The notes: a model not told the origin generated them from the sequence alone. Numbered from the stretch's first letter, positions 1 to 64,000 are shown. The stretch is 64,000 nt of DNA from Gammaproteobacteria bacterium (GCA_018674175.1 JABHAT010000016.1:1463-65462), one strand, 5' to 3'. A program made the numbers and translations.

Positions 1-322
1 AATAACTGCTTACGTCGGAATACTTTATCTCAGGATCTTTTGAATTATTACTTGTCACCGCAAATGACATATCACTCTTATCGATATCTATATTGAGCGT
101 ATTTAGCATTTTTGTGAAGTTAGGGTAGTTCTGCTTATTAAATACTATGAACCCTGTATCTACATTGATTTGGATATTTTTTTGATATTCAATATTTAGT
201 GTTCTTGTATGACCACCAAGATAGTTTTCCTTTTCAAATAACGTTATTTCATAGTCTTTATGAAGTAAATAGGCGGCATACAAACCTGATATACCAGAAC
301 CTATAATTGCTATCTTTTTCAT
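1..322 (-). CDS. FAD/NAD(P)-binding oxidoreductase, N-terminal part (gene runs off the window start)
   Basis: Not in the ORF track because it is truncated. Reverse-strand ATG at 320-322, then MKKIAIIGSGISGLYAAYLLHKDYEITLFEKENYLGGH. This is a GxGxxG Rossmann dinucleotide-binding N-terminus of the amine-oxidase/COG2907 type. Confidence 0.6.
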   Translation of the reverse strand, partial: MKKIAIIGSGISGLYAAYLLHKDYEITLFEKENYLGGHTRTLNIEYQKNIQINVDTGFIVFNKQNYPNFTKMLNTLNIDIDKSDMSFAVTSNNSKDPEIKYSDVSSY

Positions 323-372
323 TGCCTATCCATAAGACTTCGTATAATCATTATTATGTTAAATAATAACAA

Positions 373-1152
373 TTATCCATAAGTATTAGTTAAAGAACCA
401 ATAGAATCAATCTCAATAGTTACTTTGGAGCCCTTTTCCATAGGTCCTAATCCAAGTGATGTGCCAACACAAATAACATCACCAGCATAAAGAGTCATAT
501 TTTGAGATAAATACATAACAATTTCTTCAGTAGTAAACATCATATCGCTTACAGGATAGTCTTGCTTAACATCAGAATCATTAATAATAGTTTTAATTTT
601 AAGATCTTTAGATTCTAGACCAGTAGATATACATGGCCCAAAAACACCAAAATTATCAAAACCTTTACATCTTGTCCATTGGTCAAAATTAGGGTCATTT
701 TTAAGTAATCCAAACGCTGTAACATCATTTATGCATGTGTAGCCAAAAATAGCGTTCTTAGCATCAGATGTATTATCTAAATCTTTCGCAGTGCTTCCGA
801 TAACTATTCCTAACTCACCTTCAAAGAAAACATCTCCATCATAATTTGTTGGATGCTCAATGTGATCATTTGGGCCAGCAAATGAGGTTGGAGATTTAAA
901 AATATATAGAGGTTTGTCTGGGTAGCTCAAGCCTTTTTCATCAGCTAGCGCTTTGTAATTGTTCCATAGGGCAATCATCTTTGAAGGTTTGCATGGTGAT
1001 AGCATTTTTATATCGTTTACTGCTAGAACTTCATTAGTTTCTGTGTATGCCCCAAACATATCTCCGTTACATACAGTAACAGTTTTATTATCGCTAGATA
1101 ACTTCCCAAACTTTATATCACCGTTGTGATCGAATCTTGACCATTTTTCCAT
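373..1152 (-). CDS. Fumarylacetoacetate hydrolase (FAH) family protein
   Basis: 259 aa. Contains GELGIVIG, INDVTA and a C-terminal GDVICVGTSLGLGP, typical of FAH-fold hydratases/isomerases. Its start overlaps the dusA stop by 40 nt. Confidence 0.75.
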   Translation of the reverse strand: MEKWSRFDHNGDIKFGKLSSDNKTVTVCNGDMFGAYTETNEVLAVNDIKMLSPCKPSKMIALWNNYKALADEKGLSYPDKPLYIFKSPTSFAGPNDHIEHPTNYDGDVFFEGELGIVIGSTAKDLDNTSDAKNAIFGYTCINDVTAFGLLKNDPNFDQWTRCKGFDNFGVFGPCISTGLESKDLKIKTIINDSDVKQDYPVSDMMFTTEEIVMYLSQNMTLYAGDVICVGTSLGLGPMEKGSKVTIEIDSIGSLTNTYG

Positions 1153-2129
1153 AAATCCTCCTTAAATATTAATTCTTCTAATTTTTTTACAGGTTCCTTC
1201 TCATAATTTAGCTCGTGACACATATAAGCTCTTGTATGCTTAGATCCAATATAGCCCTTGAATATACACGATAAATGCTTAGTGAAATCAGTAATTTTCA
1301 CATCACTATTAAAATGTTTCTCAATATAGTTAAAATATTTTTCAAGTATAACTTCTTTTTTTAAACTTTTTTCATTATGAAGTAAAATATCTATATCATT
1401 TAATAAAAATGGATTATTGCAAACTGCCCTACCAATCATAACTCCATCAACATATTTCAAATGCTTCATAGCGTCAACTGGATTGTTTATTTCTCCATTC
1501 ACAATAATTTTTAAATCTGGGAACATATCTTTAATTTTATAAACTCTTTCATAATTTATTGGCGGAATTGATCTATTTTTTCTAGGGTTTATTCCTTTTT
1601 TTAGAATTGCTTTTCTTGCGTGTAGGTGAAATATTTCAACGCCTTCTTTAGAAACAGTATTAATAAAATTTTCTAAATATTTGATATCATCATGGTTATC
1701 TATACCTAATCTTGTTTTTACAGTAATTGGTAAATCTGTAACTTTTGAAATTTTATTAACGCACCTTGCCACTAGATCTGGCTGATCAAATAAACATGCC
1801 CCAAAATTTCCTGACTGCGCCCTTTTGCTTGGGCATCCAATATTTAAATTAATTTCATTATAACCGAAAGATTCAACAATTTTTGCACATTCCGCTAGTT
1901 GATCTGGGTTATCACCGCCAAGTTGAAAGCCTACTGGTCCGTCTTCAATATGTTCTAATTTATTAAGTTTCTTTGATTTATTATGAAGTATTGCATTTGA
2001 CGCAACCATCTCTGTGTAAAGCATTGTCTGCTTTGATATTAATCTCAATAAATATCGAAAATGCATATCTGTATGCCCCATCATTGGAGCTACACATAAT
2101 TTGTACGGATTATTGTTCATCATAGTCAT
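1113..2129 (-). CDS. dusA: tRNA-dihydrouridine synthase A
   Basis: 338 aa. N-terminal CVAPMMGHTDMHFRYLLR and NLNIGCP with the TIM-barrel Dus pattern match DusA. Confidence 0.9.
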   Translation of the reverse strand: MTMMNNNPYKLCVAPMMGHTDMHFRYLLRLISKQTMLYTEMVASNAILHNKSKKLNKLEHIEDGPVGFQLGGDNPDQLAECAKIVESFGYNEINLNIGCPSKRAQSGNFGACLFDQPDLVARCVNKISKVTDLPITVKTRLGIDNHDDIKYLENFINTVSKEGVEIFHLHARKAILKKGINPRKNRSIPPINYERVYKIKDMFPDLKIIVNGEINNPVDAMKHLKYVDGVMIGRAVCNNPFLLNDIDILLHNEKSLKKEVILEKYFNYIEKHFNSDVKITDFTKHLSCIFKGYIGSKHTRAYMCHELNYEKEPVKKLEELIFKEDLWKNGQDSITTVI

Positions 2130-2179
2130 AACGTCATTAGTAGTTTATTATATAGCTCTTTTAGGAAAAACATATAATC

Positions 2180-3103
2180 ATGGATTCATCAGCTCTAGTT
2201 ATAAATAATTTAACAAAAACTTATTCTAATGGACTTAAGGCTCTTCATGGAATTAATTTAGAAATTCCTCATGGAGATTTTTTTGCTTTACTCGGTCCAA
2301 ATGGTGCTGGAAAATCAACAACAATCGGAATAATAACATCGCTAATTAAAAAAACTAGCGGTGATATTAAAATATATGGAATTGACATAGACAAAGATTT
2401 TGTTAAAGCTAAAACGTATATAGGTTTAGTTCCACAAGAGATAAACTTTAATACTTTTGAGCCTATTAGCGAAATTATTACAAATCAAGCTGGTTATTAC
2501 GGTGTCACTAGAGAAGTTGCACTGCCTGAGGCTGAAAAACTTCTTAAGAAATTAAATTTATGGGATAAGAGAGATCAATACTCAAGAAATTTATCTGGCG
2601 GTATGCAGAGAAGATTGATGGTTGCAAGAGCACTAATACACAAACCAAAGCTACTAATACTTGATGAACCAACCGCTGGTGCAGACGTTGAAGTTAGACG
2701 TTTAATGTGGGATTACCTGAAATTTTTAAATGAGAACGGAACGACTATAATTCTAACTACGCATTATTTAGAAGAAGCTGAACACTTATGTAAAAATATA
2801 GCAATTATTGATGATGGTAAAATTTTAGAAAACTCTAGTATGAAAAATTTTCTTAGTCAACTTAAGAATGAAAAATTTATTCTTTACACGCAAGAAAAAG
2901 TTTCTAAAAATTTAACTTTAGAAAGTAGAAATCTTAATATTATTGATGACCATACAATAGAAGTTTCTATCTCGGAAGATTCTGATATAAATTCGTTAAT
3001 ACAAGATCTCTCTATTAAGGGAATAAAAGTTAAATCTTTAAAAAATAAAACAAGCAGATTAGAAGAATTATTTATGAGGCTAGTTGATAAAAATGGGAAG
3101 TAA
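2180..3103 (+). CDS. ABC transporter ATP-binding protein (ABC-2/YadG-like)
   Basis: Walker A GPNGAGKST, signature LSGGMQRR, Walker B LLILDEPT. Translationally overlapped with the downstream permease. Confidence 0.9.
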   Translation: MDSSALVINNLTKTYSNGLKALHGINLEIPHGDFFALLGPNGAGKSTTIGIITSLIKKTSGDIKIYGIDIDKDFVKAKTYIGLVPQEINFNTFEPISEIITNQAGYYGVTREVALPEAEKLLKKLNLWDKRDQYSRNLSGGMQRRLMVARALIHKPKLLILDEPTAGADVEVRRLMWDYLKFLNENGTTIILTTHYLEEAEHLCKNIAIIDDGKILENSSMKNFLSQLKNEKFILYTQEKVSKNLTLESRNLNIIDDHTIEVSISEDSDINSLIQDLSIKGIKVKSLKNKTSRLEELFMRLVDKNGK

Positions 3104-3872
3104 TTTAAATATACAGGCAGTTGCCTATAAAACTATTGTGAGAAAAGAAGTTTTAAGGTTTTCTAGAATCTGGAAACAAACTTTAATACCTCCAGTTATT
3201 ACAAATATTTTATATTTTATAATTTTTGGAAATCTAATTGGTGATAGAATTGGGGAAATAGAATCATTTAGTTATACCGATTTTATATTCCCAGGCTTAT
3301 TACTTATGTCTGTAATTACACACTCATATACAAATACAGTTTCTTCACTATATATTTCTAAATACCATAGATATATTGAAGAGTTACTGGTATCCCCTAT
3401 TCAAAATTACACGATCCTTGCAGGATTTATAACTGGTGGTGTAATAAGAGGATTATCGGTAGGTGTAGTTGTGATTTTAGCGGCGCAATTTTTTGTGACA
3501 TTTACTGTTCATAATATATTTTTAATGTTGGTTGTTATATTTTTATCCTCAACTTTGTTTTCAATGTGTGGTTTTTTAAATGGTCTATTTGCAAATGATT
3601 GGGATGATATAAATGTTATCCCAACGTTTATTATGACACCCTTAACTTACTTAGGTGGTATATTTTTCTCAATATCAATGTTGCCAGGTATCTGGCAAGA
3701 GATTGCTCTAATAAATCCAATTTTATATTTAATAAATGCCTTAAGATTTTCAATGCTTGGTATAACAGATGTAAGTATTATGATCGCATTCTCTATAATT
3801 TTATTATTCAATATAGTTCTTGCGTCCCTATGTTTGTATTTTTTAAATATAGGCAAAGGCCTTAGAACTTAG
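3084..3872 (+). CDS. ABC-2 type transporter permease (YadH-like)
   Basis: 262 aa with about 6 hydrophobic segments. Overlaps the upstream ATPase gene by 20 nt, the usual yadG-yadH arrangement. Confidence 0.8.
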   Translation: MIKMGSNLNIQAVAYKTIVRKEVLRFSRIWKQTLIPPVITNILYFIIFGNLIGDRIGEIESFSYTDFIFPGLLLMSVITHSYTNTVSSLYISKYHRYIEELLVSPIQNYTILAGFITGGVIRGLSVGVVVILAAQFFVTFTVHNIFLMLVVIFLSSTLFSMCGFLNGLFANDWDDINVIPTFIMTPLTYLGGIFFSISMLPGIWQEIALINPILYLINALRFSMLGITDVSIMIAFSIILLFNIVLASLCLYFLNIGKGLRT

Positions 3873-3880
3873 TTAATTTT

Positions 3881-4459
3881 ATGAATAAAGAGGAAACAAT
3901 TTTAGATCAAATATGGGATGAACTGGCTGCAAGTTTAGAAGTTGGGGGTCATCCTTTTCATATTTTTTCAATATCGACTATATTCAATAATAAACCTGAC
4001 TCAAGAAATGTAGTTCTACGCAATGTTAATAGAAATAATAAATCCGTAACATTTCATACAGATACAAGGTCTAATAAGATATCACAAATTAAAAATGACA
4101 ATAATGTTTGCGCCTTATTTTACGATTCAGCTAAAAAAATTCAAATTAGAGCATACGGCTCTATTAGTATAGAAACTGATGAGTTGCTAATTAAAGACAG
4201 ATGGAAACAATCTAAAAAAATGAGTAAATTGTGTTATCTTCATAAATCAGCTCCAGGAAAAAAAATAGATAATGCAAAAGATTATTTGTATGATGAAGAC
4301 GATTTACAAGATATAGAAGTGGGAATAAAAAATTTCTCCGTTATAAATATAAAATTCAATAAGATCGATTGGTTAAATTTAAGTCACAAAGGTCATGAGA
4401 GGATAATTATTAATTTTACTAATGGAGATAATATTAAATTTGAATGGGTAGCTCCATAA
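3881..4459 (+). CDS. Pyridoxamine 5'-phosphate oxidase-like FMN-binding protein
   Basis: 192 aa. The PDSRNVVLRNV...VTFHTDTRSNKISQI...ALFYD pattern resembles the PNPOx split-barrel family. Confidence 0.55.
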   Translation: MNKEETILDQIWDELAASLEVGGHPFHIFSISTIFNNKPDSRNVVLRNVNRNNKSVTFHTDTRSNKISQIKNDNNVCALFYDSAKKIQIRAYGSISIETDELLIKDRWKQSKKMSKLCYLHKSAPGKKIDNAKDYLYDEDDLQDIEVGIKNFSVINIKFNKIDWLNLSHKGHERIIINFTNGDNIKFEWVAP

Positions 4460-4486
4460 AGTATAATATAAAAAAATATAATTATT

Positions 4487-5044
4487 ATGAAAGCATTAGA
4501 TAATATTTTAACTAGAACATCATCATCTATTCTAAAGGCACCTTGTCCGAGCGAGGAAGAAATGAATCTAGTTTATAAAGCAGCATTAAGAGCTCCTGAT
4601 CACAAATGGTTAAGACCTTCTAGATTTATTCAAATAACTGGGGAAGGACTTGATAAGCTTTCTGATATATTTTTTAATTTTGGAAAAAATCACGTAAAAA
4701 ACATCTCAAAAGAAAAGCTTAAGAAATATAAAAGTATTCCCTATAGAGCGCCTATGATTATAGTTTTAGTTTCCAATATAACTAAACATCCTTCGGTTCC
4801 AGATCACGAACAAATGTTTACAACAGCTGCAGCTGCACAAAATATACTTCTTGCGCTTCATGCTTTAAATTATAGTGGTATATGGAGAACTGGTGTTTTT
4901 GCTATGAATCAAGAAATAGAAAAGTCATTTGGCCTAGGTAGTAATCAAAAAATCTTAGGTTATCTTTATGTAGGCACTCCTGATGGGAAAATTAAAAAAA
5001 TTCCACCCTTGGACATAAAAGATTTCATTACAAAAATAGAATAA
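4487..5044 (+). CDS. Nitroreductase family protein (YdjA-like)
   Basis: 185 aa. RAPDHKWLRPSRFI and AAAQNILLALHALNYSGIW match the small NAD(P)H nitroreductase family. Confidence 0.75.
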   Translation: MKALDNILTRTSSSILKAPCPSEEEMNLVYKAALRAPDHKWLRPSRFIQITGEGLDKLSDIFFNFGKNHVKNISKEKLKKYKSIPYRAPMIIVLVSNITKHPSVPDHEQMFTTAAAAQNILLALHALNYSGIWRTGVFAMNQEIEKSFGLGSNQKILGYLYVGTPDGKIKKIPPLDIKDFITKIE

Positions 5045-5057
5045 TATAAGCTTTTAT

Positions 5058-5297
5058 TTAGTACCACCATTTTTTAGATATTATTCCCCTTAATGCCCAA
5101 AAAAATACATATACTGATGTGCCTATAATAGCTAGTTTGCCAACTTGGAGAATTTTGTATTCATCCATTTGACCAGAAATATTAGATAAAGAAAATATTG
5201 TTAAAAACAAAAATACTGTTAACCAAGCTGTTGCAAGCCAAAATAGTCCTTCAAGAATTGTATTTAATAAGTCTTTATCCATAACATAGGATATCAT
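5058..5297 (-). CDS. Small membrane protein, unknown function
   Basis: 79 aa with two clear hydrophobic helices. No recognisable family. Confidence 0.4.
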   Translation of the reverse strand: MISYVMDKDLLNTILEGLFWLATAWLTVFLFLTIFSLSNISGQMDEYKILQVGKLAIIGTSVYVFFWALRGIISKKWWY

Positions 5298-5331
5298 GTT
5301 AAAATCTTACAAACTATAAAGGAGTTATAAA

Positions 5332-5541
5332 ATGACTGATGACATATGTAAAAAAGATATTAGAGGATTATTAAAAACTTTTGGAGTAATGGCTGATGAA
5401 GCTATTGTAGGACATATTGCTAAAAACCCTAATGTAAATTCACTTAATTTTAAAGTTACTCTTGAAGATATTACTGAGTACGAGGATTCTAATACTGAAA
5501 AGTTAAGTCTTGAAATAACTAAAAGTATTAACTGTAATTAA
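5332..5541 (+). CDS. Hypothetical small soluble protein
   Basis: 69 aa. Good Shine-Dalgarno (AAGGAG) 7 nt upstream of the ATG. No family recognised. Confidence 0.5.
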   Translation: MTDDICKKDIRGLLKTFGVMADEAIVGHIAKNPNVNSLNFKVTLEDITEYEDSNTEKLSLEITKSINCN

Positions 5542-5543
5542 TT

Positions 5544-6419
5544 TTATTTACTAATATTTTTTAAAAATTCTAGAGTCACTTCTTGGATTTTATTATTGTG
5601 CATGAGTCCATGCCCTTTTGATAATTGTGTCCCATCATCTATAACTATTGATTTACTTAGAGGGTTTTTATTAATAAATTGGCCGCAATGACCCTTTAAT
5701 ACGTCTAATTGAAACCATGGATCGTATTTTGCTACTAAAGATAACACAGGCTCGTTATATGGTGTGTTAAGACCTTTGTACTCATCCCAACCAGCATTGC
5801 ATGTCCACCCTTCGATTATTCTTCCGTTTATACTTGACTCAATATTTTTTGGATAGTACGTAGCTGCTGTTATGCCGCCCTCACTTAAGCCAACTAAAAA
5901 TATATTACTATTATCGGTCCAATCGAGTTCTTTTGCTCTTAAAATTGTATTTTCAGCATCAATTTGCCTAATTTTTAAGACACTTCTATATAAGCCTCCC
6001 CTTTGGATAGAAGTATCACATGATTGAGCATATTTTTTTCTAGCCATACTTGGTGGAGCTATAACTGCATATCCGTTTTTAGCATAAAAATCTATCCTTT
6101 TAGCGGTACCTGCCCAATGACCAGCACAGCCATGCATGTAAATAATTGTTTTAAACTTACCTTTTAGAAAACCTTTATTCTCCTTAAGATCATCCATAGA
6201 CCCCCTATAAATATCACCATTACCAAGAGGTATTCTTACTAACGCATTTATCCATGGAAGATTAACTTCTTCCTTTAGACGAAAACTTTTCTCATGCATA
6301 TCAGCCTTATCAGTGAAAACTTTTGTTGAGTTATGAAAGTCTGAATAAAAATTATTATAGTAAGAACTTGAATAGGCAGCAGCACTTAAAAATATTGAAA
6401 AAATTATATATCTATACAT
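5544..6419 (-). CDS. Secreted alpha/beta hydrolase (dienelactone-hydrolase-like)
   Basis: 291 aa. Hydrophobic N-terminal signal-like segment (IIFSIFLSAAAYS), nucleophile elbow GLSEGG, C-terminal His (GHGLMH). Confidence 0.6.
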   Translation of the reverse strand: MYRYIIFSIFLSAAAYSSSYYNNFYSDFHNSTKVFTDKADMHEKSFRLKEEVNLPWINALVRIPLGNGDIYRGSMDDLKENKGFLKGKFKTIIYMHGCAGHWAGTAKRIDFYAKNGYAVIAPPSMARKKYAQSCDTSIQRGGLYRSVLKIRQIDAENTILRAKELDWTDNSNIFLVGLSEGGITAATYYPKNIESSINGRIIEGWTCNAGWDEYKGLNTPYNEPVLSLVAKYDPWFQLDVLKGHCGQFINKNPLSKSIVIDDGTQLSKGHGLMHNNKIQEVTLEFLKNISK

Positions 6420-6463
6420 AACAGTATATTAAATAACTCTATAACTTATGTATACTAAAAAAC

Positions 6464-6889
6464 ATGAATCTAGAAAAATACCCTCATACAGACGAAGAAA
6501 TTAATATATGGAATAGTTACTTAAACAGAAGTAAAATTTTCCCAATAGAATTATTGATAAATAAGAATAATAAAAATTTTATTAATCTTCAAAAGATATT
6601 TGAAACTCTTAAGTTGGATAAGGTAAAGCCAAAAGTTTTTATAGAATCATATATAAATGCAAAAACAAAAAATAATATGAATCATTTTGTTAAAATTATG
6701 ACAAATCTATTTATATCTCACAAAGTTAATAAATCACTTAGCGAAGGACAATCAATTAAGTCCGCTCGGACACAAACAGTTGCGCGCTTATTATGCTTAT
6801 CTTTTAATGACCCTAATAAGACTGGGGAAGAAAATTTTAAAGATATGAAAAAAATTGTAAGGGCATGTACAAAAGATATTCGCGTTTAG
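6464..6889 (+). CDS. Hypothetical protein
   Basis: 141 aa, Lys/Asn-rich. No motif recognised. Confidence 0.4.
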   Translation: MNLEKYPHTDEEINIWNSYLNRSKIFPIELLINKNNKNFINLQKIFETLKLDKVKPKVFIESYINAKTKNNMNHFVKIMTNLFISHKVNKSLSEGQSIKSARTQTVARLLCLSFNDPNKTGEENFKDMKKIVRACTKDIRV

Positions 6890-6950
6890 TTATACATATA
6901 ATTATTTTTTTTATGTAGTACTATGATAAAAATTTATTTAGGACTACCTT

Positions 6951-7241
6951 ATGAAGCAACTTGTTAATACCATGAACTGGATCAAAAAAGATTATGCCTC
7001 GCACCCTTTTCGTTTTACGATTGAATTTATTGCTTGGCTAATTACAATTGGTTGTTCTGTTGTGATGGCAATGACAGTTCCTAACCCACCTCTTTTTGAA
7101 CTTTACATGGTCTGGATTTTTGGCTGCGTTCTTTATACTTGGGCAGCTTGGACTAGAGGATCTTTTGGAATGCTAGCAAATTACGTAGCCCTTACATTAA
7201 TTGATAGTGTAGGCTTATATAGAATAATAATTACAGGATAG
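6951..7241 (+). CDS. Small 3-TM membrane protein, unknown function
   Basis: 96 aa with three hydrophobic helices, Trp-rich. Locally higher GC than its neighbours suggests a constrained coding sequence. Confidence 0.5.
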   Translation: MKQLVNTMNWIKKDYASHPFRFTIEFIAWLITIGCSVVMAMTVPNPPLFELYMVWIFGCVLYTWAAWTRGSFGMLANYVALTLIDSVGLYRIIITG

Positions 7242-7572
7242 TATTAATAAGCTCTGGAGGTCTTCCAACTATAGCTTTAGTTTCAGTAACAAGTATAGGT
7301 CTCTCAATAAGGATAGGATTTTCTACTAAAGTTTCTATAATTTCTTTATCAGACATACTACTAAGATCTAAGTCTTTTTCTTTAATAATTTTTTCTTTTT
7401 TTCTAACTAGGTCTATTGGTTTAATTTTTAGCTTATCAATAATTTGAACTAATTCTGTAAACGTTATTTTTTCAGATAAATACAATTTTATTTTATAATT
7501 ATGAGCGCTTTCCTCAACAATTTTGAGTCCTTCTCGAGATTTGCTGCATTTTGGGTTGTGATAATAAATCAT
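7231..7572 (-). CDS. arsC: ArsC-family reductase (arsenate reductase/Spx-fold)
   Basis: 113 aa. N-terminal IYYHNPKCSKSREGL and C-terminal LIERPILV...GRPPE match glutaredoxin-type ArsC. Confidence 0.75.
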   Translation of the reverse strand: MIYYHNPKCSKSREGLKIVEESAHNYKIKLYLSEKITFTELVQIIDKLKIKPIDLVRKKEKIIKEKDLDLSSMSDKEIIETLVENPILIERPILVTETKAIVGRPPELINTIL

Positions 7573-7593
7573 TTTTTCCTCTATAAAAAATTA

Positions 7594-8112
7594 TCAATAT
7601 TTTTTTATTGAAAAAATATTGCTATCTATTAAATTACTTCCATTTAGCTCAAGAAGCTCTATTAAAACAAAGCAGCCTATTACTTTTGCCTTAGCTTTAT
7701 TTATTAATGATTCTGCGCACGCTAAAGAACCACCTGTAGCTATGAGATCATCGATAATAATAACTTTTTTATTGGCAATATTCTTGGATTTCTGTATCGA
7801 TAGTTTTGATTGCCCATACTCTAGAGAATAGCTTTTTTCTATTAAGTCACCAGGAAGTTTGCCTGGTTTTCTAATCATAAGAGAGCCAATACCAAGCCTA
7901 CTTGCTAATAATGTAGAAAAAAGAAACCCTCTTGATTCAATTCCAGCTATTAAGTCAACATCTAGATCTAATGCCTTAGTAGCAAAAATATCTATAACTT
8001 TTGTCATTGCATGATGGTTTAGTAATAAAGGGCTAATATCTTTGAAAAGGATACCTTTTTTTGGAAAATCTTTAGTATTACTTATATAATTGTCTAAATC
8101 AAAATCACTCAT
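7594..8112 (-). CDS. apt: Adenine phosphoribosyltransferase
   Basis: 172 aa. PRPP-binding motif VIIIDDLIATGGS and FKDISPLL. Confidence 0.9.
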   Translation of the reverse strand: MSDFDLDNYISNTKDFPKKGILFKDISPLLLNHHAMTKVIDIFATKALDLDVDLIAGIESRGFLFSTLLASRLGIGSLMIRKPGKLPGDLIEKSYSLEYGQSKLSIQKSKNIANKKVIIIDDLIATGGSLACAESLINKAKAKVIGCFVLIELLELNGSNLIDSNIFSIKKY

Positions 8113-8161
8113 AATTTAAAATACTAGAGATGTTTGGTTTGTGACTCCAATTTTATACAAA

Positions 8162-8237
8162 GTGGCGTCCCCAAGGGGAGTCGAACCCCTGTTGCCGAGA
8201 TGAAAACCCGGTGTCCTAGGCCTCTAGACGATGGGGA
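8162..8237 (-). tRNA. tRNA-Glu (anticodon UUC)
   Basis: The reverse complement reads GTCCCCATCGTCTAGAGGCCTAGGACACCGGGTTTTCATCTCGGCAACAGGGGTTCGACTCCCCTTGGGGACGCCA. It is near-identical in layout to E. coli tRNA-Glu. Anticodon stem CCGGG/CTCGG, loop TTTTCAT gives UUC. The 3' CCA is encoded. Confidence 0.9.
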
Positions 8238-8278
8238 CCCTAGAAAGTGTGAGATTTTGTAGTGGAATGGTCGTAATG

Positions 8279-9664
8279 TCAAGTAATCAAAATTTTAGCA
8301 GCTGAAAACCTTTTTATACAAGATTCTTTCCCAAGTAAATATATTGTGATGTCTATAGATGGTGACGACAACGACCCTGTTAAAGCTAATCTTGTTGGTT
8401 TAGCAAAATTAGGAAGATCTAGCTCAAGAGCATGCATAACTGTATCAATAACTTCTTTCACATTAATTAAAGTCCATTCTTCAACATTACTTAAATTTTC
8501 AGATAGCCTATCAAATATACTTTCGTTGTTTTTAATAAAAAATTTACTAGCTAATTTCTTATCAATATCAAAAATATCAGATAAAAAGAACTGACTTTCT
8601 TCAATAATCTCTTTAATTGTTTTACATCTGTCTCTTTGCGCTTCAATTATTTCAATAACTTTTACCTCACTGAAGTCTTTAAAGTCATCAGTTAAATGCA
8701 TAAATTCTTTATATAAATCATGTATTTCTAGTTCTTTTATAAAATATTTATTAAAAGAATAAAGCTTTTTGTAGTCAAATATTGAAGCCGATTTATTTAA
8801 ACCCTTAAGATTGAATAAGTTTACAAGTTCTTCTAGCGTGAATTTTTCTTTATCCCCTTCTGCCCAACCTAACCTCGCTAAGTAATTAATTATAGATATT
8901 GGCAGAATGCCTTCACTCCTAAAGTCATATGTGCTTGTGGCCCCATGTCTCTTCGATAACCTTTTTCTATCTTCACCCATTATTAACGGTATGTGCGTAT
9001 ATGTAGGCGTTTTATAACCTAATGCTTTCATCATATGGACTTGTCTATATGTGTTATTCAGATGATCATCTCCTCTTATAACGTTAGTAATGCCCATTTC
9101 CACATCATCTACGACAACTGTTAAGTTATATGTAGGACTTCCGTCTGCTCTTTGTATAATTAAGTCATCTAATTCTTTATTATTTACTGTAACAGGACCT
9201 TTTAAAGTGTCATTAAGTGTAATCTCACCATCTAAAGGAGTTTTAAAACGTACAACCGTATCTGCTGATTTTTCTAAGGACTTATCTCTATTTCTTCCAT
9301 CATATTTTGGCTTCAAACCTAGTTTTTGTTGCTCAGACCTAAGTTTATCCAAATCTTCTTTTGAGCAGTTGCAGTAATATGCGTTGCCAGATTCAAGAAG
9401 GTTATTTATGGCTTCTTTATATTTATCTACTCTATCGCTTTGATATATAAGACTGTCATCATGATTGATTCCAAGCCAATCTAAAGACTCAAGTATACTT
9501 TCCACATATTTAGCTTCAGATCTAGCTTTATCAGTATCTTCAATTCTGAGTAAAAATTTCCCACCTTGATTTTTGGCATATAGCCAATTAAATAAAGCTG
9601 TTCTAGCCCCGCCAATATGTAAATTACCTGTGGGACTGGGTGCAAATCTAGTTATAACCATCAT
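8279..9664 (-). CDS. gltX: Glutamyl-tRNA synthetase
   Basis: 461 aa. HIGH motif PSPTGNLHIGG and KMSKS-type motif RLSKRHG. Confidence 0.95.
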   Translation of the reverse strand: MMVITRFAPSPTGNLHIGGARTALFNWLYAKNQGGKFLLRIEDTDKARSEAKYVESILESLDWLGINHDDSLIYQSDRVDKYKEAINNLLESGNAYYCNCSKEDLDKLRSEQQKLGLKPKYDGRNRDKSLEKSADTVVRFKTPLDGEITLNDTLKGPVTVNNKELDDLIIQRADGSPTYNLTVVVDDVEMGITNVIRGDDHLNNTYRQVHMMKALGYKTPTYTHIPLIMGEDRKRLSKRHGATSTYDFRSEGILPISIINYLARLGWAEGDKEKFTLEELVNLFNLKGLNKSASIFDYKKLYSFNKYFIKELEIHDLYKEFMHLTDDFKDFSEVKVIEIIEAQRDRCKTIKEIIEESQFFLSDIFDIDKKLASKFFIKNNESIFDRLSENLSNVEEWTLINVKEVIDTVMHALELDLPNFAKPTRLALTGSLSSPSIDITIYLLGKESCIKRFSAAKILIT

Positions 9665-9732
9665 TATTACCTTGAAAAATGAGCGTAAGAGCTGTATTTT
9701 AATTCGTTTCGAATATAGACTGCAATCATATT

Positions 9733-10854
9733 ATGTTAATAGATGAATATAAAGCATTGAGTTCAAGAAAAGATTTTTTTATTGATCCTGAACAATTAAA
9801 AGCTATTAATTCTTTTCAAGAATTATATAACCGCATATTGGGTATAAAAAATGTAGGTGAATCAATATTAGGAAATATTGGGGCTAGCCTATTTAATAAT
9901 AGAGGAAATCAAAGAAATAAAGGTATATATCTCTATGGTGGTGTTGGAATAGGAAAAACTTTTTTAATGGATATGTTTTTCAAAGAACTCCCGATTAAGA
10001 AAAAAAAACGAATACACTTTCATAGATTTATGAATAATATTCATTCAAAACTAAATGATAAAAAAGATACTGTTAACCCCATAGATGAAATAGCTAAAGA
10101 AATTTCCTTAGATACAGATGTTTTATGTTTCGATGAATTTATAGTGAATGATATAGCTGACGCTATGATTTTAGGAGAACTATTAAAAGGCTTATTCTTA
10201 AACAAAGTTATTGTTGTATTTACTTCCAACACAGAGCCAAAAAATCTTTACTCAAAAGGACTCCAGCGAGAAAAATTTGCGTATGCAATAAAATTAATTG
10301 AAGAAAATTCAGAAATAATACATTTAGATAGTACCAAGGATTATAGACTACTGAAATTTGGTAATTTAAGCATGTATCATAGTCCAAATAATGAAGAAAC
10401 TGATCTCAAGATGCAGCAGTATTTTTCTACAATATCTCCAGATTGGTTTAACTGGTTTACCAGAAAACCTATCTTTGAGGGAACAACAATACCAGTTCAA
10501 AATAGAGATATAGATGTGAGATTTTTATCCTCTAATACGGTCTGGTTTAAATTTAAAGTAATATGCGGTGATGGAAGATCTCAAAATGACTATATTGAAA
10601 TATCAAAAATATATCAGAATGTTTTTATTTCTGATGTCCCAAAGATGAATAATAATCATATTGATGAAGCTCGTAGATTTATAAATATGATTGATGAATT
10701 TTACGATAGAAATGTTAAAGTTATAATCTCAGCTGATTCTTCTATTGATAGTATTTGCGAAATAGAAAGAATAAATACTGATTTTGAAAGAACTAAAAGT
10801 CGACTTAATGAAATGCAGTCTGACGAATATATGAAAAAAGAACATAAACAATAA
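9733..10854 (+). CDS. zapE: Cell division protein ZapE (AFG1-like ATPase)
   Basis: 373 aa. Walker A GGVGIGKT, Walker B LCFDEF, AFG1 family layout. Confidence 0.85.
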   Translation: MLIDEYKALSSRKDFFIDPEQLKAINSFQELYNRILGIKNVGESILGNIGASLFNNRGNQRNKGIYLYGGVGIGKTFLMDMFFKELPIKKKKRIHFHRFMNNIHSKLNDKKDTVNPIDEIAKEISLDTDVLCFDEFIVNDIADAMILGELLKGLFLNKVIVVFTSNTEPKNLYSKGLQREKFAYAIKLIEENSEIIHLDSTKDYRLLKFGNLSMYHSPNNEETDLKMQQYFSTISPDWFNWFTRKPIFEGTTIPVQNRDIDVRFLSSNTVWFKFKVICGDGRSQNDYIEISKIYQNVFISDVPKMNNNHIDEARRFINMIDEFYDRNVKVIISADSSIDSICEIERINTDFERTKSRLNEMQSDEYMKKEHKQ

Positions 10855-10868
10855 AAGAGATTATAAAA

Positions 10869-11843
10869 ATGAATGAACCAGTTAATGTAGTAGTTACAGG
10901 TGCAGCAGGCAATATTGCCTATTCTGCGATTTTTAGAGTTGCCGCCGGTCAGATGCTTGGTGAAAATCAACCTATAAACTTGATGTTAATAGATATTGAG
11001 CCTGCTATGAATGCTTTAAATGGCGTGAAATTTGAGCTTGAAGATTGCGCTTTTCCACTACTAAATTCTATAACAACCACATTTAATTTGAACCAAGGTT
11101 TTGAACAATGTGATTATGCGTTATTAATCGGTGCAAAACCAAGAATGAAAGGAATGGAAAGAAAAGATCTTTTAAAAGATAACGGTAAAATCTTTAAGCC
11201 GCAAGGAAAAGCAATAAATGAGGTTGCTAGTAAAAAAATAAAAGTTTTAGTTGTCGGAAATCCTGCAAATACAAATGCCTTAATTACTATGCATAATGCC
11301 CCAACCATTGATCCAAAACAATTCACATCTATGATGCGCTTAGATCATGATAGGTCTTTAGCGCAAGTAGCAAATAAATATAATACAAATATAAAAGAAG
11401 TGAAAAAAATTATTGTTTGGGGAAACCATTCAAATACACAAGTACCGGATCTTTCTAATGCAGAAGTTTCAGGAAAAAATATTAAAGACATAATGAATGA
11501 AGATTGGTATAAGAACGATTTTATACCCAGAATACAAAACAGAGGAGCGGAAATTATTGAAGCTCGAGGGTCTTCGTCAGCTGCTTCAGCTGCAAATGCT
11601 GCTATTACTCATATGAGAGATTGGGTTTCAGGGAATAATGATTGGCTAAGTATTGGTCAAATTTCAAATAGCAACCCATTTAATATTTCAGAAGATATAA
11701 TGTTTTCATTTCCATCAATATGTAACGAAGGCTCTTATGAGATGATAAAGAATATAGAGATGTCAGAAATTTTAAATGATTATATTAAGATTACAGAAAA
11801 AGAGTTAATCCAAGAAAGAGATTCAGTTTTAGATCTTCTATAA
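10869..11843 (+). CDS. mdh: Malate dehydrogenase (Thermus/cytosolic-type)
   Basis: 324 aa. VVVTGAAGNIAYS...FRVAAGQMLG...ELEDCAFPLL is closely similar to type-2 MDH. Confidence 0.9.
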   Translation: MNEPVNVVVTGAAGNIAYSAIFRVAAGQMLGENQPINLMLIDIEPAMNALNGVKFELEDCAFPLLNSITTTFNLNQGFEQCDYALLIGAKPRMKGMERKDLLKDNGKIFKPQGKAINEVASKKIKVLVVGNPANTNALITMHNAPTIDPKQFTSMMRLDHDRSLAQVANKYNTNIKEVKKIIVWGNHSNTQVPDLSNAEVSGKNIKDIMNEDWYKNDFIPRIQNRGAEIIEARGSSSAASAANAAITHMRDWVSGNNDWLSIGQISNSNPFNISEDIMFSFPSICNEGSYEMIKNIEMSEILNDYIKITEKELIQERDSVLDLL

Positions 11844-11900
11844 GAAATGTAGTGCAATTATTTAGAATTTAAAAAATTGTACTAACAAAATTATGGCTTA

Positions 11901-12761
11901 TTAAATATTTATGCCTTCCCACTCTGTAATAAAATCTTCTATCAAAGCAGCCACCTCGTCAGGCCTATCTTCTTGAGACCAATGCCCTGCTCTTTCTATA
12001 AACTGAAGTCTAACTGGGCCAGCAATATCTTGCTTTAATCTTTCGCCAGATTCTTTCGGCATCCATGCATCATGTAGCGCCCAAAAAACTGCTGTTGGGC
12101 AAGTAATTTTTTTATGATCTACAGCAAGTGTTTCTTCATTAGTTGGCTGTGAACAGATTTTAACTAATGATTTAAAACCTGTTAACCCATCTCTACCCCA
12201 ATGACATAAATAGTTTTCTTTGACATTTTTATCTGTAAAAGCAATTTTGTCATGACTTCCTGTTCTCATTAAACCTGCAAATTGTGCTACAGCTCCTGGC
12301 ATTGCTCCAGCAAGAACTTCATCGCTTGCTCCAACAAGACCATTAAACGCCTCAACTTCTAATACCGGCCAATAATCATAAGCAACTGGGTTTAAAAGAA
12401 CTAATCTACTTATGTAATCACAATATTTGGATGCAAATACTTGGCAAACCCCTCCCCCATGATCATGTCCTACTAATACCACATTACCTTTTATACCTAA
12501 TTCATCAATTACAGCCTTAATCGCCTCAGCTTGATTATTAAATGTATGTTCAAAGTTATCCAGTGGCATAGAAGATTGACCGTAGCCAACCATGTCCATT
12601 GCATATGAATGAAACTTACCTTCAAGATTTTTTTGAACATGCCTCCAAAGTCTTGCGTTTGTTGGAATACCATGTACAAATAATATTGGCGTTCCACCAG
12701 AACCGTACTCTTCAAGATTAATTTCTAGATCTTGATCACATATATTAATTTTAACCTTCAT
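11901..12761 (-). CDS. Alpha/beta hydrolase, haloalkane dehalogenase/epoxide hydrolase-like
   Basis: 286 aa. HGIPTNARLW (HGxP oxyanion motif), Asp nucleophile elbow VGHDHGGG, C-terminal AGHWSQEDRP. Confidence 0.7.
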   Translation of the reverse strand: MKVKINICDQDLEINLEEYGSGGTPILFVHGIPTNARLWRHVQKNLEGKFHSYAMDMVGYGQSSMPLDNFEHTFNNQAEAIKAVIDELGIKGNVVLVGHDHGGGVCQVFASKYCDYISRLVLLNPVAYDYWPVLEVEAFNGLVGASDEVLAGAMPGAVAQFAGLMRTGSHDKIAFTDKNVKENYLCHWGRDGLTGFKSLVKICSQPTNEETLAVDHKKITCPTAVFWALHDAWMPKESGERLKQDIAGPVRLQFIERAGHWSQEDRPDEVAALIEDFITEWEGINI

Positions 12762-12856
12762 ATTTACCTCTTAAATAATCATAATTATTATTGTTATTAA
12801 TCACTAATAAAGTTATAAAATACTAAATAAGTACCTAAATTACAAATAAGGAAAAC

Positions 12857-13294
12857 ATGATATTCTTTATCACGCTAATCATCGGAATTGGTCTTCTTTT
12901 ATACATTCTTAAGAGGTTAAAAAATAGACCACAGAGAGTTTTTTTCATACTAATAATTATAGTTTTATATCTTGTCGCAACTGGAAAAGCTCATTGGATA
13001 TCAGCTCTAGTAATAGGCTTAATTCCAATAGTGAAAAAATTATTTTTCATACTTAGGTATTTACCAATTATTCAGAAATTTAGGTCTAAATATAAATCAG
13101 ATTCATCAGCTAAAAACAATAATTCAATGTCAAAAAAAGAAGCTGCAGATATTTTGGGTGTTCAAGAAAATGCTTCAAAAGATGAGATAATTTTAGCTCA
13201 TAAAAGAGAAATACAAAAACATCATCCAGATAAAGGTGGGACAAAGTATATGGCTATAAAAATAAATACCGCAAAAGAAAAATTACTAAGTTAG
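12857..13294 (+). CDS. Membrane-anchored J-domain protein
   Basis: 145 aa. Two to three N-terminal TM helices, then a J domain with an HPD motif (ILGV...KREIQKHHPDKGG). Confidence 0.7.
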   Translation: MIFFITLIIGIGLLLYILKRLKNRPQRVFFILIIIVLYLVATGKAHWISALVIGLIPIVKKLFFILRYLPIIQKFRSKYKSDSSAKNNNSMSKKEAADILGVQENASKDEIILAHKREIQKHHPDKGGTKYMAIKINTAKEKLLS

Positions 13295-13572
13295 TCTTTA
13301 AAATTTTTTAATTTCTCTCTTTCTATTATAAATTTTTTCCTATGTTTAATACTTTTTTGATTTACTCTTTTTCTCCACAAACGAAACGATGAAGGCTTAA
13401 TACTTCTTCGCATTATTTTAATTACATCTGATTCTGTTTTATTTGTTTTCTCATGTATTTCTTCAAAAGTTATTCTATCTGCCCAAGCCGCCCATATAAT
13501 CCAATCATTTGTATTATAATCACTTGGTTCTGGTTTTTTAACTTTAGTTTTTGGTCTATCTTCTTTTTTCAT
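13291..13572 (-). CDS. TIGR03643/DUF2805-like small protein
   Basis: 93 aa. WAAWADRITFEEI...VIKIMRRSIKPSSFRLWRKRV matches my memory of the DUF2805 consensus. Confidence 0.55.
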   Translation of the reverse strand: MKKEDRPKTKVKKPEPSDYNTNDWIIWAAWADRITFEEIHEKTNKTESDVIKIMRRSIKPSSFRLWRKRVNQKSIKHRKKFIIEREKLKNFKD

Positions 13573-13576
13573 ATTT

Positions 13577-14326
13577 TTAAGAGCAAATCATACATTTTGG
13601 ATTTTTTTTAGTTTTTATAAAATCTACTGATAAATTTAAGCCATTAATAATGACTAACTTATTATCGTACGAAGATTTATTTCCGGTAATTATATTAATA
13701 CACTCCATAGCCATCATAGAACTTATCATGCCTACTAGAGGAGCAAGAACTCCCGTGTCAGAGCAAGAATTGTTATCTACTAAGTCTTCATAAGTACATT
13801 CATAACAAGCGCTTTTGGAAGAAATAACCGATAACAGTTGTCCAGAGTACCCTTCGACCGCGCCAATAATTAATTTCTTATTATTTTTATAACATGCTTC
13901 ATTAATAATTTTTCTTACAATAAAGTTATCTGTTCCATCAATTACAATATCTGAATCGATTATTATTTTTTTAACTTGAGAAGAAGTTGTAATTTTTTCA
14001 AAGTACTTATTAATAACTAAATCATTAAATTTATTTTTTAAATAGTTTTCTATAACGTCAATTTTTGATAAACCAATATCATCACTATTAAAATTTATTT
14101 GTCTTTGTAAATTTGTTTCCTCAACCGTGTCAAAATCTACAATATTAATTTTTTTTATACCAGATGAAGCTATGTATGTAGAAAGTAAGTTACCTAGTCC
14201 GCCCAAGCCAAATATCGTAACTTCTGAAGAATTAAGTTTTTGCTGACCTTCAATTCCAATATTCGGCAATAGTATATGTCTTGAATAGTACAAAAGATCT
14301 TTATCATTTAAATAACTAAATTCCAT
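13577..14326 (-). CDS. moeB: ThiF/MoeB-family adenylyltransferase (probable molybdopterin-synthase adenylyltransferase)
   Basis: 249 aa. YSRHILLPNIGIEGQQKL, nucleotide loop GLGGLGN, two CxxC pairs (CYEC and CMIC). mobA/mobB lie next door. Confidence 0.8.
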   Translation of the reverse strand: MEFSYLNDKDLLYYSRHILLPNIGIEGQQKLNSSEVTIFGLGGLGNLLSTYIASSGIKKINIVDFDTVEETNLQRQINFNSDDIGLSKIDVIENYLKNKFNDLVINKYFEKITTSSQVKKIIIDSDIVIDGTDNFIVRKIINEACYKNNKKLIIGAVEGYSGQLLSVISSKSACYECTYEDLVDNNSCSDTGVLAPLVGMISSMMAMECINIITGNKSSYDNKLVIINGLNLSVDFIKTKKNPKCMICS

Positions 14327-14327
14327 A

Positions 14328-14627
14328 TTATTTTTTTCTAGAGTTAAATTTTTCTAGCTGCTCTTTTGTTGCCTCTTTTTGATATTTTTCTTTCCATTGA
14401 CTGTAAGGCATGCCGTAAACAAAGTCTCTTGCCTCCTCATAAGATACTTCCATTCCTCTCTCTTTTGCGGCAGTCACATACCATTTTGATAAGCAGTTTC
14501 TACAGAAATCTGCTAGATTCATTAAGTCAATATTTTGAACCTCTGTTTTATTTTGCAAATGTTTTATTAAAGCTTGGAAAACATCAGCCTGAATTTCCAT
14601 TGTAAGTTTTTTATTGTTATCATTCAT
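14328..14627 (-). CDS. DUF1244-like protein
   Basis: 99 aa. The LADFCRNCLSKWY core resembles DUF1244. 1 nt upstream of moeB. Confidence 0.55.
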   Translation of the reverse strand: MNDNNKKLTMEIQADVFQALIKHLQNKTEVQNIDLMNLADFCRNCLSKWYVTAAKERGMEVSYEEARDFVYGMPYSQWKEKYQKEATKEQLEKFNSRKK

Positions 14628-14704
14628 AGTAAATTTAACTCCATAAATTTATTAAAGCATAGCTTATTATAAGGTAATATTTTGTAATTCTACAGAGGTG
14701 TTTT

Positions 14705-15286
14705 GTGTTAAAGAAAAATGATTTTTCAGTAGGAATTTTAGCTGGTGGTAAAGCTACAAGAATGGATAACCAGGATAAAGGTCTTGTTAAACTAAATGAT
14801 GTCCCTATGATAGAAAAACTTCTAAAAGAAATTTCACCTCATACTTCAAATATACTTATAAATGCAAACAGAACTATTAAGACATATAAAGAATACGGCT
14901 ACCCTGTGATTAAAGATCTGCTTAATGATTTTCAAGGGCCACTTGCGGGAATTTATAGCTTGCTAAAAAATATTGATACTGAGTATTTAATTACTTTACC
15001 CTGTGATTGCCCTAATTTTAGCTGGAAAGTTATTCAAAAAATGATCGATGAAGTAAAGCCTGGTGACAAGGTCTGCATTGCACACAATGGTCTCAGATCG
15101 CAGCCTGTATTTATGCTAGTATCAAAAACCAAAGTCGAATCATTATATAATTTTTTAAATAATGGTGATAGAAAGATTGATATTTGGTATCAAAGCAATG
15201 AACACAAATATATTTATTTTGATAAAAATGTAAGTTATTTTGATAATATAAATACGGTAGCGCAATTAAATGAATACAATAAATAA
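14705..15286 (+). CDS. mobA: Molybdenum cofactor guanylyltransferase
   Basis: 193 aa, GTG start. GILAGGKATRM and GPLAGI motifs. Confidence 0.85.
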   Translation: MLKKNDFSVGILAGGKATRMDNQDKGLVKLNDVPMIEKLLKEISPHTSNILINANRTIKTYKEYGYPVIKDLLNDFQGPLAGIYSLLKNIDTEYLITLPCDCPNFSWKVIQKMIDEVKPGDKVCIAHNGLRSQPVFMLVSKTKVESLYNFLNNGDRKIDIWYQSNEHKYIYFDKNVSYFDNINTVAQLNEYNK

Positions 15287-15797
15287 TAAAAAACTAATTG
15301 GTTTTGCCGCATATAGTGGCACCGGTAAAACTACATTAATAAAGCTAATAGTTAAATTATTAAAAGAATTAAATTTAAAAGTGTCAGTAATAAAACATGC
15401 TCATCATGACTTTGATGTTGATAAAATTGGTAAAGACAGTTATGAAATAAGAAAATCTGGAGCAGTGAATATGTTAATATCTTCTGCGAATAGATGGGCT
15501 TTAATGCATGAAAATACTAACAATTCTGAATTAAGTTTAAACGATTTAATTAACATATTAAACCCTCTTGATTGCGATATTATTTTAGTTGAAGGTTTTA
15601 AAGCAGAGAAATTCCCTAAAATTGAGCTATATAGAGAAGAAATAGGTAAAGGTCTTCTGCACACTTCGGATGAAAGTATAATAGCTATCGCTACTGACTC
15701 AAAATTAGAAATAAATAAAGATATAAAGATTCTCGATATTAATAACCCGCAAGAAATTGTTGATTTCATAATAAAATACTTAAATATTACAAAATAA
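15270..15797 (+). CDS. mobB: Molybdopterin-guanine dinucleotide biosynthesis adapter protein
   Basis: 175 aa. P-loop GFAAYSGTGKTTL and VEGFK motif. Overlaps mobA by 17 nt. Confidence 0.85.
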   Translation: MNTINNKKLIGFAAYSGTGKTTLIKLIVKLLKELNLKVSVIKHAHHDFDVDKIGKDSYEIRKSGAVNMLISSANRWALMHENTNNSELSLNDLINILNPLDCDIILVEGFKAEKFPKIELYREEIGKGLLHTSDESIIAIATDSKLEINKDIKILDINNPQEIVDFIIKYLNITK

Positions 15798-15903
15798 AGT
15801 CCTACTTAAAATATAAGTATAAGTATGCTAATATAGCCTCTCTTAATAAATGCATTGATAACAAAAAAATATTATTTAAGGCAATAATATTCATAGAGAT
15901 ATA

Positions 15904-17202
15904 ATGACTAATAAAAAAATAATAATAAAAGATGGGCAGTCTAACAACGAGATTGAGCTACCAGTGTTAGACTCAATTTTGGGTCCAAATGTTGTAGATA
16001 TGAGATCTCTAGAAAAAAACTTAGGTTATTTATCTCATGACCCTGGATTTATGGCAACATCAAGCTGTGAAAGTAAAATTACTTTTATAGATGGCAATGA
16101 AGGGAAGTTATGGTACAGAGGCTACCCTATAGAGGAGCTTGCAGAAAATAGTAATTTTCAAGAAACAGCATACTTACTTTTAAATGATAAATTGCCTAAT
16201 AACAAAGAATTAGAAGACTTTTCTAATAATATTTCTAATAGTTATAATGTTGACCCATCTATTAGAAAAATTATTGAGGTTTTTAATAAAGATAGTCATC
16301 CAATGGCAATTATGACTGCTTGCTTAAGTTATTTGTCAGCAAAATATCATGCAGAAATTGATATTAAAGATAAAGAATACAGATACAAATCTACGATTAA
16401 TCTAATTTCTGCTGTCCCAATAATGTCTGCTTGGATACTAAACTATATATTAAATAAAGATTTTCAGGAGCCTAAAAAAGATAAATCTATTGCTGAAAAT
16501 TTTGTGAATATGTCCTTCCCTGATCTTACTAAAGAACAAAAAGAGATGTCAGCTAAAGCGATGGATATAATTTTCTTGTTACATGCTGATCACGAGCAAA
16601 ATGCATCAACATCTACAGTTAGATTGTCAGGAAGTTCTGAAACAAGTCCTTATGCAGCAATAGCTGCTGGAATATCTACTTTATGGGGGCCAACACATGG
16701 TGGTGCCAATGAAGCTGTCATAAACATGCTGGAGGAAATAAAAAATTCTGACAAAGGCGTAGAATATTATATAAATCAAGCAAAAGATAAAGAGAATTCA
16801 TTTAGATTAATGGGATTTGGTCACAGAATATATAAAAACTATGACCCAAGAGCTAAAATTATACAAAAGATTGCTCACGAATATTTAGATGGGCTAAGTA
16901 ATGATAATCCCAATAAACCTTTGTTTGATATAGCGATGAAGCTAGAGAAATATGCATTAGAAGATGATTATTTTGTTTCTAGAAAATTGTATCCAAACGT
17001 TGATTTTTACTCAGGCATAGTCTTAAAAGCCATTGGTATTCCTCAAAGTATGTATACAGTTGTATTTGCATTAGCTAGGACTGTAGGTTGGGTTACTCAC
17101 TGGAACGAAATGATAGAAGATAAAAATTTTAGAATTGGCAGACCTAGACAGCTTTACACAGGAAAGAACAAAACTAGCTATAAAGATATAAAAGATCGTT
17201 AG
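15904..17202 (+). CDS. gltA: Citrate synthase (type II)
   Basis: 432 aa. Signature GFGHRIYKNYDPRA and HADHEQNAST. Confidence 0.95.
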   Translation: MTNKKIIIKDGQSNNEIELPVLDSILGPNVVDMRSLEKNLGYLSHDPGFMATSSCESKITFIDGNEGKLWYRGYPIEELAENSNFQETAYLLLNDKLPNNKELEDFSNNISNSYNVDPSIRKIIEVFNKDSHPMAIMTACLSYLSAKYHAEIDIKDKEYRYKSTINLISAVPIMSAWILNYILNKDFQEPKKDKSIAENFVNMSFPDLTKEQKEMSAKAMDIIFLLHADHEQNASTSTVRLSGSSETSPYAAIAAGISTLWGPTHGGANEAVINMLEEIKNSDKGVEYYINQAKDKENSFRLMGFGHRIYKNYDPRAKIIQKIAHEYLDGLSNDNPNKPLFDIAMKLEKYALEDDYFVSRKLYPNVDFYSGIVLKAIGIPQSMYTVVFALARTVGWVTHWNEMIEDKNFRIGRPRQLYTGKNKTSYKDIKDR

Positions 17203-18320
17203 TCTTTGAAAAAATTATATATAACCTTCGAAAAACTTTCTGTATCAACCAAAAATGAGTCATGACCTTGAATTGAGTTTAGTTTTTCAAACTGAAAATT
17301 TTTCTTTGCCTTACTAAAGCCATTTGCAAGTTCTTGCTGCTGATCTACAGGAAAAAGAATATCTGATTCAACACCAATTATTAGATTTTTTTTAGTATGA
17401 ATTTTTGCTAAACCAGCATTCACGGTTCCGCCATGTTCAGCTACGTCAAATAAATCCATTGCTCTTGATAAATATAAATAACAGTTTGGGTCAAACATTG
17501 AAACAAATTTTTCAGAATTATGATTTAAATAATTTTCAACTTCAAACTCAATATCAAACATTTTTTTATCTTCAGATTTAGGTAGCCTAGCCCTATTAAA
17601 TCTTTCTCTCCACTCATTTGCAGCCCTATAAGACATTAATCCTAATTTTCTAGCAAGCTTCATGCCGTTTAAAGGCGCAGAATCCTTTTTATACACTCCA
17701 TTATTCCACAATGGGTCACTTCTAATTAACTCTCTTTGGAGTGATCTAATAGAGATAGTGAATGGCAGTGCTCTAGCAGCTGCAGATATAACTATTAGAT
17801 TTGATAAATTATTTGGAAATAATAATGCGTAGGCCAAAGCTGTCATACCACCCATAGATGGCCCCATTACAGTATGCGCATGGTCTATGCCTAAAGTTTG
17901 TAAAACTGAATGGCCTGATTTTGCTATATCTTCAATAGATAACTCTGGGAAAGTAAGTCCATATGATTCCCCGGTAGCTTTATTTATAGATGCTGGAGAA
18001 GTTGAACCAAAACAACTGCCGAGTGAATTTACGCATATTACAAAATATTTATTTGTATCTATTGGTTTATTTGGGCCAATCATATATTCCCACCAACCAG
18101 TAGACTTATTGTTTTCAGATGAAGCTGCATGAGAAGAAGGTGATAAGCCAGTGAATAAAAGTATTGCATTATCATTATTTATTGATAGATCGCCCCATGT
18201 TTCATATGCAATCTCAACATTGTTCAAAATTGAGCCTTTAAACATTTTAAATCCAGTACTACCATAATCACTTGGTAATTTAGCTAATTTAACGCCCTTG
18301 GCTACAAATTCATTTGACAT
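17199..18320 (-). CDS. metX: Homoserine O-acyltransferase (MetX family)
   Basis: 373 aa. Alpha/beta fold with GPSMGGM nucleophile elbow and C-terminal GHDSFL. No metW follows it. Confidence 0.9.
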   Translation of the reverse strand: MSNEFVAKGVKLAKLPSDYGSTGFKMFKGSILNNVEIAYETWGDLSINNDNAILLFTGLSPSSHAASSENNKSTGWWEYMIGPNKPIDTNKYFVICVNSLGSCFGSTSPASINKATGESYGLTFPELSIEDIAKSGHSVLQTLGIDHAHTVMGPSMGGMTALAYALLFPNNLSNLIVISAAARALPFTISIRSLQRELIRSDPLWNNGVYKKDSAPLNGMKLARKLGLMSYRAANEWRERFNRARLPKSEDKKMFDIEFEVENYLNHNSEKFVSMFDPNCYLYLSRAMDLFDVAEHGGTVNAGLAKIHTKKNLIIGVESDILFPVDQQQELANGFSKAKKNFQFEKLNSIQGHDSFLVDTESFSKVIYNFFKD

Positions 18321-18351
18321 AATTTATTAAAATATTAAAAAGATTGAAAGA

Positions 18352-18897
18352 TTATACTTCAGACTGAGCATCAAATGAATAACCATTTTTGATGCAATTA
18401 TTTAGCCACAGTGATAAAAAATAGCTTTTATACCATTTACTAAGACGAATGTTATGGAATTTTTGCATATCCTTTAAGCACTTACTTTTATTAAAACCAT
18501 TTGAATCAATAATTTCAACTTGTTTTGAATCAAAATATATTTTTAGATTAACATAGTTTATATAAGTATCTTTAGAAAAAAAATTATAAGAAAACTTAAC
18601 TAATGCGGTATGTTTAGATACAGAATAAATTGAAAGAAGAAGTTTTTTCTTAAGTTCTATCGAGCTTGATTGAAAATCTTTATTTAAATTATTTGCGTTG
18701 ATAACTTCTGTGTTAATTAAATTTGTTATTAAGTAATAGTTTTTTTCATATAACTTCATCAATGAAAGAAAATTATTTTTACTAACTGAATTAATTTGAT
18801 GTGCTTGTATCATAAAATAATAATACACAGAGATTAAATTTGTGTCTAATAATTTAGGCAATAAAAAACTTACTAGGTAATAGATATCTAGTTTCAT
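18352..18897 (-). CDS. DUF1249 (YqiB-like) protein
   Basis: LMKLYEKNYYLITNLI aligns to the N-terminal MRLCEMNFSQLRRLL of E. coli YqiB. The true start is probably the internal Met near 18813, because the first ~28 codons look like an extension. Confidence 0.5.
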   Translation of the reverse strand: MKLDIYYLVSFLLPKLLDTNLISVYYYFMIQAHQINSVSKNNFLSLMKLYEKNYYLITNLINTEVINANNLNKDFQSSSIELKKKLLLSIYSVSKHTALVKFSYNFFSKDTYINYVNLKIYFDSKQVEIIDSNGFNKSKCLKDMQKFHNIRLSKWYKSYFLSLWLNNCIKNGYSFDAQSEV

Positions 18898-18962
18898 AGT
18901 AAGATATAACGATTAATTTTTACAACGAATGAAAAATCAAACCTAAATCTTTTAAAATTAAA

Positions 18963-18987
18963 TTACTGCAAATATAATTTGCAGTAA
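18963..18987 (-). terminator. Hairpin terminator downstream of cspA (palindromic, potentially bidirectional)
   Basis: Perfect 11-bp stem TTACTGCAAAT/ATTTGCAGTAA with a 3-nt loop, about 30 nt after the csp stop, followed on the minus strand by TTAATTTTAAAAG. Confidence 0.6.
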
Positions 18988-19019
18988 AATAAATTCTTAG
19001 TTATTTAAAGCTGATTTAA

Positions 19020-19235
19020 TTATTTAGCTTCTACGTCTGTAGCAGTTAAACCTTTTTCGCTTTCTGTAACAGTGAACTCTACAGCCTGACCTTCTTTCAA
19101 AGTTCTGTAACCATCACCTTCAATTTTAATTGCCCCAAAATGAACGAAAACGTCTTTACCGCTTTCTCTTTGAATAAAACCATAACCTTTTGAGTCATTA
19201 AACCATTTAACTGTACCGCTTTCTCTATCTGACAT
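19020..19235 (-). CDS. cspA: Cold-shock protein (CspA family)
   Basis: 71 aa. RNP1 KGYGFI and RNP2 VFVHF. Confidence 0.95.
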
Positions 19236-19324
19236 ATTTTTCTTCTATATTGTATTAATCAAAAAAAAATTAGTTATATAATTTATAATTATTTATCTAA
19301 TTTTGTAAGTTATGAGTAAAAGCA

Positions 19325-19570
19325 TTACTGCTCTTTTAAACTCATAGTACGTATCATATCAGCAATTTCATTTACTGCAATGTCTTTTGAAGATATTTTA
19401 TTCAATAATAAATCGTAAATAACGGGGTCTTCTAGCGATAATAATTCTATAAATGCATTTTTTTGCTTATCGGAAGCAGTTTTATAATATTTACTGAAAA
19501 AACCAGACATTAATATATCAAGTTCTTTTGTTCCTCTTCTGCATTTCCAAATAACTTCTTTGTCATCCAT
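19325..19570 (-). CDS. sdhE: FAD assembly factor SdhE
   Basis: 81 aa. WKCRRGTKELDILM matches the SdhE RGxxE motif region. 1 nt downstream of sdhB. Confidence 0.8.
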   Translation of the reverse strand: MDDKEVIWKCRRGTKELDILMSGFFSKYYKTASDKQKNAFIELLSLEDPVIYDLLLNKISSKDIAVNEIADMIRTMSLKEQ

Positions 19571-19571
19571 C

Positions 19572-20357
19572 TTAAATTTTGTTAGAGACTATTAGAGATT
19601 TTATTTTTGCAATTTGTTTTGCGGGATTCAATCCTTTAGGGCATGAGTTAGTGCAATTCATTATTGTGTGACACTTATATAATTTAAAAGTATCTTCTAG
19701 CTTACCTAGTCTTTCTTTCTTTTTATTATCTCTTGAATCTGCTATCCATCTATACGCTTGCATTAATGTTGCGGGGCCTAAATATTTATCACTATTCCAC
19801 CAGTAACTTGGGCAGCTAGTCGAACAACATGCGCATAATATACATTCATCTGAACCATCAAGTTCTGCCAATTCTTCTTTTGATTGAAGTCTTTCGGAAG
19901 TTAAATCTTCTGGTTCATCAGCTTGTAACCATGGTTGTATAGACTCATATTGTCTATAGAAATCTGTCAAATCTGTTACTAAGTCTTTTAGTACAGGCAT
20001 ATGTGGTAATGGGTATATTTTTATATCGCCTTTGATCTCAGCTATACTTTTTGTGCAAGCTAAAGTATTTCTACCGTCAATATTCATAGAGCAAGAACCA
20101 CAGATACCTTCTCGACAAGATCTTCTAAACGTAATAGTCGTATCTATTTCGTTTTTAATTTTAATTAACGCATCTAAAATCATCGGTCCGCAATCAGACG
20201 TATCTATTTCGTATGTATCTACTCGAGGATTCTTTTCATCATCTGGATCGTATCTATAAATCTTAAGAACTTTAATATTTTTTTTATCTGCTGTTTCGCA
20301 TTTAAAATATTTTCCATTCCTTACTATAGAATTTAAAGGTAGTGTAAATTCAGCCAC
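19572..20357 (-). CDS. sdhB: Succinate dehydrogenase iron-sulfur subunit
   Basis: Three Cys clusters: [35 protein letters not shown]. Confidence 0.95.
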
Positions 20358-20359
20358 GA

Positions 20360-22147
20360 TTAATAAACTCTCTTTTTTGGTGGAACAGCTTCAACTTCAT
20401 CTGTTAAGGTTGTTAATATAACTTTTCTATAAGTGATGTCAACTGTACCAGTCTCATCAATTGATGCAATTGTATGTTTCATCCATTCCTTGTCATTTCT
20501 ATCTGGATAATCATCTCTAGCATGCGCCCCTCTAGATTCTTTTCTATTATATGCAGACTCTACAGAAGCAATACCTTGTGTTAATAAATTTTCTAACTCT
20601 AATGTCTCAAGTAGTTCAGTATTCCATTTTAAAGACTTATCATTAATATTTATATCAGAAAAATCTTTATAAATTGAATGTATACTTTTTCTTCCTTCCT
20701 CTAATGTTTTTTCGGTTCTAAAGACCGCAACACTGCTTTGCATTTCTTTTTGTAATCTTAATCTCAGATGAGAAGGTAAATTCACTCCTGATGAATATCT
20801 AGTTTTATCAAGCCTACCAACAATTTTATCTACAGAACTTTTATTAGGTTCAGAATGCTTGGCTCCTGGCTTAACTAATTTAGCGGCTTGTTTTGCAGCA
20901 GCCCTGCCAAAAACTATAAGGTCTAACAATGAATTAGATCCGAGTCTATTTGCACCATGAACAGAAACACAAGCTGTTTCTCCAATTGCCATTAGACCAG
21001 GGACTATTGGATCATTACCTTCACCTTTAGGGCTTAAGACTTCCCCAAGATAATTTGTTGGTATACCGCCCATGTTGTAATGAACTGTAGGTATTACAGG
21101 AATGGGTGTTTTTGTAACATCAACACCTGCAAATATTCTTGCTGACTCTGCTATACCAGGTAATTTTTCGTTAATAACGTCCTTTCCTAAATGCTCTAAA
21201 TGAAGCTCAATATGATCTTTTTCTTTACCTACGCCTCTTCCTTCATTTATCTCGATTGTCATAGATCTACTTACAACATCTCTTGATGCAAGATCTTTTG
21301 CATTTGGAGCATAACGCTCCATAAATCTTTCGCCATCAGAGTTAGTAAGATAACCGCCTTCTCCTCTTGAGCCTTCAGTTATCAAACATCCAGCACCATA
21401 TATACCTGTTGGGTGAAACTGAGTAAATTCCATATCTTGAAGAGGTATTCCTGCTCTTTGAGCCATACCACTCCCGTCACCAGTGCATGTGTGTGCTGAA
21501 GTTGCAGAGAAATATGCTCTACCATAACCTCCAGTAGCTAAAAGGGTCACATGTCCTTTAAATAAATGTAACTGCCCGCTCGCCAAGTCAATTGCAATAA
21601 CTCCTGTGCATTTACCATTATCCATTACAAGGTCTATGGCAAAATATTCAATAAAAAATTCGGCTTTGTACTTCAATGATTGTTGGTATAACGTATGAAG
21701 AATTGAATGCCCTGTTCTATCAGCTGCAGCACATGTTCTTTGTGCTATACCTTCTCCATAATGAGTAGTCATACCACCAAACGGTCTTTGATAAATTTTT
21801 CCTGCCTCTGTTCTTGAGAATGGAACACCGTAATGCTCTAATTCAATTACTGAGGGTATAGCCTCTCTGCACATATATTCAATGGCATCTTGATCACCTA
21901 ACCAATCAGAGCCTTTAATTGTATCGTACATATGCCAGCGCCAATCATCTTCACCCATATTACCAAGAGCTGCACTCATTCCACCTTGCGCAGCAACCGT
22001 ATGACTTCTTGTTGGAAATACTTTTGTTATACAGGCTGTTTTAAGACCTTCTGTCGCCATTCCGAGAGTTGCTCTTAAACCTGCTCCACCAGCACCAACA
22101 ACTATAACGTCGTATTCATGGGTTATCATCTCATAATCTTTATTCAT
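20360..22147 (-). CDS. sdhA: Succinate dehydrogenase flavoprotein subunit
   Basis: 595 aa. [13 protein letters not shown] and [10 protein letters not shown] (covalent-FAD His region). Confidence 0.95.
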
Positions 22148-22153
22148 TTAAAA

Positions 22154-22507
22154 TTAGACTCCAAAATATATTTTAGCAATTGCAATTAAACCTAAAAGCA
22201 TCAAGAGATAGTAGACGAAATTTACAAGTTTAATATAAAAATCTCTAAACTTTATAGTAGAAATATAATCCTCTAAGATAACTTGGACTCCAAGCTGAAA
22301 ATGTCGTGCTGATATTATAATTAAAATTGAAAGTAAAATGTAATTTTGGGTTCTGCCAACCCAAAGTATCATGTTTTCATGCGTGATCTCTGGCACAAGA
22401 CTTAGAGAAAAAGCCATCCAAATAACAAGCGGGAAAAAAAGAATTGCGGTAAATCTATGGTATAACCAATGATTTTTTCCATGTAGAACTTTTAGCAACA
22501 ACTTCAA
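22154..22507 (-). CDS. sdhD: Succinate dehydrogenase membrane anchor subunit
   Basis: 117 aa, 3 TM, located between sdhC and sdhA. Confidence 0.8.
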   Translation of the reverse strand: MKLLLKVLHGKNHWLYHRFTAILFFPLVIWMAFSLSLVPEITHENMILWVGRTQNYILLSILIIISARHFQLGVQVILEDYISTIKFRDFYIKLVNFVYYLLMLLGLIAIAKIYFGV

Positions 22508-22524
22508 TTCTCCTATTACTTGTT

Positions 22525-22920
22525 TTATAGCAAATATATCAAGACCGTAATAACTGTCATTAGTGCTGCAGCTGCCAACACTATGAAGGACGATATTAAT
22601 GGTGTGTTACCATTAAAACCGTAGCCAAAATCCCAAAAAAGATGCCTGACCTCATTTGAAATGTAAAGATACAAGGAAAATATCCAAAGGCTAGTTAAAA
22701 TTTTACCAAAAATACTTGTAAATATTATATAGCTTATATTATAGATTCCACTACCTGATGCAATCGAAATTAAGAACATTATAAATAATGTATAAGCCAA
22801 GGCATTTACTACAAAACAAACTCTACTTGATATTGACACAAGCGCGACAAGGGGTAACCTGTATACTTGTAGATGCGGTGATAGCGGAACTTTTGATAGT
22901 GACATTTTTCTCCCAATCAT
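22525..22920 (-). CDS. sdhC: Succinate dehydrogenase cytochrome b556 subunit
   Basis: 131 aa, 3 TM, PLSPHLQVYR N-terminal motif. First gene of the operon. The true start may be the Met at codon 6. Confidence 0.85.
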   Translation of the reverse strand: MIGRKMSLSKVPLSPHLQVYRLPLVALVSISSRVCFVVNALAYTLFIMFLISIASGSGIYNISYIIFTSIFGKILTSLWIFSLYLYISNEVRHLFWDFGYGFNGNTPLISSFIVLAAAALMTVITVLIYLL

Positions 22921-22948
22921 AAATAATTAAATATTACTAAAGGACAAT

Positions 22949-23941
22949 ATGATAAACGATTTTTTCAAAAAATTCCTCACAAATAATCATATTATTGATG
23001 ATTATGGCCTTAAATATAACCATAATTATAAAAACGAGATAGATAAAATTAATAATGAATTTTCTGCATCTCTTTTAAATAATAAAGTTTTAATAAAATG
23101 TAATGGTGCAGATGCAGAAAATTTTCTAAATACGCAATTCACAAACGATATAAAAAACTTAAATAAAGAACAAATAATTTTATCTGGTTACTGTAATCCG
23201 AAAGGAAGACTAATATCTATTTTTTATATTTTTCAAATAGATAAGAATTATTACTTATATACAACATTAGATTCAAAAGAACTACTCTTGAAGAAACTTA
23301 ATATGTATAAAATGATGTCAAAAGTTGAATTCACGGTTTTAGACGAAGTATTAGTAGGTATTACTAATGCAAAAGAACATAGTAAATTCAATGAACTTAC
23401 CAAAGACAGTAAAAAAGTAAATAAAATTGGCAACACTATAGTATTTAGGCCTTCTGAGAATCAAATAATTATCTCATCAAGTATAAAAGATATTGAAAAA
23501 ATAATAGATGAAAATGAAATTAATATATTGGGCTACAAGTCTTGGGATTATTTAGATATTAAAAACCTTGTACCCTTTCTTAACGAATCAAACATCGAAT
23601 CTTTCACACCACAAATGGTTTCTCTGGATTTACTTGATGGTGTTTCGTTTACAAAAGGCTGTTACCCAGGTCAAGAAATTGTTGCTAGAACCCATTACCT
23701 AGGTGAAGCAAAAAAATCATTATTTAATGCTAATATAAAAACAAAAGACGAGCTTAGTATTTTAAGCAAGATTACCAATAAAAATAATAAGGGAGCTGGT
23801 GACATTATAAACCTTGCAAGAACCGAAGATTCTTCATATTCATGCTTGAGCGTGCTTAGAAAAGAATTTGTTGATGATGAATTACTAATAAATGAGAAAG
23901 ATATTTTAAATGTTATAAGCGGGGTTAGTGATAATGGTTAA
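22949..23941 (+). CDS. ygfZ: Folate-binding Fe-S cluster maintenance protein YgfZ
   Basis: 330 aa. Diagnostic KGCYPGQEIVARTHYLG motif. Confidence 0.8.
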   Translation: MINDFFKKFLTNNHIIDDYGLKYNHNYKNEIDKINNEFSASLLNNKVLIKCNGADAENFLNTQFTNDIKNLNKEQIILSGYCNPKGRLISIFYIFQIDKNYYLYTTLDSKELLLKKLNMYKMMSKVEFTVLDEVLVGITNAKEHSKFNELTKDSKKVNKIGNTIVFRPSENQIIISSSIKDIEKIIDENEINILGYKSWDYLDIKNLVPFLNESNIESFTPQMVSLDLLDGVSFTKGCYPGQEIVARTHYLGEAKKSLFNANIKTKDELSILSKITNKNNKGAGDIINLARTEDSSYSCLSVLRKEFVDDELLINEKDILNVISGVSDNG

Positions 23942-24080
23942 ATACTTAATTATCTCTATAGTAATTTTCTTATTGTACTTTCTTTATAAAAATCAAAAGA
24001 AAAAAGAGATGATGATCCCGCTAATAATTTTATTGTTAATATTTCTATTGATTATTATTTTAGCTTTTTCTGGCTACTAA
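23934..24080 (+). CDS. Possible 48-aa two-TM micro-protein
   Basis: Below the ORF-track cutoff. ATG overlaps the ygfZ stop (ATGGTTAA). Translates as MVKYLIISIVIFLLYFLYKNQKKKEMMIPLIILLLIFLLIIILAFSGY, i.e. two hydrophobic helices split by a KKK loop. In AT-rich DNA such ORFs can arise by chance. Confidence 0.3.
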   Translation: MVKYLIISIVIFLLYFLYKNQKKKEMMIPLIILLLIFLLIIILAFSGY

Positions 24081-24091
24081 TTTTTAACTAT

Positions 24092-25570
24092 CTATCTCAT
24101 TAGAGGAAAAAGTAAAACATCTCTTATAGATGGTGAGTCAGTTAATATCATTACTAACCTATCAATTCCAATACCTTCTCCAGCTGTAGGTGGCATTCCA
24201 TATTCTAAAGCCTCGATATAATCCTCATCAAAATACATAGCTTCATCATTACCACTATCTTTAAGCTTAACCTGATCCTCGAATCTTTTACTTTGATCAT
24301 CAGGGTCGTTTAACTCCGAAAATCCATTTGCTATTTCTTTACCCATAATGAAGAATTCAAATCTATCAGCAATAAGAGGATTATCATTATTTACTCTTGC
24401 TAGAGGTGATACCTCAATTGGATATTCGGTAATAAATGTTGGGTCAACTAGATTTGGCTCGACAATTTTTTCAAAAATTGCAAAGTGAATTTCGCCTAAA
24501 GAGCTATAATTACTCACATCAAGCTTTATAGAATTACAAAAATTAATGAGCTTATCTTTATTATCAATTGATTCTTTGTCAATATCATTTGAATACTCAA
24601 TTATAGAATCTTTTAGCGTGACTCTTTTAAATGGCTTACCAAAATCTATTTCATGCTTTTGATAAGATACTATCTCTTTTCCTTTAACGTTTTTTACGAC
24701 ATATTTTAATAGTTTTTCTGTCATATTCATCATGTCCAAATAGTCTGCATAAGTATGATAAAACTCAATCATTGTAAATTCTGGATTATGCTTAGAAGAA
24801 ACACCTTCGTTTCTAAAATTTCTATTAATTTCATATATTTTTTCAAAACCCCCAACTATTAGCCTTTTAAGATATAGCTCAGGAGCTATGCGCATATAAA
24901 GATCCATGTCTAAAGTATTATGATGAGTAATGAAAGGTCTGGCTGTTGCTCCACCAGGTATCTTTTGCATCATAGGTGTTTCAACTTCAATAAAATCCTG
25001 ATCATCAAAAAATTTTCTAATATACTTAATAATTTTAAATCTTTCGTTAAATGTTTTCCACGTATCTTCATTGCATATTAAATCAAGATATCTTTTTCTA
25101 TATTTAGTTTCTTGGTCAGAGAGACCATGAAACTTTTCTGGAAGCGGTCTAAGAGATTTTGTAATGATTTTAAAGTCATCGCAGTTTAAAGTAAGTTCTT
25201 CCGTCTTTGTTTTAAACAGAAAGCCTTTTATATAAATGATGTCACCAATATCTGAATTTTTAAATACTTTAAACGTATCTTCATCTAGTTTTTTCTTATC
25301 AATAAAAAATTGAAGTACTCCAGTCTCATCTTTAATATTTGCAAAGCTTGATCTGCCCATAATTCTTTTTGACATCATTCTTCCCATAACAACAAATGAC
25401 ATTTTTTCATTATCAATAGTATTATCTTCAAAAGAGAGTTTTTTAATATCTTGACAACTAGTATTCCCTTTGTAGTTATTTAGATAATTATTTCCAGACT
25501 CTTTCAATATATCTAGTTTTTTTCTTCTTTCTAAAATTAATCTATGCGACTCTTTTACATTATCATCCAT
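24092..25570 (-). CDS. lysS: Lysyl-tRNA synthetase (class II)
   Basis: 492 aa. FRNEG and GIGIDRLVMIL motifs. Its start overlaps the prfB stop, as in the enterobacterial prfB-lysS operon. Confidence 0.95.
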   Translation of the reverse strand: MDDNVKESHRLILERRKKLDILKESGNNYLNNYKGNTSCQDIKKLSFEDNTIDNEKMSFVVMGRMMSKRIMGRSSFANIKDETGVLQFFIDKKKLDEDTFKVFKNSDIGDIIYIKGFLFKTKTEELTLNCDDFKIITKSLRPLPEKFHGLSDQETKYRKRYLDLICNEDTWKTFNERFKIIKYIRKFFDDQDFIEVETPMMQKIPGGATARPFITHHNTLDMDLYMRIAPELYLKRLIVGGFEKIYEINRNFRNEGVSSKHNPEFTMIEFYHTYADYLDMMNMTEKLLKYVVKNVKGKEIVSYQKHEIDFGKPFKRVTLKDSIIEYSNDIDKESIDNKDKLINFCNSIKLDVSNYSSLGEIHFAIFEKIVEPNLVDPTFITEYPIEVSPLARVNNDNPLIADRFEFFIMGKEIANGFSELNDPDDQSKRFEDQVKLKDSGNDEAMYFDEDYIEALEYGMPPTAGEGIGIDRLVMILTDSPSIRDVLLFPLMR

Positions 25571-26674
25571 TATTTTTCACCCATTTTTAAACTTGCCTCA
25601 ATAAACAAATTAATATTACCATCTAAAACTGATTGAGTATTGCTTGTTTCGATATTTGTTCTCAAATCTTTAATTCTTGATTGATCTAAGACGTAAGATC
25701 GTATTTGACTTCCCCATCCAATATCTGCTTTTTCATTTTCTATATTATCTTGTTGGCTTCTCTTTTTCTGAATCTCTATTTCATATAGCTTAGCTTTTAA
25801 CTGCTTCATTGCTGTATCTTTATTTTTATGCTGCGACCTTCCATTTTGACACTGAGTTACGACTCCTGATTTTAAATGAGTTATTCTAACTGCAGATTCT
25901 GTTTTATTCACGTGTTGACCGCCTGCTCCAGATGCCCTATAAACATCTATCCTTAAATCACTTGGGTCAATCTCTATCTCTATATTGTCGTCAATTTCTG
26001 GCGATACAAAGATTGAAGCAAAGGAAGTGTGTCTTCTACTTCCTGAGTCAAAAGGTGATTTTCTTACAAGCCTGTGAACCCCTGTTTCTGTTTTTAGCCA
26101 TCCAAAAGCATATTGACCATTAAACTTTAATGTTGCACTTTTTATTCCAGCGACTTCTCCACTTGTTAAATTTATTGTTTCAACTTCAAAGCCTTGTTTT
26201 TCTCCCCATCTGATATACATTCTTAAAAGCATTTCAGCCCAATCCTGAGCCTCAGTACCTCCAGAACCTGATTGAACATCCAAAAATGCATTGCATGTAT
26301 CAGACTTACCTTTAAAAATCTGTAAAAACGATAATTTTTCCACCATTAAATCTATTCTTTTTATCTCATCTGACAAATATTTTTCTAGATCGCTAGATTG
26401 ATCATCATCATAAAGTTCCTTAAATTCTCTTAACTGAAGAAAATCTGATGAAATAATTGAGAATTCACTGAGTTTTTTTTCTATAGAGGCCTTTTCTTTT
26501 GATATGTTAAGTGATTTTTCTCTATCTGACCAAATTTTTTCATCCTGAAGATCTTTATCTAACTTAATAATCTCTTTCTTTATATTATCAATGTCAAAGA
26601 AACCTCCCAATTTCTTCAATATTTTTTTCAATTTCCATTATTTGCGACTCAAAGTCATTATCACTCTTGGCCAT
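25570..26674 (-). CDS. prfB: Peptide chain release factor 2 (requires +1 programmed frameshift)
   Basis: Frame 0 runs from the ATG at 26672-26674 (MAKSDNDFESQIMEIEKNIEEIGRFL) to an in-frame TGA at 26594-26596. The +1 frame continues DIDNIKKE... through the SPF and GGQ (SGAGGQHVN) motifs. The ORF-track entry 25570..26631 is the +1-frame part. Confidence 0.9.
26593..26608 (-). promoter_or_regulatory. prfB +1 ribosomal frameshift site
   Basis: The minus strand reads GGGAGG TTT CTT TGA C. That is an internal Shine-Dalgarno-like element 3 nt upstream of the slippery CTT, then TGA followed by C, the canonical autoregulatory RF2 site. Confidence 0.9.
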
Positions 26675-26678
26675 TACT

Positions 26679-27935
26679 TTACCTTATGTTTCCGTTTCCA
26701 ATAACTATAAATTTCTCATTTGTTAAGCCTTTTATACCAACTGGACCTCTCGCATGAAGTTTATTTGTACTAATGCCAATTTCTGCACCTAAGCCATATT
26801 CGTAACCATCTGCAAACCTAGACGAGGCATTATGCATTACAGAGCTTGAATCTACATTTCTAAGAAACATAGCTGCTGTTTCTTTATTTTCTGTAACTAT
26901 TACATCTGTATGTCCTGATCCATATTTAGATATATGATTAATAGCTTCGGAACATTCGCTTACGACTATGATAGATAAAATTGAATCCAGGTATTCTGTA
27001 CTCCAGTCTGTCTCAGAAGCCAAATTAATTTCATTTAATATATTTTTTGTTTTATCACATCCTCTAATTTCAACATTATAAGATTTTAATTTTTTCTCTA
27101 GTAAAGGTAAAAATTCATCAGCAATATTTTTATCAACTATTAATGTTTCCATCGCATTGCAAACCCCCGTCCTTTGTGTTTTAGAGTTAACGGCAATTTT
27201 TATAGCTTTTTTAATATCAGCATCACGATCTATAAAAACATGACAAATACCATCCAGATGTTTCAAGACCGGAATAGAAGACAAATCATCAACCAGTTTA
27301 ATTAAATTTTTACCACCTCTTGGTATAACAATATCAATATAATTATTTTGCTTTAATAGCTCATTTACAATATCCCTATCTGTATTATCAATTAATTGAA
27401 CAACATTCACATTCCTATTATTTTTAAGTAGAGCATTTTTTATACATTCTGCCAAAACTATATTTGTAAAAATTGATTCAGATCCACCTCTTAATATAAT
27501 TGAATTTCCAGATTTAATGCACAGCGCAGAAGCATCAATTGTTACATTAGGTCTTGATTCATAAATCATTGCAATTACACCTAGTGGCATAGACATTTTA
27601 CCAACTTTAATACCACTCGGCATTTCCTTAATACTATTAATTTCTCCAACCGGATCTTTAAATTGAATAATTTCTTTAATGCTACTTATCATGGAGTCAA
27701 TCCTACTATCATTAATAAGCAACCTATCAACAAATGCATCATTAAAATTATTCGAAGATTTAAGATTATCTAAATCTTTTGAATTAGATTTTTTTATGTC
27801 ATTTCTACTCAAATTAATTTCTTCAACTAAAGATAATAGAATTAAATTCTTTTCTCCCTCAGTTAAGCAAGAAATTTCTTGCGAAGATAATTTCGCATTC
27901 ACGCATATATTATTAACATAGTCTTTTATTTTCAT
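26679..27935 (-). CDS. proA: Gamma-glutamyl phosphate reductase
   Basis: 418 aa. Aldehyde-dehydrogenase fold with catalytic Cys context VCNAMETLIV and SRPNV. Confidence 0.9.
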   Translation of the reverse strand: MKIKDYVNNICVNAKLSSQEISCLTEGEKNLILLSLVEEINLSRNDIKKSNSKDLDNLKSSNNFNDAFVDRLLINDSRIDSMISSIKEIIQFKDPVGEINSIKEMPSGIKVGKMSMPLGVIAMIYESRPNVTIDASALCIKSGNSIILRGGSESIFTNIVLAECIKNALLKNNRNVNVVQLIDNTDRDIVNELLKQNNYIDIVIPRGGKNLIKLVDDLSSIPVLKHLDGICHVFIDRDADIKKAIKIAVNSKTQRTGVCNAMETLIVDKNIADEFLPLLEKKLKSYNVEIRGCDKTKNILNEINLASETDWSTEYLDSILSIIVVSECSEAINHISKYGSGHTDVIVTENKETAAMFLRNVDSSSVMHNASSRFADGYEYGLGAEIGISTNKLHARGPVGIKGLTNEKFIVIGNGNIR

Positions 27936-27947
27936 ATATATATTATA

Positions 27948-28976
27948 TTAAGTATATTTAATAACTGAAAGTCTATTTTTTGCTACAGAAACAGATAAGT
28001 CATAGATGGAATCCCAAATATTTCCCCCAAGGACATTTTTAGATTGCATGTCTAGTCTAACTAAAATTCCAAGGTATGATTCAATTTTATTAGGCGATAA
28101 TTTAGTTAATGAGTAAGCCATTAAATTTTTTCTTTCATAAGGCCATATTGATCTAAGTATGTCATCTTTTGATTTTCCATCTTTGATAGCGTCAAGATTA
28201 AATAGTATTGATCTAAAAGATCTTATAAATGACCAGATAATATATTGCGTTGGATAACTATTTTGTTTTAAAAAATTTATACAAGTTTGTATTTTATCTA
28301 AATTTCCTTCAATTGAATAATCCACTAGATTGCTAGCCTCAAAATCAACGTCTTTAGAAAACACCTTCTTTAAGAAATCTAAATTAACTTCTTCATCTTT
28401 ACCTATCATTAAATCAATTTTTATTAACGCCTGATTAGCAGACACCATATTACCTTCATAAATGTCGGCAATAAAATTAATACAATTTGAATTAATTTTA
28501 TATTTATATTTTTGGACAATAGAGTTAAGTTCAACAATCATAGTTTTTTTGGTTATAGGATATAGTCGAATCAAACCAACATCTTCATTCTTACTTCCTA
28601 AATATTTTTTTCTAAAATCTGCTGCCTTTAACTCAGGAAGTCTAAATATCAATATATTCTGGTCATCATAATTACTTATGCATTCTAGAATTTTTTTTTC
28701 AGCAGGAGCTCCAACAGTTTTTGTTAAAAACCTAATTTCTATAATTTTTTTTTCACTAAACAATGATAAATTAGAATTTAGGGAATCAAAACTACTCCAG
28801 TCAAATGTCTTTTCGACATACATTACATCGTGTTCTGTATAATCATTAGTATGAGCTACTCTAATTATTTTTTCCACGCATGCTTCTTCTTGATATACTT
28901 CGTTTCCAGCAATAATATATATTGGTTTTAAATTTTCACTTAGCTGTTTATCTAATTGATTGTAATATATTTGCAT
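27948..28976 (-). CDS. holA: DNA polymerase III delta subunit
   Basis: 342 aa. N-terminal LKPIYIIAGNEVYQ pattern. Size and position (near lptE/leuS) fit holA. Confidence 0.75.
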   Translation of the reverse strand: MQIYYNQLDKQLSENLKPIYIIAGNEVYQEEACVEKIIRVAHTNDYTEHDVMYVEKTFDWSSFDSLNSNLSLFSEKKIIEIRFLTKTVGAPAEKKILECISNYDDQNILIFRLPELKAADFRKKYLGSKNEDVGLIRLYPITKKTMIVELNSIVQKYKYKINSNCINFIADIYEGNMVSANQALIKIDLMIGKDEEVNLDFLKKVFSKDVDFEASNLVDYSIEGNLDKIQTCINFLKQNSYPTQYIIWSFIRSFRSILFNLDAIKDGKSKDDILRSIWPYERKNLMAYSLTKLSPNKIESYLGILVRLDMQSKNVLGGNIWDSIYDLSVSVAKNRLSVIKYT

Positions 28977-29023
28977 TTTAATTATATTAACCTATAAAAC
29001 CTAAAACTAGAATTATTTTATAC

Positions 29024-29908
29024 ATGATTAAAAAAAAGCTTAAAATTGGAGTTATTGGTACTGGTATAATTGGCCTTCCAATAGCTAAAAACCTCATAAA
29101 AAATAAATATGAAGTGTATGCGTTTGCAAGAGATAAAAAGAAACATCATAAACTCATAAGTAGTGACATAAAAATCTCTAAAACCCTTGAGGAATTATTT
29201 AGCACAATTGATATATTAATACTTGCTGTTTCAGAGACTAAAGATGTAAAAGAAATTCTGGTTGGTAGAAACGGATTAAAGAGTTTTTTAAATAAACCGT
29301 CTGTAGTTATTGATATGAGTACAATCTGCCCTATTGAGACCATAAGCATGTCTAAAATTCTTTCTAAAACTAATACTATTCTTATAGATGCGCCAGTGTC
29401 TGGTGGCGAAATAGGAGCTATTAAAGGAGAATTATCAATTATGATTGGTGGTAACAAACCTACAGTTAAAACATTAATGCCAATATTTGAAATTTTGGGT
29501 AATAAAATAACTCATGTAGGAGAAAGTGGTTCAGGTCAGGTTGCTAAAGCATGCAATCAAATAATAGTTGCGCAAACTATAAATGCAGTTTCTGAAGCAT
29601 TTTTGATAGCTGATAGATTTAAAGTTAATAAGAGCAAAATTCGCGATGCATTGCTAGGAGGTTTTGCGAATAGTAAAATTTTAGAGGTCCATGGTGATAG
29701 AATGCTTAAAAATTCTTACGCACCAGGTTTTAAGACGAAACTTCATGCTAAAGATTTAAGAATTGCGCACAATATAGCTATTAAAAAAAATCTTAAGCTA
29801 AGTGGTCTTAATCTTGTAAATAAATATATGGCTATTTGTAATAAAGATGGCAATAGTGAGAAGGATTCTTCCGCTTATTATAAGACAATAAAAAGGAAAA
29901 ATGATTAA
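29024..29908 (+). CDS. NAD(P)-dependent 3-hydroxyacid dehydrogenase (HIBADH/tartronate semialdehyde reductase family)
   Basis: 294 aa. IGVIGTGIIGLPIA Rossmann motif, DAPVSGG, GSGQVAKACNQ. Confidence 0.8.
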   Translation: MIKKKLKIGVIGTGIIGLPIAKNLIKNKYEVYAFARDKKKHHKLISSDIKISKTLEELFSTIDILILAVSETKDVKEILVGRNGLKSFLNKPSVVIDMSTICPIETISMSKILSKTNTILIDAPVSGGEIGAIKGELSIMIGGNKPTVKTLMPIFEILGNKITHVGESGSGQVAKACNQIIVAQTINAVSEAFLIADRFKVNKSKIRDALLGGFANSKILEVHGDRMLKNSYAPGFKTKLHAKDLRIAHNIAIKKNLKLSGLNLVNKYMAICNKDGNSEKDSSAYYKTIKRKND

Positions 29909-30615
29909 TGAAATTAATAGTAAAATCGATTTTATATGGATTATATTTTACAAAAATATTTGTAAAGGGTTATCTGCCAGTAGTTATATATTTAGTACTA
30001 TCTCAGTTTTTAATCATGAAAACTCAGAATATATTATTAGTGGTATTATTTTTTCTAGGCTACCTTATTGTTTCAATACCAATAGCTCTAAATATTTTTA
30101 GAAATATAATTTCTAAAGAAGATCTTCTGAATGATTATTTATATTTTTTCAGGCAAGAATATACAGGGCTATTTATAAAAAAAATATTCTATTTGCTTAT
30201 TTCAATTATCATAATATATACAGCACATATAATCGTCTTGTCGCCATTATTTCCAACAGATATTTCTCAGATTACTATTTATTTATATATACTTTTTATG
30301 TATATGCTTTATATCTACACACGAATAATGTTTATCTTACCTGCTGCAGCACACAACATATCAAAGGGCTTAAAGGACTCTTATTTAATTAGTAAAGGAA
30401 ATTCCATAAAGATATATTTTTCATATATAGCAATAATTTTACCCTATTTATTTATAAATGTAGCAATAACTAGCTATGCAGAAAACTCAAGCAATTTTGG
30501 TTTTTTTGTAATTCCAGTTATAATTATTCAAGTTTTTTTTACTATAGTTAGTAGTGCTTTGATTGGATACATGTACAGTGATTTTTACAATAAACCTAAA
30601 GATATTACTGAGTAA
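29908..30615 (+). CDS. Polytopic membrane protein, unknown function
   Basis: 235 aa with about 6 hydrophobic helices. ATG overlaps the upstream stop (TAATG). No family recognised. Confidence 0.5.
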   Translation: MKLIVKSILYGLYFTKIFVKGYLPVVIYLVLSQFLIMKTQNILLVVLFFLGYLIVSIPIALNIFRNIISKEDLLNDYLYFFRQEYTGLFIKKIFYLLISIIIIYTAHIIVLSPLFPTDISQITIYLYILFMYMLYIYTRIMFILPAAAHNISKGLKDSYLISKGNSIKIYFSYIAIILPYLFINVAITSYAENSSNFGFFVIPVIIIQVFFTIVSSALIGYMYSDFYNKPKDITE

Positions 30616-30617
30616 AC

Positions 30618-31097
30618 TTATATTTTACTTCTAAAAAAGTTTATTACTTGGATCTCTAGATATTTCTTAATATCATCTCTAATAATGTTTTCTTCACTTG
30701 CTGAACTATTTATATTTGAAGATGAAAATTTATGATCTTTTGAAATAGAGATATTTTTTTGACCCACTAACTCTTCATTATTTTTATTAAGTATTGTCAC
30801 AACAATTCTTCCGGTAATAGTAAATTCATTTTCTGTTGCATCGCTTGTTACTGAGGAAGTTTCTTTTGTAAAGTATGGGCCTTGCACTCTTATAAAATAT
30901 TCGTAATTTTCATTCTCTATTAAAAAACCTGAGTTAATAAAAAGTTGTACTAGTGATCTTGAGGCTTGAATTTTTATTGATGCAACTTTATCAGAATTCT
31001 CACCTACAACTTCCAAACCGCCTAGCTTATATCCGCAGCCATTAGCTAGTAGCATTATAATTAACAAGATTGCCGTATTGATTTTCAAATAATTCAT
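30618..31097 (-). CDS. lptE: LPS-assembly lipoprotein LptE
   Basis: 159 aa. Lipobox LLANGCGYKL. Immediately downstream of leuS and overlapping it by 4 nt. Confidence 0.75.
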   Translation of the reverse strand: MNYLKINTAILLIIMLLANGCGYKLGGLEVVGENSDKVASIKIQASRSLVQLFINSGFLIENENYEYFIRVQGPYFTKETSSVTSDATENEFTITGRIVVTILNKNNEELVGQKNISISKDHKFSSSNINSSASEENIIRDDIKKYLEIQVINFFRSKI

Positions 31098-33511
31098 GAT
31101 ACTACTATATTAACAAGTTTACCTTTAACGTATATTATTTTTTTTATTTCCTTGTTAACCGTATATTTTTTTACCTCATCTAAGCTTAAAGATAGTTTTT
31201 CTAAATCCTCTTGAGGGATATTTGCTTCTACCTCTATTTTCTTCCTAACTTTACCATTAACTTGGATAACTATTATTATCTGATCTTCATTAATAAAATC
31301 CATATTAGCCTCAGGCCAACTAATTTCTTTATTTAGCTCGGATATATTCAACAAAGATCCTAATTCATGACATATATGAGGGGTAATAGGATTTAATAAT
31401 AAAACCAATATTTTATATGAATCAAATATAACTTCTGAGCTAATATTATTATTTTGCAATGCTTTTGTAATAGCATTAAGCATCTCCATAGAAGATGATA
31501 CAATTGTATTTAAGCTTATTCTTTTTCCATAGTCATCTGTGATTTTTAAAATCGATTTATTAATTATAATCTTTAACTTTTTCTCTTGATCCAAATCTAA
31601 ATTAGTATTGATTTTTGGTAATTTACTTATTTTATATCCTGTATTCCAAAGTTTATTTAAAAATTTATATGAGCCTTCTACGCCATGATCCGACCACTCC
31701 AGAGAGTTCTCTATAGGAGCTGCAAATATTACAAATAATCTAACTGTGTCTGCACCATATTTTTCTATTAAAGCTCCAGGGTCAACTGTATTACCTTTTG
31801 ATTTAGACATTTTAGAGCCATCTTTTAAAACCATTCCTTGCGTTATTAGGCTTTTAAAAGGCTCGTTTGATGACAGCATACCTTGATCTCTCAAAAGTTT
31901 ATGAAAAAATCTTGCGTAAAGTAAGTGCAAAACTGCGTGCTCAATTCCGCCAATATATATATCAACAGGTAGCCAATAATTAGCCTCATCGCCTATCATT
32001 TTCTTATCATCCTTAGGTGAGCAAAATCTTGACTGATACCAACTAGATTCAAAAAAGGTATCTAAAGTATCGGTCTCCCTAATAGCTTTGAGACCAGTTT
32101 TTCTACATTTAGTGTATTTCCACGTAGGATGATTCTCTAAAGGGTTTCCACCTTTGGAAAAATCAACATTATCCGGTAATTCAATTGGCAACTCACTTTC
32201 TTCAACTGCCAATATCTCACCATCTTCCCTATAGATTATTGGTATTGGGCAGCCCCAGTATCTTTGTCTAGAGATACCCCAGTCCCTTAACTTATAATTT
32301 TTAACCTGTTTCCCGTAATTATTGTTCAATAAAAAATCTAATATAGAATTTGATGCAGATATATTATCTAAATTATTGAAATTAAATGAGTTTATCATCT
32401 CACCATTACCTGTATAAACATCATTATCAGATTCTTTATTGCTAATAACCTTTATAATCTCTAAATTATATTTAACCGCAAAGTTATTATCTCTTTGATC
32501 ATGCGCGGGAACACCCATTACTGCTCCAGTTCCATAACCAGTCAAAACGTAATTAGCAATCCATATCGGAATCTGTTTATTAGTTACCGGGTGAACAGCA
32601 TAAATACCTGAAAAAATACCATCAATGTTTTTCTCATCAGATTTTTTTGAATTATTATTATTTTTTAAAAGCTTCTTGCAGAAATTTACAACATCTTGTG
32701 AGCATTTATCAACAATACTATGGTCAGCTGCTATTGCTAAAAACGTAACTCCAAAAAGAGTATCTGGACGTGTCGTAAAAACATTAATATTTTCTTCTAA
32801 AGAGGTTTTAAAATATACTTCAGCCCCATTTGACTCACCTATCCAGTTTTTTTGCATTGTTATTACATTTTCTGGCCAAGAACCTTTCAATTCATTAAGA
32901 TCTTCAAGCAATTCACTTGAGTAATCGGTGGTCTTCAAAAACCACTGTGAGATCTTTTTTTGCTCGACATCAGCGCCCGAGCGCCACCCTTTACCGTCAA
33001 TAACCTGCTCATTAGCTAAGACGGTATTATCAACTGGGTCCCAATTAACCAAAGATTCCTTTTTATAAACAAGATTTTTCTTAAATAGCTCGATAAAAAA
33101 CCACTGCTCCCACTTATAATAATCTTTAGAGCATGTGGAAATTTCTCTATCCCAATCATAGCTAAAACCTATAGATTTAAGCTGACTTCTCATATTGTCT
33201 ATATTTGAATTAGTCCATTCTTTTGGTGACAAGTTATTTTCCATAGCTGCGTTTTCTGCAGGCAGACCAAAAGCATCCCATCCTATGGGATGCATAACAT
33301 TTTCCCCTAGCATTCTGTGAAAACGAGCCAGAACATCACTAATTGTGTAGTTTCTAACATGACCTATGTGCAAGTTACCACTTGGATAAGGAAACATTGA
33401 TAGGCAATAAAACTTTTTCTTTGCGCTAACATTGGCTTTATATGTTTTATTGGACTCCCAATATAACTGGATTTTCTTTTCTATTTCTTTTGGATTGTAA
33501 TTTTCCTGCAT
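31094..33511 (-). CDS. leuS: Leucyl-tRNA synthetase
   Basis: 805 aa. HIGH (NLHIGHVRNY) and KMSKS (KMSKSKGN). Confidence 0.95.
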   Translation of the reverse strand: MQENYNPKEIEKKIQLYWESNKTYKANVSAKKKFYCLSMFPYPSGNLHIGHVRNYTISDVLARFHRMLGENVMHPIGWDAFGLPAENAAMENNLSPKEWTNSNIDNMRSQLKSIGFSYDWDREISTCSKDYYKWEQWFFIELFKKNLVYKKESLVNWDPVDNTVLANEQVIDGKGWRSGADVEQKKISQWFLKTTDYSSELLEDLNELKGSWPENVITMQKNWIGESNGAEVYFKTSLEENINVFTTRPDTLFGVTFLAIAADHSIVDKCSQDVVNFCKKLLKNNNNSKKSDEKNIDGIFSGIYAVHPVTNKQIPIWIANYVLTGYGTGAVMGVPAHDQRDNNFAVKYNLEIIKVISNKESDNDVYTGNGEMINSFNFNNLDNISASNSILDFLLNNNYGKQVKNYKLRDWGISRQRYWGCPIPIIYREDGEILAVEESELPIELPDNVDFSKGGNPLENHPTWKYTKCRKTGLKAIRETDTLDTFFESSWYQSRFCSPKDDKKMIGDEANYWLPVDIYIGGIEHAVLHLLYARFFHKLLRDQGMLSSNEPFKSLITQGMVLKDGSKMSKSKGNTVDPGALIEKYGADTVRLFVIFAAPIENSLEWSDHGVEGSYKFLNKLWNTGYKISKLPKINTNLDLDQEKKLKIIINKSILKITDDYGKRISLNTIVSSSMEMLNAITKALQNNNISSEVIFDSYKILVLLLNPITPHICHELGSLLNISELNKEISWPEANMDFINEDQIIIVIQVNGKVRKKIEVEANIPQEDLEKLSLSLDEVKKYTVNKEIKKIIYVKGKLVNIVVS

Positions 33512-33573
33512 TTTAATAATTTGTTATAATGATTTTACAAAAGTTAACATAAGTTACGTATAATGTCTGAATT

Positions 33574-34800
33574 ATGAAGATAGATAAAGAAAAAACCTTC
33601 GACTTTAATTCAAGTATTTTTTTAAGAACTTTTATTAGAGATTTTTTAAAGACTGAATCGTCATCAGGCGTTTTACTTATCATTTTTAGTATTTTAGCAA
33701 TAATTTTATCTAATACAGAATTATCAAATTTTTACTATTCATTAAAAAATAGCTATTTAACAATAAATTTTGGCGACTTTGAATTAAAAGAAACTGTTCA
33801 TCATTGGGTAAATGATGGTCTGATGTCTATATTTTTTTTAGTCATTGGCTTAGAGCTAAAAAGAGAAATGGTAGATGGTCAATTATCAACTTTTTCACAA
33901 GTATTGCTGCCAGGAATAGCAGCAATTGGTGGGATGGCTGCACCTGCTATTATCTATATACTAATAAACCAGAATGAACCTTTAGCGACATCAGGTTGGG
34001 CAATACCTACTGCAACAGACATAGCATTTTCTCTGGCAGTATTAGCTGTTCTGGGTGATAAGGTACCAGTAAGCCTAAAAATATTTTTACTTTCATTGGC
34101 CATTATTGATGATCTAGGTGCTGTTTTAGTTATAGCCTTATATTACACTGAAAACATCTCGTATATATATTTACTATATGCATCATTTACCTTAATAACT
34201 TTAATGGCATTAAATTTCTTCAATGTTAGAATAATTTCAATATATTTATTTTTAGGTTTATTCCTTTGGTACTTTATACTTCATTCGGGAGTTCATACAA
34301 CTATTGCTGGCGTTATATTAGCTGCGACAATACCTTTCTCAGTCAAAAAAAGTAGTCACTCGCCATTAAAATTTTTAGAAAAAAAACTACACATTTTTTC
34401 TGGATTTGTAATATTACCATTATTTGCTTTTTTTAATGCCGATATAGATTTAAACGCAATAAGCTTTAGTTCTCTAACAAATAGTGTTCCACTTGGGATT
34501 ATGCTTGGACTTCTGCTAGGAAAACCAATTGGAATTAGTTCTCTTACGTATTTGTCAATAAAATTTAAAATTTGTAAATTACCTGATAATATTTCTATGT
34601 ACGATGTTCTAGGAGTATCTTTTCTTTGCGGTATTGGGTTTACAATGAGTCTATTTATAAACTCCCTAGCTTTTACTCAAGGCGTAGATGTAATTAGTTT
34701 TGGTCAAGAATACTCGAAATCTGGCATATTTTTTGGGTCTATAATATCTGGTATCCTTGGCTATATAATTTTAAAAATAAGATTAAAAAAAAATGAATGA
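33574..34800 (+). CDS. nhaA: Na+/H+ antiporter NhaA
   Basis: 408 aa. IIDDLGAVLVIALYYT and WAIPTATDIAF are NhaA hallmarks. Confidence 0.9.
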   Translation: MKIDKEKTFDFNSSIFLRTFIRDFLKTESSSGVLLIIFSILAIILSNTELSNFYYSLKNSYLTINFGDFELKETVHHWVNDGLMSIFFLVIGLELKREMVDGQLSTFSQVLLPGIAAIGGMAAPAIIYILINQNEPLATSGWAIPTATDIAFSLAVLAVLGDKVPVSLKIFLLSLAIIDDLGAVLVIALYYTENISYIYLLYASFTLITLMALNFFNVRIISIYLFLGLFLWYFILHSGVHTTIAGVILAATIPFSVKKSSHSPLKFLEKKLHIFSGFVILPLFAFFNADIDLNAISFSSLTNSVPLGIMLGLLLGKPIGISSLTYLSIKFKICKLPDNISMYDVLGVSFLCGIGFTMSLFINSLAFTQGVDVISFGQEYSKSGIFFGSIISGILGYIILKIRLKKNE

Positions 34801-35821
34801 TAAAAATAGCAAAATTTATAAAACAATATTAACTATTAGTGGGTTAATTATAATATTTGCAGGCCTTAAAATTGCAGACAAAATTGTAATACCATTTTTT
34901 TTATCCATGTTTATTGCTCTAATATCTTTTCCTCTTTTAAAATTTTTCCAATCAAAAAAAATAAATACTCCGCTATCAGTGACTTTAGTTCTTGTAACTA
35001 TAATGACAGTTAGTTTAAGTATAGCTGCACTTATAGGCACTTCTTTAAATAGTTTTAGAAAATCACTGCCAGAATATAAAGAAAAAATTTATAGCGAGGT
35101 TGATAAAATTTCGGTAGTAGCAGAAAAATATGGAGTAACTGTTGACTCTAATTTTCTTTACGATTATGTAGATCCTACATTTATTATGCAGTCTGTTGCA
35201 AATACAATAAGCGCATTTGGAAATGTTCTTACAAATTACTTCTTAATATTATTTATTGTAATGTTTACTCTTCTGGAAGCAGCAGGATTTTCTAATAAAT
35301 TAAAATTGGCATTTAAAAATAGCTCAAAATCTATAACTAATTTTCATATCTTTAGTGAAAATATGAATAAGTATATATCTATAAAAACAATAGTAAGTAT
35401 AATTACCGGTCTTTTAATATATGTATCTTTAAGCTTCATTAGTCTTGATCATGCCATAATGTGGGCATTAATTGCATTCTTTCTAAACTATATACCAAAT
35501 ATTGGCTCAATAATTGCCTCTATACCTGCAATAATTATTGCTTTAATACAATTCAATTTTTATTATGCTTTGCTAGTTGCATTAATATACCTGGTAATAA
35601 ATATTGTTATGGGTAGCATAATTGAGCCTAAATATTTAGGTAAAGAGCTTGGTCTTTCGACATTAATAATATTTTTATCTTTGATTTTTTGGGGATGGCT
35701 CTTAGGTCCAGTAGGAATGCTTCTATCTGTTCCATTAACAATGATCATGAAAATTGCACTTGAAAGTAATGATGATACTAGATGGATTTCTATATTACTT
35801 GGAAGAAATATCAAGAGCTAA
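34793..35821 (+). CDS. AI-2E family transporter (PerM/YhhT-like)
   Basis: 342 aa with about 8 TM. C-terminal GWLLGPVGMLLSVPLT is typical of the family. Confidence 0.8.
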   Translation: MNDKNSKIYKTILTISGLIIIFAGLKIADKIVIPFFLSMFIALISFPLLKFFQSKKINTPLSVTLVLVTIMTVSLSIAALIGTSLNSFRKSLPEYKEKIYSEVDKISVVAEKYGVTVDSNFLYDYVDPTFIMQSVANTISAFGNVLTNYFLILFIVMFTLLEAAGFSNKLKLAFKNSSKSITNFHIFSENMNKYISIKTIVSIITGLLIYVSLSFISLDHAIMWALIAFFLNYIPNIGSIIASIPAIIIALIQFNFYYALLVALIYLVINIVMGSIIEPKYLGKELGLSTLIIFLSLIFWGWLLGPVGMLLSVPLTMIMKIALESNDDTRWISILLGRNIKS

Positions 35822-35822
35822 A

Positions 35823-36410
35823 CTACTTTGAAAAATCTTTGCAAATCTCACTTAACTTATAATATTTTTCTCTAGATGCGAGAGATATTTTTTGGGGGCT
35901 ACTATAGTAGTTATTAGAAAAATACTTATCAAGTATGTTGTCTTTTAAAAAAAATGCATTAATATGTTTTTTACAATTAAAACGAATAGATTTAATTACT
36001 ATTAAAGGAGAATTAATATTTTTTGAAATTGCCAATGCTATAGAGTCTGATGTAGCATCCCAATTATTGGGTATATTGAAATCACATACTTCTTCATATG
36101 ATGGCATCCAAACCAATAGTTTTCTTGATTTATAATTTTTTTTTATACTTCTAATTGAATTAACAACGGTAAAATCTTTAAGCTCTTCTAAATTATCCTC
36201 TGTAAAATTAGTCATTCCTTTGATTGCTAATTTATGAGCTTTAAGGTCATCATATTTTTTCTCCTTCTGGTCATACCTGATATTATCAGCGTATTTTCCG
36301 CCTCCAAAAATTATTAAAAAACTTGTGTTTCGATTAAGCCTTATTGTATTTATCCATTTTTTTATATAGTCAGTAGATTGAAGACTACCACCAATTTTAA
36401 TAACTACCAC
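35823..36410 (-). CDS. Amino-acid-kinase-fold mini-kinase, MfnE/Orf19-like (COG2054-type)
   Basis: 195 aa. N-terminal VIKIGGSL, IFGGGKYAD, WDATSDSIA are AAK-fold nucleotide/phosphate motifs. Too short for Asp/Glu/UMP or isopentenyl-phosphate kinases, but the size matches the archaeal-type kinase found in methanofuran/H4MPT cofactor clusters (recalled, not searched). Confidence 0.55.
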   Translation of the reverse strand: MVVIKIGGSLQSTDYIKKWINTIRLNRNTSFLIIFGGGKYADNIRYDQKEKKYDDLKAHKLAIKGMTNFTEDNLEELKDFTVVNSIRSIKKNYKSRKLLVWMPSYEEVCDFNIPNNWDATSDSIALAISKNINSPLIVIKSIRFNCKKHINAFFLKDNILDKYFSNNYYSSPQKISLASREKYYKLSEICKDFSK

Positions 36411-37762
36411 TTAAATTCACCATTAGAAAAATATTTTATAAATACCGATACCTTCTCAAGACTTTCATGATATTCGTCAAGTGGATCAGAGTCATAAACA
36501 ATTCCTCCGCCAGCAGCAAAACTTATTTTATTTTCAGTTAACGTTATGGTCCTAATACAAATATTTGTATCCATATTATTATTTGCATCAAAGTAACCTA
36601 CTGAACCACAATAAATACCTCTTTTTCTATTTTCTAATTCACTAATAATTTCCATTGCTCTTTTCTTTGGCGCACCAGTAATTGACCCACCAGGAAAACA
36701 TGCTTTTAATATGTCTATAGAGGTAGTTTTAGGATTTAAAGTTCCCACAACAGTACTTACCATATGATGCACTGATGTATAACTTTCAATATCAAAAAGT
36801 TTTGTTACTTTCACAGAATGTAATTCACAACATTTGCTCAAGTCATTTCTCAAAAGATCCACAATCATTAAATTTTCTGCAATATTTTTTTCATCATTTT
36901 TTAGAATATTAATTTGCTCATAATCTAAATTTTTATCAATTAATCTTTTCAAGGTTCCTTTGATAGGCTTTGTTTCTATAAGACTATCTTTAATAGAAAT
37001 AAATCTTTCTGGAGATGAACTAATAATAAATTGATCACTTACTTTAAAAAATGAAGAATATGGGGCTGGATTAATCTTTCTTAAATCTTTATAAATATCC
37101 CATGCGTTGCCACTATAATTAACTTCAAAATTCTGAGAATAATTAACTTGATAGCAATCACCACTAGAGATATATTCCTTAATCTTCAAAACATTATTGA
37201 TATATTTTTCTTCAGATATGTTTTGCTTGAAATCAGAAAAATTATAGTTATGATTATATTTTACCTTAAGATTTTCAGAACTAAATTTAGTAATAATATT
37301 ATCAACAGCAGAGTTTTTCTCTAAAAAAGTTATCCAAGTTTCTTTTTTTTCATGGTCAACGACTATTGCCCAATCATAAAAACCAACAGCAATATCTGGG
37401 AAGACCTCACTATCATTATTATCTTCATTATTGCCTGGTATCGAATTAAAAGCCTCATAACCAAAATAACCAATCATCCCATTATTAAATGGAAGGTTAG
37501 TATCAAATTTTCTTATTTTGTAATACTTTTCTAAAATACAAAGAGGATTATCATAAAACGAAGATGTTAAATTATCTTCAATTACATTGATGTGATTTCC
37601 ATTACTGGTGACCTTTACTCTTGGGTTTGAAGACAATATGTCGTATCTTCCATAATCACCAACATCATTGCAGCTATCTAAAAATATAAACCAGTCGTTT
37701 TCATGAAGTAACTCTCCATAAACACACGAATTTTCATAATACTTTATTTTTTTCTTATGCAT
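36404..37762 (-). CDS. pabB: Aminodeoxychorismate synthase component I
   Basis: 452 aa. ETKPIKGT (PabB-type catalytic Lys; anthranilate synthases have PIAGT), ENLMIVDLLRND, FPGGSITGAPKKRAMEII, GGGIVYDS. Confidence 0.85.
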   Translation of the reverse strand: MHKKKIKYYENSCVYGELLHENDWFIFLDSCNDVGDYGRYDILSSNPRVKVTSNGNHINVIEDNLTSSFYDNPLCILEKYYKIRKFDTNLPFNNGMIGYFGYEAFNSIPGNNEDNNDSEVFPDIAVGFYDWAIVVDHEKKETWITFLEKNSAVDNIITKFSSENLKVKYNHNYNFSDFKQNISEEKYINNVLKIKEYISSGDCYQVNYSQNFEVNYSGNAWDIYKDLRKINPAPYSSFFKVSDQFIISSSPERFISIKDSLIETKPIKGTLKRLIDKNLDYEQINILKNDEKNIAENLMIVDLLRNDLSKCCELHSVKVTKLFDIESYTSVHHMVSTVVGTLNPKTTSIDILKACFPGGSITGAPKKRAMEIISELENRKRGIYCGSVGYFDANNNMDTNICIRTITLTENKISFAAGGGIVYDSDPLDEYHESLEKVSVFIKYFSNGEFKW

Positions 37763-37765
37763 GAT

Positions 37766-38797
37766 TTATTTATTTATAAAGTTCATTACTGCTAATGCTG
37801 AAGTCATATTTGTATAAACTTTATCTTTGTCAATATTTTTAATAGTCACATCATCAATGTCTTCTATTAATAAATATTTTACGCCACATTTATATGATAT
37901 TTCTTCAATCAAAAATCTACCTTCACCTATCGCGGAAATCGTTATATCATCAATTTTATTAGAAAATATTATTTTAATGTTTTCAATAATCTTTGAAATA
38001 AATAATTCTTTAAAATATCTTGAAAGTACAATCAGATATTCTCTCTCTGACTCTTTATAATCTAAACCTATTATTCTTGCTAGCCTAGTAAAAGAATTTA
38101 CTTTTGTAAACTGAAGATTATCTGAACCTAAGTAATCTAACTTAGAAAAATCTATATCATCATTAAGATTAAAAATATCACCAGTTGTAGCAAAAACCTC
38201 ATTAACTAATGAAATATTATTTCCCTTATATAAGACATTATCAGTCATCATTGACAGAGGTGTTCTTACAACACCTTGGTAAAGTAATGTTTTATTTACT
38301 AATCGCATATAATCATTAATATTACTACCAATGTGCATATCTTTAAATATGATATCTGTAGTAGTGGAGCCTATGTCAATAATTAAATCAATATTATTTT
38401 TACTATTAAGAAATTTTGAAGTTAACATCCAGTTTGTAGAGAATAATTTTTCAGTTTTATTAATTGCTGAATTATAGTCTACAAATTCATTAGTATTTGT
38501 ATAATAAAGTTTATTACCAATAATGTGATTCAAGCAATTTTTTAAAATATTAGTTATACCATGTTTTCTATCAATAAAGTTATCACAAGACTCTGCTGTT
38601 ATAGTAATAAAATTATAAATTTCATAATTCTTATAAATATTAGATATATATTTAAAAAATAATTTTATATCTGAAAAATCATCCCAAACTTTAATATTTT
38701 TTGTATGAAGATTAATGATTATAAAATTTTGGTCAAATACACATACTTTTGTATTTGCACCACCAATATCCCATCCTAAATATAATTTATTTTTCAT
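37766..38797 (-). CDS. ASKHA/hydantoinase-A-like protein, MfnF/Orf20-like (COG1548, TIGR03123-type)
   Basis: 343 aa. LGWDIGGANTK, ITAESCD, IIDIGSTTTDII, LLYQGVVRTP reproduce the pattern I recall for the H4MPT-linked C1 transfer pathway protein / MfnF family. Confidence 0.6.
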   Translation of the reverse strand: MKNKLYLGWDIGGANTKVCVFDQNFIIINLHTKNIKVWDDFSDIKLFFKYISNIYKNYEIYNFITITAESCDNFIDRKHGITNILKNCLNHIIGNKLYYTNTNEFVDYNSAINKTEKLFSTNWMLTSKFLNSKNNIDLIIDIGSTTTDIIFKDMHIGSNINDYMRLVNKTLLYQGVVRTPLSMMTDNVLYKGNNISLVNEVFATTGDIFNLNDDIDFSKLDYLGSDNLQFTKVNSFTRLARIIGLDYKESEREYLIVLSRYFKELFISKIIENIKIIFSNKIDDITISAIGEGRFLIEEISYKCGVKYLLIEDIDDVTIKNIDKDKVYTNMTSALAVMNFINK

Positions 38798-39767
38798 TTT
38801 TTATTTTCTTTAAAAAAATCTCGTTATTACTAATATTAAAATTATAATTAATATTATTTAAGAATTGTATTGGGCTGAATCCTAAAGATGTATTTAAACC
38901 TATATATGATGAAGTTAATCTTGGGTTTATTTCGAGAAGAAAAATATTATTATTTTCATCAAGAATAGCATCAATACCAAAAAAACCATGGTAACCACTA
39001 AAATTTGACATAATTTTATCAACAAATAATTTAAATTCTATAATCATATGATTATATTTACCAATAAAAACTTCTTCTAATGAAATTTCATGAGGAGACT
39101 TATGCTTATAAACTTGCTCATTTATTGAAATTATTATGAATTTTTTTTCGTTAGAAACTATATTTATACTAATTATTTTTCCATTTTTATAATCTTGAAA
39201 AAAATGCTTATTTGTTATTATTTTATCACTCTCCTCTAGGTCTTTTCTATTTTCAAAGATATACAGATTCTCAGATCCTAAACCATCACTAATTTTTGCA
39301 ACAATTTTTTTATTAGAATCAATTTCTTTATAATCATGATAAATATTAATTAAATTGTCATGGCAAGATTTTATGCTGTTGTATGTATTTTTTTTACAGG
39401 TTGTGATTTTAATGAATTCACTAGAGCAATTTATTAAACATACGCCCTTTTCTTCTAGGTTATCTACGATATTATACATTTCCATATTTTCTTCGGGAGC
39501 TAAAACTAATATTTTGTCATAGTTTTGATAATGCATTTTCATATCATCTACAGAGTTTAAATCATAATCTCTTGATATGAAGTCAATATCATTAAAAAAA
39601 AAATTATTTTTTTTATTTGCTAATAATGATATCTTTGAATTCGGGTAAAGTTCTGCAAAATCCTTTATTAGGCATTTTACAATCAATTTCGCCTCATTAA
39701 GTAATAATGAAGGAGAATTTTCACTATATTCTTCACCTAAAATATGTTCGTAAACTAATATATCCAT
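38787..39767 (-). CDS. ATP-grasp ligase, MfnD-like
   Basis: 326 aa. N-terminal MDILVYEHILGE, C-terminal FGIDAILDENNNIFLLEINPRLTSSY (ATP-grasp Mg-binding E-x-N). Resembles tyramine-glutamate ligase-type ATP-grasp proteins. Confidence 0.55.
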   Translation of the reverse strand: MDILVYEHILGEEYSENSPSLLLNEAKLIVKCLIKDFAELYPNSKISLLANKKNNFFFNDIDFISRDYDLNSVDDMKMHYQNYDKILVLAPEENMEMYNIVDNLEEKGVCLINCSSEFIKITTCKKNTYNSIKSCHDNLINIYHDYKEIDSNKKIVAKISDGLGSENLYIFENRKDLEESDKIITNKHFFQDYKNGKIISINIVSNEKKFIIISINEQVYKHKSPHEISLEEVFIGKYNHMIIEFKLFVDKIMSNFSGYHGFFGIDAILDENNNIFLLEINPRLTSSYIGLNTSLGFSPIQFLNNINYNFNISNNEIFLKKIKNEK

Positions 39768-39772
39768 AATTT

Positions 39773-40444
39773 ATGAAATTAATACCCGCAATAGATTTAA
39801 AAGATAATAAGGTTGTATTGGCTTCAGGAGGTAATAGGAGTAATTATAACCCACTGCCAACTTATCTTTCACCAACTTCTGACCCCATAATGTTTATAGA
39901 TTACCTTATATCTATCCATAATTTTAACACAATATATTTGGCAGATTTAGATTCTATTGAAAAATATAGTGTAAATAGTAAATTAATTAACTCAATACTA
40001 GAAAGATATAAAAATATAAGATTTATCATTGATAATGGCGTTAGAGAATTTTCACAAATCAATAAATATAAGTCAGAAAATTATATCCAGATAATAGCAA
40101 CTGAGAGTTATAAGGATTACAAATCTTTATTAAATAAAAAATTCAACAGCTATATACTTTCATTGGATTATTCTGAAGGTAAAGTGCTTTCAAAAAATAA
40201 AGACTACATGCTAATTAACCCAAAAAAAGTAATAAGTATGAGTTTAAATAATATAGGTTCAAATCATGGTCCAAACAAAGATAATCTTATTACTACAAAA
40301 AATATTTATCCGCTATCAAATATTATTGTTTCTGGTGGTGTTCGTAATAATAGTGATATTGAAAAACTAAAAAAAGAAGAAATTAAAGAGGTTATATTAC
40401 TAACAGCTATTCTTAAAAAGAGTATTTTATATAATAATTTATGA
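39773..40444 (+). CDS. HisA/HisF-family TIM-barrel protein (COG1411-like), not in a his operon
   Basis: 223 aa. MKLIPAIDLKDNKVVLASGG and IYLADLDSIE are ProFAR-isomerase-like N-terminal motifs, with a C-terminal VSGGVRN phosphate-binding loop. Confidence 0.6.
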   Translation: MKLIPAIDLKDNKVVLASGGNRSNYNPLPTYLSPTSDPIMFIDYLISIHNFNTIYLADLDSIEKYSVNSKLINSILERYKNIRFIIDNGVREFSQINKYKSENYIQIIATESYKDYKSLLNKKFNSYILSLDYSEGKVLSKNKDYMLINPKKVISMSLNNIGSNHGPNKDNLITTKNIYPLSNIIVSGGVRNNSDIEKLKKEEIKEVILLTAILKKSILYNNL

Positions 40445-41071
40445 TAAAATATTTTTAAATTTTTCAATTAAAGCTAATTCTATTTGACGACAAACTTCTT
40501 TCTTGCTGCAATTTGCATCTATTCTTTTGATTCTATTCTTATTATTATTTAGTTGGTACTTATAACCTTTATAAACATCTTCAAAAAAAGAGTTTTCAAG
40601 ATTTTCAAATCTATCTTTTTTTTTATTTTTTGGGAATCTTTTTTCAGCCAAGTTATATGGTAAATCAAAAAACATTGTTATATCTGGAATCATATTATCT
40701 GTAAAATTATCAATTAAAATATTAATTTTTTCTAAATTTATTTTTTTACCATAACCTTGGTACGCTATTGAGGCATCTATAAATCTATCACATAAAACCC
40801 AATAACCCTGATCTATTTTAGGCTTTATAATCTCCTCAATATGTTGATTTCTTATTGAAAATAATAGTAATAATTCTGCCTCTGCGGAAATATTTGTTTT
40901 GTTACTAAGCAAGATGTCTCTTAGAGATTCACCGTACTTTGTTCCTCCGGGCTCTCTAGTACAATATACTAAAATATTATTATCTTCTAAATATTTCTTA
41001 ATAGATTTTATGGTTGTTGATTTACCAACACCCTCAATACCTTCAAAACTAATTAATTTTCCTTTGCTCAT
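40439..41071 (-). CDS. tmk: Thymidylate kinase
   Basis: 210 aa. P-loop ISFEGIEGVGKST and DRF motif. Confidence 0.9.
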   Translation of the reverse strand: MSKGKLISFEGIEGVGKSTTIKSIKKYLEDNNILVYCTREPGGTKYGESLRDILLSNKTNISAEAELLLLFSIRNQHIEEIIKPKIDQGYWVLCDRFIDASIAYQGYGKKINLEKINILIDNFTDNMIPDITMFFDLPYNLAEKRFPKNKKKDRFENLENSFFEDVYKGYKYQLNNNKNRIKRIDANCSKKEVCRQIELALIEKFKNILS

Positions 41072-41074
41072 ATT

Positions 41075-42073
41075 TTATTTCTTCTGATATTTATTTACAG
41101 CGTTTACATGATCTCTATAATTTGTTGAAAAAACATGCTTACCATTATTATTTGCCACAAAAAATAAAAATTTACTCTCTGCTGGTCTACTTGCTGCTCT
41201 TATTGAGCTTTCACTGGGTGAGCAAATTGGTGTTTTTGGTAAACCATTAATTCTATATGTATTATATTCATTCTTTTCTCGTAAGTCTTTTTTAGTAATA
41301 TTACCTTTGAAATTCTTAATTCCATATATTACAGTTGGGTCTGCTTGCAACCTCATATCTTTTCTCAATCTATTAATAAAAACACTTGCTATTAAAGGCT
41401 TTTCTAATAAATCAGAAGATTCTTTTTCAATTATTGAAGCCATAATAAGCATCTCATAAGGAGACTTGTATGGTAAAGAATAATCTCTATTCTTCCAATA
41501 ATCTAATAAAATACTTTCCATTTTTTGCGAACAACTCATAAGTATGTCGTTCAATAAGGCTCCTGAAGAAAATTTATACGTATCAGGAAAACACATTCCC
41601 TCATTAGTTAAAAATTTAATAGAAGATTTTCTTAAAGGCTCAGAAAAATTAATATTTTTTACATTATTTATATGATTATTTTCTACTAATAATTTAATAA
41701 TTTCTTTAAAACTAGATCCTTCAATAATAGTAATTTTTTCTTGGTATAAATTACCATCTAAAAATTTCTCTAAAATACTTAATTCTGTATCATTTTTAGA
41801 AATTTTATATTTCCCACTAATGAATTTAGGATTTATATTATACATGTAAGAAATTATTTTAAATCTTAAAGTGCTGCTAATAAGATTGCTATCTTTTAAA
41901 TCCCTAATAGTCTTTGTTACACTTTCTCCTTTTTCTATATAAAATATTTTTTTATTTTCATTATAGATAATAATATTTCTTGAATAATTTAAATAAGAAA
42001 AAATCAATAATAAAAGTATTGAAGATAAAAAAAATATTAATTTAACTGATAAAATTTTATTTATAGGCTTCAT
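41075..42073 (-). CDS. mltG: Endolytic murein transglycosylase MltG (YceG)
   Basis: 332 aa. N-terminal TM, ASIIEKES, YNTYRINGLPKTPICSPS. Confidence 0.85.
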   Translation of the reverse strand: MKPINKILSVKLIFFLSSILLLLIFSYLNYSRNIIIYNENKKIFYIEKGESVTKTIRDLKDSNLISSTLRFKIISYMYNINPKFISGKYKISKNDTELSILEKFLDGNLYQEKITIIEGSSFKEIIKLLVENNHINNVKNINFSEPLRKSSIKFLTNEGMCFPDTYKFSSGALLNDILMSCSQKMESILLDYWKNRDYSLPYKSPYEMLIMASIIEKESSDLLEKPLIASVFINRLRKDMRLQADPTVIYGIKNFKGNITKKDLREKNEYNTYRINGLPKTPICSPSESSIRAASRPAESKFLFFVANNNGKHVFSTNYRDHVNAVNKYQKK

Positions 42074-42875
42074 AGTTAATAATATTAATTAAATTTATAA
42101 TATTTTTATTTGATTTATATTTGTGCCCTTCTATGGAATTTATATTCCATATTAACCTTATAGAGTTGCAAAAGAATGCCCCATCATAATTAGTTATTGT
42201 ATTTTTTTTTATTTTTTTCTGTATAACTTTAGTTTTATTTTTTTTCAAAATCTTTATGATATTTAACTTCATTATTCCTTCAACACCAGATTGCTCTATT
42301 AGTGGAGTATAAAAAGTATTATTTCTTACAAAGAAAATATTGCTTGCTACACCTTCTATGACATATTCTTTTTTATCACATAATATTAACTCAGGGTATG
42401 CTTGTGTAATTTCACTTGTTGCTAAAACTTGCTCCAGTCTATTTGTGTGTTTTATTTTAGATAAACTATTACAATCACTAATGTTAGACTTTGCAAATTT
42501 TGTTTTAATTCCTTTTTGAGTATAAATTTTTGGATAATTGTGTAAAGGAGATGTAGTTAAAATGATATTTGGCTTTATATTGCCAACTCTAATGTTATAA
42601 CCTCTTCTTTTTACTGTGCCTCTTGTAATATTTATACTGAGTGAACAATTTCTTACACCCTTTAAACATTTTTTAATATGTCTATACAATAAATTAATAT
42701 CTAGATTTCTTATTTTTAATACTTTGCAACCTGATTTAATTCTTTCAATATGTTCATCAAGATTTTTAGGTTGGTTATTAACTACAAGGATTGTTTCAAA
42801 AACACTGTCGCCGTAAAGAAACCCTCTATCAAATATTGAAATACTTGAGCTAGATTTTCCATTAACTAAATTCAT
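42057..42875 (-). CDS. pabC: Aminodeoxychorismate lyase (class IV aminotransferase fold)
   Basis: 272 aa. DRGFLYGDSVFET. Conserved position between fabF and mltG. Confidence 0.75.
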   Translation of the reverse strand: MNLVNGKSSSSISIFDRGFLYGDSVFETILVVNNQPKNLDEHIERIKSGCKVLKIRNLDINLLYRHIKKCLKGVRNCSLSINITRGTVKRRGYNIRVGNIKPNIILTTSPLHNYPKIYTQKGIKTKFAKSNISDCNSLSKIKHTNRLEQVLATSEITQAYPELILCDKKEYVIEGVASNIFFVRNNTFYTPLIEQSGVEGIMKLNIIKILKKNKTKVIQKKIKKNTITNYDGAFFCNSIRLIWNINSIEGHKYKSNKNIINLINIINYEAYK

Positions 42876-42877
42876 AT

Positions 42878-44128
42878 TTACATACGTTTAAAAATCAATG
42901 TGCCATTCGTTCCACCAAAACCAAATGAATTAGACATCGCAATATTTATATTTGTTTCTCTTGCAATATTTGGTACATAATCTAAATCACATTCAGGGTC
43001 CTGGTCATTCAAGTTAATGGTTGGGGGTATGGTATTGTCTTTTATGGATAATGCACAAAATACTGCCTCAACACCACCAGCTGCTCCTAAAAGATGCCCT
43101 ATCATTGATTTAGTAGAGCTTATTGGGGTATTCTTTGCGTTTTCAATACCTAATGCTGCTTTAATAGCGTCTGTTTCTGCCTTATCACCAGCTGGTGTAG
43201 ATGTGCCATGAGCATTTATATAGTCTATCTCATTCTTGTTCAAAGAAGCTTCTTTCAAAGCCTGCTCCATACATCTTGCAGCTCCAACTCCTCCTGCAGC
43301 AGGCTGAGTCATGTGATGTGCATCACTATTCATTCCAAACCCAACTAACTCACAATATATTTCCGCTCCACGTTTTTTTGCATGGTCATAATCTTCTAAA
43401 ACCATTATTCCTGCACCATCACCAAGCACAAACCCATTTCTATTTATATCCCATGGTTTGCTTGCTGACTCTGGATCATCGTTATTTGTAGAACACAAAG
43501 CTCTTGCAGAAGCAAAACCACCAATACCTAAAGGACATGTAGCCATTTCAGCTCCGCCAGCAATCATGCAATCAACATAGCCATGTTTGATTAGTCTTGC
43601 AGCATCCCCAATACTATGGGTGCCTGTTGCACATGCAGATACTAGAGACATATTGGGTCCTGTAATTCCGTACATGATAGATAAATTACCTGACACCATA
43701 TTTATTATTGAGCTCGGTACAAAGTAAGGTGATATTTTTCTAGGCCCTTTTTCTAAAAAATTTCCATAGTTTCTCTCTATGTAAGGCAAGCCTCCAATTC
43801 CAGAACCGATTGATACACCTATTCTATCTCTATTCTCATCATTTATTTCCAAACCAGCATCTTTGATTGCCATGACGCTAGCCCCAATACCATAATGAAT
43901 AAATGTATCCATTTTTTTTTGGTCTTTAGGAGTAATAAAATCTTCCGCATTAAAATCAATAACAGATCCGGCTATTTGCACTGAAAATAAAGAGGCATCA
44001 AAAGAGCTGATCTTTCTTATACCGCTAACACCATTCTTTATGTTATCCCAAGCCTTATTTACTGTTGACCCTACTGGTGATACCAAGCCTAACCCTGTTA
44101 TTACTACACGTCTTGTATTTTCTGTCAT
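42878..44128 (-). CDS. fabF: 3-oxoacyl-ACP synthase II
   Basis: 416 aa. Active-site SACATGTHSIGDA, HGTSTPAGD, GHLLGAAG. Confidence 0.95.
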   Translation of the reverse strand: MTENTRRVVITGLGLVSPVGSTVNKAWDNIKNGVSGIRKISSFDASLFSVQIAGSVIDFNAEDFITPKDQKKMDTFIHYGIGASVMAIKDAGLEINDENRDRIGVSIGSGIGGLPYIERNYGNFLEKGPRKISPYFVPSSIINMVSGNLSIMYGITGPNMSLVSACATGTHSIGDAARLIKHGYVDCMIAGGAEMATCPLGIGGFASARALCSTNNDDPESASKPWDINRNGFVLGDGAGIMVLEDYDHAKKRGAEIYCELVGFGMNSDAHHMTQPAAGGVGAARCMEQALKEASLNKNEIDYINAHGTSTPAGDKAETDAIKAALGIENAKNTPISSTKSMIGHLLGAAGGVEAVFCALSIKDNTIPPTINLNDQDPECDLDYVPNIARETNINIAMSNSFGFGGTNGTLIFKRM

Positions 44129-44164
44129 TTTAATTTTGTGATTCTATAGATATATTAAATAAAT

Positions 44165-44398
44165 TTACTTGCTATTAGCATTAACATAAGCGTTAGCTTG
44201 TGCAACCGTAGTTATCTTTTCAGCCTCTTCATCTGGTATTTCACAGTCAAATTCTTCTTCTAAGGCCATAACTAATTCTACAGTATCTAATGAGTCTGCA
44301 CCTAAATCATCTACAAAAGAAGCGTTTTCTGTAACTTGCTCTTCCTTAACGCCTAATTGCTCTATTACTACCTTTTTTACTCTTTCTTCATTACTCAT
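44165..44398 (-). CDS. acpP: Acyl carrier protein
   Basis: 77 aa. [13 protein letters not shown] phosphopantetheine site. Confidence 0.95.
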
Positions 44399-44479
44399 AC
44401 TGTCCCCTGTTTGTTATCAAGCTTTTTTAAAAACTCGCTCATTCTATTAAATTAATGCAAAATAATCCAGAAATGATTA

Positions 44480-45223
44480 CTATTGCATAAATAATCCTCC
44501 GTTAACATTTATTGTTTCACCAGTTATATAGGAAGCTTTCTCTGAAGCCAAAAACGCTACTGCATAAGCAATATCAATAGGATTTCCCATTTTTGACATT
44601 GGTATATTTTTTGAAATTTGATCTTTTTGAGTGTCATTAAGCTTGTTAGTCATATCAGTTTCTATAAAGCCTGGAGATACACAATTAACAGTGATTCCTC
44701 TTGTTGCAACTTCTTTTGCTAAAGATTTACAAAAACCAATCATTCCAGATTTTGTGGTTACATAGTTTGATTGGCCAGCATTTCCAGTACTAGCGACCAC
44801 TGAAGATATGCAAATAATTCTTCCATTTCTTTTTTTAATCATAGGCTTAAGGAATACTTTTGATATTCTATATAAAGAGTTTATATTAGTTTCAATAGTA
44901 TCAAACCACTGACTATCATCCATACGAATCAATAAATTATCATTTGTTATACCCGCATTATTAACTAAAACATCTGGGGTGTCAGAGTAATCTTCTTTAA
45001 TTTTATCAAATAATTGATTAACAGAATCCTGACTCTTAATATCAAGAATATATGCTTTTCCATCAATATTATTTTGTTCAAATTCTTTTGCAAGAGAATT
45101 TGTTGAGCTATCACTTGTACCAGTGCCAATAACAATAAAATTGTTAGAAGCTAGCTCTTTAGCAATTGCAAGACCTATTCCTCTTGTAGCACCAGTAATT
45201 AAGGCTATCTTTTTATCACTCAT
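44480..45223 (-). CDS. fabG: 3-oxoacyl-ACP reductase
   Basis: 247 aa. TGATRGIGLAIA, NNAGI, YVTTK (YxxxK). Confidence 0.9.
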   Translation of the reverse strand: MSDKKIALITGATRGIGLAIAKELASNNFIVIGTGTSDSSTNSLAKEFEQNNIDGKAYILDIKSQDSVNQLFDKIKEDYSDTPDVLVNNAGITNDNLLIRMDDSQWFDTIETNINSLYRISKVFLKPMIKKRNGRIICISSVVASTGNAGQSNYVTTKSGMIGFCKSLAKEVATRGITVNCVSPGFIETDMTNKLNDTQKDQISKNIPMSKMGNPIDIAYAVAFLASEKASYITGETINVNGGLFMQ

Positions 45224-46146
45224 ATATTAATCACACTCTCCAATGCGACATCTAAACTATTAGAATCCGAAACTGATAGTGATTTTATACTATTATCAAT
45301 TCTTTTGTTAAAAGAAGTGAGTATTTTTCCAGGACCTAGCTCTAAAAGAACGTCAACACCTTGTTGCTCCATATACTCGATAGTTTCAACCCATCTTACC
45401 GAAGAATATAGTTGGCGTACCAAAGCATCTTTAATTAAATCTTCTTTAACTTCTGCTTGCACATCTACATTATTAATAACAGGAATTGTTGGTTCGGCAA
45501 AATTAACCTTACTAACAAAGTTTTTAAATATTTCTGCTTGATCGAACATTAAAGATGAATGTGCAGCAACACTTACTGGAATAGGAATAACTTTTTTTGC
45601 TTTTTTTGTTATAGCTAGATCTGATAATTCTTTAATACCTTTAGAAGATCCTGATATAACTATTTGACCAGGAGCATTTATATTTGCAATGCTTACAGAA
45701 TCTAATGCATTGTCTTCACAAATACTTTTAAGTAGTTGATAATCTATACCAATTATTGCAGCCATTTTACCCTCAGGTGCATTTTTCATGCACTCTGCTC
45801 TTTTTTTTACAAGCTTAACTGCATCTTTAAATTTTAAAGAACCTGATGCACATAGGGCTGTATATTCACCGAAACTATGTCCAGCCATAAAAATTGGCAT
45901 TTCTCCGCCCTCGTCTTCCCATATTTTCCATATAGAAAAAGCTGAGCACAACATTATAGGCTGTGTAAATTCTGTATCGTTAATTTTTGATTCAGGGCCG
46001 TTTTTTGTTATTTTCCATAAATCGCATGATAATAAGTCTGATGCTTCCTCAAAAATTTCAGACACTACACTGTATGATGATTTAAGATCTTTAAGCATTC
46101 CTATACTTTGAGAACCTTGACCAGGAAATAAAATACCTAAACTCAT
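45220..46146 (-). CDS. fabD: Malonyl CoA-ACP transacylase
   Basis: 308 aa. FPGQGSQ and GHSFGEYTAL. Confidence 0.9.
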   Translation of the reverse strand: MSLGILFPGQGSQSIGMLKDLKSSYSVVSEIFEEASDLLSCDLWKITKNGPESKINDTEFTQPIMLCSAFSIWKIWEDEGGEMPIFMAGHSFGEYTALCASGSLKFKDAVKLVKKRAECMKNAPEGKMAAIIGIDYQLLKSICEDNALDSVSIANINAPGQIVISGSSKGIKELSDLAITKKAKKVIPIPVSVAAHSSLMFDQAEIFKNFVSKVNFAEPTIPVINNVDVQAEVKEDLIKDALVRQLYSSVRWVETIEYMEQQGVDVLLELGPGKILTSFNKRIDNSIKSLSVSDSNSLDVALESVINI

Positions 46147-46297
46147 TCTTAACTCCTTAAATTAAAATTTATATAACAAAAAAAATTACCACACAAAGCA
46201 TCTATACAAATGAAAATAAATTTCTGATATACTTTCTTATAAGTTTTTTAACTTAAAAACAAAAATAATACAATATTTAATTTCACTTAAAGGAATC

Positions 46298-46516
46298 ATG
46301 GCTAAAGAAGAACACATAGAGATGGAAGGAACGGTTGTTGAGACACTTCCTAACACAATGTTTAGAGTAGAGCTAGAGAATGGACATATTGTAACTGCTC
46401 ATATTTCTGGCAAGATGAGAAAAAATTATATTAGAATACTAACTGGCGATAAAGTAACTGTTGCGCTAACACCCTATGATTTAACAAAAGGTAGAATTAC
46501 CTTTAGAGATAGATAA
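46298..46516 (+). CDS. infA: Translation initiation factor IF-1
   Basis: 72 aa. [30 protein letters not shown] is near-identical to the bacterial IF-1 consensus. Confidence 0.95.
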
Positions 46517-46533
46517 AATATTTAATAATCAAA

Positions 46534-46986
46534 ATGTCATGGGTACCTCACATCACTGTAGCTTCAATAATAGAAAAAGATAATAAATTCTTGTTCGTGG
46601 AAGAATATGTAAAAAATAATATTGTCCTAAATCAGCCTGCTGGTCATCTTGAAGAAAATGAAACTATTGAAGAAGGTTGTATTAGAGAGACTCTTGAAGA
46701 AACAGCTTACGAAGTTAAAGTAGACCATCTTATAGGTGTTTACCAAGAAAGAAGAAAAGGAGCCTTAGATATGTGGCTGAGATTCTGCTTTAAATGCACT
46801 ATTCAGAAAGAATTTTCTGATAGAGAATTAGATAAAAATATTATTAGGAAAGTTTGGTTAACTAAAGAAGAGGTCTTAATGCCTGAAAGGAAATTAAGAA
46901 GTGAAATGGTTATAAAATGCATAAATGATTTTAATGATGGAAAAATATATCCTAAAGAAATCATTAGTTCTTTACTAGAAAAATGA
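46534..46986 (+). CDS. nudJ: NUDIX hydrolase (NudJ-like)
   Basis: 150 aa. Nudix box GHLEENETIEEGCIRETLEETAY. Sits directly upstream of mnmA, as nudJ does in E. coli. Confidence 0.65.
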   Translation: MSWVPHITVASIIEKDNKFLFVEEYVKNNIVLNQPAGHLEENETIEEGCIRETLEETAYEVKVDHLIGVYQERRKGALDMWLRFCFKCTIQKEFSDRELDKNIIRKVWLTKEEVLMPERKLRSEMVIKCINDFNDGKIYPKEIISSLLEK

Positions 46987-48065
46987 ATGAAAAAATTATC
47001 ATAGGTCTTTCTGGCGGAGTTGATTCTACAGTATCGATGAAACTTTTAAAAGATAAGGGCTATAATATAGAAGCTCTGTTTATGAAAAATTGGAGTGATA
47101 ATGATAAAACTGATGGTTGCAACATTATTGAAGATCTAGAGTATGCAATAGATGCTTGTGATAAGTTAAATATAAAACTTCATACAGCTAACTTTTCAGA
47201 GCAATACTGGAATAATATATTTTTAGATTTTATTGATAGTTATAAAAATGGCTGCACACCAAATCCAGATATTCTTTGCAATAAATATATAAAATTTAAA
47301 GTTTTTAAAGACCATGCATATAAACTTGGCGCAAAAAAAATTGCTACTGGTCATTATGCAAAAATTAATAATATCAAAGAAACATACTTTCTAACAAAAC
47401 CCAAAGATAATAAAAAAGATCAAACATACTTTCTTCATACGCTTGATCAAAAACAACTTTCAAACGTTATCTTTCCTTTATCTAACATAACAAAAGATGA
47501 GGTAAAAAAAATTGCTAAAAATATTGGTTTTAAATCATATAATAAAAAAGAAAGTATGGGTATATGTTTTATAGGAAATAAAAAATTCAAGAACTTTATT
47601 AATAAATATATTGAAAATAATCCAGGAGAAATAGTAGATACCAGTGGTAAAGTTATAGGAAAACATAACGGAATGTTTTATACAACAATTGGGCAAAGAG
47701 AAGGTATTGGAATTGGGGGTATGAAAAATACAAAAAACTTACCTTGGTATGTTTATAAAAAAGATTTAAATAAAAATATTTTATATGTTTGTCAAGGCAA
47801 CGAAAATACACTTCTTTATAAAACTAAGATTTATATTAGAGACATTCATGTTATTACAAATAACGAAAAAGATGTTTTAGAAAAAAAACTTCTTTGCCAG
47901 GTCAGGCATTTAGGTGATAAATATGAATGTGTTATAAGCAAAGAAAAAGAAAACTTGTTCTGTGTAAATAGTAAAGAAAAAATTAGGGCACCTGCTCCAG
48001 GACAATCACTTGTTTTTTTTGAATGCGAGAAATGCTTGGGTGGAGGAATAATAACTAATGATTAA
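46983..48065 (+). CDS. mnmA: tRNA 2-thiouridine(34) synthase
   Basis: 360 aa. PP-loop GLSGGVDSTVS, catalytic Cys context, ATGHYA. Confidence 0.9.
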   Translation: MNEKIIIGLSGGVDSTVSMKLLKDKGYNIEALFMKNWSDNDKTDGCNIIEDLEYAIDACDKLNIKLHTANFSEQYWNNIFLDFIDSYKNGCTPNPDILCNKYIKFKVFKDHAYKLGAKKIATGHYAKINNIKETYFLTKPKDNKKDQTYFLHTLDQKQLSNVIFPLSNITKDEVKKIAKNIGFKSYNKKESMGICFIGNKKFKNFINKYIENNPGEIVDTSGKVIGKHNGMFYTTIGQREGIGIGGMKNTKNLPWYVYKKDLNKNILYVCQGNENTLLYKTKIYIRDIHVITNNEKDVLEKKLLCQVRHLGDKYECVISKEKENLFCVNSKEKIRAPAPGQSLVFFECEKCLGGGIITND

Positions 48066-48675
48066 ACTTGGAAATATTGACGATAATTATATTATATCTT
48101 TATCAGCTCTTCTTCATAGCTCGTATTTAGTTAATAAAATTGCTACAACAGGGCAAAATTACTCGAATCAAGCTGAGATGCTTATCAGAAGTATTTACAA
48201 AACTGACACCTTTGATACAAAATCAATATACAAGAATTATAACGAATTACACGATGGCTATGTGGTTCTAAAGAAAATATTAACTGGCAATACTGATATT
48301 CCATTAATTACTATGCAAAAATATGCATTAAACATGATATTGATACAAAAAAATATAAATAAAATCAATGATTTAAAATATTTAATCAGAAAAAAAATTG
48401 ATAATTATCAGGAAAACAGTATGATGGCTACAAATCTAGGTGACCTAATTGCTTATACTGAAGAAATTTATACAGAGCATATTGGCATCATAAGACCAAG
48501 AGTTGTAGTATCTGGTAAAAAAGAATATTTAGAGAAAAATTCTTCATTGATAAGAGCTTTATTGTTAAGTGGAATAAGAGCTTCTTTTTTATGGGATTAT
48601 TATGGTGGGTCAAAATGGCAACTCATGTTCAGAAGAAAAGAAATTTTAAATAAATGTGAAAAATTTTTTATTTAA
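48058..48675 (+). CDS. hflD: High frequency of lysogenization protein HflD homolog
   Basis: 205 aa. C-terminal LLSGIRASFLWDYYGGSKWQLMFRR aligns to E. coli HflD [25 protein letters not shown]. Confidence 0.75.
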   Translation: MIKLGNIDDNYIISLSALLHSSYLVNKIATTGQNYSNQAEMLIRSIYKTDTFDTKSIYKNYNELHDGYVVLKKILTGNTDIPLITMQKYALNMILIQKNINKINDLKYLIRKKIDNYQENSMMATNLGDLIAYTEEIYTEHIGIIRPRVVVSGKKEYLEKNSSLIRALLLSGIRASFLWDYYGGSKWQLMFRRKEILNKCEKFFI

Positions 48676-48697
48676 TTTAAAACAAGGATAAATTTTA

Positions 48698-51334
48698 ATG
48701 AAAAACAGCTTTAATACAAAAACAGAAATTACATGTAGTGGTAATAAATATACTATTTTTGATATATCTAAAATACCTGGTGTAGAAAAATTACCCTATT
48801 CAATAAAAATATTATTAGAAAATTTAGTCAGAAATGAAGATGATCTAACAGTCACACAGAATGATATTGAATCAATTATAGATTGGCATAATCACGCCAC
48901 TAAAAAAGAGATTGCATACAGACCAGCAAGAGTTTTAATGCAAGATTTTACTGGAGTTCCTGCAGTAGTAGATTTAGCCGCAATGAGAGATGCTATAAAA
49001 AAATTAGGAAAAAATCCAGATGATATAAACCCTTTGCAGCCAGCAGAGTTAGTTATAGATCATTCTGTGCAAGTAGATAATTTTGGAAGTGATAAAGCTT
49101 TTGGATTAAATGCAAAACTTGAATATGAAAGAAACTATGAGAGATATAAATTTTTAAAATGGGGGCAATCAGCGTTTTCTAATTTTAAAGTTGTTCCGCC
49201 GGATACAGGAATTGTTCATCAAATAAATATAGAGTTCTTGGCTAGATGTATTTTTACAAAAAAAATTGACGAAATTAATTATGCATATCCAGACACAGTG
49301 GTGGGAACTGATTCTCATACCACAATGATAAATGGTATTGGGGTTCTTGGCTGGGGTGTAGGAGGAATTGAAGCAGAAGCTTCAATGCTTGGACAACCAA
49401 TTTCTATGTTAATTCCAAAAGTAGTTGGCTTTAAACTTACAGGTAAATTTTCAGAAGGAATTACAGCAACAGATCTTGTTTTAAATATTGTTGAGATGTT
49501 AAGAGTGCATGGTGTTGTTGGAAAATTTGTTGAGTTTTATGGTGATGGTTTAGATAATTTGTCTTTAGGAGATCGCGCAACAATAGCAAATATGGCTCCA
49601 GAATATGGTGCGACATGTGGAATATTTCCAATAGATGAAGAAACTATTGATTATATGAAACTATCAAATAGAGATGCCTCTCAAATTGAGTTGATAAAAA
49701 AATATTCAGAAAAAGTCGGAATGACAAGAGGTGATTGCGATAAAGCAATTTACTCTGAGAATATTGAACTTGATATATCGTCTGTCATACCATCAATCGC
49801 TGGTCCAAAAAGACCTCAAGACAGAATCAACTTAAAAGATGCCAAAGAATCCTTCATAAAAGAGCTAGCTAATATAGATCCTAAAAATCATGCATCAGAA
49901 GTTACCATTAAAGATAAAGATTTTAGTATTACTAATGGGGATATTGTAATTGCCGCTATCACCTCTTGTACAAATACATCTAACCCAGGAGTTATGATTG
50001 CTGCAGGACTTGTTGCCAAAAAAGCGAGAGCTCTAGGGTTAGAAAGAAAGCCTTGGGTAAAAACCTCATTAGCACCTGGATCAATGGTAGTTACTGAGTA
50101 TTTAAAAAATTCAAACCTTTTGGAGCCGATGGAAGAACTTGGTTTTCATAATGTTGGCTATGGTTGCGCAACATGCATAGGAAATTCTGGGCCATTAATT
50201 AAAGAAATTAGTGACGGTATAAAAGAAAATAATTTAATAGCTGCCTCTGTATTATCAGGAAATAGAAATTTTGAAGGTAGAGTTCATGCTGAAGTGAAAT
50301 TAAATTATTTAGCCTCCCCTCCACTTGTTATTGCTTATGCGATAGCAGGGTCTATGAATATTGATATTACATCTGAGTCAATTGCTACGAGTAAAGACGG
50401 TAAAGAAGTTTTTCTAAAAGATATATGGCCTTCTAATTCTGAAATAAATGATATTTTAAAATCTTCATTAACATCAGAGCAATTTAGAAAAGCTTATGCA
50501 AATATTTATGAAGGTGAAAAAGAATGGAAAGATATTGATGTTACAAAAAATAATCAATACGAATGGGATGACTCTACATATATAGCTAATCCACCCTATT
50601 TTGAAAATATGTCTGAAGAAGACATAGTCTTAGATGAAATAAAGTCTGCTAGAGTTCTTGCGTACTTAGGTGATTCTGTAACTACTGATCACATATCGCC
50701 AGCTGGAAATATTAAAGAGGATAGTCCTGCTGGAAAATATTTAATGAGTAAGAATGTAGCTCCAAATCAGTTTAATTCATATGGCTCAAGAAGAGGTAAT
50801 CATCAGGTAATGATGAGGGGTACATTTGCCAATATAAGATTAAAAAATAAGCTTGTTCCTCATATAGAAGGTGGTTACACACTTCATATGCCATCAAATA
50901 AAGAAATGGCGATTTTTGATGCTGCAATGGAATATAAAAAAGCAGCTGTGCCAACTATAATTATAGCCGGTAAAGAATATGGCAGTGGATCTTCTAGAGA
51001 TTGGGCAGCAAAAGGGCCTAAGCTTCAAGGCGTGACTGCAGTTCTTACAGAGAGTTTTGAAAGAATCCATAGATCTAACCTTGTTGGAATGGGTATACTT
51101 CCTCTTCAATTTAAAGACGGTGAAAATGCTGAGACTCATGGTTTAACTGGTGCCGAAGAATTCACTATAAGTGGAATAAAAAGTGGTGAGGCAAAAACTG
51201 TGAAAATTGAAGCAGATAATGGCAAAGAAAAAATTTCATTTGAAGTAAATGTTAGAATAGACACTCCACAAGAAATTAAATATTTTAAAAGTGGCGGGAT
51301 ATTACAATACGTTTTAAAACAAATTGCTGCTTAA
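48698..51334 (+). CDS. acnA: Aconitate hydratase A
   Basis: 878 aa. GTDSHTTMING, SCTNTSNP, GCATCIGNSGP Fe-S ligand motifs. Confidence 0.95.
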   Translation: MKNSFNTKTEITCSGNKYTIFDISKIPGVEKLPYSIKILLENLVRNEDDLTVTQNDIESIIDWHNHATKKEIAYRPARVLMQDFTGVPAVVDLAAMRDAIKKLGKNPDDINPLQPAELVIDHSVQVDNFGSDKAFGLNAKLEYERNYERYKFLKWGQSAFSNFKVVPPDTGIVHQINIEFLARCIFTKKIDEINYAYPDTVVGTDSHTTMINGIGVLGWGVGGIEAEASMLGQPISMLIPKVVGFKLTGKFSEGITATDLVLNIVEMLRVHGVVGKFVEFYGDGLDNLSLGDRATIANMAPEYGATCGIFPIDEETIDYMKLSNRDASQIELIKKYSEKVGMTRGDCDKAIYSENIELDISSVIPSIAGPKRPQDRINLKDAKESFIKELANIDPKNHASEVTIKDKDFSITNGDIVIAAITSCTNTSNPGVMIAAGLVAKKARALGLERKPWVKTSLAPGSMVVTEYLKNSNLLEPMEELGFHNVGYGCATCIGNSGPLIKEISDGIKENNLIAASVLSGNRNFEGRVHAEVKLNYLASPPLVIAYAIAGSMNIDITSESIATSKDGKEVFLKDIWPSNSEINDILKSSLTSEQFRKAYANIYEGEKEWKDIDVTKNNQYEWDDSTYIANPPYFENMSEEDIVLDEIKSARVLAYLGDSVTTDHISPAGNIKEDSPAGKYLMSKNVAPNQFNSYGSRRGNHQVMMRGTFANIRLKNKLVPHIEGGYTLHMPSNKEMAIFDAAMEYKKAAVPTIIIAGKEYGSGSSRDWAAKGPKLQGVTAVLTESFERIHRSNLVGMGILPLQFKDGENAETHGLTGAEEFTISGIKSGEAKTVKIEADNGKEKISFEVNVRIDTPQEIKYFKSGGILQYVLKQIAA

Positions 51335-51335
51335 G

Positions 51336-52727
51336 TTATTTTATGCCACCTTTTGTTAGCGCTAAAGGATCCAAAATTTTCTTCAGATCTTTTTCTGATA
51401 AATTAGTTTCTTCTAGTGCTACATCGATTATTGGTATACCTAATTTATATGCTTTCTTTGCAATGTAAGCGCCTTTTTCATAACCAATAATTCTATTCAA
51501 AGCTGTAACTAAAATAGGATTTGAGTTAACAGATTTTTGAATAATAGAATTATTTACCTCAAAGTTATTTATAGACTTTTTGGCGAGGCTAACTGAAGTA
51601 TTTGCAATTATATTCGTACTTTGAATAATATTATAAGCAATAATTGGTAAAGTCACATTCAGCTGAAAGTTACCAGACTGACCACATATCATTATTGTAG
51701 TATCGTTTCCAATTACCTGAGAACAAGCCATTATTGAAGACTCTGGTATTACAGGATTTACTTTTCCAGGCATAATACTACTTCCAGGTTGCAGAGCTTT
51801 CAAAGTAATATCTGAAATACCTGAACCAGGTCCTGAATTCATCCACCTTAAGTCGTTAGAGATCTTAATTAAAGATACTGCAATAGATTTTAGGTGTGAG
51901 CTATATAGAACAGCGTCATCTTGAGAACTCAAGCCTTCAAATTTATTTTTCTTATCTACATATTTGTATTTATTTCCGCTATTTAAAGCTATTAGAAACT
52001 CTTTTGTAAATAATTTATGTGCATTAATTCCGGTACCTACAGCAGTACCTCCTATAGGAAGTCTTTTCAATCTTTCAAGACAATTTTTTAAACTTGATAT
52101 ATTGTCATCAATTTGAGCCTTCCAACCTGATAATTCTTGACCAAAAGTTATGGGCATTGCATCCATTAAATGAGTTCTTCCTGTTTTAACTACTTTAGAT
52201 AATTTTTTTTCTTTAATACCAATTTCTTTAGATAGAATATTCAAAGATGGTAATAATTTAGTTATAGCCAAACTATATGCACAGTGATTAATTGCAGTTG
52301 GTATAACATCATTAGAACTCTGTGACATATTAACATGGTCATTAGGATGAACTTTTATTTTGAATTTATTTTTTGATAAATTTGAGATAACCTCATTTAC
52401 ATTCATATTAGTGCTTGTGCCAGATCCAGTTTGAAAAACATCTATTGGAAAATTGCTCTTGTCATACGAATCGATTAAGAATTGAGCGCTTTTTGTGATT
52501 GCAGCAGATATGTTTTTATTTAAAAGACCGAGTTTATAATTTGCTTTAGCAGCGGCTATTTTAATTAATAATATACTCACAATAAATTCTTTTGGCATAA
52601 TAAGGTCACTAACAAGAAAGTTATCTACTGCTCGTTGTGTTTGTGGCCCATATAAAGCATTTTTAGGTATTTTTACATCACCCATACTATCGCTTTCTAA
52701 TCTGTAACTAACTTTTGATTTTTTCAT
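51336..52727 (-). CDS. fumC: Class II fumarate hydratase
   Basis: 463 aa. QTGSGTSTNMN, SQSSNDV, GSSIMPGKVNP, LVTALN are FumC-type (aspartases have GGAGTS/CQSTND). KVNPVIPE and GNDTT are aspartase-like, so the call is not certain. Confidence 0.75.
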   Translation of the reverse strand: MKKSKVSYRLESDSMGDVKIPKNALYGPQTQRAVDNFLVSDLIMPKEFIVSILLIKIAAAKANYKLGLLNKNISAAITKSAQFLIDSYDKSNFPIDVFQTGSGTSTNMNVNEVISNLSKNKFKIKVHPNDHVNMSQSSNDVIPTAINHCAYSLAITKLLPSLNILSKEIGIKEKKLSKVVKTGRTHLMDAMPITFGQELSGWKAQIDDNISSLKNCLERLKRLPIGGTAVGTGINAHKLFTKEFLIALNSGNKYKYVDKKNKFEGLSSQDDAVLYSSHLKSIAVSLIKISNDLRWMNSGPGSGISDITLKALQPGSSIMPGKVNPVIPESSIMACSQVIGNDTTIMICGQSGNFQLNVTLPIIAYNIIQSTNIIANTSVSLAKKSINNFEVNNSIIQKSVNSNPILVTALNRIIGYEKGAYIAKKAYKLGIPIIDVALEETNLSEKDLKKILDPLALTKGGIK

Positions 52728-52805
52728 ATTGCAAGTCTCTTATTTAACATTATTCATATAATTATAGTATAATCTAAATGTAAATTACTACTGCAAACTT
52801 AATAA

Positions 52806-54188
52806 ATGACTAATAAAAATAATGAATTCTCTATAAAAGCAATATCACCGATAGATGGGAGATATTCATCGCAAATTGATCAAGAAATAAATAACATTAA
52901 TAGTGAGTTCGGTTTAATTAAAAAAAGACTTTATGTTGAAATAAAATGGTTTATTTTTTTATCTTCACTTAAACCTATTAAGAAAAAATTCAGCTTAAAT
53001 AAGTCTGAAAAAGATTATTTATTAAAAATTAATAAAAACTTTGGTATAAAAGACGCTTTAAAAATAAAAGATATAGAAAAAATAACAAATCATGATGTTA
53101 AGGCAGTAGAGTATTTTCTAAAAGATAAATTTGATAAACATAAAACACTAAAGAACAAAAAAGAACTAATACATTTTTGCGCAACCTCAGAAGATATTAA
53201 TAATATTTCATATGCTCTGATGTTCAATGAATCAAGAGATATTCTTATAAAAAAACTTAATGACCTCTGTAAAATTATAAAAAAATATGAAATTAAATAC
53301 GCAGATACATCAATGCTTTCACGAACTCATGGTCAAAAAGCATCGCCAACAACATTTGGTAAGGAATTAAAAGTTTTTACATCTAGAATTGATAAGCAAT
53401 CGTTATTTATGAAAAAAAGAAGCGTATTTGCAAAAATGAATGGCGCAGTAGGAAATTATAATGCTCATCATTTTGTGCTTCCAGAGATTAAATGGGATGT
53501 TGATACTAAAAAATTCCTTAAAAGCATTGGTCTTGAGCAGAATCAATTCACAACTCAAATAGAAAATCATGATTGGCTTTCTGAATCTCTTAATGACATA
53601 ACTATGATCTCAAATATACTTTTAGATTTTTCAAAAGATATGTGGATTTATATAATGCTTGATTATATTAAACAAAAAAATATTAAGTCAGAGGTTGGGT
53701 CCTCAACAATGCCGCATAAAGTTAATCCTATAAACTTTGAAAATGCTGAAGGAAACTTAGAGATTACAATTGCCCTATCACAATCTATAAGTAAAAAATT
53801 AATGTCTTCAAGACTTCAAAGAGATCTTACGGATTCAACAGTTCTAAGAAATCTAGGTGTAATATACGCACATTTTTATATATCAATTTCTTCGTTAATA
53901 AAAGGAATGAATAAAATTGATATAAACATATTAAAAATAAATGAAGATCTGAACATGAGTTGGGAAGTTTTAGCAGAACCAATAATGACAGTAATGAGAT
54001 ATCATAATGTAGATAATAGCTATGATATAATTAAACAAGCAACAAGAGGAAAAGAAATAGATCAAGATATTATAAAAGATATTATAAACAAATCAGATTT
54101 AAAAAATACAATAAAAAATAAACTGTTGAAGCTAGAGCCAAAAGATTACATTGGGTTAGCTAAAAAACTTACAACAAAGAAAAACTAA
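52806..54188 (+). CDS. purB: Adenylosuccinate lyase
   Basis: 460 aa. SSTMPHKVNPINFEN signature. Confidence 0.9.
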   Translation: MTNKNNEFSIKAISPIDGRYSSQIDQEINNINSEFGLIKKRLYVEIKWFIFLSSLKPIKKKFSLNKSEKDYLLKINKNFGIKDALKIKDIEKITNHDVKAVEYFLKDKFDKHKTLKNKKELIHFCATSEDINNISYALMFNESRDILIKKLNDLCKIIKKYEIKYADTSMLSRTHGQKASPTTFGKELKVFTSRIDKQSLFMKKRSVFAKMNGAVGNYNAHHFVLPEIKWDVDTKKFLKSIGLEQNQFTTQIENHDWLSESLNDITMISNILLDFSKDMWIYIMLDYIKQKNIKSEVGSSTMPHKVNPINFENAEGNLEITIALSQSISKKLMSSRLQRDLTDSTVLRNLGVIYAHFYISISSLIKGMNKIDINILKINEDLNMSWEVLAEPIMTVMRYHNVDNSYDIIKQATRGKEIDQDIIKDIINKSDLKNTIKNKLLKLEPKDYIGLAKKLTTKKN

Positions 54189-54191
54189 AAG

Positions 54192-55577
54192 ATGAAGTAC
54201 TGTAGCACGAGAAATTCTAAATTAGATAAAACATTTGATGAAATTATTATAGAGGGTTTAGCTCCAGATGGTGGTTTATATATGCCAAAATCTTGGCCAA
54301 AAATTGATATTGATAAAATTTTTGATAATAAAGATATTACGTATCCTCAATTAGCAACTATAATTCTTAAAAATTACGTTGGAGATACAATTTCAAATTC
54401 TGAGCTAGAAATGATTGCGAATGAAACGTACGAAGTTTTTACTAATAAAAAAATTGCTCCTTTAGTAAATCTTGAAAAAAATAAATATATACTAGAGCTT
54501 TTTCATGGTCCAACTTATGCATTTAAGGATTATCCTTTGCAGATGCTAGGAAATTTATTTCAGTATTACCTAAAGAAAAAAAATAAAAAAATTACTGTTA
54601 TAGGTGCAACATCAGGAGATACTGGTTCAGCAGCTATTGATGCATGCAAAGATAAGGATAATATAAATATATTTATTCTTCATCCTAAAAATAAAACCTC
54701 TGATATACAAAGAAAGCAAATGACTACTGTTACATCGAATAATGTATTTAATATTGCTATTGATGGAACATTTGATGATTGTCAGAATATCGTAAAAAAA
54801 ATATTTGTTTCGGATGACATAAAAAAAATAACAACTTTATCGGCTATCAACTCTATAAATTGGGCGAGAATAGCATCACAATCTGTATATTTTTTTTGGG
54901 CGTATCTACAAGCATCACAATTTAACAAGAAAGTAAATTTTATTATCCCTACTGGTAATTTTGGAAACGTCTACGCTGCTCACACAGCTGGAATCCTGGG
55001 CCTGCCTATTAATAAGCTTTATGTTGCTACAAACTCAAACGATATTATGCATAGAACTATAACTAATGGTGATATGTCACTTAAAGATGTAAAAAGTACA
55101 ATAAGTCCCAGCATGGATATTCAAATATCAAGTAATTTTGAAAGACAGTTATTTGAGTCTCTCGAATATAATTCTTCAAAATTATCAGAATTAATGAAAA
55201 CTTTTATGGAGAGTAAAGAATATAACCTAAAAGGAAAGATCCATGATGATTTAAAACTATACTATAAGTCTAAGGGTATAGATGATGAATTAACCATAAA
55301 AACTATTAAAGAATTTTACAAAAAATTTAATTATATTTCAGATCCTCATACTGCAACTAGTTTAAATATATTAAGTGAGTTAAATAATGACGATATTAAT
55401 ATAGCATTAGCATGCGCACATCCAGCTAAGTTTCCAAATTCCATAAAAGATTCTATTGATTTATTTCCTGAACAACCTAAAAAACTAGCGGATATGATGG
55501 ATTCAGACGAAAGATATATAGATCTTAAAAATAGTACTGAATTAGTTAAAAATTATATAATAAAAAGCATATCATAA
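54192..55577 (+). CDS. thrC: Threonine synthase
   Basis: 461 aa. MKYCSTRN...GLAPDGGLYMP and HGPTYAFKD (PLP Lys). Confidence 0.9.
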   Translation: MKYCSTRNSKLDKTFDEIIIEGLAPDGGLYMPKSWPKIDIDKIFDNKDITYPQLATIILKNYVGDTISNSELEMIANETYEVFTNKKIAPLVNLEKNKYILELFHGPTYAFKDYPLQMLGNLFQYYLKKKNKKITVIGATSGDTGSAAIDACKDKDNINIFILHPKNKTSDIQRKQMTTVTSNNVFNIAIDGTFDDCQNIVKKIFVSDDIKKITTLSAINSINWARIASQSVYFFWAYLQASQFNKKVNFIIPTGNFGNVYAAHTAGILGLPINKLYVATNSNDIMHRTITNGDMSLKDVKSTISPSMDIQISSNFERQLFESLEYNSSKLSELMKTFMESKEYNLKGKIHDDLKLYYKSKGIDDELTIKTIKEFYKKFNYISDPHTATSLNILSELNNDDINIALACAHPAKFPNSIKDSIDLFPEQPKKLADMMDSDERYIDLKNSTELVKNYIIKSIS

Positions 55578-55578
55578 A

Positions 55579-56898
55579 TTAGGACTCTAACTCTTCTATT
55601 CTTATTTTAATAATCTTACCTTTAACAACCTCTAGTTTCTCTATGTCTTTCAAAGCATCTATAATATTTTTTTCAATTACTTCGTGAGTAACTAGTACTA
55701 TTGGAACATTTTCATCATTAACCAAATCTTCTTTCTGAAGAATTGACTCTATACTGATGGACTTTCTTCCAAAAATCTTTGTTATGTCTGCTAATACTCC
55801 AGGTTTATTTTTTACTCTTATTCTTAGGTAATACCTTGATTCAATCTCATTAATATCTAATATTTTTTTGTTTTGCAGTTCATTTCTTTGATAGCTTAAT
55901 AATGGAACACTATTATTTGATTTTGATAATATTTTTCTAGATATATCTATAATATCAGAAACAACTGATGATGCTGTTGCTAAACTTCCAGCCCCTGCTC
56001 CATAATATAAAGTTGGTCCAGCAGCATCAGAGGAAACTACTACTGCATTCTTTACGCCGTCAACATTAGCTATTAATCTTGCTTTAGGTATTAGACATGA
56101 ATGAACTCTTAATTCGATACCATCATTATTTTTTCTACCTATAGCTAAATGCTTAATAGCATACCCAAGTTCCTTAGCATAATTTAGATCATCAAGTTCA
56201 ATATCCTCAATACCTTCTATATAAATTGCTTCAAAATTAAGTGGAATACCAAAACATATTGAAGATAATATGGTTAATTTATGAGCAGCATCAATACCAC
56301 CGACATCAAAGGCTGGGTCAGCTTCTGCATAACCCAAGTCTTGAGCATCCTTTAATACATCATTAAAATCTTTTTTAGATTTTAACATTTCTGTTAAAAT
56401 ATAATTTGTTGTGCCATTTATTATTCCTGCAATCCATTCAATTTCATTGGCATTTAATGATTCTCTAATAACTTTTATTATCGGCACTGCTCCGGCAACT
56501 GATGCTTCATAAGCAACATCACAACCTTCTTTATTTGAAATCTCAGATATCTCATTTCCATGAAGCGCAATCAGAGCTTTGTTCGCTGTAACGATGTGTA
56601 TTTTTTTTTCTAAAGCTTCTATAACTAGTTCTTTTGCTACGAGTTCTCCCCCGATCAACTCTATGAGGATATCAATACTTTCGTTACGTATCATTTCTAA
56701 TGGATTTGTATAAAAATTTAAACCCTCTATATTACAGTTTCTTTTTTTACTTTTGCTACTTGCTGAAACGCACACTATAGAAATTTCGAAGCCAGATCTT
56801 TTTAATATCTCTGCTTTATTTTTTTCTAAAAGATTTATAACTCCACTTCCAACTGTTCCAAGGCCAGCTATACCAATTTTTATTTTATTATTATTCAT
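55579..56898 (-). CDS. hom: Homoserine dehydrogenase
   Basis: 439 aa. GIAGLGTVGSG, GIINGTTNYIL, C-terminal ACT-like domain. Confidence 0.9.
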   Translation of the reverse strand: MNNNKIKIGIAGLGTVGSGVINLLEKNKAEILKRSGFEISIVCVSASSKSKKRNCNIEGLNFYTNPLEMIRNESIDILIELIGGELVAKELVIEALEKKIHIVTANKALIALHGNEISEISNKEGCDVAYEASVAGAVPIIKVIRESLNANEIEWIAGIINGTTNYILTEMLKSKKDFNDVLKDAQDLGYAEADPAFDVGGIDAAHKLTILSSICFGIPLNFEAIYIEGIEDIELDDLNYAKELGYAIKHLAIGRKNNDGIELRVHSCLIPKARLIANVDGVKNAVVVSSDAAGPTLYYGAGAGSLATASSVVSDIIDISRKILSKSNNSVPLLSYQRNELQNKKILDINEIESRYYLRIRVKNKPGVLADITKIFGRKSISIESILQKEDLVNDENVPIVLVTHEVIEKNIIDALKDIEKLEVVKGKIIKIRIEELES

Positions 56899-56907
56899 AG
56901 CGATGTA

Positions 56908-58080
56908 TTATATAATACTTTTCAAACTTCTGACAGCTTGCTTAGTTCTTTGTTCATTTTCTATTAAACTAAACCTTACAAAATTATCACCATGTTTTCC
57001 AAAACCAATTCCAGGAGAAACTGCTACATTAGTTTCTGACAACAACATTTTACTAAATTCAAGTGATCCTAAATCTTTATATTTTTCAGGTATTTCACTC
57101 CAAACAAACATTGTAGCCTTAGGTGGAGTCACCGGCCACCCAATGCTATTAAGGCCTTTGCACAAGGCATCTCTTCTATTCTTATACATCATTCTTATAT
57201 CTTCAACGCAGTCTTGAGAACCCTCAAGTGCTGCTATAGCTCCAACTTGCAGGGGTGTATAAGTACCATAATCCATATAAGACTTAATCCTTGATAAAGC
57301 GTCAACCAACTTACTATTTCCACACATAAAACCAATTCTCCATCCAGGCATATTATAAGACTTTGATAGAGTATAAAATTCAACTGCAATATCTTTAGCT
57401 CCATCTACCTGCAGAATTGATGGAGCTCTATAACCATCAAAAACTATATCAGCATAAGCGATATCGTGAACAAGATAGATATTATATTTTTTTGCAATTC
57501 TAACTAATTCCTTTAAAAAATTAATATCTACACATTTTGTCGTTGGGTTTGAAGGAAAATTAGCAATAATCATTTTAGGTGTAGGCCAAGAATTATTAAT
57601 CGCTGTATCAAGAGAACTAAAAAAAATATCACTATCATCCTCTACTTTGATATAAATAATTTCAGCACCAGCGATTACGGCTCCATATGGATGAATAGGA
57701 TATGCTGGACTTGGAACAATGACAGAATCTCCATTATTAAGTGTGGCTAAAGCTAAATGTGCAAGCCCCTCTTTTGATCCAATTGTTACTATAGCCTCTT
57801 CTTCTGGATCTATAGATACATTAAATTTTTCTTCGTACCAATTAGAAATCGCTTTCCTTAATCTTGGAATGCCTTTTGAGCTAGAGTATCTATGAACACT
57901 TTCTTTGTCAGAACACTCTTGCATCTTCTTTATTATATGCTCAGGTGTTTTTTGATCAGGATTACCCATACCAAAATCAATAATATCATCACCATTTTTT
58001 CTTGCTAAAACTTTAAGCTCATTTACAATATTAAAAATATAAGGTGGTAGTCTGTTGATTCTATAAAATTCTTCTGCCAT
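56908..58080 (-). CDS. PLP-dependent aminotransferase, class I (AlaC-like)
   Basis: 390 aa. SNPTT, YADIVFDG, LSKSYNMPGWRIG (PLP Lys). Upstream of hom, as in many proteobacteria. Confidence 0.8.
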   Translation of the reverse strand: MAEEFYRINRLPPYIFNIVNELKVLARKNGDDIIDFGMGNPDQKTPEHIIKKMQECSDKESVHRYSSSKGIPRLRKAISNWYEEKFNVSIDPEEEAIVTIGSKEGLAHLALATLNNGDSVIVPSPAYPIHPYGAVIAGAEIIYIKVEDDSDIFFSSLDTAINNSWPTPKMIIANFPSNPTTKCVDINFLKELVRIAKKYNIYLVHDIAYADIVFDGYRAPSILQVDGAKDIAVEFYTLSKSYNMPGWRIGFMCGNSKLVDALSRIKSYMDYGTYTPLQVGAIAALEGSQDCVEDIRMMYKNRRDALCKGLNSIGWPVTPPKATMFVWSEIPEKYKDLGSLEFSKMLLSETNVAVSPGIGFGKHGDNFVRFSLIENEQRTKQAVRSLKSII

Positions 58081-58123
58081 TATGAAGTAACTATTTAAAA
58101 TTTAATTATGTTATATTATTAAA

Positions 58124-58495
58124 ATGCAATTTAATGAACAAATTTTAGAAAAAAATTCTAATGTTATTAAATCTTACACGTCATCATCTGTAACAGTGGT
58201 TGACAAAAAATATAACTATAATGTAATAGTTCCTCCTGAAAAATCTATTGTTAAATGCGCCGTAAATATAAAAAATTTTAAAAAAGTATCTATTGTAGAG
58301 AATCTAGACAACAATATAAAATTTGTAATAATAGCTTTAAATAATACAGGTTGCTTAAACAAAACACCAATTATTTCAGAATTGAATAAGTTGGGCATAG
58401 GTGCTGAAATTATGAATATAGGCTCTGCTTGCAGCTCACATAACATTTTACTTTCTGAGAAAAGAAATTTTTTAAGTTTTTTTCTTTTTGAATAA
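58124..58495 (+). CDS. Mth938-like/DUF498 protein
   Basis: 123 aa. C-terminal GIGAEIMNIGSACSSHNILLSEKRNF aligns to the DUF498 consensus (GIGVEVM...AACRTYNIL..EGR). Confidence 0.55.
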   Translation: MQFNEQILEKNSNVIKSYTSSSVTVVDKKYNYNVIVPPEKSIVKCAVNIKNFKKVSIVENLDNNIKFVIIALNNTGCLNKTPIISELNKLGIGAEIMNIGSACSSHNILLSEKRNFLSFFLFE

Positions 58496-58496
58496 G

Positions 58497-59228
58497 CTAT
58501 GGAATATACTTCTCTGGGTCCACTGATTTTCCATTTTTTCTAACTTGAAAGTGCAGTATAGGCTTTATAGAGTCTGTATTGCCAAGATTAGCTATTACTT
58601 GCCCCTTAGCTACAGAGTTATTCTCTTTTACTAATATTTTACTAGTATGAGCATAGGCTGTAAGAAAAGAATCATTATGCTTTATAATTATAAGATTTCC
58701 ATAACCTTTTATACCATTGCCCGTGTAAACTACTACGCCATCAGACGCAGAATAAATCTCATCACCGATATTACCTGATATATCTATACCTTTTTTACCA
58801 ATATCACTATAAGAAAATTTCTTAGAAACTAATCCATTATGAGGTCTAGACCAACTAAGGTTACTTTTATATTTTATTTTTTCTTTTTTTGAGTTATCTT
58901 TTTTTCTAAATTTATTAGATTTAATTACAATTTCATCACCAACGGATATTTTATAAGGTTTATCAATATTATTCCATTTTGCAATTTTTTTATAACTGAC
59001 ATCATATAAAAAAGAAATTGAAGATAATGAGTCTCCCTCTTTAACAATATAAATATCACCAGACTCTTCTGCCTGTCTAGACTTTAAACCGTAGGTAAAA
59101 TAAACTCTTTCTTTTCTTGGTTCTTTTTTTGGAAATTTTTTTTTCGATGAATGATTATGTATTTTTGTACACCCAGTTATTATCAATAATAATATTAAAT
59201 AAAGTACAAAAAAATTATTTTTAATCAT
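58497..59228 (-). CDS. nlpD: LysM + degenerate LytM(M23) lipoprotein, NlpD-like amidase activator
   Basis: 243 aa. Lipobox LIITGC, LysM YIVKEGDSLSSISFLYDVSYKKIAKWNNI, and an M23 domain. The metal ligands are degenerate: KGIDIS instead of HxGxD, and PILHFQV instead of HLHFE. Confidence 0.8.
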   Translation of the reverse strand: MIKNNFFVLYLILLLIITGCTKIHNHSSKKKFPKKEPRKERVYFTYGLKSRQAEESGDIYIVKEGDSLSSISFLYDVSYKKIAKWNNIDKPYKISVGDEIVIKSNKFRKKDNSKKEKIKYKSNLSWSRPHNGLVSKKFSYSDIGKKGIDISGNIGDEIYSASDGVVVYTGNGIKGYGNLIIIKHNDSFLTAYAHTSKILVKENNSVAKGQVIANLGNTDSIKPILHFQVRKNGKSVDPEKYIP

Positions 59229-59233
59229 GGTTT

Positions 59234-59802
<569 letters not shown>

Positions 59803-59806
<4 letters not shown>

Positions 59807-60474
59807 GGAGTAACTCCTGCAAGCAATGGGACAAAGTTTACAATGCCATGAATTTTTTCAGTGAAGCCATTCTGAGTTTTAATAATTGATTTTAAATATT
59901 GTTTACCATTATTTTCTATTGGTGATAATAGAAGACCATTATCTTCGGAAAGCTGCTCAATAAGCGCTTCTGGAATGTCCATAGCTCCTGCTGTAACAAT
60001 AATTGCGTCAAAAGGTGACTTTTGTGTCCATCCAGAATTTCCATCCGAAAATTTAGTATAAATATTTTTAAAGCCAATTTTCTTGAATATATTTTTTGAT
60101 TTATTATGTAAAAGCTCTATCCTTTCTATAGTATAAACTTTTTCAACTAATAATGACAAGATTGCAGCCTGATAACCAGATCCAGTACCAATCTCTAAAA
60201 CTCTTTTTGGGTTTGAGCTCATTAAAATTTCTGTCATTTTAGCTACTATCAATGGGTGAGATATTGTTTGCGATTTTCCAATTGGTAATGCAGTATTATC
60301 ATAAGCTTTACTTGAAATTGCTTCATCAACAAAAATATGCCTTGGAATTAATCTCATAACTTCTAATACTTTTTTGTTACTAATACCCTCGCCCTCTAAA
60401 AATGATATCAATCTTAATCTTGATGAGTCTGAAGTCATGCCAGTTCCAGAGAATTTTTTAAAATCTATTGTCAT
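59803..60474 (-). CDS. pcm: Protein-L-isoaspartate O-methyltransferase
   Basis: 223 aa. SAM motif VLEIGTGSGYQAAIL and TISHPLIVA. Confidence 0.9.
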
Positions 60475-61211
60475 GATTTCTTTATTTTATTTAGCATTTC
60501 CACGTCTGTTAAATCATAGAGAATAGGAGTTATAGATATCTTCCCACTATTTACTGCAAAGAAATCTGTCCCAATGCCATCATCAATTGGAATTCCTGCC
60601 GCACCTATCTTATATATATTTTTATTGTCAATTTGCTTTGCTGGTAAAGGTAATCCTCTTTTTCCAAGTCGTGTAAAATCAGAAACCTCTAATATATTTA
60701 TAAAATTTTTCAAAGCAAAGTCAGGAATATTAATGTTTAGTAATGCATTCATTGAAATCTCTTTATTTGAAATTATATTTTCTATAAGGCGTGAGCTTAA
60801 TATTGCAGCCTCATTAATATCAATATTTTCTTGGGCAGTTAAAGAAATTGCTATTGGTGACATTTTTAAATGCCTTCCTTCTAATGCTGCAGCTACAGTA
60901 CCAGAATAGATTACGTCATCACCTAAATTTGCTCCTAGATTAATACCAGAAATTACAATATCAATATCTTCTTTTATTAAGCATGTTAAACCAATATGAA
61001 CACAGTCAGCAGGCGTACCATCAATTACATAATGATTTTTTTTTACCTCATCTACATTAATATCTTTTCGAACAGATAAAGCGCTACTTCCAGCGCTATG
61101 ATTTATTGCAGGCGCAGCAACATATATATCGTATTTTTTCTCTAACTCATTAATTAGTGCTTGAATACCACTAGCATAATAGCCGTCATCATTGGACAAT
61201 AATATTTTCAT
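60471..61211 (-). CDS. surE: 5'/3'-nucleotidase SurE
   Basis: 246 aa. MKILLSNDDGYYASGI and GINLGANLGDDVIYSGTVAAA. Confidence 0.9.
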   Translation of the reverse strand: MKILLSNDDGYYASGIQALINELEKKYDIYVAAPAINHSAGSSALSVRKDINVDEVKKNHYVIDGTPADCVHIGLTCLIKEDIDIVISGINLGANLGDDVIYSGTVAAALEGRHLKMSPIAISLTAQENIDINEAAILSSRLIENIISNKEISMNALLNINIPDFALKNFINILEVSDFTRLGKRGLPLPAKQIDNKNIYKIGAAGIPIDDGIGTDFFAVNSGKISITPILYDLTDVEMLNKIKKS

Positions 61212-61252
61212 ATGTGATGATTATACTTAAAATATCATTTAGATGAAGAGTT

Positions 61253-61606
61253 ATGATGGAAAATAAAATAATTGGGAGCTGTAAGCCAGGATTTCAAAAG
61301 AAAAGGTTTCAGAAATTGAAAAAAGGAGAGCTTGATATTGCTTTTGAGATTGATTTACATGGAAAAACTCTTATAGAATCAGAAAATTTCTTAGATATAT
61401 GGATTCCAAAAATGCAATTTGATAATAATTTAGTAGGGATAATAATTCATGGCAAGGGTTATGGTTCTGGAATTGAAGGACCTAAATTAAAAAACTTTGT
61501 AGATCAATACTTGCAGTATAATCCAAATGTATTAGCTTACCATTCGGCTCAACAAAAAGATGGCGGTACTGGAGCAGTATACATACAATTAAAAAACATA
61601 AACTAG
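61253..61606 (+). CDS. Smr domain protein
   Basis: 117 aa. DLHG...IIHGKGYGS Smr motifs. Confidence 0.7.
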   Translation: MMENKIIGSCKPGFQKKRFQKLKKGELDIAFEIDLHGKTLIESENFLDIWIPKMQFDNNLVGIIIHGKGYGSGIEGPKLKNFVDQYLQYNPNVLAYHSAQQKDGGTGAVYIQLKNIN

Positions 61607-61615
61607 CAAAATAAT

Positions 61616-62863
61616 ATGAAGAAAAAAATATATAGCTGTATGGATGACTATGATCCAAATTCAATATTTATTGAAGATGCATTAAAACAAATAAAAAAAA
61701 TATCAAAAAAAATAAATTCATATGAGTACGTAAATCTTTTAAATGCAAATAATAGAATTGTATATGAAAATATTAAATCAAGAATAAAAGTTCCAAATTA
61801 TGACAACTCAGCAATGGATGGTTATGCTTTAAATATAAAAGATACAAAAAATAATAACGTTTTTACTGTTGTAGGAACTTCACTAGCTGGAATACCATTC
61901 AAAGGTAAAATAAAAAAAAATGAATGCGTAAAAATTATGACTGGGGCAGTAATTCCTTATAATTGCAACATTGTAATCATGAAAGAGGAGACCGAGTCTG
62001 ATAAAAAAAGTATTATAATTACTTCTAAAAAAATAAAAATAAAACAAAATATTAGATTTTCTGGTGAAGATATAACACCTAATAAAGTAATAGTCAAAAA
62101 GAATCACATTGTTAATTCATCATCAATGGGTTTGCTGGCTTCTCAAGGAATAAATAAGATTAAAGTATTTAAAAATCCTGTTGTATCGTTTTTTACATCC
62201 GGAGATGAAGTTGTTGCAATAGATAAAAAATTACCATATGGAAAAGTTTATGATAGCAACAGATATACATTAACTGGAATGTTAGATAAAAATAATATTA
62301 AAATAATAGATTTAGGTCACGCTAAAGACAATATAAAAGATATTAAAAATAAATTTTATGAGGCAATAAAGAAATCAGATATAGTAATTTCAACTGGAGG
62401 AGTTTCAGTTGGTGATGCAGACTATATAAAAGAAGTTGTTAAGACCCTTGGAGATATTAATTTTTGGAAAGTTGCTGTCAAACCTGGGAGACCACTTGCA
62501 TTCGGAAAAATCAAAGATACTATATTCTTTGGTCTTCCTGGTAACCCAGTTTCCGTAATGGTTACTTTTCTTTTATTTGTATTACCATCAATTAATATGC
62601 TTTCTGGGAGAAATTTTGAAATGCTTTTTAAAGATGCAATTTTACAATCGGACATAAGAAAGCGTAAAGGTAGAGCAGAATTTCAAAGAGGATTAGCTCA
62701 ATATGATAATGGGAAAATCTATGTTGAATCTGTTGGTGAGCAAGGCTCAGGAATATTAAGTTCTATGAATAAAGCTAATTGCTTAATTTATCTTTCAGTA
62801 GAACAGGGATCTTTGAAAGTAAACGATAGCGTTAAAATTATAAAATTTAAAGATTATATTTAA
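61616..62863 (+). CDS. moeA: Molybdopterin molybdenumtransferase
   Basis: 415 aa. NSAMDGYAL, TGGVSVGDADY, KPGRPLAFG, GLPGNPVS. Confidence 0.9.
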   Translation: MKKKIYSCMDDYDPNSIFIEDALKQIKKISKKINSYEYVNLLNANNRIVYENIKSRIKVPNYDNSAMDGYALNIKDTKNNNVFTVVGTSLAGIPFKGKIKKNECVKIMTGAVIPYNCNIVIMKEETESDKKSIIITSKKIKIKQNIRFSGEDITPNKVIVKKNHIVNSSSMGLLASQGINKIKVFKNPVVSFFTSGDEVVAIDKKLPYGKVYDSNRYTLTGMLDKNNIKIIDLGHAKDNIKDIKNKFYEAIKKSDIVISTGGVSVGDADYIKEVVKTLGDINFWKVAVKPGRPLAFGKIKDTIFFGLPGNPVSVMVTFLLFVLPSINMLSGRNFEMLFKDAILQSDIRKRKGRAEFQRGLAQYDNGKIYVESVGEQGSGILSSMNKANCLIYLSVEQGSLKVNDSVKIIKFKDYI

Positions 62864-63297
62864 GTATTTTTTTTTACCCATTCTGAAGAGCTATCGACAA
62901 AAAATTCTTTTTTCCATAGTGGCGCATTATGCTTCAAATCTTCTAATATATATTTTACTGCTTCAATAGAATTTTTTCTGTGAGCTGACCAACAAGAGAC
63001 TGCTACTAAACAATTTTCTGGAAAAACTAAACCAACTTTATGCGCTATTAATATATTGTGAAGCTTGTAATCTTTTTTTGTATTTTCACTAAGCTTCGAA
63101 AGATATTTCTCTGTCATTTCAGGATAATGCTCTAATTTCATTGATATAACGTCATTCCTTACCGCATTTGTTTCACGCATATAGCCAATAAATATACTTT
63201 GCCCTCCAGAAAATTTTAAATCACAATTTTTGTTTTGATAATCCTCTATTAACTTATAAGGCTCTATTAATTCTGATGTTATTATTACTGAATTCAT
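62860..63297 (-). CDS. moaE: Molybdopterin synthase catalytic subunit
   Basis: 145 aa. IAHKVGLV...VAVSCWSAHRKNSIEA...LKHNAPLWKKE. Confidence 0.8.
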   Translation of the reverse strand: MNSVIITSELIEPYKLIEDYQNKNCDLKFSGGQSIFIGYMRETNAVRNDVISMKLEHYPEMTEKYLSKLSENTKKDYKLHNILIAHKVGLVFPENCLVAVSCWSAHRKNSIEAVKYILEDLKHNAPLWKKEFFVDSSSEWVKKNT

Positions 63298-63348
63298 AAA
63301 TTATATAATAGTATTGTTTATTTCATTAATAACTAATATTATCACTTT

Positions 63349-63858
63349 ATGAGCAATAAAATTAAATTAAATATAGCTGTTTTAACGATTTCAGATTCTC
63401 GAACAAAAGAGACTGACAAATCAGGAAATCTTCTTGCGAAGTTAATTGGAGAGTCAGGGCATAAGGTTACCGAACATTTTATCGTTAAGGACTGCATATA
63501 CTCTATAAGAAAAACTGTATCTTCTTGGATTGATAATAAATCTATAGATGTTGTTATAAGCACAGGAGGGACCGGAGTCACTGGAAGAGATGGAACGCCA
63601 GAGGCTGTAGAAGTTCTTTTTGATAAAAAAATTGATGGATTTGGAGAGATATTTAGATACATTTCATACAAGAAAATAAAGACTTCGACGGTTCAGTCTA
63701 GAGCTCTAGCAGGTGTGGCTAATTCTACATATATATTTTGCCTGCCTGGTTCGCCAGGTGCTTGCAAAGACGCGTGGTTAGACATTATTCAATATCAACT
63801 AGATTCTAATAACAAGCCTTGTAATCTTGTTGAGTTAATGCCAAGACTTAAGATTTAA
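63349..63858 (+). CDS. moaB: Molybdenum cofactor biosynthesis protein B (MogA/MoaB fold)
   Basis: 169 aa. IAVLTISDSR and VVISTGGTGVTGRDGTPEA. Confidence 0.8.
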   Translation: MSNKIKLNIAVLTISDSRTKETDKSGNLLAKLIGESGHKVTEHFIVKDCIYSIRKTVSSWIDNKSIDVVISTGGTGVTGRDGTPEAVEVLFDKKIDGFGEIFRYISYKKIKTSTVQSRALAGVANSTYIFCLPGSPGACKDAWLDIIQYQLDSNNKPCNLVELMPRLKI

Positions 63859-64000
63859 CCACCAATATACGACATTTCAGCTTTTTTAATAATCTTATAT
63901 TTACCATCAACTATTCTAGTTTCTGAATACTTGTCATCGCGATCTGACCACATATCTACAAGATAATTTTTAATTTTATCATCGGACTCAGACGACCTAA
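63855..64000 (-). CDS. C-terminal part of a MoaD/ThiS-type sulfur-carrier protein (gene runs off the window end)
   Basis: Hand translation of the minus strand gives ...DKIKNYLVDMWSDRDDKYSETRIVDGKYKIIKKAEMSYIGG*. The terminal Gly-Gly and the moaB/moaE neighbourhood suggest MoaD. The rest of the similarity is weak. Confidence 0.35.
   Translation of the reverse strand, partial: RSSESDDKIKNYLVDMWSDRDDKYSETRIVDGKYKIIKKAEMSYIGG

Follow-up and report, generated by a model that had tools for sequence, protein, structure and literature searches.

The stretch of DNA analysed (64 kb, hereafter the window) harbors five tightly packed open reading frames spanning positions 35823-40444. The block and the neighboring genes relevant here are as follows.

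35823-36410, minus strand: MfnE-like kinase, 195 aa, last gene of the operon
36404-37762, minus strand: PabB, 452 aa
37766-38797, minus strand: MfnF-like ASKHA protein, 343 aa
38787-39767, minus strand: MfnD-like ATP-grasp protein, 326 aa, first gene of the operon
39773-40444, plus strand: HisA-like barrel, 223 aa, divergent, 5 nt from the ATP-grasp start
40439-41071, minus strand: tmk, which from gene order would mark one breakpoint of an inversion
42057-42875, minus strand: pabC, aminodeoxychorismate lyase (Aminotran_4 according to precomputed Pfam matches on identical contigs)

The ORF listing and the translations confirmed what a preliminary description of this DNA had reported: junctions of -7, +3, -11 and +5 nt follow from the coordinates, and the motifs PIKGT, GGANTK, GSTTTD and LEINPR are all present. 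The HisA-like gene and tmk are convergent and overlap by 6 nt, and 1 nt lies between the stop of the kinase gene and that of perM. The same description had singled out the block as unusually AT-rich. Its GC content is indeed low (25.1% versus 29.6% for the whole window), and the lowest 1-kb bin of the window (22.6%) falls in mfnF/ATP-grasp; however, low GC does not set the module apart, since tmk, mltG and pabC have values just as low (23-25%).

The second gene encodes a genuine PabB, component I of aminodeoxychorismate synthase. Its product scored 382 bits with TIGR00553, above the equivalog cut-off of 328.4, matched Chorismate_bind with an E value of 2e-92 and contains the catalytic-lysine motif as KPIKGT. 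The other four proteins all score below curated NCBIfam equivalog cut-offs, and their best family matches are MfnE, MfnF/TIGR03123, MfnD and hisAF_rel, in agreement with the initial family assignments, which included COG1411 for the HisA-like protein. The kinase is homologous to MfnE (NF040622; E 2.9e-18) but its 66.3 bits are far below the cut-off of 300 bits for this archaeal equivalog; it reached 24.7 bits with Pfam AA_kinase. In over 50 methylotroph loci, tblastn matched it to the gene located 3' of pabB or mfnF (23-35% identity), that is, the small AAK-fold gene which directly follows pabB/mfnF in H4MPT islands. Of the alignment columns with at least 90% conservation among canonical homologues it retains 74%, the substitutions being conservative, and it is probably an MfnE-like enzyme of the bacterial 'orf21' type.

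The ASKHA protein misses both curated cut-offs, scoring 201.2 bits with TIGR03123 ('probable H4MPT-linked C1 transfer pathway protein'; cut-off 244.1) and 125 bits (E 3.4e-36) with MfnF NF040623 (cut-off 520), a shortfall that fits strong AT-driven divergence, as lineage members keep 64% of the canonical conserved columns. It matches the conserved archaeal protein of PDB entry 3C0B (E 1.5e-25), and among its 2391 homologues those outside the lineage are named 'H4MPT-linked C1 transfer pathway protein'. Across 23 MfnF sequences of the lineage, DIGGANTK and DIGSTTTD do not vary, and the gene occupies the slot between orf1 and pabB, as expected for a bacterial 'orf9'. The ATP-grasp protein matches ATP-grasp_3 (PF02655; 66 bits, cut-off 23.2) and MfnD_Meth (NF040722; 84.5 bits, E 8.4e-24, cut-off 400). 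Its gene is, by position, orthologous to the ATP-grasp gene immediately 5' of mfnF in all islands, and differs from orfY/myfA and orf5/myfB, both of which are found elsewhere in the lineage; it is likely to be MfnD-like, of the bacterial 'orf1' type. Orf1 has been described as an MfnD-like paralogue (PMC8141765).

For the HisA-like barrel, 66.2 bits were obtained with His_biosynth (PF00977; cut-off 23.6) and 90.1 bits with hisAF_rel (TIGR00734; cut-off 179.85). Its gene keeps the same divergent position in canonical islands and presumably corresponds to the bacterial 'orf17', a (beta-alpha)8 barrel of the COG1411/TIGR00734 family. The block, or at least orf17, might serve the biosynthesis of H4MPT rather than that of methylofuran (MYFR), a role reportedly proposed earlier for the archaeal homologue MJ0703. 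The pabB of the operon serves H4MPT synthesis, and an Amadori-type rearrangement of a ribofuranosyl-aminobenzene intermediate would be a fitting reaction for a HisA-like fold, such rearrangements being the established chemistry of HisA. In contrast, mutant data point to methylofuran: the orf17 deletion mutant of M. extorquens has lost methylofuran and still contains methenyl-dH4MPT, and mutants in orf17, myfA (orfY) and myfB (orf5) lack MYFR (PMC8141765). The MfnE and MfnF homologues likewise point to furan chemistry, and we consider a dedicated H4MPT role improbable.

Comparison with methylotroph loci showed that a divergent HisA-like gene followed by ATP-grasp, MfnF-like, PabB and MfnE-like genes is the canonical layout of H4MPT/methylofuran islands, where the block is called orf17 | orf1-orf9-pabB-orf21. 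All five genes stand in the same order in Methylophaga (L011), Methylococcales (L014), Methylophilaceae (L025, L045), Methylotenera (L064) and Methylomonas (L080, L081), which bears out the link to bacterial H4MPT islands made in the preliminary description. Its equation of the block with orf19-orf22 has to be corrected, as Orf9 is MfnF, Orf21 is MfnE and Orf22 is MfnB (PMC8141765); in Methylophilaceae the gene list reads 'orf5,7,17,1,9,pabB,orf22,19,20,afp' (PMC4109929). By our own assignment, orf19 and orf20 putatively correspond to DUF447 and DUF6513. In most of 80 GTDB loci, fae, orf7, orf5 and mch directly adjoin orf17.

The presence of pabB had been seen as a peculiar fusion, and it had been suggested that the module is a repurposed pathway in which the kinase, MfnF-like and ATP-grasp proteins act like FolK, FolP and FolC on a PabB-derived aromatic amine, yielding a non-canonical pABA conjugate. 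PabB is co-operonic with these three genes, the lineage MfnF has lost several polar residues conserved in canonical homologues (H15N, E170T, R210, K230), and mfnB was not found in the window or in the mptG...holB locus described below. However, the slot between mfnF and mfnE is common to pabB in Methylophaga, Methylococcales and Methylophilaceae loci, so that pabB is ancestral to the block and no new fusion. Since ordinary methylotrophs with standard H4MPT and MYFR have pabB in the same position, its presence implies nothing new and the proposal loses its main premise; pabB has been described as 'commonly associated with' H4MPT biosynthesis (PMC3615186). The core ASKHA and ATP-grasp motifs and most conserved columns are also retained, and the genome has mptG, a pABA consumer, myfA and myfB for MYFR polyglutamylation, mch and fae. 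A FolK/FolP/FolC-like route is thus unsupported and unnecessary, and we regard it as extremely improbable.

A tblastn search with 15 H4MPT-island proteins detected no further island gene in the 64-kb window, in agreement with the reported lack of fae, mch and fhc there. The other half of the pathway, mptG-mtdB-orfY(myfA)-mch-orf5(myfB)-orf7-fae-PTPS-holB, was found in the same genome type about 10-17 kb to the left of the window. An AT-biased Fae motif scan identified a locus with orf5-orf7-fae-PTPS-holB (L134), whose exact proteins (MBT3520470, MBT3520471, MBT3520473 and MBT3520474) belong to the same MAG series as exact proteins of the window (MBT3520520, MBT3520528 and MBT3520550). Another locus (L094), 99.9% identical to window positions 1-11152, overlaps with L220 and L219, so that mptG...fae maps to about -17 to -10 kb. 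L219 and L220, which are linked to the window genome through this contig overlap as well as through common MAG accessions, encode Mch (TIGR03120; 402 bits, cut-off 229), Fae (TIGR03126; 235 bits, cut-off 118), a member of the beta-RFAP synthase family (TIGR00144; 197 bits, cut-off 113.5) and MtdB, recognised by Mpt_N. The exact orf5 protein sits on a contig of 1,103,783 bp, and in LRMED-300 a single 1.06-Mb contig carries both Fae (MFL2549866) and SdhA (MFL2549822), 44 accession numbers apart, in agreement with the number of genes that the window would predict. The same genome type therefore combines Fae, MtdB, Mch and MptG, as is characteristic for H4MPT/methylofuran-dependent formaldehyde oxidation, and this supports the earlier suggestion that the block makes a cofactor for an H4MPT pathway whose genes lie elsewhere.

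This extended search was successful for mptG, mtdB, mch and fae; fhcABCD and mfnB/orf22 were not found in the window, its 10-kb flanks or the mptG...holB locus, and DUF447, DUF6513 and afpA were likewise not located in the examined loci of the lineage. Upstream of mptG lie purL and rmuC, not fhc. MfnB/Orf22 is the furan-ring synthase, and we know of no user of MYFR other than FhcABCD. If the lineage truly lacked FhcABCD and MfnB, then orf17, orf1, mfnF, mfnE and pabB, kept under purifying selection, might make a different aryl ether or amide cofactor, perhaps a conjugate based on pABA or tyrosine that acts outside the classical Fhc reaction; to us this seems quite improbable, and fhcABCD and mfnB are presumably encoded elsewhere in the genome.

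The apparent isolation of the block, which had been called an orphan module, can be explained by its genomic history. The classical gene order is fabF-pabC-mltG-tmk-holB. In the window, the HisA-like gene adjoins tmk where holB would be expected, and holB, absent from the window, has the PTPS-like gene and fae as neighbors in this genome type. Both of these novel junctions were observed directly. In two other loci (L148 and L098) the order fae-PTPS | orf17 | orf1-mfnF-pabB-mfnE is retained, and in L148 mfnE is followed by perM and a leuS that is 60% identical to that of the window. Judging from the junctions, the island would have been split by a single ancient inversion that spanned holB...orf17, was about 50 kb long and had its breakpoints at PTPS|orf17 and tmk|holB: undoing it restores two known junctions, PTPS|orf17 as in relatives and the classical tmk-holB order. 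Such an inversion would account for the position of the module inside the fabF-pabC-mltG-tmk housekeeping block, would have brought pabC within three genes of pabB and, by parting the two halves of the pathway, would make the block look orphan in a window of only 64 kb.

One might also regard the four non-PabB genes as an evolutionary relic, no longer needed and kept only through their transcription unit shared with the essential pabB. Identities to one relative (L007) are 49-56% for ATP-grasp, mfnF and orf17 and 74-88% for leuS and fabF, so that the former diverge faster; the block genes have the lowest GC of the window, and mfnE is missing beside pabB in two relatives (L008 and L013), which implies that the kinase step is dispensable or encoded elsewhere. 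Against decay, block ORFs are intact and in the same context in at least five diverged species-level relatives, with MfnF identities of 34-55%, in a genome streamlined to about 1.1 Mb. These relatives keep 64-74% of the canonical conserved columns, and the corresponding share is 74-80% in a similarly AT-rich group whose island is complete. Cofactor genes evolve equally fast in such AT-rich, complete-island groups (L091 versus L089: myfA 45%, mfnB 54% identity). The partner genes myfA and myfB, which to our knowledge have no other role, are retained as well, and decay of the block appears very improbable.

Taken together, the block is a known methylotroph gene set in a divergent lineage, an uncultured marine gammaproteobacterium whose GC content is about 30% and whose contigs measure about 1.1 Mb. 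Probably, it is the methylofuran-core and pABA part of a classical bacterial H4MPT/MYFR formaldehyde-oxidation island which serves the pathway of the same genome and was split by the inversion. By homology with archaeal Mfn enzymes, and from the genetics of M. extorquens and M. flagellatus, the ATP-grasp enzyme would ligate glutamate to tyrosine or tyramine, the kinase would convert furan-methyl phosphate (F1-P) to F1-PP, and the MfnF-like enzyme would condense F1-PP with the Glu-Tyr(amine) dipeptide to the MYFR core; Orf17 may carry out a further required step in MYFR synthesis. PabB, together with its functional partner PabC encoded nearby, would supply pABA for RFAP synthase (MptG) in H4MPT formation and for folate. 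This is ordinary biology, yet it occurs in an ecologically interesting streamlined genome.

Among known systems, the FolK/FolP/FolC branch shares the formal chemistry (a heteroaryl-methanol is pyrophosphorylated, an aromatic nucleophile displaces PPi, and glutamate is ligated) but has no sequence relationship to the block, and the canonical position of pabB makes this analogy unneeded. Archaeal MfnD (MJ0815), MfnE (MJ0458), MfnF (MJ0840) and the HisA-like MJ0703 have homologous folds and significant profile matches, and presumably share the chemistry of pyrophosphorylation, displacement by a phenol and glutamate ligation, although the window proteins score far under the equivalog cut-offs. No mfnA, mfnB or mfnC lies near the block; furthermore, bacterial methylofuran differs from archaeal methanofuran in its tyrosine or tyramine and its long polyglutamate chain, and is used by Fhc instead of formyl-MFR dehydrogenase. 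The beta- and gammaproteobacterial methylotroph islands (Methylobacillus flagellatus, Methylotenera, Methylophaga and Methylococcales) contain the same five families in the same order and orientations, including the divergent orf17, and both kinds of genome also carry mptG, mtdB, orfY, mch, orf5, orf7 and fae. In contrast to those islands, the window sequences are only 20-47% identical to their counterparts and score below curated cut-offs, the block no longer adjoins fae/orf7 but has tmk and perM on its two sides, and the host is a heterotroph-like marine gammaproteobacterium (genome about 1.1 Mb, about 30% GC) rather than a cultured methylotroph. SP4045-type loci of AT-rich marine gammaproteobacteria (L087, L089 and L091), streamlined, abundant and with 28-30% GC, also combine the orf17 | orf1-mfnF-pabB block with fae, mch and mtdB. 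Unlike the window, they lack mfnE beside pabB, and they are only distantly related to its organism (DusA 40%, MobA 42% identity). Their island is contiguous, fhcCDAB-mptG-mtdB-orfY-mch-orf5-orf7-fae | orf17 | orf1-mfnF-pabB | mfnB-DUF447-DUF6513-afpA, and they probably represent the GTDB genus GCA-2705445, for which a complete H4MPT pathway has been reported (bioRxiv 10.1101/2022.08.12.503524).

A listing of open reading frames for the window returned the five genes of the module with the coordinates of the preliminary description:

35823-36410, minus strand, MfnE-like kinase of the AAK fold (orf21), 195 aa
36404-37762, minus strand, PabB, 452 aa
37766-38797, minus strand, MfnF-like ASKHA protein (orf9), 343 aa
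38787-39767, minus strand, MfnD-like ATP-grasp protein (orf1), 326 aa
39773-40444, plus strand, HisA-like barrel protein (orf17), 223 aa

The junctions of -7, +3, -11 and +5 nt were reproduced by these coordinates and the motifs PIKGT, GGANTK, GSTTTD and LEINPR were each found in the translations. The packing is tighter than had been described, as the 3' end of tmk and the HisA-like gene overlap by 6 nt (window 40439-40444) and a single nucleotide lies between the stop codons of the kinase gene and perM. Since the ATP-grasp and HisA-like genes diverge from start codons separated by 5 nt (window 39767-39773) and the latter gene runs into tmk, the promoters of both transcription units must reside inside adjacent coding sequences.

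Profile searches agreed with the family affinities proposed for the five proteins. The kinase matched Pfam AA_kinase and NCBIfam MfnE (E 2.9e-18), the ASKHA protein matched TIGR03123, a 'probable H4MPT-linked C1 transfer pathway protein', with 201 bits and MfnF with 125 bits, the ATP-grasp protein matched ATP-grasp_3 and MfnD (84.5 bits), and the barrel protein matched His_biosynth and hisAF_rel TIGR00734 (90 bits). Only PabB, with 382 bits for TIGR00553 (cut-off 328), reached a curated equivalog cut-off; the other four proteins scored below and are therefore homologous but strongly diverged. Similarity of the MfnF-like protein to the archaeal structure 3C0B was obtained with an E-value of 1.5e-25. 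In all members of the window lineage, the MfnF-like protein carries the substitutions H15N, E170T, R210N/C/Y and K230F/Y at polar positions whose conservation among canonical homologues is 90% or more and which are retained by another AT-rich marine group (SP4045-type). These substitutions may reflect a change in the details of the substrate, such as tyrosine in place of tyramine or the reverse.

When an MfnF-like alignment was searched against one genome per GTDB species, 80 loci were obtained, onto which twelve local window proteins were mapped. A HisA-like gene diverging from genes for ATP-grasp, MfnF-like, PabB and MfnE-like proteins is the standard order in methylotroph loci, as encountered in Methylophaga (L011), Methylococcales (L014, L041, L052), Methylomonas (L080, L081), Methylotenera (L064, L066) and Methylophilaceae (L025, L045), and an equivalent block that differs in lacking pabB occurs in Paraburkholderia and Caballeronia. 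In most of the 80 loci, the HisA-like gene is directly adjoined by fae, orf7, orf5 and mch, while fhcCDAB or mfnB-DUF447-DUF6513 is found on the opposite side of the block. In M. extorquens, Orf9 corresponds to MfnF, Orf21 to MfnE and Orf22 to MfnB, and methylofuran was abolished by deletion of orf17 (PF00977, HisA-like), myfA (orfY) or myfB (orf5), with methenyl-dH4MPT still present in the orf17 mutant; M. flagellatus has an additional ATP-grasp gene, orf1, which is closest to MfnD (PMC8141765). The H4MPT genes of Methylophilaceae are listed as 'orfY, mch, orf5,7,17,1,9, pabB, orf22, 19, 20, afp' (PMC4109929) and pabB is commonly associated with H4MPT biosynthesis (PMC3615186). Locus synteny and published names thus identify the block as orf17 | orf1-orf9-pabB-orf21, and not as the orf19-orf22 block with which it had been equated. 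Gene neighbourhoods place pabB in this standard island order, and its presence, previously regarded as a peculiarity, is ancestral, since the same slot is occupied in Methylophaga, Methylococcales, Methylotenera and Methylophilaceae. A repurposed, folate-like route, which had been suggested as one reading of the module, is unnecessary because pabB is an ancestral component of the block.

Proteins identical to those of the window were found in several MAGs and on contigs from marine metagenomes, the longest of 1.10 Mb. The loci L007, L009 (on a 1.06-Mb contig), L008, L088 and L013, whose MfnF proteins are 55, 53, 43, 38 and 34% identical to that of the window, respectively, retain the context fabF-pabC-mltG-tmk-[module]-perM-nhaA-leuS with reading frames intact throughout, and orf17 travels with mfnF and orf1 in these minimal genomes too. 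In L008 and L013, the MfnE-like gene is absent beside pabB, which is directly followed by perM (L008:12383-12402, L013:10170-10206), and in the SP4045-type islands L087, L089 and L091 pabB likewise has no mfnE next to it. In those genomes, the kinase step seems to be dispensable or encoded elsewhere. Module genes diverge faster than leuS or fabF, and cofactor-synthesis genes are also fast-evolving in AT-rich groups with a complete island. Of the alignment columns with 90% conservation or more among canonical homologues, 64-74% are retained by lineage members and 74-80% by a group of comparable AT-richness whose island is complete, the corresponding values for PabB being 81 and 85%. The block therefore presents no sign of decay and its extra divergence is modest.

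The GC content of the module is 25.1%, compared with 29.6% for the window, and the 1-kb bin with the lowest value (22.6%) lies inside the module, in line with the AT-richness noted in the preliminary description. However, this property is not specific to the module, as the neighbouring genes tmk, mltG and pabC share it (23-25% GC), so that low GC is a mark of weak constraint within an AT-rich genome and not of foreign DNA. Horizontal transfer, which could have caused the low GC, was rejected for this reason, and it is also countered by a context that is kept down to relatives whose LeuS is 57% identical.

Absence of fae, mch and fhc from the window was borne out by tblastn with 15 H4MPT-island proteins, which detected nothing beyond the module, and 10-kb extensions on either side contained housekeeping genes only. 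A search for Mch homologues with an AT-rich query yielded nothing on the window lineage, as all 120 matches listed were SP4045-type proteins, 76-100% identical, with the module inside their islands. An exhaustive search of Mch representatives was uninformative, proteobacterial Mch collapsing into few 50% clusters, and the sole strongly AT-biased representative (P0405) was archaeal, located among Trm56, EMG1 and TFIIE genes. A Fae search was likewise saturated by the SP4045 type; in the top clusters checked (P0462, P0505, P0488), fae adjoins orf17, and they therefore belong to other lineages. In the literature, nothing specific was found on H4MPT in SAR86 or the window lineage.

The metagenome collection was then scanned for the invariant Fae motif QAVQMFGPAQ, back-translated so that third positions were A or T and proline was encoded by CCT, a choice that avoids SP4045-type codons. 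Among the matches was L134 (30.2% GC), with the order mch(part)-orf5-orf7-fae-PTPS-like-holB-ykuD...acs and no module beside fae. Its HolB, PTPS, orf7 and orf5 proteins are identical to MBT3520474, MBT3520473, MBT3520471 and MBT3520470, and exact window proteins occur in the same MAG series (AcnA MBT3520520, FabF MBT3520528, SdhA MBT3520550), which ties L134 to the window genome; the accessions are used for co-membership only and their spacing not as a physical distance, since this MAG is in fragments and its numbering runs in a direction that does not match. A 1,103,783-bp contig also encodes the exact orf5 protein. On one 1.06-Mb contig of LRMED-300, Fae (MFL2549866) and SdhA (MFL2549822) are 44 accession numbers apart, in agreement with the gene count leftwards from sdhA out of the window. 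The orf5 context in L219 and L220 reads rmuC-purL | mptG-mtdB-orfY-mch-orf5-orf7-fae-PTPS | holB-ykuD ... acs-rhodanese-SDR-CMAS. As L094 matches window 1-11152 with 99.9% identity, reaches 5.9 kb further and overlaps L220/L219 at 93-95% identity, mptG...fae is placed at about -17 to -10 kb in window orientation. Mch (TIGR03120, 402 bits; cut-off 229), Fae (TIGR03126, 235 bits; cut-off 118) and the beta-RFAP synthase family protein (TIGR00144, 197 bits; cut-off 113.5) exceeded their cut-offs, and profile models identified orf5 as an MptN-like RimK ligase and MtdB by its Mpt_N domain. The fae-PTPS-holB junction is common to other lineage species (L160, L108, L126, L144, L213, L152).

Of the genes sought outside the window, fae, mtdB, mch and mptG were thus located, whereas fhcABCD, mfnB, DUF447, DUF6513 and afpA were not found in the window, its 10-kb flanks or the mptG...holB locus. 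The latter genes are likely present elsewhere in the genome, because myfA and myfB are retained and have no other known role. The occurrence of mptG-mtdB-orfY-mch-orf5-orf7-fae in the same genome type supports the reading that the module supplies cofactors to an H4MPT pathway encoded elsewhere.

Two features of the newly located locus were also recorded. Directly after fae, several islands (L219:12435-13577, L098, L148, L183, L195) encode a double-length PTPS/QueD-like protein of 380-406 aa, matched by the 6PTHBS model in its C-terminal half only, which could act in the pterin branch of H4MPT synthesis. In L219 (16770-19066) and L134, a 149-aa gene and a 616-aa ResIII/Z1-domain (defence-like) gene are inserted between acs and a MazG-like gene, an insert that is absent from the 1.10-Mb contig strain (L220:16759-16807).

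In L148 (36% GC) and L098, the junction fae-PTPS | orf17 | orf1-mfnF-pabB-mfnE is kept, and in L148 mfnE is followed by perM and then by a leuS whose product is 60% identical to that of the window. The classical enterobacterial order, as on the E. coli map, is fabF-pabC-mltG-tmk-holB. The window genome has the layout PTPS(+) holB(+) ... about 50 kb ... orf1(-) orf17(+) tmk(-), and flipping the holB-to-orf17 segment would restore both PTPS(+)|orf17(-) and holB(-)-tmk(-). Judging from these junctions, and not from a whole-genome reconstruction, we infer that a single ancient inversion of about 50 kb, common to all lineage members examined, would account for both unusual junctions and for the way in which the module adjoins pabC-mltG-tmk. 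Contrary to what had been proposed, the module is accordingly not truly an orphan, the other half of its island lying about 10-17 kb left of the window, and a scan confined to one window can take half a pathway island for an orphan after a single inversion.

By homology, Orf1 would ligate glutamate to tyrosine or tyramine, Orf21/MfnE would convert F1-P to F1-PP, and Orf9/MfnF would let the phenol displace pyrophosphate to form the methylofuran core, the polyglutamate chain of which would be extended by MyfA and MyfB from the other island half. Orf17 would contribute a further, required step of methylofuran synthesis, and PabB with PabC would provide pABA for MptG (H4MPT) and for folate. These cofactors would be used by Fae, MtdB, Mch and presumably Fhc in the oxidation of formaldehyde to formate. 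The molybdopterin/MGD genes moeB, mobA, mobB, moeA, moaE and moaB are located at window 13577-15797 and 61616-63858, with moaA just outside (L093:10507-11517); the presence of such a full set in a genome this small (about 1.1 Mb) implies that a molybdoenzyme has been kept, which may be a formate dehydrogenase acting after the H4MPT pathway.

Compact H4MPT islands were also encountered in further marine groups of extreme AT-richness (L171, L120 and L174 with 24-25% GC; L166, L106, L109 and L118 with 26-28% GC), some without pabB between mfnF and mfnB and some with mfnE after afpA, and the pathway seems to be widespread in streamlined ocean bacteria. Mch and Fae of the SP4045 type form some of the most abundant clusters of marine metagenomes (P0207 in 143 index blocks). 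The islands of this group (L087, L089, L091) border SCO1/MauG-like and AhpC genes at one end and a MobA-like gene and dus at the other. The value of the present case is ecological and evolutionary, as a marine gammaproteobacterium that is abundant and very streamlined (about 1.1 Mb, about 30% GC) retains a capacity for H4MPT/methylofuran-dependent formaldehyde oxidation, adding to recent reports of this pathway being widespread in oligotrophic ocean bacteria. In SP4045-type genomes the island is contiguous and includes the module, whereas in the window lineage the module is detached. The block is a new and highly diverged representative of a known gene cluster that a rearrangement has separated from its island, and mechanistically it is ordinary, a known cofactor-biosynthesis block in its known role.
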